Shown: positions 1-32,000 of the stretch, piece after piece
Numbering within the stretch: the stretch's first letter is position 1
How the letters are laid out: each line of letters starts with the position of its first letter
Source of the DNA: Deltaproteobacteria bacterium UBA6106
GTDB lineage: Bacteria; Desulfobacterota; Syntrophorhabdia; Syntrophorhabdales; Syntrophorhabdaceae
Assembly (NCBI GenBank): GCA_002428485.1
Contig: DIWM01000014.1
Location: 81,998 to 113,997 of the forward strand
Reading direction: 5' to 3'
Length of the DNA: 32,000 nucleotides
Notes under the pieces: generated by a model
What the model saw: the letters and a program-made list of their open reading frames with translations, nothing else
What the model was told of the DNA's origin: nothing
Database searches by the model: none
Program-made: the position numbers and the translations under genes

Positions 1-1161
1 CGCTTCCTTGCCTATCTGGAGCAAAACCATAAGGACCTTTATACAATAAGCAGATCATACTCTGTGGCCGGTGATGCCCACGGTGTTGCCAAAAAAGCAC
101 TTCAATGCGACGAATGCCATGGCGACAGAAACATCTTCAGGGAGACCCGCTTCAGGCTCTCGGGGGTCTCGTCGCATACGTTCCGTGCCGACCCGAAGAT
201 CCTCATCCCTGAATTGCCTTCCATCAAAGAGTACAAGGCAACGGTCCACGGGAAAAAGGCGGTTGCCTGTTCTGATTGTCATATCTCCCAGGAACGGATC
301 AGCGACAATACCTGCTTAAAATGCCACAAAGAGGTTTACGGGGTTTATAAAAACTCTGTTCATACGAAAAAAGGCGCCGCACAGTGTACCGACTGCCATG
401 ATCCGCATAGCATAACCGCGTACCGGGAATATGACGCAAAGCAGAGGATCGGGGTCTGTGCCCGGTGCCACAAGAACTATCTGGAGAAACACGCCTGGCT
501 GCCGCATACCCGCCTCCACTTCAACTACCTCGAATGTTCCACCTGCCACAGTCCTGAATCACAAAAGAGCATCGTCTTTTACCTCGGCAAACGGTCAGGC
601 GATAAAAAACAGGCCTTAACATACCGGGATATCAGGGACGCATACGGCAGCCATGTCGATCTCAATAAAATTATTGATGCAGACGGCGACAACGCCGTGG
701 CATCGCAGGAACTATCAGACTTTTTTCTCGTTTTGCAGAGGAAATTCCAGGAGGAGCTTTTCATAGGCGGCTCGATCATCGTGACAAAGGTCCATCACGA
801 CTACTCTGAAAAAGGCACAAAACACAAGGTATGTACAACATGCCATTCGAGCCATGCCCCGTTCTACGATTCCATGTACCTTATCCTGCCGGATGCGGAG
901 GACCAACTCTACATTCCCGTAAAAGGCACCATACTCGGGGCAGCGCCCATTTCGGTCTTTACCGACCTTAGCCTCCTCGGTGAAGAAAGGGTAACCTTTG
1001 ATGATATTAAAATGCTGCTTGGTTTTCGTGGCAAAGACCGGTCCGGCCAGATGCAGGAGTTGGGGTTCAAGTGGATAGATATCCTTGGCATTGCTCTTTT
1101 TGCGGTCATCCTTATATTCATTATGCTCCATATAATTGCGAGGATATTTCTGAAACGATGA
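1..1161 (+). CDS. Multiheme c-type cytochrome with a C-terminal membrane anchor (5' end cut by the window edge)
   Basis: Frame 1 is open from base 1, with no stop before the GTG at 64, so the gene probably starts upstream. There are seven CxxCH heme motifs: CDECH, CSDCH, CLKCH, CTDCH, CARCH, CSTCH, CTTCH. The C terminus has a hydrophobic helix, WIDILGIALFAVILIFIMLHIIA. The stop TGA at 1159-1161 overlaps the next ATG. Confidence 0.85.
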   Translation, partial: RFLAYLEQNHKDLYTISRSYSVAGDAHGVAKKALQCDECHGDRNIFRETRFRLSGVSSHTFRADPKILIPELPSIKEYKATVHGKKAVACSDCHISQERISDNTCLKCHKEVYGVYKNSVHTKKGAAQCTDCHDPHSITAYREYDAKQRIGVCARCHKNYLEKHAWLPHTRLHFNYLECSTCHSPESQKSIVFYLGKRSGDKKQALTYRDIRDAYGSHVDLNKIIDADGDNAVASQELSDFFLVLQRKFQEELFIGGSIIVTKVHHDYSEKGTKHKVCTTCHSSHAPFYDSMYLILPDAEDQLYIPVKGTILGAAPISVFTDLSLLGEERVTFDDIKMLLGFRGKDRSGQMQELGFKWIDILGIALFAVILIFIMLHIIARIFLKR

Positions 1162-1787
1162 AAAAGATATACCTCCATCCATTACCTATCCGCATATGGC
1201 ACTGGGCAAACGCCTTCCTCATCATTATGCTCATGCTTACGGGAATACATTTAAGGATTCCCGATATCACCCATTTCCCGCAATACGGGGTCACTGTGGC
1301 GCTTCACAAATACCTCGGCTACCTCCTTACGCTCTCCTTCCTCTTCTGGCTCTTCTACTATCTTTTCACAAAGGGTCTGGCAAAGCACTACGTACTCAAT
1401 GCCGGAGACGTCAAGGGGATTCCGGGGCAGGCGCTCTACTATCTCTATACCTACTTTACGAAGGGAAGGCCGCCCTTTACCCCGTCGCCCGAAGCAAAGT
1501 TCAACCCCCTCCAGAAGCTGGCGTACTCATCGGTAATGTTCCTGCTCATGCCGGTTATCATCATAACGGGGATACTCTTCAGCGACATTCTGTTCTTCTT
1601 CCGGTATATCGATATGGTCGGCGGTTTGAGAGCCCTTGATGCGATCCACGTCATAACGGGCTATTGTTTTCTTCTCTACCTCATCGTCCATATCTACATG
1701 TCGTCCCTTGGCAAGAACATCACCACCTATGTAAAATCGATGATAACAGGATATGCGGAAGAGCCCGACGACGAGAACAAGCCCTAA
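1158..1787 (+). CDS. b-type cytochrome membrane subunit (Ni/Fe-hydrogenase / formate dehydrogenase gamma / PhsC-like family)
   Basis: ATG at 1158 forms an ATGA overlap with the upstream stop, which suggests translational coupling. About four hydrophobic helices carry His residues in heme-ligand-like positions (IWHWANAFLIIMLMLTGIHL; IHVITGYCFLLYLIVHIYM). I preferred this start over the longer track ORF beginning at 1071. Confidence 0.7.
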   Translation: MKKIYLHPLPIRIWHWANAFLIIMLMLTGIHLRIPDITHFPQYGVTVALHKYLGYLLTLSFLFWLFYYLFTKGLAKHYVLNAGDVKGIPGQALYYLYTYFTKGRPPFTPSPEAKFNPLQKLAYSSVMFLLMPVIIITGILFSDILFFFRYIDMVGGLRALDAIHVITGYCFLLYLIVHIYMSSLGKNITTYVKSMITGYAEEPDDENKP

Positions 1788-1791
1788 ACCC

Positions 1792-1819
1792 TTATATCGT
1801 CGTTCGTATATCGTATATC
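1792..1819. repeat. Heptamer tandem block A (4 x 7 bp)
   Basis: TTATATC GTCGTTC GTATATC GTATATC, read directly from the sequence. Confidence 0.8.
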
Positions 1820-1836
1820 GTGATTGTAGAGAAATC

Positions 1837-1864
1837 CGTTCGGCGTAGCGCGTTCGGTGTTCGG
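1837..1864. repeat. Heptamer tandem block B (4 x 7 bp)
   Basis: CGTTCGG CGTAGCG CGTTCGG TGTTCGG, read directly from the sequence. Confidence 0.8.
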
Positions 1865-1877
1865 CGAGAAATACGGC

Positions 1878-1905
1878 TCATAGTTTATAGCTGATAGCTC
1901 ACAGC
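1878..1905. repeat. Heptamer tandem block C (4 x 7 bp)
   Basis: TCATAGT TTATAGC TGATAGC TCACAGC, read directly from the sequence. Confidence 0.75.
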
Positions 1906-1995
1906 AATAACAACGAACGAAAGGCAAGGAAAAGGCAGAATAGGCATTTCGTGCATACTCCATACCGCTATCTCTTTGTTGCTCTTGTTCATCTG

Positions 1996-2023
1996 CCATG
2001 AGCCATGAGCTAAGAGCCATGAG
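1996..2023. repeat. Heptamer tandem block E (4 x 7 bp)
   Basis: CCATGAG CCATGAG CTAAGAG CCATGAG. It is preceded, in the same 7-bp phase, by the weaker units CATACTC CATACCG CTATCTC (1954-1974). Confidence 0.8.
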
Positions 2024-2065
2024 CCGGTTTCATTGCGTGTTTGCGGGAACAGTCCCATATAGCGA

Positions 2066-2094
2066 TTGACAGGATCGACATTTGGAGCTATTAA
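2066..2094 (+). promoter_or_regulatory. Sigma70-like promoter for the sensor kinase gene
   Basis: TTGACA (2066-2071), a 17-nt spacer, then TATTAA (2089-2094), about 75 nt upstream of the GTG start at 2168. Confidence 0.4.
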
Positions 2095-2167
2095 CATATG
2101 GTGTACGGTTAAACAATATTAAACAAGCTGTGCGATGTAATGAACAGAACGCCTCCGGGAGCATACT

Positions 2168-5100
2168 GTGGAAGGACCAGATCCTCTTATCCGGTTACAG
2201 GGCACCATCGAGGGCAAACTTCAAGAAAAACTCCGGAGCATCCATTCATATAAAGGACTGCCGGAACAAGAGAGCCTCCGTATTGTCCGGGGATTCCTTG
2301 ATCCCCTCTTTGCCGACCTGTCCGGCCGCACAAAGAACAGCTTCGTGCGCCACATCAAGAATCTGCTGCAAGGGTCTGCCGCGCAGGACCGGACCAAGCA
2401 GACGCTGGAGACCCTGTCGGCACTTGAAGCTGCGATAAAGCCCCACGTGAAAAACGTCAAGCTCGCCGTCTCCCTTTGGGACATCCTGTCTGCTGCCAGA
2501 ATACAGCTGACCAAACATGCATTGCAGCACAGCATTCCCGCCGATATCTCGGAACAGAAGATGAAGGAAAAGGCGCTCAGGGCATCGGAAGGGCGATACC
2601 GCACCCTTGTCGAAGGGGTAAATGAGTTTATCGTGGTCATCCAGGATGGGAAGGCAGTATATGCAAATCCGAAGATGCTGCACGATGCCTCCATGTCAAT
2701 GCAGGAATTTGCACAAAAACCCTTCTTCGATTTTATCTACAAAGAAGACCTTCCTGTCGTAAAGGATTACTACAGCAAGCGGCTGGAAGGCGATACAGCG
2801 CATCATTCCTATCCCTTCCGCATTGTAGATAACAAGGGGCAGGTAAGGTGGATGCAGGGGAGTTCGATCCCTATTGCGTGGGATCAAAGGCCGGCGGTCC
2901 TCGTTCTGTTGACGGATATCAGCCTTCTTAAACATACAGAAGAGTCGCTGTTGGAAAGCGAGAAAAAGTTCAGGGATATTGCCCAATTGACCCCGCAGAT
3001 CATTTATGAGATAGATGCAGACTATCGCCTGACCTTCTTCAACAAGGAAGCGAAGAGGATGCTCGGTTATGCACAGGAAGACATCCACCAGGGCTTTGAT
3101 ATTTTTACATTATTCCCTGAGGAGGAACGTTCAAGGGTTCGCCATAATTTTAAACAGATTATTAAAGAAGGTTCATCTCATGGCAATGAATACACGATGG
3201 TGCGCAATGACGGCACCAGTATACCCGTCATCGCCTACAGCGCCCCCGTATTCCGAAACGGCAATTTTGCAGGATTCCGGGGGGTCATCATCGATATCTC
3301 GGAACGCAAAAAGACAGAGGATGACCTGCGGCTCAACAAAGAGCGCCTTGAAGCGATCCTCCGGCTCAACCAGATGGCCGGCCTGGACCTCCATGCGATC
3401 ACCGGCTTTACCTTAGAGGAGGCGGTAAGGCTGACGAAAAGCGCGATCGGCTACCTTGCTTTTCTCGATGAGGACGAAGCGACGCTTACCATGTACTCCT
3501 GGTCAAGAAGCGCGATGGATGAATGCGCAATAACGGAAAAGCCGATCATGTACCCAGTGCATACGACAGGGCTCTGGGGGGAGGCGGTGCGTCAGCGGCG
3601 CCCGGTCATCACCAACGACTACAACGCGCCAAACCCTTTGAAGAGGGGATATCCTGAAGGGCACGTCAAGCTTACCCGGCACATGAATGTGCCCATATTC
3701 GAAGGCAACAGGATAGTCATCGTGGCCGGCGTGGGGAACAAACCCGCTGAGTATGACGAATCCGACGTGCAGCAGCTTACATTGCTCATGCAGGGGATGT
3801 GGGGGCTCATCAGCCGGAAGCTTGCCGACGAGGCCCGCAGGGAAACCGAGCAGATGTACCGGAGTGTGATCAACAACATCCAGGACGTCTTTTACCGGTC
3901 TGATATTAACGGCAGATTATTGATGGGCAGCCCTTCGGGCGTGAAGGTCTTCGGCTACGATTCATACGAGGAGATGATCGGCCTGCCCCTCGAGGGCTTC
4001 TGGGTGCACCCTGAGGACAGGGAGCGCCTGCTCGGCGAGATCCGAACACACGGGAGCGTGGAGGACTTTGAAGGACTGATGAAGAAAAAGGACGGCACGC
4101 CCTTCCATGTATCCTTTACCACTCACTTTTATTACGACGATGCGGGCAATATCCTCGGCACGGAAGGGGTGATCCGCGATATCACGAAGCGTAAACAGGC
4201 AGAGCAGGCGCTGCAGGAATCGGAGGCGAAGTACCGGAATATCTTTGAAAATGCCGTTGAAGGTTTTTTCCAGAGCTCGCCTGAAGGCCGGTTCTTGAAC
4301 GTCAACCCCGCCATGGCAAGAATGTGCGGCTACGCATCGCCCGAAGAGATGATCAACAGCATTACCGATATCGAGTTTCAATTCTACGTCAATCCGGAGG
4401 AACGCAGGGCCTATGTTAAAAGACTGGAGGAGTCTGACATCGACGAGAACTTCGAGCACCAGGTATACCGTAAGGACGGCTCGATCATCTGGATATCGAC
4501 GAATACACGCGCAGTAAGGGACGTTTCCGGGAATATCATCTATTTTGAAGGTACGCATGAGGACATCACCAAGCGAAAGAAGGTTGAGCTGGAGCTTACG
4601 GCGAGCGAGCTGTTCCTGAAGCAGACCCAGTCCATCGCCCGCCTCGGCGGCTGGAAGGCAAATCCGTATACCGATTATCTCGAATGGACGGATGGCATAT
4701 ATGACATCATCGATGCGCCGAGGGATTACAAACCGGGGTTGGCAGAGGGTCTGAAATGTTTCCTTCCCGAGTATATCCCCCACATTGAGGAGAAAGTGAT
4801 CAATTGCCTGGCAACAGGGGAAACGTTCGTCATGGAGGCGGAGGTAGTAACAGAGGCCGGGAAAAAACTATGGACAGAGGTGCGCGGCCTTGCCCCCATC
4901 ATTCAAGGCGGTCGCTCCTATGTTGCCGGCACGCTTCAGGATATTACGGCAAGAAAGCAGCTCGAGTCCCAGCTCTTCCAGGCGCAGAAGATGGAGGCCG
5001 TCGGCACGCTCGCAGGCGGGGTTGCCCACGACTTCAACAACATCCTCAGCGCCATCATGGGATACGCAAGCCTTCTGCAGCTCAAAATAGAAAGGGATAG

Positions 5101-6100
5101 CCCGTTATCCTCTTATATCACCCAGATCCTTACCTCATCAGAAAGGGCTGCCCAGCTCACGCAAAGCCTCCTCACCTTCAGCAGGAAACAACAGATCACC
5201 ATGAAACCATTCTCCCTGAACGATGCTATCGCGAACATACAGAAGCTCCTCAGGCGGTTGCTTACAGAGGACATTGACCTTAAGACCCATCTCACACATG
5301 AAAGGCTGGTCGTTCTCGGGGATGTGAACCAGATCGATCAGGTCGTCATGAACCTCATAACCAATGCGCGTGACGCCATGCCGGTGGGAGGCGTTATCTC
5401 AATATACACTTCCCGTTTTACCATGGACGGCAAGTTTGTCACTATCCATGGTTTTGGAAAGCCCGGGGAATACGCGCAGATCATGGTATCCGATACAGGA
5501 ACAGGGATAGATGAACATATCCTGCCAAAGATCTTTGAGCCTTTCTTCACCACCAAGGCAGTGGGTAAAGGTACCGGGCTCGGGCTTTCCCTGGTTTACG
5601 GGATCGTTGATCAGCACAATGGGTACATCGATGTAAGAAGCAGACCGGACAAAGGCACCTCGTTCTTCATCTACCTGCCGCTGATCACTCAGAGCATTGA
5701 AACAAAAGGGGCTCAAGGCATCAAGGTCGCTTTAAAGGGAACCGAGAAGATCCTCGTAGCAGAAGACAATAAAGAGGTAAGAAACCTTATCAGTATGGTT
5801 TTGACGGAAAATGGCTACACCGTCATCACGGCGGAAGACGGCCTCGAAGCAATCCGCATATTCTCTGAACAGTCCGTGGATATGGTGATCCTTGATGTGA
5901 TCATGCCAAAGATGAACGGAAAAGAGGTGCTCGAATCGTTAAAGAAGCAGCAGCCCTCTCTGAAAGCCCTCTTCATGAGCGGCTATACCTACGATATCAT
6001 CCAGGAAAAAGGCATATCCCAGGAAGGTGTCGACCTTATCCTGAAACCCCTCAAGCCGGATGAGATGCTCAGAAAGGTAAGGGAGCTTCTCGACAGCTAA
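2168..6100 (+). CDS. Hybrid sensor histidine kinase: N-terminal region, 2 PAS, GAF, 3 PAS, HisKA, HATPase_c, receiver
   Basis: GTG start preceded by GGGAG. Repeated PAS modules each end in a DI(T/S)xRK junction: [40 protein letters not shown]-like segment runs [19 protein letters not shown]...[19 protein letters not shown]. The H-box is [11 protein letters not shown], the N-box [10 protein letters not shown], and the G-boxes DTGTGI and GKGTGLGLS. The C-terminal REC domain shows [14 protein letters not shown]...[11 protein letters not shown]. Confidence 0.9.
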
Positions 6101-6142
6101 AAATATAATTTTTTGCCCTTATCCCCTTCTTTTTGTTGTTTG

Positions 6143-6171
6143 TTGATTTTTCGGCTATTCTATGTTATATA
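6143..6171 (+). promoter_or_regulatory. Sigma70-like promoter for typA
   Basis: TTGATT (6143-6148), a 17-nt spacer, then TATATA (6166-6171). Confidence 0.35.
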
Positions 6172-6224
6172 AACGTTGTAATTTCAAACCCTATCGCTGT
6201 ATCATCGGCATATTAAGAGGGAGC

Positions 6225-8039
6225 ATGGAGCAGAGCAGGATAAGAAATATTGCGATCATTGCACACGTCGATCACGGCAAGACAACGCTTGTTGACCAGC
6301 TTTTCAGGCAAAGCGGGCTGTTCCGCGACAACCAGGTCGTCGAGGAACGCCTTATGGACTCGATGGATCTTGAGAGGGAGCGGGGCATTACCATCGCCTC
6401 CAAGAACGGATCATTCATGTACAAAGGTTACCTTGTCAATATCATCGACACCCCCGGCCATGCCGATTTCGGCGGCCAGGTAGAGCGCGTACTGAAGATG
6501 GCAGACGGAGTGCTTCTCCTCGTAGATGCTGCCGAAGGGCCCATGCCGCAGACCTATTTTGTTTTGAAGAAGGCCCTTGCGTTGGATCTCCCCGTGATCG
6601 TGGTGGTGAACAAGATCGATAAGCCTGCGGCCCGATGTGACTGGGTTGTTAATGAGGTGTTTGACCTCTTTGCAAAGCTGGGCGCGCCCGATCATATCCT
6701 TGACTTCCCGGTCATCTACACCTCCGCAAGGGACGGATACGCCACACTCGATCACAACGTGCACGAAGGGTCCATGATACCGCTCTTTGATATGATCATC
6801 GCGGCAATCCCCGCCCCCGTCGGAGATCCGGACGGACCGCTTCAGATGCTCGTGAGCTCTCTCAGCTATTCCACCTTCCTGGGCAGGCTTGCGACAGGAA
6901 AGATCACCTCCGGCAGGTTTCATATCGACAAAGAGGTCGTTGTTGCGACACCCGGCGCCCCTATCCGCCCCGCCAGGATAAGAAAGATCTATCGATTCAG
7001 AGGGAACGAGAAGACCGAAACAGAAGAGGCGAGTGTCGGCGAAATAGTAGCCGTAGCCGGCATGGAGTCCATCACGATCGGCGAGACCCTCACCGACCCC
7101 TTGAACCCCATACCGCTTGAAGGCATCGAGGTAGACCCGCCGACCGTATCTATGAGTTTCGTCCCCAATGATTCGCCCTTCTATGGCAAGGAAGGCAGGT
7201 TCGTCACCTCCAGGCATTTAAGGGACAGGCTGTTCAGAGAAACTCTTTCAGATGTAGCCCTTTTGGTCGAGGAGCTTGAAGACGCACAGGGATACAAGGT
7301 TTCGGGGAGAGGAGAACTTCATCTTTCTATCCTGATCGAAAAGATGAGGCGCGAAGGCTACGAGTTCCAGGTCACAAGGCCGCAGGTAATATTCAGGGAA
7401 GAGGACGGCAGACGACTCGAACCCCATGAAGAGCTGACGATCGACGTAGATGAGAATTACATGGGCAGGGTCATTGAAAACCTTGGCGGCAGAAAGGGCA
7501 CCCTTTTGGAGATGCGCCAGGATAAAGGGATGGCACGGCTCAAATACAAGATACCTACCAGGGGGCTTCTCGGTTTCCGCTCCGAGTTCCTCACTGAAAC
7601 GCGGGGGATGGGAGTGATGAACTACGTATTCCTTGGCTTCGACGAGTACGCGGGGGAGATCAAAAACAGGACAAAAGGGGTCCTCATCGCCATGGATCAA
7701 TGCACTACGGTAGCCTACGCACTTTTTAACCTCCAGGAAAGAGGGAAACTCTTTCTCGGGCCGGGAGAAAAGGTCTACGCAGGACAGATCATCGGCGAGC
7801 ATTCAAGGGAGACGGATATCATCGTCAACCCTGCCAAGGGGAAGAAGCTGACCAATATGAGGGCTGCCGGCTCCGATGATGCGGTCATCCTCACGCCTTA
7901 CACCAATATGAGCCTCGAAGAGTGTATCTCCTACATCAACGACGACGAACTCGTAGAGATTACGCCCAGATCAATACGGCTCCGCAAAGTGATCCTCGGC
8001 GGCATTGAGCGGAAAAGGGCAAAGATCGCCGCCGCCTGA
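6225..8039 (+). CDS. typA: Translational GTPase TypA/BipA
   Basis: The N terminus [26 protein letters not shown] holds the G1 motif [16 protein letters not shown] (G3) and NKID (G4) follow, and the length fits an EF-G-like architecture. ATG at 6225 is preceded by AAGAGGGAG. The track ORF start at 6162 lacks an RBS. Confidence 0.92.
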
Positions 8040-8114
8040 ACATTATAACCGATCCTCCGTCCAACAATAAGCCGGCATAAATCCCACCACACAACCCTCA
8101 AAGACGTTTCAATC

Positions 8115-8132
8115 CGGGAACAATTCCCGTTT
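8115..8132 (+). terminator. Weak candidate terminator hairpin after typA
   Basis: CGGGAA caa TTCCCG followed by TTT. The stem is short and the U tract is only 3 nt. Confidence 0.25.
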
Positions 8133-8232
8133 AACGGGGCATCCATACAATTAAAATAAGGCATGACAATACACGTGGAGGCTGTACTATAATCAGTAAT
8201 AACATAATGTTATAAAATTTATTTAAAATATC

Positions 8233-8261
8233 GAAAAAATTCTTGACAAAACAAAAGTGAT
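8233..8261 (+). promoter_or_regulatory. Candidate promoter of the UbiD operon
   Basis: Perfect TTGACA (8233-8238), a 17-nt spacer, then a weak -10 TATTGG (8256-8261), inside a very AT-rich tract (about 8180-8340). An alternative is ATGACA(8163)-N19-TATAAT(8188-8193). Confidence 0.3.
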
Positions 8262-8283
8262 AAGTTATTGGTTAATAATTAAA

Positions 8284-8302
8284 CTATTAAACAGTTTATT
8301 AG
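8284..8302. promoter_or_regulatory. Imperfect 19-bp palindrome, candidate operator between promoter and RBS of the UbiD gene
   Basis: CTATTAAAC-A-GTTTATTAG, with 8 of 9 arm positions complementary. It sits within a cluster of TTAAAC/GTAAAC hexamers at 8279, 8287, 8311 and 8323. Confidence 0.35.
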
Positions 8303-8342
8303 TTGATCATGTAAACGAAAATTTAAACAAGAGGAGGTTATT

Positions 8343-9875
8343 ATGGCTGACAATTATTTAGCGAGCCTCAGGGCCACCATCGACCACCTGAAGGCCAGGG
8401 GGAAACTCCTGGAGACAGATGTGGAGGTTAACCCGGAACTGGAAATGACAGGTATTCAGAAGCATTTCGACGGAGGTCTCCCCATTCTTTTCAACAAGGT
8501 CAAGGGCTATCCCAACGGGAGGCTTTTCACCAACCTGTACGGTGACGGCAACCTTATTGCCGAGCTTTTCGACGCGGGGACCGAGAGGACCTTCAAGTTC
8601 AGGATCCTCGATGCCATCCGCAAACCCCTCCCTCCAAAAGAGGTAAAGTCTGCGCCCTGCCAGGAGGTTGTCATCGACAAGAACATCGATGTCTGGCCTA
8701 TCGTCCCCATGATCAAGCACACGCCGACCGACCCGGGAAGGACCCTGGGCGGGGGCAACACGCTCGCCACCGGGAAATGGTTCTGGGGCGGCACCCACAT
8801 AAGCTACAACAGGATGTTCTTCCGCGGGCCTGATTTCTCCACCTTCCAGATATCACCCGGCTCCCACACCGACATGATCGCATCAAAGTTCTACCGCAAG
8901 GAGCCCATACCCCTGACCATCAACATGGGAGTTCCTCCTGCGTGTACCCTGATGGCAGGCGCCGGCTTCGTTTATACGATCCTTCCTGCAGGATGTGACG
9001 AGCTCGGGATAGCAGGGGCGGTGCAGGGCTTCCCCGTTGACATCGTCAAGGCAAAGACGATCGATGCCTACTCGATCGCACAGGCAGAGTACGTCATCGA
9101 AGGGTATCTTGACACCACGCAGAAGGTCTGGGAGAGCGAACTGGCGGAGCGCGACCAGAAACAGGGCGTCTATCCCTTCCACCCCGAATGGTCGGGGTAC
9201 ATGGGCAAGGCCTATCGCACCTATAAGTTTGTGGTAACCGGTATCACCTACCGGAAAGACAGGCCCATCTACTACCCGCTCTGCGTGCACAGCTATGATG
9301 ACCACAACATCGACACCATGGTGAGGACCGCGACCTTCCTCGAACTGGCGGAGCGCGTCTGCCCGGGGCTGACCGTAGATACCAACATCCCCATGGCAAT
9401 CCCCGACTGGGGCGGCGTGATCTTCCAGGTCAAGAAACGCAGACAGCGGGACGAAGGGTTCGTGAAGAACATCCTCTCTACTGCCCTTTCCTGCTCCATC
9501 GGCGCCCGGATTGCCATCGCTGTCGACCCCGACATCGACATCTACAGCATGGACGATGTGATGTGGGCCATTGCGACCCGCGTCGACGCCAAGGACGATA
9601 TCATGATCGTGTCGCCGGGAGGCGCGGGGCAGACCTTCCAGCCCGCAGAGAGAAGCTCAGCAGGAGAGAAGGACTGGACGCAGACCAATATCAGATTTTC
9701 AGGTGCCATCGCGCTCGACGCCACTGTTCCTTTCAGATACGTGGATGCCTTCGAGAAGGCGAAATACCCGATCGAGGTTGTTGATCCGAAAAAATGGTTC
9801 TCGGACGAGCAGATAGCAAAAGGAAAGGCGCCTCAGGCAGAATACGCGAAACTCTTCGCGAGGACAGGGTTTTAG
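8343..9875 (+). CDS. UbiD-family (prFMN-dependent) reversible decarboxylase, substrate unknown
   Basis: Strong RBS AAGAGGAGG. By manual alignment to E. coli UbiD, these family motifs are present: PILFNKVKGYP, ISYNR (aligned to NLGIYR), PGSHTD, CDELGIAGAVQG, AQAEYVIEGYL, and the C-terminal AIAVDPDIDIYSMDDVMWAIATRVD. The EGPxG(D/E)xxGY motif is diverged to YPFHPEWSGY. Confidence 0.85.
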   Translation: MADNYLASLRATIDHLKARGKLLETDVEVNPELEMTGIQKHFDGGLPILFNKVKGYPNGRLFTNLYGDGNLIAELFDAGTERTFKFRILDAIRKPLPPKEVKSAPCQEVVIDKNIDVWPIVPMIKHTPTDPGRTLGGGNTLATGKWFWGGTHISYNRMFFRGPDFSTFQISPGSHTDMIASKFYRKEPIPLTINMGVPPACTLMAGAGFVYTILPAGCDELGIAGAVQGFPVDIVKAKTIDAYSIAQAEYVIEGYLDTTQKVWESELAERDQKQGVYPFHPEWSGYMGKAYRTYKFVVTGITYRKDRPIYYPLCVHSYDDHNIDTMVRTATFLELAERVCPGLTVDTNIPMAIPDWGGVIFQVKKRRQRDEGFVKNILSTALSCSIGARIAIAVDPDIDIYSMDDVMWAIATRVDAKDDIMIVSPGGAGQTFQPAERSSAGEKDWTQTNIRFSGAIALDATVPFRYVDAFEKAKYPIEVVDPKKWFSDEQIAKGKAPQAEYAKLFARTGF

Positions 9876-9888
9876 ATAAACATATTGC

Positions 9889-9917
9889 GGGACCCTGCAC
9901 GACGCGTGCGGGGTCTC
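9889..9917 (+). other. Stable intercistronic stem-loop between the UbiD and CoA-ligase genes
   Basis: GGGACCCTGCACG acg CGTGCGGGGTCTC. The stem is 11-13 bp with G-U wobbles and a triloop, and no U tract follows. Confidence 0.5.
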
Positions 9918-9944
9918 CTACCATGAGAAAGGGGGTTTATTCTG

Positions 9945-11492
9945 TTGGAACAGGAGAAAAATCAAAGCGTCTATCAAGATTGGTCTCAAATAATCGAGCG
10001 CAACGCTAAAAACTTTACAAATAAAATTTACATCGAAAGCCTGGATCAAGGCAGGGGCGTCACCTTCGGCGAGATGAACATTTACTGTAACCAGATAAGC
10101 GATTTCCTGAGGGGAAAAAAGATTGTTGCCGGTGACAGGGTAAGCCTCATCGGGAAAAATACGATCGAAACGCTTATTATCTATTTTGGGATATTGAAGT
10201 ATGGCGCAATTGTAAATCCCATCTTTTTTGAGGAAAGCGAAAGCAACTTTTATCGCATCGTCAACATGGTCAAACCCAAAATTATCTTCTTCGATGAGGA
10301 TCTGAACCTTGATGCGGCTCAGTGCACGTCGTCGGATTGGATAAAATTTTCGGAGCACGGGACCGGACCGGACGGCGACAGCTTTTTCAGACAGCTCAAA
10401 ACGTACGACCCAATATTTAACGGACAGAATGTAAAAAGGGAGGATGTCTGTGTTATCCTTTATACATCCGGCACAACTGAAACCCCGAAGGGAATACATA
10501 TATCACGGGAAGGTCTCTTTTACATGACCGATGAGATTGTCGACAGGACCGGGATGACGAGTCAGGATAGAGTGCTTGAATACCGGGCCTATAACTGGGC
10601 ATCCGTACAGCTTCTTACAGTGCTTTCCTCTATGCTCAACGGGGCCACCCTTTTTCTCGCTAAAAAGTTCTCCCGCAGACATTTCACTGATTGGCTGAAA
10701 AAACACGATATCACGATCTCTTCAGGCGTTCCTGCCGTCATCAACATGCTTATAAATGAGCCCGTTGGATTGGGAAGGAACAACGTGCCCTCGCTGAAAT
10801 ATATAACCTCAAGCTCGGCGCCGCTGAGCGTGGAAAGTCATCTGCGTTTCGAGGAGCTTTACGGGATCCCTATCCAGCAGATGATGGGAATGAGCGAAGC
10901 GGGATGGATGGTAGGAAATCCTCCCGGCAGACGTAAGGTCGGTTCGGTCGGCCTTCCCATGAAGCACAAGGAGATCAAGTTCCTGAACGAACAGGGCAAT
11001 GAGTGCACGCCTGGCGAGGTTGGAGAGATGGTCGTAGGTGGTAGATCCATGGGGCTTTGCTATGTAAAGGATGACGGCAACACCGAACGGTTCCCCGAGG
11101 ATGGTTTTCCAACCGGCGACTTGGGCTACAAGGACGAAGAAGGGTATATCTATATCACTGGCAGAAAGAAGGACCTGATCATCCGGGGCGGCATCAATAT
11201 CTCTCCCATGGAGATCACATCCCGCGTAATGGAGCATCCTGCGATCAGTGAGGCAGCAACGCTGGGGGTGCCGGACAGTATCTACGGGGAAGAGGTGGTC
11301 TGTTTTGCCGTGGCAAAGACGGGGGCAGGGACAAGCGCCGACGAGATAATAGGCCATTGCAAAAAGACGCTTCCCGATTTTAAGATACCGAAAAAGATTA
11401 TCTTCTTAGATTCATTACCACGGAACCAGCGTGGAAAAGTTGCAAAAAATGATCTCTTAAAACTATTTGAGAAGCAGGGAAAAAATATATAA
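9945..11492 (+). CDS. ANL-superfamily AMP-forming acyl/aryl-CoA ligase
   Basis: The only in-frame start is TTG at 9945, preceded by AAAGGGGG. The adenylation P-loop is ILYTSGTTETPKG. Also present are GDLGYKDEEGYIYITGRKKDLIIRGGINISPMEIT and the C-terminal catalytic Lys motif LPRNQRGKVAKNDL. Confidence 0.85.
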   Translation: MEQEKNQSVYQDWSQIIERNAKNFTNKIYIESLDQGRGVTFGEMNIYCNQISDFLRGKKIVAGDRVSLIGKNTIETLIIYFGILKYGAIVNPIFFEESESNFYRIVNMVKPKIIFFDEDLNLDAAQCTSSDWIKFSEHGTGPDGDSFFRQLKTYDPIFNGQNVKREDVCVILYTSGTTETPKGIHISREGLFYMTDEIVDRTGMTSQDRVLEYRAYNWASVQLLTVLSSMLNGATLFLAKKFSRRHFTDWLKKHDITISSGVPAVINMLINEPVGLGRNNVPSLKYITSSSAPLSVESHLRFEELYGIPIQQMMGMSEAGWMVGNPPGRRKVGSVGLPMKHKEIKFLNEQGNECTPGEVGEMVVGGRSMGLCYVKDDGNTERFPEDGFPTGDLGYKDEEGYIYITGRKKDLIIRGGINISPMEITSRVMEHPAISEAATLGVPDSIYGEEVVCFAVAKTGAGTSADEIIGHCKKTLPDFKIPKKIIFLDSLPRNQRGKVAKNDLLKLFEKQGKNI

Positions 11493-11514
11493 ATAAAAAA
11501 AGAAGGGGGAAAAA

Positions 11515-12510
11515 ATGAAAAAAGATCGTATTTGCATGGGTAAGGTATTTTTTTCTGTTTTACTGATATGTCTGCTGGTAGTATCTATGGCAACCGCAGC
11601 AGAAAAACCGGTGAAGATAGTGATAAGCGGCGGGACTGCAGGAGGGGCATGGTCTGCCGTAACGGAAGGGGTCGCCGAGTCATTGAGACGGAGCCTTCCT
11701 TCAGGCTCTTCAATATCAACGACCACCGGCACTGACTCGACCAATTTCATTCGTCTGGAAAAGGGGTCGTCCGATCTTGCGATCGGCGTCTCGTCAACGG
11801 CCATGAGCGCCCTGAACGGCAAAGAACCCTATAAATCTCCGATGAAGAACATCAAGGCGGTCACCGCCTTGTTCGATGAGCCTTTCCAGTTTGTTATCCT
11901 TAAAAAGACGGGGATCAAGGACTTCTCAGACATAAAGGCAAAAAAATACAAATTGCGCCATTCGCCCAACAAGAAGGGCAATTTTATGGAAATAGTCTGC
12001 GAGAAGATATTCGAGCAGTACGGGTTCGACTATAAGGCGCTGCAAGGCTGGGGCGGCAAGGTCTTTTACAACAGCTATGGGGAATCGATCAACCTGATGA
12101 GGGGCGATAGCCTCGATTCTTTAAGCGGCTGCAGTCCGGTACCGACCACTCAGTTCGTCGAGCTCGGGGGCACCCATGACATAACCATACTTCCCTTGAG
12201 TGAAAAGGTTATCAATTCATTAAATAAGGAATTCGGGACAAACAAAATGGTGATCCCTGCCAGTGCCTATAAATTTTTAAATGCTGACGTTCCAACGATA
12301 GCCGCCAGGAATATTCTTGCGTGCAAGGCTGACCTGCCAGATGATCTCGTCTATAAGATCGCCAAGTCAATCTACGAAAAGCGCGATTACCTCTCCAGCG
12401 TCCACGTGGTCCTGAAGGGACTGAACCCCTCTTTTATGACCTCTACAGGAGGCGTCCCTCTGCACCCGGGGGCAATAAAGTTTTATAAAGAGGTCGGCGT
12501 TCTGAAATAA
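11515..12510 (+). CDS. TRAP transporter solute-binding protein, TAXI family
   Basis: A signal-like N terminus (VFFSVLLICLLVVSMATAAEKP) is followed by the TAXI hallmark VISGGTAGGAWSAVTEGVAESL. The protein is 331 aa and lies directly upstream of a fused TRAP permease. Confidence 0.75.
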   Translation: MKKDRICMGKVFFSVLLICLLVVSMATAAEKPVKIVISGGTAGGAWSAVTEGVAESLRRSLPSGSSISTTTGTDSTNFIRLEKGSSDLAIGVSSTAMSALNGKEPYKSPMKNIKAVTALFDEPFQFVILKKTGIKDFSDIKAKKYKLRHSPNKKGNFMEIVCEKIFEQYGFDYKALQGWGGKVFYNSYGESINLMRGDSLDSLSGCSPVPTTQFVELGGTHDITILPLSEKVINSLNKEFGTNKMVIPASAYKFLNADVPTIAARNILACKADLPDDLVYKIAKSIYEKRDYLSSVHVVLKGLNPSFMTSTGGVPLHPGAIKFYKEVGVLK

Positions 12511-12526
12511 AGAGACGATACTGAGC

Positions 12527-12561
12527 TCCCGGGCCTTACCCCAACGGGGTATTGTCCGGGG
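12527..12561 (+). other. Bipartite stem-loop between the binding-protein and permease genes
   Basis: The outer stem is CCCGG (12528-12532) with CCGGG (12556-12560). The inner stem is TACCCC aac GGGGTA (12537-12551). No U tract follows. Confidence 0.45.
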
Positions 12562-12619
12562 CTTCTGCTCGCTGATGAAGGCAAGTTCCATGAGGAATGA
12601 GCCTTAATGGAGGGGGACA

Positions 12620-14506
12620 ATGACATTTGATTCGGTTATGAAGAAGGCGGCAAAGGTCATTGCGATTCTTGCTACCTTGTACCATGTGTACATCGGCTTC
12701 TTTGGCCTCACCAGGCCCCTTGCAAATTATGCAATTACGCTTTCGCTGTTCATGTGCCTTGCTTTTCTCTACGTTCCCTTCAAGGGGAAGGGGAAAAAGA
12801 TTATCATCTTCGACGCCGTCTTGGCTCTGTTATCGCTGGTCGTCGGATTTTATGTCGTTGCGAATTACCAGACAATATCTGTGCGTCCTACAATGGTAGG
12901 AGAGCTAACCGTCATCGAGTATGGACTTGGCATCCTGGCAATCTTATTGGTACTGGAATCAACACGGAGAACGATCGGAATGCCCCTTGTCTACATCGCG
13001 GCATTCTTTCTCGCATATTGCTACTTTGGAAATTACCTGCCCGGCATGTTCAGTCATAGCGGATTCTCCGGCGGCGATGTCATCGAATCGATGTACCTGA
13101 CGCTGGACGGCATACACGGCACGCCCATAGCGGTCGTGGCAACGCTTGTCATCCAGTTTGTGCTCTTCGGGGCTTTTCTCGAAGCCTCAGGCGCCGCAAA
13201 GTTCTTCGTTGATATATCAATGTCATTGATGGGACGATTGAGAGGCGCTGCGGGACACATCGGAAATTTTTCGGCTGCTCTCTTTGGTACGATGACGGGC
13301 AGCCCGACTGCGAGCGCGGTAACAGTCGGCTCCTTCAGCATCCCAATGATGAAAAAGACAGGATTTACGTCCATATTTTCCGGCGCGATCACAGCCGTAT
13401 CGTGCACCGGCGCCGCCTTAATGCCCCCGGTCATGGGAACGGCAGCCTTCCTTATGGCTGAAATGACCGGTACCCGATATATAGATATATGCAAGGCCGC
13501 TATTTTCCCTGCCATGCTCTATTTTTTTTCATGTTCTCTCATCGTCTATTTTGAAGCGTCCAGGACCGGCATTACAGGGTTCCGGAAAGATGAACTGCCG
13601 AGCTTTGTCAAAACGATACCCATAAGCTTACAATACATGGGCCCGATCGCGGTCCTTATCATACTCCTGATCACGGGATATTCTCCCGCCCTGTGTGCCG
13701 TTGTCGCCTCCTTTTTGATCTTTCTCGCAAGCTTTTTCAGGAAGGCAACCCGCATGAACCTCCGCAGCCTTATCAGTGCGCTTGAGGCAACTGCCAAGAC
13801 ATCCATATCGGTTGCAACATCCTGTGCGTCTGCCGGTATAGTTGTCGGTGCAATAGTCCTGACGGGGCTGGGTGGCAAGTTCGCCAGCATAGTGGTTGCC
13901 ATATCCCACCAGAGCTTGTTCCTTGCGCTTTTTCTGACTATGATCGCTTCTCTCATACTGGGCATGGGGATGCCGCTTCCCGTGGTGTACATCCTGACTG
14001 CCGTGCTTTGCGGCCCTGCGATAGCCACCCTCGGTATTCCTATAATTGCCGCGCACCTGTTCCTTGTCTATTTTGCCTGCATCTCGGCCGTTACTCCGCC
14101 CGTTGCGGTCGCCGCTTATGCAACGGCTGCAATAGCGGAAGACAACCCCGTGAAAATAGGCTTTGTGGGATTCAAATATGCAATAGCGGGGTTCATCATC
14201 CCCTACGTTATGATCTATGAGCAATCGATACTGCTGCAAGGAAGTATCTTCAAAATTGCGATAACGGTTGCATCATGTTCGTTAGGGGTTTTTGCCCTCT
14301 CCTCGGCTGTATCAAATTGGTTATTTACTTCATTGTCGCGCTGGGAAAAGGTATTGCTTTTCGCGGGCGGGGTTTTGCTTGTCTACCCCGAGTTAATTAC
14401 AAGCCTGATCGGCATCTGTTGTATAGCCCCTGTATTGCGTATAAATTATGGTAAGAAAGTCATATTAAAACAAGCGGTGGCAAACAAAACGGGTACCGCC
14501 ACTTGA
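12620..14506 (+). CDS. TRAP transporter fused (4TM/12TM type) permease
   Basis: A 628-aa polytopic membrane protein that is hydrophobic throughout. RBS GGAGGGGG. Its position right after a TAXI binding protein is the standard TAXI-TRAP layout. Confidence 0.75.
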   Translation: MTFDSVMKKAAKVIAILATLYHVYIGFFGLTRPLANYAITLSLFMCLAFLYVPFKGKGKKIIIFDAVLALLSLVVGFYVVANYQTISVRPTMVGELTVIEYGLGILAILLVLESTRRTIGMPLVYIAAFFLAYCYFGNYLPGMFSHSGFSGGDVIESMYLTLDGIHGTPIAVVATLVIQFVLFGAFLEASGAAKFFVDISMSLMGRLRGAAGHIGNFSAALFGTMTGSPTASAVTVGSFSIPMMKKTGFTSIFSGAITAVSCTGAALMPPVMGTAAFLMAEMTGTRYIDICKAAIFPAMLYFFSCSLIVYFEASRTGITGFRKDELPSFVKTIPISLQYMGPIAVLIILLITGYSPALCAVVASFLIFLASFFRKATRMNLRSLISALEATAKTSISVATSCASAGIVVGAIVLTGLGGKFASIVVAISHQSLFLALFLTMIASLILGMGMPLPVVYILTAVLCGPAIATLGIPIIAAHLFLVYFACISAVTPPVAVAAYATAAIAEDNPVKIGFVGFKYAIAGFIIPYVMIYEQSILLQGSIFKIAITVASCSLGVFALSSAVSNWLFTSLSRWEKVLLFAGGVLLVYPELITSLIGICCIAPVLRINYGKKVILKQAVANKTGTAT

Positions 14507-14530
14507 AAAATATTCTCAGGAGGTAAATAA

Positions 14531-14803
14531 ATGGCAAAAGATCCTGGTTTAGGAAGAAAGATCAAGGCAGAGGTTGTCGACCTGAAAGGACAATGCAACG
14601 CAGGCCACAAGGTTGGAGACCAGTTCGATGTCAGTTGCTGGAATACCGGGGGCATGTGCGGCTTTCTCTATCATGCCATATTCCCCACACTCCAGGTGAT
14701 GCAGTTCGACGGGAGCTATCCCTGGGGAACGGATGAAGCGGTTATTCATTGTCCCGACAGCTACAACCTGCTTACCATCAAGTTGTGGAGGGTCAAAGAG
14801 TAA
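14531..14803 (+). CDS. Small Cys-rich protein resembling the uncharacterised TIGR04076 family
   Basis: 90 aa with RBS AGGAGG. The pattern GQCNAGHKVGDQF...SCWNTGGMCGFLYHAIFP...FDGSYPW...VIHCPD...LTIKLWRV matches my recollection of the TIGR04076 signature (C..H..GD.F / G.C / G..PW / C.D). It has four Cys and several His. Confidence 0.55.
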   Translation: MAKDPGLGRKIKAEVVDLKGQCNAGHKVGDQFDVSCWNTGGMCGFLYHAIFPTLQVMQFDGSYPWGTDEAVIHCPDSYNLLTIKLWRVKE

Positions 14804-14826
14804 CAAATAGTGCAACAGGAGGTATC

Positions 14827-15432
14827 GTGAAAAGGATAGTGGTAGGAATTACAGGGGCAACGGCCGTCATCTACGGGATACGGCTTCTTGAGGTCCTGTC
14901 GGAGCTGAATGTGGAGACCCATCTGATCCTCTCCGAACAGGCCAAGAGGAACATATGTATAGAGAGTGATTTCGAGGTCAATACCGTAGAGAAACTTGCC
15001 AGCCGCGTGCATGATATAAAAGATATGGCAGCCTCTATCTCAAGCGGGTCTTTTAAAACTGACGGAATGGTGATCGTCCCCTGCACGATAAAGACATTGT
15101 CTGGCGTTGCCCATTCCTATAACGATAATCTTATCGTGAGGGCGGCAGACGTTGCCCTGAAGGAAAAAAGAAAGCTCGTTCTTATGGTAAGAGAAACTCC
15201 CCTGCACAAAGGCCATCTTGAAATGATGGGCAGGGTTGCCGATCTGGGAGGCGTTATCCTTCCACCTGTCCCTGCATTCTATAATGCCCCGAAGACCATC
15301 AAAGACATCATTGATCACACGGTAGGGAAGATCCTTGACCAGTTTGACATCGACCACCACCTGTTCAGAAGGTGGGAGGGCGTTGAGGATGAGACACAGA
15401 CATCGGGGTTAAATATAGTCCGCTCAGGTTAA
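14827..15432 (+). CDS. ubiX: Flavin prenyltransferase UbiX (prFMN synthase)
   Basis: GTG at 14827 is preceded by AGGAGG. The N terminus VKRIVVGITGATAVIYGIRLLEVL is the flavoprotein fold motif. Also present are MVIVPCTIKTLSGVAHSYNDNLIVRAADVALKE.RKLVLMVRETPL. The 201-aa length is typical of the family. The track ORF start at 14749 is an upstream extension. Confidence 0.88.
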   Translation: MKRIVVGITGATAVIYGIRLLEVLSELNVETHLILSEQAKRNICIESDFEVNTVEKLASRVHDIKDMAASISSGSFKTDGMVIVPCTIKTLSGVAHSYNDNLIVRAADVALKEKRKLVLMVRETPLHKGHLEMMGRVADLGGVILPPVPAFYNAPKTIKDIIDHTVGKILDQFDIDHHLFRRWEGVEDETQTSGLNIVRSG

Positions 15433-15493
15433 ACGGGAGGCAGAAGTAGTTGATAGTACTAAGAAAATGGTTACCGCCGCACAGAGTATTGTC

Positions 15494-15522
15494 TTGACAG
15501 AAAAACAGCGTAGTTATATTAT
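15494..15522 (+). promoter_or_regulatory. Near-consensus sigma70 promoter of the GntR-family regulator gene
   Basis: TTGACA (15494-15499), a 17-nt spacer, then TATTAT (15517-15522). Confidence 0.5.
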
Positions 15523-15560
15523 CTTTATTAAAATTGAATATTCGACTATGAGGTGCGCCT

Positions 15561-16271
15561 GTGGCAGGAAGTAAAATGAAGTCTGTATTTAAGACGGTTC
15601 AAAGAGGAAGGCTCTCCGACAATGTTGTGTTTCAAATAAAAAAGAGCATTATCGATGGCGTATATAAACCGGGCGAAAAACTGCCATCAGAAAAATATCT
15701 TCTGGAAATGTTCAATGTAAGCAGAGGATCTTTGAGGGAGGCCTTGAAATCACTGGAACGACTTGGGTTTGTTGTCATAAAAACAGGCGTATTCGGCGGC
15801 GCGTACGTCATCGACAAGGCAATGCGTTCGTTCTCCAATACGCTTTACGATATAATCAAAATGAACAAGATCAGTTTCCATGAACTTCTGGAGACGAGAG
15901 AGATTATCGAACCCGGAATCGCAGCCCTCGCGGCCGCAAAAAGAACCAAGGAAGACATAAAACAGCTAGAGGCCCTGATTGCCCTGCGGGACAAATCAAT
16001 GCAGGCAAACAAGATTCCAATAATCGTGAATATCGACTGGCATCAGGTAGTGGCGATGGCCTCTAAAAATCAATTGCTCTGTCTTGTGATTGATGCCATA
16101 GCTATGACCCTGAACGACGAATTTAAGAAAATCAGTTTAAGCCTAGAGGACCACCGCGTCATCCTTGATTTCCACAAAAAGATAACCGCCTGCATTAAAG
16201 ATGGAGACGCAAAGGGCGCTTCAACGCTAATGCGTGAGCACATTGGCGATGTACTAAAAAGATTGACGTAG
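15561..16271 (+). CDS. GntR-family transcriptional regulator, FadR subfamily (wHTH plus FCD domain)
   Basis: The wHTH is KLPSEKYLLEMFNVSRGSLREALKSLERLGFVVIKTG. The C-terminal all-helical FCD-like domain carries the spaced His residues DWHQV, DFHKK and REHI. The start could instead be ATG at 15576. Confidence 0.8.
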   Translation: MAGSKMKSVFKTVQRGRLSDNVVFQIKKSIIDGVYKPGEKLPSEKYLLEMFNVSRGSLREALKSLERLGFVVIKTGVFGGAYVIDKAMRSFSNTLYDIIKMNKISFHELLETREIIEPGIAALAAAKRTKEDIKQLEALIALRDKSMQANKIPIIVNIDWHQVVAMASKNQLLCLVIDAIAMTLNDEFKKISLSLEDHRVILDFHKKITACIKDGDAKGASTLMREHIGDVLKRLT

Positions 16272-16363
16272 CTAAATTCACGATGTTTCGGAAAATCTCA
16301 AATAAATTTCATTATATAAACAATAAGAATATTATTTTAATATTATTAACGATAAATTTAATG

Positions 16364-16377
16364 TTCATTATAATGAA
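16364..16377. promoter_or_regulatory. Perfect 14-bp palindrome upstream of the DctP-type gene promoter
   Basis: TTCATTATAATGAA equals its own reverse complement. It lies in an AT-rich tract that also has AATATTATT direct repeats at 16328 and 16339, 11 bp apart. Confidence 0.3.
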
Positions 16378-16414
16378 TTTAAATATTATATTTTTTAATA
16401 TTTCGGCAATTCTG

Positions 16415-16443
16415 TTGACAAATGCGCTCAGGTTTACTATAAA
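16415..16443 (+). promoter_or_regulatory. Near-consensus sigma70 promoter of the DctP-type binding-protein gene
   Basis: TTGACA (16415-16420), a 17-nt spacer, then TATAAA (16438-16443). It is flanked by GTTTAC (16432-16437) and GTTTAA (16446-16451). Confidence 0.5.
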
Positions 16444-16478
16444 GTGTTTAAAATCTCATTTTTCCAGGAGGGTTGTGT

Positions 16479-17501
16479 ATGAAACATTCAGGGGTAAAGC
16501 TTTTTCTTTTATTCTTCATTGTGTCCATCTGCCTTATTTCTATGCCGAATCTCGCAGGTGCGCAGCAGAAGGCCATCTCGCTCAATTTTTCGAACTTCTT
16601 CCCGGCACCGCACAAAAACAGCATCCTTGCTGACGCATGGTGTAAAGAGGTAGAAAAAAGGGCACAGGGCAAAGTCAAGATCACCTACTTTCCGGGCGGC
16701 ACACTGACGCCTGCGGCACAGACCTATGACAACGTTGTGAAGGGCATCGCAGATATCGGCGAAAGCTGCTTCGCTTACACCCGTGGCAAATTCCCCATGA
16801 TGGAGGTAATAGACCTTCCTCTGGGCTACAAGAACGGGGCTCAGGCAACAAACCTGATCAACGCCTTCTACGCGAAGTTTCAGCCGAAAGAGCTGGCCGA
16901 CGTGAAGGTACTTTTCCTCCACGCACACGGCCCGGGGATTCTCCATTCAAAAGCCCCCATAGCAAAGCTTGAAGATGTGAAGGGTAAGAAGGTCAGGGCA
17001 ACCGGTCTTGCAGCAAAGATCGTACAGGCCCTGGGCGGAGCGCCTGTCGGTACCACCATGCCGGAGACCTATGACGCTCTCCGCACCGGTGTTGCAGAGG
17101 CCGCAATGGCCCCTATCGAGGCCCTCCAGGGCTGGAAATGGGGTGAGGTCGTGAGCTCAACAACCCAGAATTTCGGCTCCGCTTACACAACAGGCATGTT
17201 TATCGTCATGAATAAGGCAAAATGGAATTCCCTGCCGCCTGACGTACAGAAGATCATGGAAGACGTGAGCAAGGAATGGATAGTGAAGCAGGGCCAGACC
17301 TGGGATGCGATCGACCAGGAAGGTTACGATTTCACCAAGAAGAGAGGCAACAAGATCATTGCCCTTTCCAAAGAAGAAGATGCCAAATGGGCAAAAGCGG
17401 TGAAGCCGATCCTTGACGATTACGCGAAGGCCGCCAAGGCGAAGGGTATGCCCGGCGAAGAAGCCGTGAAGTTCTGCACCGACTACTTGAAGACACACTA
17501 A
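16479..17501 (+). CDS. TRAP transporter substrate-binding protein, DctP family (no DctQ/DctM partner in the window)
   Basis: ATG at 16479 is preceded by AGGAGGG. The signal peptide is LFLLFFIVSICLISMPNLAGAQQ. The body is DctP-like (LNFSNFFPAPH...ITYFPGGTL...VKGIADIG). The gene is followed by a strong terminator. Confidence 0.7.
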   Translation: MKHSGVKLFLLFFIVSICLISMPNLAGAQQKAISLNFSNFFPAPHKNSILADAWCKEVEKRAQGKVKITYFPGGTLTPAAQTYDNVVKGIADIGESCFAYTRGKFPMMEVIDLPLGYKNGAQATNLINAFYAKFQPKELADVKVLFLHAHGPGILHSKAPIAKLEDVKGKKVRATGLAAKIVQALGGAPVGTTMPETYDALRTGVAEAAMAPIEALQGWKWGEVVSSTTQNFGSAYTTGMFIVMNKAKWNSLPPDVQKIMEDVSKEWIVKQGQTWDAIDQEGYDFTKKRGNKIIALSKEEDAKWAKAVKPILDDYAKAAKAKGMPGEEAVKFCTDYLKTH

Positions 17502-17528
17502 CAACAATACCTGACAGGTTACATTAAA

Positions 17529-17558
17529 GGGGGACGCCCGCGGGTGTCCCCCTTTTTT
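17529..17558 (+). terminator. Rho-independent terminator
   Basis: GGGGGACGCCCG / CGGGTGTCCCCC forms a GC-rich hairpin and is followed by TTTTTTCTTT. Confidence 0.8.
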
Positions 17559-17715
17559 CTTTCCTTTACCCAATAACCAAACAATGCCTCATCTTATTGC
17601 GTCCCATTCGGGTATTCGGTAATTGGTGATTTACGGAATACCCTTGGTTTAATGCTTTACTTTTTCACGGGATTTGACATATATAAAACAAAGCGTTATT
17701 GCGTTGGTATAAGAA

Positions 17716-19059
17716 ATGAGCAAAAGATTTTTAGAAGAGTCGGTGCTGTTCGTCAGTATATTGAAATGGTCGCTGCTCGCTGCGCTTGTCGGCATCGTTG
17801 TGGGATGCGCAACGGCTATCTTCCTTAAGCTCCTTGATCTCAGCATATCGATCACGACCACATATAAATATTATTTTCTTTCATTGCCGTTGGCACTTTT
17901 CCTGAGCACATTGATGGTACAATACCTCGCGCCTGAAGCAAAAGGCCACGGTACAGAAAAGGTAATAGAGGCGATCCATAAGCGCTTCGGCAAAATAAAC
18001 CCCGTTGTTGTCCCGGTCAAACTTGTTGCAACCATTTTAACCCTCGCCACGGGGGGGTCGGCAGGCAAGGAGGGGCCATGCGCGCAGATCGGGGCCGGTC
18101 TTTCGTCAATCATCGCAAGCATCCTGAAATTTGGCAATAAGGACCGGAGAAAATTGGTTATATGCGGCATAAGCTCCGGATTCGCCGCTGTCTTCGGCAC
18201 GCCAATAGCAGGCGCGATGTTCGGGCTTGAGGTGCTGTTCGTCGGCGGCGTCCTTTATGACGTGCTGTTGCCGTCCTTTATAGCGGGCATTGTAAGCTAT
18301 CAGGTCACAACATATCTGGGAATCACATATTTCCATGAACCCTTGCGCTTTGTACCGGTATTCAGCAGCTTCTTTTTTATCAAGGTGTGCCTTGGCGGCC
18401 TTTTTTTCGGTCTTTGTTCATTCCTGTTCATCGAGATGTTGAGGTATTTTGAGCAGATAAGCAAAAAAATACGGATATGGCCGCCGTTTAAAGGTCTTAT
18501 AGGCGGGGCGGCCCTCGCACTCCTGTCGTTGATATTCTCGGCAAAATATCTCGGGCTGGGCCTGGAAACCATTAAAGCCTCACTGGAAGGAAATTTTATC
18601 GAACGGGGCGCCTTTCTTTTAAAAATGCTTTTTACATCAATAACCCTCAGTTTCGGCGGGAGCGGGGGGATCGTCACGCCGATCTTTTTCATCGGCGCCG
18701 CCTCGGGCAACTTCTTTGCCGACATCTTTGGTCTGGATCCCGCAATATTTTCTGCAATAGGCCTGGTAAGCCTTCTCGCAGGGGCTGCGAATACACCGAT
18801 CGCCGCGAGCATACTGGCAATAGAACTCTTCGGCGCATCAGTCGCTCCCTACGCTGCCGTTTCGTGCGTTATAAGCTTCCTGATGACCGGTCACAGAAGC
18901 GTATATCCAAGCCAGATACTCGCCGTCTCCAAATCGCCTTCGATCAAGGTCCAGAGGTTTAAGGAGCTTGATGAGAGCGAGGATATTTCAATAAGGCCAA
19001 GGCCAAAAAGCATTGTAGGATTTCTGGTAAAGATAATAGGAAAGATCAGGAAAAGATAG
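17716..19059 (+). CDS. ClC-family voltage-gated chloride channel / anion:proton antiporter (no CBS domains)
   Basis: A polytopic membrane protein with ClC selectivity-filter-like motifs: GHGTEK (in place of GSGIP), GKEGP with the gating Glu, GTPIAGAMFGLE and GGIVTPIFFIGA. Confidence 0.75.
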   Translation: MSKRFLEESVLFVSILKWSLLAALVGIVVGCATAIFLKLLDLSISITTTYKYYFLSLPLALFLSTLMVQYLAPEAKGHGTEKVIEAIHKRFGKINPVVVPVKLVATILTLATGGSAGKEGPCAQIGAGLSSIIASILKFGNKDRRKLVICGISSGFAAVFGTPIAGAMFGLEVLFVGGVLYDVLLPSFIAGIVSYQVTTYLGITYFHEPLRFVPVFSSFFFIKVCLGGLFFGLCSFLFIEMLRYFEQISKKIRIWPPFKGLIGGAALALLSLIFSAKYLGLGLETIKASLEGNFIERGAFLLKMLFTSITLSFGGSGGIVTPIFFIGAASGNFFADIFGLDPAIFSAIGLVSLLAGAANTPIAASILAIELFGASVAPYAAVSCVISFLMTGHRSVYPSQILAVSKSPSIKVQRFKELDESEDISIRPRPKSIVGFLVKIIGKIRKR

Positions 19060-19067
19060 AATGTTAA

Positions 19068-19886
19068 TCATGTAATGTCTGAGAGTATCCTGAGCACCGC
19101 CCTTCCCCATCCCACAGGCCCAACCCCTTCCTGCAGCATCACATTGGGGATATTGTGTCCTTCAATATGCTTCCCGTCGGTCCGCTGGACGAGCACCGGC
19201 ACATCTGCCTTCGCAAGCATGGGGAAGTCATTGGGGCTATCCCCAAGGGCTACGCTTTGCACGGCCCCCCCTGTCTTTTGATAGAGTTTTATTACGATCT
19301 CAACGGCCTTTCCCTTATCGCTGTCGCCCAGGATGTGGTGGAAAATTCCCCGGGTAAAATGAAACCCCATTCCCCGGATCTCAGAAAAAAGCCCCTCTGA
19401 TCTGCTTTCATCGTTATCAATCACAAAAGGTTCGTCAAAATCCCTTTTTTTTGCCATCAGGGCCTCATCCGGGGACAACCCTGTTAGCCCCGCTACCTCT
19501 TCGGCGGTCATATCTCCGAACCCTTTGACAAAAAATCCTTTATCCCTCAGCCGGCATAAGGCGTTTCGCAGATCACTGTACCGTGCGCCAAGCCTCACGA
19601 TCTGGTACTCTTTGTCCGCAGCGACATCGCCATCAGCGGTCCCCGGACCGGGGTCGAAATACCCCTTCGGGATGAATATCCCGCCGCCGTTCTCTGAGAT
19701 AAAGGGGTGCCTGTTGTCCAGCTGTTTCCTGTAATGCTCGATCTCCGCCCTTGTCTTGCTCGAACAGATAATGAGCGGGACCCCGCGCTCCCTGATCAGG
19801 TCGAGGGCGGGCAGGGCGTCGTTAAACGAATACGACGAATCCAGGAGCGTGCCGTCAAGGTCGGTAAATATCAGAACGCGCTGCAT
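19068..19886 (-). CDS. HAD-IIB phosphatase of the mannosyl-/glucosyl-3-phosphoglycerate phosphatase family
   Basis: HAD motif I is IFTDLDGTLLD. CSSKTRAE, GDSPND and the overall YedP/MPGP-like pattern are present. It is divergently paired with a GpgS-like glycosyltransferase. Confidence 0.65.
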   Translation of the reverse strand: MQRVLIFTDLDGTLLDSSYSFNDALPALDLIRERGVPLIICSSKTRAEIEHYRKQLDNRHPFISENGGGIFIPKGYFDPGPGTADGDVAADKEYQIVRLGARYSDLRNALCRLRDKGFFVKGFGDMTAEEVAGLTGLSPDEALMAKKRDFDEPFVIDNDESRSEGLFSEIRGMGFHFTRGIFHHILGDSDKGKAVEIVIKLYQKTGGAVQSVALGDSPNDFPMLAKADVPVLVQRTDGKHIEGHNIPNVMLQEGVGPVGWGRAVLRILSDIT

Positions 19887-19966
19887 TGAACCTCTCTGCC
19901 CTTTTTAGAATGGGGTGTGAAAAGTATGCGCCGATGCATTTTTTTATATAGCTTATGGTATTGTCT

Positions 19967-19994
19967 ATTATAAAAGATTGCGGAAAAATGTAAA
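19967..19994 (-). promoter_or_regulatory. Candidate promoter for the phosphatase gene (minus strand)
   Basis: On the minus strand: TTTACA (plus coordinates 19989-19994), a 16-nt spacer, then TATAAT (plus coordinates 19967-19972). Confidence 0.35.
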
Positions 19995-20002
19995 GCTTTT
20001 AA

Positions 20003-20031
20003 CGGACATACAAAAAGAAATAATATATAAT
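20003..20031 (+). promoter_or_regulatory. Candidate promoter for the GpgS-like gene
   Basis: CGGACA (20003-20008), a 17-nt spacer, then TATAAT (20026-20031). It lies back to back with the minus-strand promoter. Confidence 0.4.
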
Positions 20032-20063
20032 ATAACAGGTTATAAACTTTTAGGAGGTGGTAT

Positions 20064-21272
20064 ATGTCTGATTTCTATCAAACGGGCGTCATTGCAACAT
20101 TGCACCGGCTTGGAAAAGAAAAGATCGAGTCCATCGAATCAAAGCTGAACAGGTACGCACAAGAAAGGCCTATCGCCCTCGTCCTGCCATCACTATACAG
20201 CGAGCTGAGCGGGGAGGCACTAAAAAAAATCGTCAGCGAACTGAGGCATGTCCGGTACATCAAGGAGGTAGTGGTCACCCTTGGCCCCGCATCAGAGAGT
20301 GAGTTTCGCAATGCAAAAGATTTTTTTTCTACCCTGCCGCAAAAGACAAATGTCGTATGGAATAGCGGCAAGAAAATGAAAAGGATATATAAGGCGATCG
20401 AAGCAGAAGATCTCCCAACGGGCTCAGAAGGAAAGGGCAGGTCTGTATGGATGGCATACGGCTACATCCTCTCGCGGAGAGAATTCAATGCGATTGCGCT
20501 TCACGACTGCGATATTGTCACGTACAGCAGGGATCTTCTTGCAAGGCTCTGCTACCCGGTGACGAACCCCAGCCTTGATTATGATTTCTGCAAAGGGTTC
20601 TACACGAGGGTAACAGACAAAATGCATGGGAGGGCGACCCGGCTTCTCGTCACGCCCCTTATCAGGGCGCTCGAGAAGGTCATCGGCTACCACCAGCTTC
20701 TGGTGTTTTTTGATAGTTTCCGCTACATCCTTGCCGGGGAATTTTCAATGGATGTTAACCTCGCAAGGGTAAACAGGATCCCGGGAGACTGGGGCCTCGA
20801 GGTCGGGACGCTTGCCGAGGTCTATCGCAACACATCAATAAACCGTGTTTGCCAGGTGGATATCGCCGACAACTACGAGCATAAGCACCAGACGCTTTCC
20901 CCGGAAGATGCAAACAAGGGCCTACACAAGATGTGCATAGATATCTCCAAGTCAGTTTTCAGGACGCTGGCGTCGGAAGGGATAGTCTTTTCCGATGGTT
21001 TTTTTAAGACGCTGGTGGCGACATATGTAAGGACTGCTCAAGATATGCTGAAAAGATATGAGGACGATGCGTCTATTAACGGCCTTTATTTTGACCGGCA
21101 CCAGGAAAGCCTTGCCGTTGATACCTTTACCAGCGGCATCAAAAAGGCCGCCGAGGTTATTATGAAAGACCCCCTCGGCGTCCCCCTGATCGCAAGCTGG
21201 GACAGGGTAATAGCGGCGATACCGGATATCCTCGACAGGATCAAGGAGGCCGTCGAGGAGGACAATGCGTAG
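20064..21272 (+). CDS. gpgS: Glucosyl-3-phosphoglycerate synthase-like glycosyltransferase (long Persephonella / Methanococcoides type); sugar specificity not certain
   Basis: RBS TAGGAGGTGG. The N terminus MSDFYQTGVIATLHRLG matches my recollection of this family. The DxD motif is ALHDCDIVTYS. A divergent MPGP-family phosphatase lies next door. Confidence 0.55.
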   Translation: MSDFYQTGVIATLHRLGKEKIESIESKLNRYAQERPIALVLPSLYSELSGEALKKIVSELRHVRYIKEVVVTLGPASESEFRNAKDFFSTLPQKTNVVWNSGKKMKRIYKAIEAEDLPTGSEGKGRSVWMAYGYILSRREFNAIALHDCDIVTYSRDLLARLCYPVTNPSLDYDFCKGFYTRVTDKMHGRATRLLVTPLIRALEKVIGYHQLLVFFDSFRYILAGEFSMDVNLARVNRIPGDWGLEVGTLAEVYRNTSINRVCQVDIADNYEHKHQTLSPEDANKGLHKMCIDISKSVFRTLASEGIVFSDGFFKTLVATYVRTAQDMLKRYEDDASINGLYFDRHQESLAVDTFTSGIKKAAEVIMKDPLGVPLIASWDRVIAAIPDILDRIKEAVEEDNA

Positions 21273-21346
21273 GCATACCATACGCAACACCATGGCGCCA
21301 CATCTGCCGGCATCATTCCCCGGCAGCATAACCAAGGAGGGCTGCA

Positions 21347-21934
21347 ATGAATTCAAAGGCTGTGTTGTATAAATTTTCAATACTGCTCCTCTCGCTGTCT
21401 GTTCTCTTCATTGCCGGATGCGCAAAGCCTCCGACACAGGAGATAGCGAAGGCAGAAAAGACCCTTGATGAAGCAAAACAGAAAGAGGCACACCTCTATG
21501 TGCCGGACATTTATAAAAAGGCAGAGGAATCGATAAAGAGAGCAAAGGACCTCGTTGTCAATAAGCAATATAAGGAGGCAAAAAAAGCGGCGGAAGAAAC
21601 CGTTCAGATTGCGCTGCAGGCAATTGCAATGATAGAGCCGGGCAAGGCGAAAATGAAGAAAGAAGCGGAACAGCTGCTCAACGATGTAGAGAAGTCGCTC
21701 GGTGAATTCAAGCAATTGGCCGCCACGGCCATAAAGAAAAAGGTCTTTGCCGCACGTGCAGACATCGAGGGGCTGATAGGAAAATGGGAAATAGACCTTA
21801 TCAATATAAAAGAAAAGCTGCAAAACCAGCAGGTAAAACAGGCCTATGATGACATCGACGCTGTCAAGGGGCAGGTGCAGAGCAAGAAAGAAATGGTTGA
21901 AAGCAAGACCTCTTCAAAACCTGAAAAGAAGTAG
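21347..21934 (+). CDS. Lipoprotein with K/E/A-rich helical (coiled-coil, DUF4398-like) body
   Basis: RBS AAGGAGGG. The signal peptide plus lipobox is LSVLFIAGC. The mature part is almost entirely predicted helix (AKAEKTLDEAKQKEA...KRAKDLVVNKQYKEAKKAAEE). Confidence 0.6.
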   Translation: MNSKAVLYKFSILLLSLSVLFIAGCAKPPTQEIAKAEKTLDEAKQKEAHLYVPDIYKKAEESIKRAKDLVVNKQYKEAKKAAEETVQIALQAIAMIEPGKAKMKKEAEQLLNDVEKSLGEFKQLAATAIKKKVFAARADIEGLIGKWEIDLINIKEKLQNQQVKQAYDDIDAVKGQVQSKKEMVESKTSSKPEKK

Positions 21935-22011
21935 ACGTGGCGCGCCGCAGCAAAGACCTTTTTTGGAGAACGCGGCAGGGCGCTTAGCCGGGATTGACGA
22001 TAGGGGAGCAG

Positions 22012-22695
22012 ATGAAAACCATTATAGCGTTTGTTGCAGTGATATTTTTGTTTATGGGCTTTGTCTTTTTGGGCATGCCTTCCATTATAAAAAAAGAGAC
22101 CGCCAGCCTCAAGTCAGAAGTTAAAAGCCTGCAAGAAAAGGTAGAGGCATTAGAAAAGTTCAGACAAAGGCAGGAGAACGCATGGAAGCTGAGCGGCCTG
22201 AAGCCCGATGATGATTTTCGAAAGATCATTAAAACAGTTCACGGCCTTTCGTCAAAGATAGCTAATCTCGAGAACGACCTCGACGAGCGTATCGCTTCAA
22301 TAAACTACGAGCTGGAAAAACACGGCATTGTTAACGTCGATTCCTTTAAAGAACAGTCTGCAGCAATCAACTCGTTATACGAGGACCTGGGAGACATCTG
22401 GCAAAAAATTTATTTGAATTCCTTCATCATTAACATCAAAACACGAATCGTCAGCGCCAAGATTGAATTGGCCTCTAAGAATATCGGGAACGCAAAAGCC
22501 GAGCTCCAGGCAATCTCTGAAGGGCTGCAGAAGGCCAGAGAAACAGCGGCGAACAAAGACAAAAAGGCCTTTGATGACCTCATGAACATCGTTGAAAATA
22601 CAAGATCTGAAGTTGATGTCAGCACGCTTGGGGCAAATAATATGATCAACCTCCTGTTGTATGAACTGGATAAAACGTTAGGAGCATTGAGATAG
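22012..22695 (+). CDS. Membrane-anchored coiled-coil protein, function unknown
   Basis: ATG at 22012 is preceded by GGGGAG. One N-terminal TM helix (IIAFVAVIFLFMGFVFLGM) is followed by long heptad-like helical sequence. Confidence 0.55.
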   Translation: MKTIIAFVAVIFLFMGFVFLGMPSIIKKETASLKSEVKSLQEKVEALEKFRQRQENAWKLSGLKPDDDFRKIIKTVHGLSSKIANLENDLDERIASINYELEKHGIVNVDSFKEQSAAINSLYEDLGDIWQKIYLNSFIINIKTRIVSAKIELASKNIGNAKAELQAISEGLQKARETAANKDKKAFDDLMNIVENTRSEVDVSTLGANNMINLLLYELDKTLGALR

Positions 22696-22981
22696 ATACA
22701 CCAAACGTATTCTTTACAGGATCGATCGCTATGGCGACAGGGCTCGCAGGAGCACGTCAAAGATGCTGGCCGCTTTCATTTTATTGTGACGGCATACAGC
22801 GCACAGTTTGCCGCACAGGGCTACAAAGCGAACGGAAAATGACGCTAAACGGTACTAAATGTATGATAGTTAACAAAAGTTCTGAAAATAACTATAGTAT
22901 AATCTCATGAGTTATATATTTATTAGGAAATAATATTATGGGCTTTTATGAACCAGTTTTGATGAATGAGGGGGCAGCCGC

Positions 22982-24217
22982 ATGAAGAAGGTGTTTGCAG
23001 CAACCGCCTTCCTGCTCGTTGTATTGTTTGCCCTGGGATTACATTTCAAGACAACAAAAGAAGGCGAAGATGGTAGTCACGCGCCCGAGCCATATAGACA
23101 GATACATGGCTCGGTCAAGGATGGCGATACCCTTTTTACCATTTTCAAAAGATATAAGCTTGAACCGAAGGAGCTTTTTCAGATCAAAGATTCATCCGCC
23201 GGGATTCACGACCTGGGCAAATTATCTGCAGGACGCTCGTACAGGCTGACGATCGACAACGAGAATCAAATAAACACCTTTGTCTATGAAATAGACGATG
23301 GTACCTTGCTGAATGTTACCCGCTCCAGGTCAGGTTTCTATACAGAAACGGTACCTGTTGACTATGAAGCATGTATTCATCACATCGGCGGCACGATAAA
23401 AGACAACTTTATTTCATCCATCGGGGAAGACAGGGAAAACGTTTTGCTGGCTATGGAGGTGTCGGATATATTTTCCTGGGATATAGATTTTACAACTGAT
23501 ATTCGGAACGGGGATACTTTCAGGATCATAGCAGAGGGCCTGTACCTTGACGGGAAGTTCAAAAAATACGGCAGGATATTTGCAGTAGAGTTTATAAATG
23601 GCGGTAAATCATATCATGCATACAGATTTGAAGATGGCAGGGCAACAGGCTATTACGATTCCCGCGGGAGGTCAGTCAGAAGGGCCTTTTTGAAGGCTCC
23701 CCTTAATTTTAAGAGGATCAGTTCTTATTTTTCAAGAAGACGTTTTCATCCCATACTAAAAATCCACAGGGCCCACCACGGAGTAGATTATGCGGCGCCA
23801 CACGGAACCCCTGTCTCGGCAACCGGCGATGGGACCGTTATTTTTGCCGGTCGCAGAGGGGCATACGGCAAGCTTGTGATCCTTGAACATAAGAACGGCT
23901 ACAGAACATACTACGGTCATTTATCGCGGATAGCGAAGGGACTGAAAAGAGGGGCAAGTATCGATCAGGGGCAGTTCGTCGGTTGTGTCGGCAAAACCGG
24001 GCTTGCGACAGGACCTCACCTGCATTATGAAATGAGAGTGGGAGGCAGGTATGTGAACCCCCTCAGCTTGAAACAGCCTCACGGGAAGGCTGTTCTCAAG
24101 GAACGGCTCGCGGAATTCATGGACATTGCTGGGAGGCTGAACCAGGACCTCGCATCTATACCGGTTTCAAATCCTGCGTATGTAAAAAGGGCAACGTTGA
24201 CAGTAAAGGATATGTAA
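22982..24217 (+). CDS. M23-family murein endopeptidase (MepM/YebA-like; OapA/LysM-like N-domain plus LytM domain)
   Basis: The protein has an N-terminal anchor helix. VKDGDTLFTIFKRYKL is OapA/LysM-like. The LytM catalytic motifs are HHGVDYAAPHGTPV and GPHLHYEM. Confidence 0.85.
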   Translation: MKKVFAATAFLLVVLFALGLHFKTTKEGEDGSHAPEPYRQIHGSVKDGDTLFTIFKRYKLEPKELFQIKDSSAGIHDLGKLSAGRSYRLTIDNENQINTFVYEIDDGTLLNVTRSRSGFYTETVPVDYEACIHHIGGTIKDNFISSIGEDRENVLLAMEVSDIFSWDIDFTTDIRNGDTFRIIAEGLYLDGKFKKYGRIFAVEFINGGKSYHAYRFEDGRATGYYDSRGRSVRRAFLKAPLNFKRISSYFSRRRFHPILKIHRAHHGVDYAAPHGTPVSATGDGTVIFAGRRGAYGKLVILEHKNGYRTYYGHLSRIAKGLKRGASIDQGQFVGCVGKTGLATGPHLHYEMRVGGRYVNPLSLKQPHGKAVLKERLAEFMDIAGRLNQDLASIPVSNPAYVKRATLTVKDM

Positions 24218-24257
24218 AGAGAACGATCTATACCAGGGAGGAAAGAGGTTGGGAAAT

Positions 24258-24926
24258 ATGATTGAAGGGTTTGAATTTAAGCAGTGCATAAGCATACTAA
24301 AATCAACGGGGAAAAAGGCGGGGAACCTCCACGCGTTGAGAGATCTGATAGCCCAGGTGTCCGATGACTGCATATTCCACCATACCTACCAGTATTTCCT
24401 GAAGGAGCACATCCTCGAATATACCAATGATTTTGCCCATTGGGCAGGTGAAAGCCTTGAGGAAAGATCCCTGGCAGAGCAATTGTCCAACATAGATCCT
24501 TATGAATACGACAACATCAGCGATTTCCGGAAAGAGCTGCTCTCTGTCGTCGGCAACTATATTGAAAAATTTCCGGAGCCCAGGGAGGCAATGCACGGGG
24601 ATGAGTTCTTTTTCAATGAAACAATAACGCTCATCTTCCCCATAGGGATAAGGGTAAAAAACCTCGCAGAATTTCTCATGGCAATAAAATTTGTTGACGT
24701 AGGTTCCATTTACTACCATTTCTATGAGGCAAGAATGCGCGTAGGCGGCGGGATAGACGATTTTTCCAAGTGGATCGAAGAATCTCTGGAGAAGAAGGGG
24801 TTAGCGGAAAGGATCCGGGCGATTGACCCGTTTATGCACAATACAGAAGATATAAGGAAACACATTGCGGAACAAACAGAAAAGGAATTAAGAGGGGATA
24901 TAGAAATCATGGGGGTGGAAGAATGA
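24258..24926 (+). CDS. Uncharacterised protein made of two tandem copies of a DUF5752-like module
   Basis: ATG at 24258 follows GGGAGGAAAGAGG. An internal duplication is visible by eye: FHHTYQYF...DFAHWAGESLEERSLAEQLSNIDPY versus YYHFYEAR...DFSKWIEESLEKKGLAERIRAIDPF. The stop overlaps the next start as ATGA. Confidence 0.55.
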   Translation: MIEGFEFKQCISILKSTGKKAGNLHALRDLIAQVSDDCIFHHTYQYFLKEHILEYTNDFAHWAGESLEERSLAEQLSNIDPYEYDNISDFRKELLSVVGNYIEKFPEPREAMHGDEFFFNETITLIFPIGIRVKNLAEFLMAIKFVDVGSIYYHFYEARMRVGGGIDDFSKWIEESLEKKGLAERIRAIDPFMHNTEDIRKHIAEQTEKELRGDIEIMGVEE

Positions 24927-26134
24927 TCAACCAGTATGCCGGTATTTCACCTAAGGGCGATCTGCTGCTCCTCCAGAGGCTTGCCAGGGTGCTCGGCGGA
25001 AGATCCTTTCTTCATGTCAATTCTACGCGCGAAGGAGGCGGAGTAGCGGAAATACTGCAGAGGATGATCCCGATTCTCCAGGGCCTCGGCATCGATGCGC
25101 GGTGGGAGACAATCAGCGGCGATGAACAATTTTTCGAAATGACGAAAAAGGTTCACAATGCCCTCCAGGGCAATAAGGAGACTATCACTGACACAATGTG
25201 GCAGCACCATTTCGAGATCAACCGGCAAAACGCAGCGAATATCGATCTCGATGCCGATGCCGTCATCATCCACGATCCTCAACCGGGCCCCCTTGTGGAG
25301 TTTAAAAAAAGGGGTGTCTGGATCTGGCGTTGCCATATCGATATATCGAACCCGTTTAAAGATGTATATAAAGCCCTTGGGCGATATGCATTAAAATATG
25401 ACGCGATAATATTTTCCGTATCAAAGTTCGCGCGGGCAATGAATATTGACGAGTTTATCATTCCGCCTTCCATTGACCCCCTCAGCGAAAAAAACATGGA
25501 GCTTTCCGATGATGAAATAAACGAGACCGCAAAAAGATTGGGCATACCCACAGACAGGCCTATCATACTCCAGGTGTCGAGATTTGACAGGTTCAAAGAC
25601 CCGTTGGGCGTCATAAAGGCATACAGGATGGTAAAGAAATACAATGACTGCATTCTTCTGCTTGCCGGGAGCCCGGCCACAGATGACCCTGAGGGGGCAG
25701 CGGTGCTGAACGAGGTGAAAGAGTTTGCGGCCAATGACCCCGATATACACATACTCCTTCTGCCGCCATTCAGCGATAGGGATATAAATGCCTTGCAGCG
25801 CATGGCCTTCGTCGTCCTTCAGAAATCCCTGAAGGAAGGTTTTGGCCTTACAGTGGCAGAGGCCATGTGGAAAGGAAAACCGGTAATCGGTGGAGCAGTG
25901 GGAGGAATTCCCCTTCAGATAGCCCACGGTGTGACAGGTTTTCTTGTCCACTCCATAGAAGGGACCGCCTTCAGGATCAGGCAATTGCTCAATGCGCCCG
26001 AGATGGCTGAGACAATGGGGGGAAGAGCCAGGGAATTTGTAAGGAAAAATTTCCTTATCACAAGACAGGTACGTGACTACCTTTCCGTATGGTACATAAT
26101 GGAGAACAAGGGCAAAAGCATCATAGAATTCTGA
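24923..26134 (+). CDS. treT: TreT-like GT4 glycosyltransferase (trehalose glycosyltransferring synthase family)
   Basis: The N-terminal region RSFLHVNSTREGGGVAEILQRMIPILQGLGIDARWETISGDEQFFEMTKKVHNALQG closely parallels archaeal TreT as I recall it (SFVHVNST.FGGGVAEIL...GI.ARW.VIEG..EFF.VTK.FHNALQG). The GT-B C-terminal motif is EGFGLTVAEAMWKGKPVIG. Confidence 0.65.
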   Translation: MINQYAGISPKGDLLLLQRLARVLGGRSFLHVNSTREGGGVAEILQRMIPILQGLGIDARWETISGDEQFFEMTKKVHNALQGNKETITDTMWQHHFEINRQNAANIDLDADAVIIHDPQPGPLVEFKKRGVWIWRCHIDISNPFKDVYKALGRYALKYDAIIFSVSKFARAMNIDEFIIPPSIDPLSEKNMELSDDEINETAKRLGIPTDRPIILQVSRFDRFKDPLGVIKAYRMVKKYNDCILLLAGSPATDDPEGAAVLNEVKEFAANDPDIHILLLPPFSDRDINALQRMAFVVLQKSLKEGFGLTVAEAMWKGKPVIGGAVGGIPLQIAHGVTGFLVHSIEGTAFRIRQLLNAPEMAETMGGRAREFVRKNFLITRQVRDYLSVWYIMENKGKSIIEF

Positions 26135-26175
26135 AGCGCACCGCATAATACAGCAAAATGTGCAAGGAGGAAATC

Positions 26176-26628
26176 ATGAAGGCACGCCTCATTCTCATTA
26201 CCGTATTTTTCTTATCAATAGCGGGCAGCGGTCCCCTTGGCGCCGTCTGCGTAAAGGTACCAAAGGCAAATCTCCGGACAGGGCCCGGGACAACCTATGA
26301 GGTAGGCTGGACAGTGTATAAATATATGCCCCTTGAAAAGGTCGGCGCGTCCCTGTCAGGCAAATGGTATGCCGTAAAGGATGTTGACGATACGGTCCTT
26401 TGGATACACAGGAATCTTTTGACAAGCAAATATCGCTGCGTCGTTGTAAAAACCGAAGGAGTAAACGTGAGGAAAGGGCCGGGGATACATTATGAAAAAC
26501 GGTTCGATACGCCCATGGAGAAGTATTATTCCGCAAGGATGATCAAGAGAAAAGGCGCGTGGATCAAGATAATCGACGGAGATAATGATACCGGATGGAT
26601 TCACAGGGATTACGTCTGGATACACTGA
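26176..26628 (+). CDS. Secreted protein with two bacterial SH3 (SH3b) domains
   Basis: ATG at 26176 follows AAGGAGG. There is a signal peptide, then two repeats of the SH3b pattern: ANLRTGPGTTYEV...W.AVKDVD..VLWIH and VNVRKGPGIHYE...GAWIKIIDGDNDTGWIH. Confidence 0.7.
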   Translation: MKARLILITVFFLSIAGSGPLGAVCVKVPKANLRTGPGTTYEVGWTVYKYMPLEKVGASLSGKWYAVKDVDDTVLWIHRNLLTSKYRCVVVKTEGVNVRKGPGIHYEKRFDTPMEKYYSARMIKRKGAWIKIIDGDNDTGWIHRDYVWIH

Positions 26629-26686
26629 CGCTGACCGGTCCCTTAACGATAAAGGATCAAACCGATTTAAAAAAAACTTATTTACG

Positions 26687-26695
26687 TGGTATAAT
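26687..26695 (+). promoter_or_regulatory. Extended -10 promoter element upstream of the GlgD-like/GlgC pair
   Basis: TGGTATAAT, i.e. TGn followed by TATAAT at 26690-26695. The -35 region is poor (TTTAAA). Confidence 0.4.
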
Positions 26696-26767
26696 AACAG
26701 CAGCATCAACGGCTGTATGCGTTATGCGTTGAACCAATAGTCTCCGGCAATCGAGAGGTTTTATGTC

Positions 26768-28003
26768 ATGAAAGATGTCCTTGCCCTGATTCTGGCCGGC
26801 GGCAGGGTGGATGAACTGGGCGTGTTCACCCTTTTCCGGCCGAAATCCATCTTGCCTTTTGGCGGGTTATACCGCATCATTGATTTTCCCATGAGCAGCC
26901 TGATGCATTCCGGCATAGGGCGCGTAGGGATATTTTCCCAATACAGGCCGTTTCATCTGATGGAGCACATCGCGAACGGAGCGCCGTGGGACATGTTAGG
27001 GAGGAAACGTTTTGTGACTGTCCTGCCGCCATTCAAAAGAGAGGGCGCATCTGACTGGTACCGGGGAACCGCCGATGCGGTATACCAGAATCTTGATTTT
27101 ATAAGGCTTAATAAGCCGGACCTCATCCTCATACTATCGGGAGACCATGTCTACAAAATGGATTACCGCAACATTGTCGAATTTCATCGCGAAAAAAATG
27201 CTGATCTTACCGTAGCATTCACAAAGGTCCCCCGCGAAGGAGCCCACCGTTTTGGCCTCGGCATGATCCGGGACGAGGAGCCGCGCGGCGGAAGGCTGCT
27301 GCAGTATGTTGAAAAACCAGACAGGCCTGCCTTTGACTGGGCGTCCCTCACCATATATGTCTTCAGGCCCGAGGTCCTCATGGAAGCCCTCGAGGAAAAC
27401 GCACGGACGGACTCTCATGAGTTCGGCAGGGATATCATTCCCGCCTTGCTGAAGCATCGCAATGTTTACGGCTTCAAACATTCCGGGTACTGGGGATATA
27501 CGCGTACACCGCAGGAGTACTGGCAGACAAACATGGACCTGCTGGGGAGCAGGCCGAAACTGAACATAGATAACTGGGCAGTTGTCACAAACCTTGCCCA
27601 CCGCGACATCCAGGACAGGCAGCCCGCATTTATAGGCAGGTCTGCCGTCATTAGAAATTCCCTCCTTTATTCAGGATGCCGCATAGAGGGTACGGTGACG
27701 AACTCGATACTTTTCCCCGGCGTTAATATTGGCGGTGGCGCGGTGGTAGAAGACTCTATACTTTTTTTCGACGCGAAAGTAGGTAAAAACGCCAGGATCA
27801 TAAAGACTATCGCCGACAACGAGGTTCACACAGGAAGGAACGTCACCGTGGGCGATGCCCGCGATGGCAGACTCTGCCTTATCGGACGGGGCGCGCGCAT
27901 ACCTGAAGACATTACAATACCCCAGGGGGTAACAGTGTTCCCCAACCTTGGCCCTGCTCATTTCACCGGGGGCCACTATAAGCCGGGAGATATTATCAAA
28001 TGA
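26768..28003 (+). CDS. Glucose-1-phosphate adenylyltransferase paralog with a degenerate glycine-rich loop (GlgD-like, probably regulatory)
   Basis: It is homologous to the next gene over its whole length (FGG.YRIIDF, SGDHVYKMDY, YVEKP, C-terminal left-handed beta-helix repeats). However, the N-terminal loop is LAGGRVDEL instead of GGxGxRL. Confidence 0.7.
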   Translation: MKDVLALILAGGRVDELGVFTLFRPKSILPFGGLYRIIDFPMSSLMHSGIGRVGIFSQYRPFHLMEHIANGAPWDMLGRKRFVTVLPPFKREGASDWYRGTADAVYQNLDFIRLNKPDLILILSGDHVYKMDYRNIVEFHREKNADLTVAFTKVPREGAHRFGLGMIRDEEPRGGRLLQYVEKPDRPAFDWASLTIYVFRPEVLMEALEENARTDSHEFGRDIIPALLKHRNVYGFKHSGYWGYTRTPQEYWQTNMDLLGSRPKLNIDNWAVVTNLAHRDIQDRQPAFIGRSAVIRNSLLYSGCRIEGTVTNSILFPGVNIGGGAVVEDSILFFDAKVGKNARIIKTIADNEVHTGRNVTVGDARDGRLCLIGRGARIPEDITIPQGVTVFPNLGPAHFTGGHYKPGDIIK

Positions 28004-29262
28004 GGAGAACCCTTACAATGCTGCTTGCCGGCGGCGTCGGCAGCCGCTTGAACATCCTTGTGCGCCTCAGGGCAAAACCGGCAGTCCCCTTCGGAGGGCA
28101 GTACAGGATCATCGATTTTACGTTGAGCAACATAGCGAACTCGGGCCTTACAAGGGTTGCCGTGCTGACACAGTACAAGCCCCTTTCCATGATGGACCAT
28201 ATCGGCGACGGCTCCTCATGGGATATGTCGGGACGCACCAGAAGCATAAAGATCCTGCCCCCCAAAACAGGTGAAAAGGACTGGGACTGGTATCGGGGGA
28301 CCGCCGATGCCGTGAGGCAGAACCTTGATTTTATTACTTCTGCCGGGAATTGCACCGACGTTCTTGTCCTCTCCGGCGATCACGTCTACGCGATGGATTA
28401 TCGCCCGCTGGTGGAGTTCCATAGAAGTCACGGCGCAAAGGTGACGATAGGCATGATCCAGGTCCCTCGCAGAGAAACGCACAATTTCGGCATCGGCATC
28501 GTTGACAATGCGCACAGGATCATCGATTGGGAAGAAAAACCAAAAAAGGCAAGGTCAAACTTTGCCTCAATGGGCATCTACGTCTTCGACAGGGACTACC
28601 TTGTAACGATGCTGAGAAGAACAAAAGAAGAGGATTTCGGCCACCACGTCATTCCCAAGGCCATGGAAGAAAAAAATGTGTACGCGTATAACTTCAAAGG
28701 CTACTGGAAGGATGCAGGAACTATTCAGGCTTACTGGGATGCCAACATGGACCTCCTGGACCCCAAATCGGACCTCAACCCTGAAGCGTGGGGGACAAAA
28801 ACCAATGTTGTCGCCGAGGGGCCGCCGAGCGACCGTCAACCCATCCGCATTTATGATGAGGCAGAGGTGTCTGATTCGGCCGTCTCGCCCGGCTGCCTTA
28901 TCAAGGGCCGAGTCTGCCACTCCGTGCTCTCCCCGGGCGTGATCGTGGAAAAAGGGGCATTCATCAGCGATTCGATCATAATGCATGATGCTGTCATAAA
29001 GTCGGGCACATCGGTCAGCAGATGCATCATCGATAAGCGCGTAGTGATTGGAAGAAATTGCTCCATCGGTACGGGAAACCCGGAAAATGCAAATAACGAA
29101 TTCCCGGAACAGCTTAATTCCGGCATAACCCTCATAGGAAAAGGGGCAAAGATTCCCGATAGCACAAAGATGGGCACGAACTGTATCGTCTATCCCATGG
29201 TCGAAAAAGCCGACTTCCACGACCCGTCCGTCAAGGATGGATCTACTCTCGAAAAACCCTAA
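28000..29262 (+). CDS. glgC: Glucose-1-phosphate adenylyltransferase (ADP-glucose pyrophosphorylase), catalytic type
   Basis: ATGA start/stop overlap with the upstream paralog. Canonical motifs are present: LAGGVGSRL, RAKPAVPFGGQYRIIDFTLSN, SGDHVYAMDY and WEEKPKK. Confidence 0.85.
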   Translation: MRRTLTMLLAGGVGSRLNILVRLRAKPAVPFGGQYRIIDFTLSNIANSGLTRVAVLTQYKPLSMMDHIGDGSSWDMSGRTRSIKILPPKTGEKDWDWYRGTADAVRQNLDFITSAGNCTDVLVLSGDHVYAMDYRPLVEFHRSHGAKVTIGMIQVPRRETHNFGIGIVDNAHRIIDWEEKPKKARSNFASMGIYVFDRDYLVTMLRRTKEEDFGHHVIPKAMEEKNVYAYNFKGYWKDAGTIQAYWDANMDLLDPKSDLNPEAWGTKTNVVAEGPPSDRQPIRIYDEAEVSDSAVSPGCLIKGRVCHSVLSPGVIVEKGAFISDSIIMHDAVIKSGTSVSRCIIDKRVVIGRNCSIGTGNPENANNEFPEQLNSGITLIGKGAKIPDSTKMGTNCIVYPMVEKADFHDPSVKDGSTLEKP

Positions 29263-29286
29263 AACCGCCTTTTAATCCGGATGATC

Positions 29287-29306
29287 CCCCGCAGCTTGCT
29301 GCGGGG
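29287..29306 (+). terminator. GC-rich hairpin after glgC (terminator-like, no U tract)
   Basis: CCCCGCAG cttg CTGCGGGG, an 8-bp stem with a CUUG tetraloop. TAGTTCATTG follows, so it is not a classical intrinsic terminator. Confidence 0.4.
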
Positions 29307-29392
29307 TAGTTCATTGTCCAGATTGTAGCCTGCTTAACAGAAAATCTTCAATTTTTTCATTATACTTATAATAAGGAAAGGAGGTGTGCAGC

Positions 29393-29659
29393 ATGAAGCT
29401 TCACCAAAAATACCTGCTGTACAAAAAGGATCTTTTCGGCCGGCTCCGTTTTCTTTTAAACCTGCACTATCTCAGAGAGCACCTGGTTGAACAAGGCGGG
29501 CCCGATCATTCCGCAAACGTTTTTTCAAAAGATCTGAACGCTGCAGGCCACCAAGCGCCTTCGTGCTCTGAAACACTCAGGGCCAAAGATGCTGTGATGC
29601 AGGAATATGACCCATATATCGCGGACCTTGTCAAAGATCTTGCTAAATATAAATCGTAA
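29393..29659 (+). CDS. Hypothetical 88-aa protein
   Basis: ATG at 29393 follows a strong RBS, AAGGAAAGGAGG. I recognise no motif. The N terminus is basic and amphipathic (KYLLYKKDLFGRLRFLLNLHYL). Confidence 0.4.
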   Translation: MKLHQKYLLYKKDLFGRLRFLLNLHYLREHLVEQGGPDHSANVFSKDLNAAGHQAPSCSETLRAKDAVMQEYDPYIADLVKDLAKYKS

Positions 29660-29767
29660 GACTCTTATCGGAAGTGTTTACGCGGGCGTCAGGAAATTGT
29701 TTGGCTGAATGCAGGCCTATTTGGTTTGTTCCAAAAGCACAATGAGAATGGAATAAATATTTTCTTA

Positions 29768-29776
29768 TGCTATAAT
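29768..29776 (+). promoter_or_regulatory. Extended -10 promoter element upstream of the small coiled-coil gene and treZ
   Basis: TGCTATAAT, i.e. TGn followed by TATAAT at 29771-29776. Confidence 0.4.
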
Positions 29777-29810
29777 ATTGTATAGTTATCACATAGCAAG
29801 GAGGTCACAG

Positions 29811-30104
29811 GTGGACAAGGAAAAAAGGGAGGCATACATTGAAAAGCTTGCCGCGCAATTAAAAGAATGGAACGTGCAGATCGATGGGCTCATAGCAAAG
29901 GCGGAAAAGGCGAAAACCGATGCCGGGGCTGAGTATACCAGACAGATTGAGAACCTGAATCAAAAGAAAGAAACAGCGGCAAAAAAATTAGAGGAGTTGA
30001 AGGGAAAAGGCGAAGGCGCATGGGAAGATATCGCCGCCGGCATGGAAAAGGTCCTGGACGACCTGAAGGCTACATTTGATAATATAAAAACGAGATTTAA
30101 GTAA
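29811..30104 (+). CDS. Small (97-aa) K/E-rich coiled-coil protein, function unknown
   Basis: GTG at 29811 follows AAGGAGG with good spacing. The track ORF start at 29778 has no RBS. The sequence is entirely helical: EAYIEKLAAQLKEWNVQIDGLIAKAEKAKTDA...AWEDIAAGMEKVLDDLKATFDNIKTRF. Confidence 0.5.
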   Translation: MDKEKREAYIEKLAAQLKEWNVQIDGLIAKAEKAKTDAGAEYTRQIENLNQKKETAAKKLEELKGKGEGAWEDIAAGMEKVLDDLKATFDNIKTRFK

Positions 30105-30112
30105 ACTAAATT

Positions 30113-31960
30113 ATGATTGCCGGCAATATGATCGGTCCTTATTACCGGGGGCGCGGGGAAGGAAGTTTTACCGTCTGGGCTCCCCTTGCGCAGGATATCT
30201 CTGTAATGATGCTTGGCTCCGCGGCACGGTTGCTGCCGATGGAAAAAAATGCAAATGGGTACTGGGAAACCGTTGCCGAAAAGACGTTCCCGGGGGCTCT
30301 CTATTATTACAGGATCAACAACGCAATCGACAGGCCTGACCCGGCATCTCATTTTCAACCGCAAGGCGTACATGGCCCGTCTCAGTTGGTTGACCACGGG
30401 TCATTCGTCTGGGAGGACCATGACTGGAAGGGCATACCGCTTGCCGATTACATAATATACGAACTTCACGTCGGCACATTTACCCACGACGGCACCTTTG
30501 AGGCCATCATTTCCCGCCTGCCCTACCTGACGGATCTCGGCATAACTGCGATAGAGATCATGCCTGTTGCGCAATTTCCCGGCGAAAGAAACTGGGGATA
30601 TGACGGCGCATATCCTTTTGCACCCCAGAACTTCTACGGCGGGCCCGACGGGCTGAAACTGCTGGTCAACGAATGCCATAAAGCGGGTATCGCGGTCATT
30701 CTCGACGTGGTCTACAACCACCTGGGGCCCGAGGGAAATTATCTCGGTGATTTCGGGCCCTATTTTACTGACCGATACAGGACCCCCTGGGGAGATGCGA
30801 TAAACTTTGACGGGCCATATAGCGACGGGGTGCGGCATTACTTCATCAGCAATGCCCTGCACTGGGTTTCACGATATCATGTCGACGCCCTCAGGATCGA
30901 CGCAATACACGGCATATATGATCTGAGCGCCACTCATATCCTCAAGGAGCTCTCGCTGGCAGTATATGATAAGGCTACCGAACTCGGGAGAAAGGTATAC
31001 ATAATGGCGGAAAGCGACCTGAACGATGTGCGGGTGATCAATCCGCCCGGGATAGGTGGTTATGGAGTCGATGCACAGTGGAACGACGACTTCCACCATG
31101 CCCTTCATACGCTCATTACAGGGGAATCAGACGGGTATTACCAGGACTTCGGGGAGCTGCCCTACTTGATCAAGGCGTACCGTGAGGGGTTTGTCTATTC
31201 AGGACAGTATTCCGTGTACAGAAAACGCAGGCACGGCAGTTCCTCGAAGAGAAGGCCGGCGGAACAGTTTGTCGTGTTCTCTCAGAACCATGACCAGGTC
31301 GGCAACCGGAAACGCGGCGACAGGCTCAGCCAGGAACATTCGCTGGAGAAGCTCAAGCTTGCCGCCGCCGCAGTGATCCTGTCGCCTTTTATTCCACTTT
31401 TATTTATGGGAGAGGAGTATGGGGAAACGGCGCCGTTCAATTATTTTGTGCACCACTCCGATGCGGCCCTCATTGAAGCGGTAAAAAGAGGAAGGATGGA
31501 AGAGTTTTCTTCCTTTGGATGGGACGGCCCTATCGCCGACCCCCAGGAAGAAAGCACATTCCTTGCCTCCACGTTGAACATCGATCTTCGCCTGCAGGGG
31601 GAGCACAGAATACTCCACGAATTTTACAGGCACCTGATCGGCATGCGCAAGGCGACCCCTCCCCTGAGAGATATCTCAAAAAAAACGATGGCAATAAAGG
31701 GGTTTGCAAAAGATAAATGCCTTTCCGTGCATCGATCGGCCGGCGGCGACGAAGTGGTCTGTTTTTATAATTTTCACGGGGGGGCGGCGTCTATTTCGCC
31801 CCGTTTAAAACAAGGCACATGGAGGAAAATGCTCGACTCTTCTTCTTCTGAGTGGGGAGGCCCCGCCCCGGAAACAGCGGACCAGGTCATAGGGTCATGC
31901 AACGGCAGCGCACCTGTTTCGCTGAACCCATGGAGCGCGGTTATCTACCGGAAAGTATAA
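30113..31960 (+). CDS. treZ: Malto-oligosyltrehalose trehalohydrolase (GH13)
   Basis: The N-terminal domain shows FTVWAP. The GH13 conserved regions are VILDVVYNH, DALRIDAIH, IMAESD and FSQNHDQVGN. Also present: YELHVGTFT..GTF and GITAIEIMPVAQFPGERNWGYDG. Confidence 0.85.
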   Translation: MIAGNMIGPYYRGRGEGSFTVWAPLAQDISVMMLGSAARLLPMEKNANGYWETVAEKTFPGALYYYRINNAIDRPDPASHFQPQGVHGPSQLVDHGSFVWEDHDWKGIPLADYIIYELHVGTFTHDGTFEAIISRLPYLTDLGITAIEIMPVAQFPGERNWGYDGAYPFAPQNFYGGPDGLKLLVNECHKAGIAVILDVVYNHLGPEGNYLGDFGPYFTDRYRTPWGDAINFDGPYSDGVRHYFISNALHWVSRYHVDALRIDAIHGIYDLSATHILKELSLAVYDKATELGRKVYIMAESDLNDVRVINPPGIGGYGVDAQWNDDFHHALHTLITGESDGYYQDFGELPYLIKAYREGFVYSGQYSVYRKRRHGSSSKRRPAEQFVVFSQNHDQVGNRKRGDRLSQEHSLEKLKLAAAAVILSPFIPLLFMGEEYGETAPFNYFVHHSDAALIEAVKRGRMEEFSSFGWDGPIADPQEESTFLASTLNIDLRLQGEHRILHEFYRHLIGMRKATPPLRDISKKTMAIKGFAKDKCLSVHRSAGGDEVVCFYNFHGGAASISPRLKQGTWRKMLDSSSSEWGGPAPETADQVIGSCNGSAPVSLNPWSAVIYRKV

Positions 31961-31973
31961 GAACTGGAGGATT

Positions 31974-32000
31974 ATGGATCGATATATATGTATTCACAGC
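31974..32000 (+). CDS. Start of the next gene, possibly a GH57-family glycoside hydrolase (3' end outside the window)
   Basis: GGAGG precedes ATG at 31974. The nine codons MDRYICIHS resemble the common GH57 N terminus (.YICIHGHFYQP). This is too short to be sure. Confidence 0.3.

What the first reader, a model, noticed from the sequence alone, without database searches (positions are those of the whole stretch)
8233..15432. Self-contained uptake, CoA-activation and prFMN-decarboxylation operon (UbiD-like, ANL ligase, TAXI-TRAP, TIGR04076-like, UbiX) with unknown substrate
Seen in sequence:
- Six same-strand genes are separated by only 22-110 bp and sit behind one AT-rich promoter region.
- They are a UbiD-family decarboxylase, an AMP-forming CoA ligase, a TAXI binding protein, a fused TRAP permease, a Cys-rich small protein and UbiX.
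- A FadR-type regulator lies immediately downstream.

Established knowledge:
- A UbiD-like decarboxylase with its UbiX prFMN supplier, a CoA ligase or CoA transferase and a TRAP transporter is the genetic signature of anaerobic phthalate-isomer degradation.
- Examples are the phthaloyl-CoA decarboxylases of Thauera, Aromatoleum and Azoarcus, the ligase-dependent variant in Desulfosarcina cetonica, and isophthaloyl-CoA decarboxylase in Syntrophorhabdus aromaticivorans.

Inference:
- A carboxylated aromatic or unsaturated (di)acid is imported, thioesterified and then decarboxylated on the CoA ester.
- Three things look undescribed or unusual: a TAXI-type rather than a DctPQM-type importer, a TIGR04076-like gene wedged next to ubiX, and a diverged catalytic motif in the UbiD protein.
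- The substrate may therefore differ from the known phthalate isomers.
Basis: partly seen in the sequence, partly recalled or inferred. Interest (0 to 1): 0.72.

Follow-up and report, generated by a model that had tools for sequence, protein, structure and literature searches.

The report
Phthalate-type uptake, CoA-activation and decarboxylation operon
This is a real, conserved six-gene operon in an uncultured syntrophic bacterium that very probably imports an aromatic dicarboxylic acid of the phthalate type, attaches coenzyme A and removes one carboxyl group; its layout copies a known sulfate-reducer phthalate cluster, but its decarboxylase lies in an uncharacterised lineage, so which isomer it degrades is still open.

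Summary
Six + strand genes (UbiD-like, ANL ligase, TAXI binding protein, fused TRAP permease, TIGR04076, UbiX) lie 22-109 bp apart behind a 303-bp AT-rich region, followed by a GntR/FCD regulator.

- **Source:** an uncultured Syntrophorhabdaceae genome. The whole cluster is conserved in related MAGs.
- **Decarboxylase:** matches solved Thauera phthaloyl-CoA decarboxylase at E=6e-160, against 4e-46 for the best free-acid enzyme. It keeps every PCD-type catalytic and metal residue. It falls outside the clade of known o-phthaloyl-CoA decarboxylases (100/100 bootstraps, about 50% identity).
- **Layout:** gene order equals the Desulfobacula toluolica cluster. Ligase, transporter and UbiX are 57-67% identical to it.
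two are ordinary. TAXI-TRAP is the normal importer of these clusters, and the "diverged motif" is shared by all PCDs. TIGR04076 is uncharacterised, but it tracks the transporter, not UbiX.
- **New here:** a conserved promoter plus palindromic operator, also present in Pelotomaculum isophthalicicum JI, whose decarboxylase is 91% identical.

The mechanism is well supported. The substrate isomer (ortho, tere or iso) is unresolved. This is a new variant of a known kind, of moderate interest.

The parts
8243..8248 (+). Candidate -35 hexamer TTGACA of the operon promoter
   Evidence: Invariant in all six aligned variant-A upstream regions, while the surrounding sequence varies. Sequence verified. 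A TATNNG-like -10 lies 17 nt downstream. Function not tested.
8281..8297 (+). Near-palindrome AAACTATT-A-AACAGTTT, candidate operator of the linked GntR/FCD regulator
   Evidence: It occurs once in the window, and only one shuffle in 100 gave even a single match (mean 0.03). It lies 50-65 nt upstream of the UbiD start in L001-L006, L005, L014 and Pelotomaculum isophthalicicum JI (L081), and in L013. It is invariant in alignment A2. Binding by the regulator is inferred.
8343..9875 (+). UbiD-family, phthaloyl-CoA-decarboxylase-like prFMN decarboxylase (510 aa)
   Evidence: Three UbiD Pfam domains. Solved Thauera Pcd 8oz5/8pmk at E=6e-160 over residues 8-509, with AroY next at 4e-46. About 50% identical to PCDs and 24% to E. 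coli UbiD. It lies outside the PCD clade in 100/100 bootstraps. E264, R157, E282, H152, H175 and E220 are conserved.
9889..9917 (+). GC-rich intercistronic stem-loop between the UbiD stop and the ligase start, with no U-tract
   Evidence: Minimum free energy -25.8 kcal/mol for the 69-nt spacer, z=-2.8. Twelve pairs are conserved in six orthologous loci with one compensatory change. Variant-B clusters carry a different hairpin at the same place. Its role, for example transcript stabilisation, is inferred.
9945..11492 (+). AMP-forming (ANL class I) acyl/aryl-CoA ligase (515 aa, TTG start)
   Evidence: AMP-binding plus AMP-binding_C domains. Core motifs TSGTTETPK, FPTGD, GRKKD and PRNQRGK are present. 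Best solved relatives are oxalyl- and malonyl-CoA synthetases at 1e-58, and none is PaaK-type. It is 57% identical to the D. toluolica cluster ligase and 63% to the Pelotomaculum JI neighbour.
11515..12510 (+). TAXI-family TRAP solute-binding protein with signal peptide
   Evidence: TIGR02122, 182 bits against a cut-off of 84. Hydrophobic N-terminal leader ending ...SMATAAEKP. It is 59% identical to the D. toluolica cluster binding protein and 30% to that of EbN1.
12620..14506 (+). Fused TRAP (DctQM-type) permease
   Evidence: TIGR02123, 587 bits against a cut-off of 321. It is 67% identical to the D. toluolica homologue and 37% to that of EbN1.
14531..14803 (+). TIGR04076-family small protein (90 aa), function unknown, possible metal site
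   Evidence: TIGR04076, 52 bits against a cut-off of 33. C22, C43 and C74 are invariant and H26 nearly so. The AlphaFold model has pLDDT 85. No significant solved-structure match by sequence or fold. One family member is fused to DUF362 plus a 4Fe-4S domain.
14827..15432 (+). UbiX flavin prenyltransferase (prFMN synthase), probable GTG start at 14827
   Evidence: NF004685, 269 bits against a cut-off of 188, with the Flavoprotein domain from ORF residue 28. GTG at 14827 is preceded by AGGAGG.
15494..15522 (+). Promoter-like site (TTGACA, 17 nt, TATTAT) ahead of the regulator gene
   Evidence: Best consensus match in the scanned region, 11 of 12. The overall count of such sites is not above the shuffles, so this is a lead only.
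15561..16271 (+). GntR-family regulator with FCD ligand domain (FadR subfamily), probable regulator of the operon
   Evidence: GntR plus FCD domains. A homologous regulator gene is always linked to the cluster: downstream in variant A, and upstream in variant B, L008, L009 and L097.

Best explanation
The region is an operon, controlled by a GntR/FCD-type regulator, for the peripheral anaerobic catabolism of an aromatic dicarboxylate of the phthalate type in a syntrophic Syntrophorhabdaceae bacterium.

**Proposed steps**
1. The TAXI binding protein and fused TRAP permease import the dianion.
2. The AMP-forming ligase makes the mono-CoA thioester at the cost of ATP.
3. UbiX makes prenylated FMN.
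4. The PCD-like UbiD enzyme uses prenylated FMN to remove the free carboxyl group. The product, most likely benzoyl-CoA, is handled by genes elsewhere in the genome.
5. The regulator probably binds the palindrome at 8281-8297, which overlaps the promoter, and releases it when the substrate or its CoA ester is present.

**What is shown and what is inferred**
- Shown: gene identities, conservation of the cluster, homology to solved PCD, synteny with the Desulfobacula toluolica cluster, and conservation of the promoter and palindrome.
- Inferred: co-transcription, the order of reactions, the regulator-operator pairing, and the substrate.

**My split for the substrate**
- o-phthalate about 0.35
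- terephthalate about 0.25
- isophthalate about 0.20
- another natural aromatic or heteroaromatic dicarboxylate about 0.20

The role of TIGR04076 is unknown. A metal-handling helper role is only a guess.
For: **Decarboxylase**
- Full-length match to solved phthaloyl-CoA decarboxylase at E=6e-160, against 4e-46 for the best free-acid decarboxylase.
- PCD-type residues are kept: H152 replaces the canonical Asn metal ligand, as in Thauera H153. R157, H175, E220, E264 and E282 are invariant in all 43 PCD-like sequences. The PCD-specific insertion of about 13 residues followed by FHPEW is also present.

**Cluster architecture**
- The gene order UbiD, ligase, TAXI, fused TRAP, small protein(s), UbiX is identical in D. 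toluolica Tol2. Identities there are ligase 57%, binding protein 59%, permease 67% and UbiX 61%.
- In deeper relatives of the decarboxylase (62-67% identical), the gene is followed by two family-III CoA transferases. In the two loci compared (L092, L093) these are 43-50% identical to the two subunits of the Aromatoleum succinyl-CoA:phthalate CoA transferase. This lineage therefore also works on CoA esters.
- The cluster is conserved across Syntrophorhabdaceae MAGs. These include bins from reactors treating terephthalate-manufacturing wastewater, which contains all three isomers (PMC5147981).
- A 91%-identical decarboxylase with an adjacent ligase of the same family occurs in Pelotomaculum isophthalicicum JI, a cultured degrader of phthalate isomers (PMC10989887).

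**Regulation**
- Promoter and palindrome are conserved.
- A GntR/FCD gene is always linked to the cluster.
Against: - No enzyme of this decarboxylase lineage has been characterised. It lies outside the clade holding every known or predicted o-phthaloyl-CoA decarboxylase (100/100 bootstraps, about 50% identity). It has fixed differences from that clade, including D177 where PCDs have Trp178, two residues after the metal-binding His.
- The window holds no benzoyl-CoA pathway genes, so the downstream fate is assumed.
- Close relatives also occur in soil, permafrost and municipal-digester MAGs. The Syntrophorhabdaceae and Pelotomaculum genes are only 79% identical in DNA. The system is therefore older than industrial phthalates and may have a natural substrate.
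- Promoter and terminator scans are not above chance overall. Co-transcription is untested.
- The assignment of the D. toluolica cluster to o-phthalate rests on my memory of Geiger et al. 2019, which I could not read here.
Confidence: 0.8

Rival explanations
1. Sub-hypothesis A: it is simply the syntroph version of the known ligase-dependent o-phthalate pathway. The ligase is a phthalate-CoA ligase and the UbiD protein an o-phthaloyl-CoA decarboxylase. The 50% identity reflects only old divergence.
For: - All characterised members of the PCD superclade act on o-phthaloyl-CoA (PMC13040137).
- Ligase, binding protein, permease and UbiX are 57-69% identical to those of the D. toluolica cluster, with the same gene order.
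- The wastewater of the source reactors contains 1 mM o-phthalate.
- A separate PaaK-type ligase family, close to the isophthalate ligase, exists in the same communities and could serve the other isomers (PMC9516798).
- The wide occurrence in digesters and soils fits the most widespread isomer.
Against: - The decarboxylase is excluded from the PCD clade in 100/100 bootstraps. That clade spans Beta-, Alpha- and Deltaproteobacteria and an Acidobacteria bin at 62% identity or more.
- Rates are discontinuous. Within the window's subclade the decarboxylase evolves far more slowly than the ligase (91% against 63%, and 83% against 57%). Against D. toluolica it is the most diverged component (51% against 57-67%). 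This looks like a swapped paralogue, not an orthologue.
- There is a fixed Trp178 to Asp change next to the metal-binding His.
Confidence: 0.35
2. Sub-hypothesis B: it is the system for a non-ortho isomer. In that case the ligase makes terephthaloyl-CoA or isophthaloyl-CoA and the UbiD enzyme decarboxylates it. For terephthalate this would be the still-missing anaerobic pathway.
For: - The decarboxylase lineage is distinct from the o-phthalate clade.
- The closest relatives come from Syntrophorhabdaceae bins of terephthalate-wastewater reactors, where Syntrophorhabdus is called the major terephthalate degrader (PMC5147981).
- A 91%-identical orthologue occurs in Pelotomaculum isophthalicicum JI.
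- No S. aromaticivorans UI protein appeared among the 120 best homologues (62% identity or more). UI grows on isophthalate through a PaaK-type ligase (PMC9516798).
- The 2026 review states that no anaerobic terephthalate pathway has been elucidated.
- PMC9516798 reports, citing Nobu et al. [quoted passage not shown]
Against: - The genes meant by Nobu et al. could be the PaaK-type or IPCD-type ones. I could not read that paper.
- The ligase and transporter resemble those of the presumed o-phthalate cluster of D. toluolica.
- Relatives occur in soils and permafrost, where terephthalate is unlikely.
- The absence from strain UI is inferred from a truncated hit list, not from its genome.
Confidence: 0.45
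3. Sub-hypothesis C: the natural substrate is not a benzenedicarboxylate. It would be another aromatic or heteroaromatic di- or tricarboxylate, for example a pyridine dicarboxylate or trimellitate. Any phthalate use would be a side activity.
For: - DNA divergence of 21% between hosts, despite 91% protein identity, shows that the system predates industrial phthalates.
- It occurs in soil and permafrost MAGs.
- In Desulfosporosinus burensis a 65%-identical homologue lies beside a quinolinate-phosphoribosyltransferase-like gene and TctABC transporters.
- The reactor wastewater also contains 1 mM trimellitate.
Against: - No direct evidence for any such substrate.
- All functional knowledge of the superclade concerns phthaloyl-CoA.
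- The known hosts are phthalate-isomer degraders.
Confidence: 0.2
4. The genes are neighbours without a common function. For example, the UbiD/UbiX pair could be a free-acid (de)carboxylase and the ligase a fatty-acid ligase, merely adjacent.
For: - NCBIfam's best hits for the ligase are generic 'long-chain-fatty-acid-CoA ligase' models. The UbiD protein's best hit is VdcC.
- The promoter and terminator scan is not above chance.
Against: - All those NCBIfam hits are far below their cut-offs: 321 against 476 for the ligase, and 183 against 650 for VdcC.
- The six genes stay together, in order, across Syntrophorhabdaceae variants whose proteins have diverged to 56-92%.
- The same UbiD-ligase pair recurs in a Firmicute and in D. 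toluolica.
- The solved-structure match to PCD is 114 orders of magnitude better than to any free-acid decarboxylase.
Confidence: 0.04

Closest known systems
Ligase-dependent phthalate cluster of sulfate reducers: Desulfosarcina cetonica PCL/PCD (characterised, Geiger et al. 2019, cited in PMC9516798 and PMC13040137), and the homologous cluster seen here in Desulfobacula toluolica Tol2 (L082/L083)
   Same: - Identical gene order: UbiD, ANL ligase, TAXI binding protein, fused TRAP permease, small protein(s), UbiX.
- Ligase 57%, binding protein 59%, permease 67% and UbiX 61% identical.
- Same ATP-dependent activation logic.
   Different: - The decarboxylase is only 51% identical and lies outside the PCD clade, whereas the D. 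toluolica enzyme is 70% identical to Thauera Pcd.
- The small-protein slot holds TIGR04076 instead of PEBP plus Usp.
- The regulator is GntR/FCD, whereas a LysR gene lies upstream in D. toluolica.
- The D. toluolica copies are flanked by transposases; the window's cluster is not.
- The D. cetonica sequences themselves could not be compared.
Phthaloyl-CoA decarboxylase with succinyl-CoA:phthalate CoA transferase of denitrifiers (Thauera chlorobenzoica Pcd, PDB 8oz5/8p02/8pmk; Aromatoleum aromaticum EbN1 plasmid 2)
   Same: - Same enzyme superclade, with a full-length alignment.
- Same catalytic and metal residues and the same PCD-specific insertion.
- UbiX and a TAXI-TRAP importer sit in the cluster.
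   Different: - 49% identity.
- Activation is by an ATP-dependent ligase, not a CoA transferase.
- The TAXI binding protein is only 30% identical.
- Fixed substitutions D130/E131, D177/W178, S265/T267 and A469/D473.
Isophthalate system of Syntrophorhabdus aromaticivorans UI (IPCL SynarDRAFT_0375 / WP_038002235 and IPCD WP_028893368)
   Same: - Same host family.
- Same strategy: ATP-dependent ligase, then UbiD-type decarboxylation of the CoA ester with a UbiX partner (PMC9516798).
   Different: - IPCL is a PaaK-type ligase of 49.6 kDa. The window's ligase is a 515-aa enzyme whose solved relatives are oxalyl-, malonyl- and fatty-acyl-CoA synthetases, with no PaaK match.
- No UI protein was among the 120 best decarboxylase homologues.
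- The IPCD sequence itself could not be obtained, so its distance is unknown.

Membership tests
UbiD family of prFMN-dependent (de)carboxylases | Three-domain UbiD architecture (UbiD_N, UbiD, UbiD_C) | tested here: met
   All three Pfam domains are above their cut-offs.
UbiD family of prFMN-dependent (de)carboxylases | Conserved Glu-Arg-Glu/Asp catalytic network and the metal/phosphate-binding His and Glu | tested here: met
   E264, R157 and E282 align with E. coli E285 and D290 and with the Arg of the N-x-G-x-Y-R motif. H175 and E220 align with E. coli H210 and E241. All are invariant in the 43 PCD-like sequences.
UbiD family of prFMN-dependent (de)carboxylases | Bound prenylated FMN supplied by UbiX | not testable with these tools
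   A UbiX gene is in the operon. Cofactor binding needs biochemistry.
Phthaloyl-CoA decarboxylase (PCD, o-phthaloyl-CoA) | Full-length close similarity to a characterised PCD, better than to any other UbiD subfamily | tested here: met
   8oz5/8pmk at E=6e-160 over residues 8-509, with AroY next at 4e-46.
Phthaloyl-CoA decarboxylase (PCD, o-phthaloyl-CoA) | PCD-type sequence signatures: His in place of the Asn metal ligand, the insertion of about 13 residues, and FHPEW | tested here: met
   H152 equals Thauera H153. The insertion and FHPEWSGYMGKAY are present.
Phthaloyl-CoA decarboxylase (PCD, o-phthaloyl-CoA) | Placement inside the monophyletic group that holds the characterised o-phthaloyl-CoA decarboxylases | tested here: not met
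   The PCD clade (Thauera, Aromatoleum, D. toluolica and others, 62-95% identical to one another) excludes the window protein in 100/100 NJ bootstraps. Identity to it is 47-52%.
Phthaloyl-CoA decarboxylase (PCD, o-phthaloyl-CoA) | Genomic linkage to a CoA-activating enzyme, UbiX and a TAXI-TRAP importer | tested here: met
   Compare.
Phthaloyl-CoA decarboxylase (PCD, o-phthaloyl-CoA) | Decarboxylation of o-phthaloyl-CoA to benzoyl-CoA | not testable with these tools
   Requires an enzyme assay.
Phthalate-CoA ligase type (ANL class I ligase of sulfate-reducer phthalate clusters) | ANL core motifs, including the catalytic Lys of motif A10 | tested here: met
   TSGTTETPK (174), FPTGD (388), GRKKD (406) and PRNQRGK (492). 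Pfam domains are present.
Phthalate-CoA ligase type (ANL class I ligase of sulfate-reducer phthalate clusters) | Same ligase subfamily as the ligase encoded next to a PCD-clade decarboxylase in a sulfate reducer | tested here: met
   57% identical to D. toluolica P0262. The Pelotomaculum JI neighbour ligase is 69% identical to it. Ligases next to alphaproteobacterial PCDs are only 36-40% identical.
Phthalate-CoA ligase type (ANL class I ligase of sulfate-reducer phthalate clusters) | Similarity to the biochemically characterised D. cetonica PCL (JCM12296_RS19390) | not tested
Isophthalate system IPCL/IPCD of S. aromaticivorans | PaaK-type (phenylacetate-CoA-ligase-like) ligase | tested here: not met
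   No PaaK family or structure is among the hits. The best are oxalyl-, malonyl- and fatty-acyl-CoA synthetases. IPCL is described as PaaK-like in PMC9516798.
Isophthalate system IPCL/IPCD of S. aromaticivorans | Orthology of the decarboxylase to IPCD (WP_028893368) | not tested
The primer-based scan gave only chance hits.
TAXI-TRAP transporter | TAXI solute-binding protein plus a single fused permease | tested here: met
   TIGR02122 at 182 against 84, and TIGR02123 at 587 against 321. A signal peptide is present.
UbiX flavin prenyltransferase | Match to the curated UbiX subfamily model above its cut-off | tested here: met
   NF004685 at 269 against 188, and TIGR00421 at 255 against 109.
TIGR04076 family | Match to TIGR04076 above its cut-off | tested here: met
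   52.2 bits against a cut-off of 33. The family has 733 representative clusters, as single, 2x and 4x repeat forms.
GntR family, FadR (FCD) subfamily regulator | N-terminal GntR winged helix plus C-terminal FCD domain | tested here: met
   PF00392 and PF07729 are above their cut-offs. No equivalog model reaches its cut-off.

The most novel reading that the evidence does not exclude
The cluster encodes the still-unidentified anaerobic terephthalate pathway of methanogenic syntrophs: terephthalate uptake, a terephthalate-CoA ligase and a terephthaloyl-CoA decarboxylase. Its decarboxylase lineage is then a sister group to the o-phthaloyl-CoA decarboxylases, tuned to a para (or meta) carboxyl group. 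TIGR04076 would be a new accessory factor of this lineage.
Probability: 0.25. Interest if true: 0.7.

Novelty: new variant of a known kind. Interest (0 to 1): 0.45.

Why it matters
**The open question.** Phthalate isomers are mass-produced plastic monomers and plasticiser residues. According to a 2026 review (PMC13040137), the anaerobic route is solved for o-phthalate, only the ligase has been biochemically characterised for isophthalate, and nothing is solved for terephthalate.

**What this cluster offers.** It is a compact set of candidate genes that can be expressed directly. It comes from the organisms that dominate terephthalate-wastewater reactors. Its decarboxylase belongs to an uncharacterised lineage that also occurs in Pelotomaculum isophthalicicum, Desulfosporosinus, Chloroflexi and Acidobacteria.

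**Possible outcomes.**
- If it acts on a non-ortho isomer, it would reveal how the prFMN active site is re-shaped for a differently placed carboxyl group. It would also give markers for anaerobic degradation of PET monomers.
- If it acts on o-phthalate, it extends the known pathway to syntrophs. It would also show that the enzyme family is older and more diverse than the xenobiotic-adaptation story suggests.

**Regulation.** The conserved operator and GntR/FCD pair could serve as a biosensor part.

Tried and rejected
**Getting the isophthalate cluster of strain UI**
- I searched the published IPCL primer in the window and in all loci and found no match.
- I then scanned metagenome contigs with it. 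The three hits carried no UbiD, UbiX or ligase and are chance 19-mer matches.
- IPCD (WP_028893368) and D. cetonica PCL/PCD could therefore not be placed in the trees.

**Papers not held**
- Junghare 2019 (ISME J).
- Nobu 2017 (Environ Microbiol).
- Lykidis 2011, Nobu 2015 (ISME J) and Qiu 2004.
- The Pcd structure paper did not turn up in a search.
- What I say about Geiger 2019 predicting phthalate degradation in D. toluolica, and about Qiu 2006, is from memory.

**Fold libraries**
- Foldseek against the PDB gave nothing significant for TIGR04076. The best hit was XdhC-like 3on5 at E=0.13 and TM 0.53.

**Ideas rejected**
I replaced it with a Kimura-distance NJ bootstrap.
- TIGR04076 as a specific partner of UbiX: rejected.
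- A recent, xenobiotic-era horizontal transfer between Syntrophorhabdaceae and Pelotomaculum: rejected, because DNA identity is only 79%.
- A benzoyl-CoA pathway in the flanks: absent.
- The wider 'sister clade' as a clean monophyletic group: only 26/100 bootstraps. I treat it as a possible grade and rely only on exclusion from the PCD clade.

Full report
**1. The observation**

The six + strand ORFs are present as described, and each family assignment holds:
- 8343-9875 has the three UbiD domains.
- 9945-11492 is an AMP-binding (ANL) ligase.
- 11515-12510 is a TAXI solute-binding protein (TIGR02122).
- 12620-14506 is a fused TRAP permease (TIGR02123).
- 14531-14803 is a TIGR04076 protein.
- The last gene is UbiX.
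- 15561-16271, immediately downstream, is a GntR/FCD regulator.

The gaps between the genes are 69, 22, 109, 24 and 26 bp. The UbiX gene most likely starts at GTG 14827, behind an AGGAGG ribosome-binding site, not at the listed TTG 14749. The 303-bp upstream region is 32% GC against 50% for the window. The flanks encode cytochromes, a PAS sensor kinase and BipA upstream. Downstream they encode an orphan DctP protein, a ClC channel, a HAD hydrolase and glycogen/trehalose genes. There are no benzoyl-CoA pathway genes, so the cluster is a self-contained peripheral module.

**2. Source and conservation**

The proteins match uncultured Syntrophorhabdaceae MAGs exactly or nearly so. Named relatives include bins PtaU1.Bin058, PtaB.Bin047, PtaU1.Bin034 and PtaU1.Bin153. 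Reactor U1 treats synthetic terephthalate-manufacturing (PTA) wastewater. The full-scale PTA wastewater described in the same paper contains 4.5 mM terephthalate, 2.1 mM isophthalate, 1.0 mM o-phthalate and 1.0 mM trimellitate (PMC5147981). Other relatives come from municipal digesters, soils and permafrost.

The cluster occurs in two variants:
- **Variant A:** BipA upstream and the regulator downstream (L001-L004, L006).
- **Variant B:** the regulator upstream, with the decarboxylase 90-92%, the ligase 61-63% and the binding protein 78% identical to the window (L005, L007, L014).

L097 is a further variant, with the decarboxylase at 83%.

**3. The decarboxylase**

Against solved structures, the best match by far is Thauera chlorobenzoica phthaloyl-CoA decarboxylase (8oz5, 8pmk), at E=6e-160 over residues 8-509. 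Protocatechuate decarboxylase AroY follows at 4e-46. Fdc1 and E. coli UbiD score around 1e-17 and 1e-14.

A tree of 45 sequences with bootstraps shows the following:
- The characterised and predicted o-phthaloyl-CoA decarboxylases form a clade supported 100/100. Its members are 62-95% identical to one another. It includes Thauera, Aromatoleum EbN1 WP_011255033, Desulfobacula toluolica, a Desulfobacteraceae bin and many Alphaproteobacteria.
- The window protein is outside that clade, at 47-52% identity.
- The window protein forms a 100/100 subclade with other Syntrophorhabdaceae and with Pelotomaculum isophthalicicum JI (91%, WP_277445603).
- Next come relatives at 62-73% from Chloroflexi, Acidobacteria, Dehalococcoidia and Desulfosporosinus burensis.
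- Monophyly of that wider group is weak (26/100), so it may be a grade.

Four alignment columns are fixed differently between the two groups. One is D177 in the window where PCDs have Trp178, two residues after the metal-binding His.

**4. The 'diverged motif'**

The window's THISYNR and FHPEWSGYMGKAY segments are the same as in Thauera, Aromatoleum and D. toluolica PCD, including an insertion of about 13 residues relative to E. coli UbiD. The catalytic residues E264, R157 and E282 are invariant in all 43 PCD-like sequences, as are the ligands H175 and E220. H152 replaces the canonical Asn, exactly as Thauera H153 does. That enzyme is described as Fe2+- and K+-dependent in the title of Mergelsberg et al. 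2017, cited in PMC9516798. The divergence is therefore a trait of the whole PCD group and not of this protein.

**5. Architecture compared with known clusters**

*Aromatoleum aromaticum EbN1.* On plasmid 2 the PCD cluster reads UbiX, PCD, two CoA-transferase genes, IS5, TAXI binding protein, fused TRAP permease. The 2026 review describes TAXI-TRAP as the o-phthalate importer of denitrifiers (PMC13040137). A TAXI importer is therefore normal.

*Desulfobacula toluolica Tol2.* The ligase search found this organism's 'LcfB2' at 57% identity. Its context, present twice and flanked by transposases, is UbiD, ligase, TAXI, fused TRAP, PEBP, Usp, UbiX. That is the window's gene order. From memory, Geiger et al. 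2019 predicted phthalate degradation for this organism from the Desulfosarcina cetonica PCL/PCD system. PMC9516798 and PMC13040137 confirm the D. cetonica ligase-dependent pathway.

*Component identities, window against D. toluolica:*

| Component | Identity |
|---|---|
| Ligase | 57% |
| Binding protein | 59% |
| Permease | 67% |
| UbiX | 61% |
| Decarboxylase | 51% |

Within the window's own subclade the decarboxylase is the slowest-evolving part. It is 91% identical to JI against 63% for the ligase, and 83% to L097 against 57%. This discontinuity suggests that the same ligase/transporter/UbiX module is combined with two different, anciently separated decarboxylase lineages.

*Ligase families.* The ligases of the window, JI, L005, L008, L009, L097 and D. 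toluolica form one family at 56-82% identity. Those beside alphaproteobacterial PCDs are only 36-40% identical.

*Deeper relatives.* In relatives of the window's decarboxylase at 62-67% identity, the gene is followed by two family-III CoA transferases. In the two loci compared (L092, L093) these are 43-50% identical to the two subunits of the Aromatoleum succinyl-CoA:phthalate transferase. This lineage is thus also a CoA-ester decarboxylase system.

**6. Relation to the isophthalate system**

The characterised S. aromaticivorans UI system uses IPCL, a PaaK-type ligase of 49.6 kDa, with IPCD (WP_028893368) (PMC9516798; PMC7976604). The window's ligase is not PaaK-type. No UI protein was among the 120 best decarboxylase homologues, so this is a different cluster.

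PaaK-type IPCL relatives are also reported from the terephthalate community. Those communities therefore carry at least two cluster types. I could not obtain the IPCD sequence.

**7. Regulation**

Alignment of six variant-A upstream regions shows a footprint:
- an invariant TTGACA at 8243-8248;
- an invariant near-palindrome AAACTATT-A-AACAGTTT at 8281-8297;
- the AGGAGG ribosome-binding site.

The palindrome is unique in the window, with a chance expectation of 0.03. It recurs 50-65 nt upstream of the decarboxylase start in variants A and B and in P. isophthalicicum JI.

A GntR/FCD gene is always linked to the cluster. The palindrome has a GT...AC-type core and overlaps the expected transcription start. 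I therefore propose it as the regulator's operator. This is inference. The regulator has its own promoter-like site, matching 11 of 12 positions, at 15494-15522.

A 12-bp GC-rich stem-loop without a U-tract lies between the decarboxylase and the ligase (9889-9917). It is conserved with one compensatory change. It could raise the relative level of decarboxylase transcript.

**8. TIGR04076**

- **Residues and structure:** the 90-aa protein has three invariant Cys and a near-invariant His and a confident model at pLDDT 85. It has no significant solved relative.
- **Family:** 733 representative clusters, including 2x and 4x tandem forms. One member is fused to DUF362 plus a 4Fe-4S domain.
- **Context:** relatives at 53-58% identity lie beside GAF-domain genes with no UbiD or UbiX nearby. 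In L097 the gene follows the permease with no UbiX after it.

It is a conserved but unexplained accessory of this cluster type. A metal-related role is only a guess.

**9. Age**

The window and JI decarboxylase genes are 78.7% identical in DNA but 91% in protein. The cross-phylum transfer is therefore old and the protein is under strong purifying selection. This argues that the system predates industrial phthalates. The decarboxylase gene also has higher third-position GC (0.75) than its neighbours (0.57-0.62), in both hosts.

**10. Verdict**

- **Mechanism:** import, ATP-dependent CoA activation and prFMN-dependent decarboxylation of the CoA ester is well supported (confidence 0.8).
- **Substrate:** this cannot be fixed from sequence. 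The homology of ligase and transporter to the D. toluolica cluster favours o-phthalate. The separate decarboxylase lineage and its hosts favour terephthalate or isophthalate. The age and the soil distribution leave room for a natural dicarboxylate.
- **Novelty:** it is a new variant of a known kind. It is of moderate interest, mainly as a directly testable candidate for the unresolved anaerobic terephthalate/isophthalate chemistry.

Noticed in passing
window 16473-17555: An orphan DctP-type TRAP solute-binding protein (342 aa) with no DctQ/DctM genes. It is followed by the strongest terminator-like hairpin of the region (17526-17555, 13-bp stem). It is conserved next to the regulator in variant-A loci only.
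   Followed up: partly
window 9889-9917: A conserved 12-bp GC-rich stem-loop without a U-tract between the decarboxylase and ligase genes. Variant-B clusters have a different hairpin at the same position. It may be a transcript-stability or processing element.
   Followed up: partly
window 8343-9875 and L081 1911-3443: The decarboxylase gene has much higher third-position GC (0.75, and 0.73 in Pelotomaculum JI) than the other cluster genes (0.57-0.62). DNA identity between the two hosts is 79% against 91% protein identity.
   Followed up: partly
L082 17278-19953 (Desulfobacula toluolica Tol2): Directly after the phthalate-type cluster lies a methyl-accepting chemotaxis protein carrying a TAXI-like (NMT1_3) sensor domain. 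That domain resembles the cluster's binding-protein gene at DNA level, so it may be a chemoreceptor for the same substrate. The whole cluster is duplicated and flanked by transposases.
   Followed up: no
L091 7930-21548 (Desulfosporosinus burensis): A 65%-identical decarboxylase sits between succinyl-CoA synthetase genes and two CoA transferases. These are followed by a quinolinate-phosphoribosyltransferase-like gene and two TctABC-type transporters. This hints at pyridine- or benzene-dicarboxylate use.
   Followed up: no
L012 208-5915 (Desulfotomaculaceae MAG): The 91%-identical decarboxylase is preceded by a BenE-family transporter fragment, UbiX, a DRTGG-domain protein and a PAS histidine kinase instead of a TAXI-TRAP system. 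The same enzyme is thus paired with a different importer and regulator.
   Followed up: partly
L088/L089 (Aromatoleum aromaticum EbN1 plasmid 2, record 68783-81140): There are two UbiX-PCD gene pairs that are 99% identical. Between them lie a distant third UbiD (WP_011255029, 23-25% identical) beside an ABC transporter, a porin and a DMT transporter. Many alphaproteobacterial loci likewise pair a PCD-clade gene with a UbiD that is 26-28% identical to the window's decarboxylase.
   Followed up: no
window 2168-6100: A 1310-aa multi-PAS/GAF hybrid sensor histidine kinase with a receiver domain lies two genes upstream of the cluster. Its homologues in related MAGs are only 45-78% identical, far less conserved than the neighbouring BipA. 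No link to the operon was examined.
   Followed up: no
P0433 (TIGR04076 family member, 654 aa): Three TIGR04076 repeats are fused to DUF362 and a 4Fe-4S ferredoxin domain. This is the only functional hint found for this family.
   Followed up: partly
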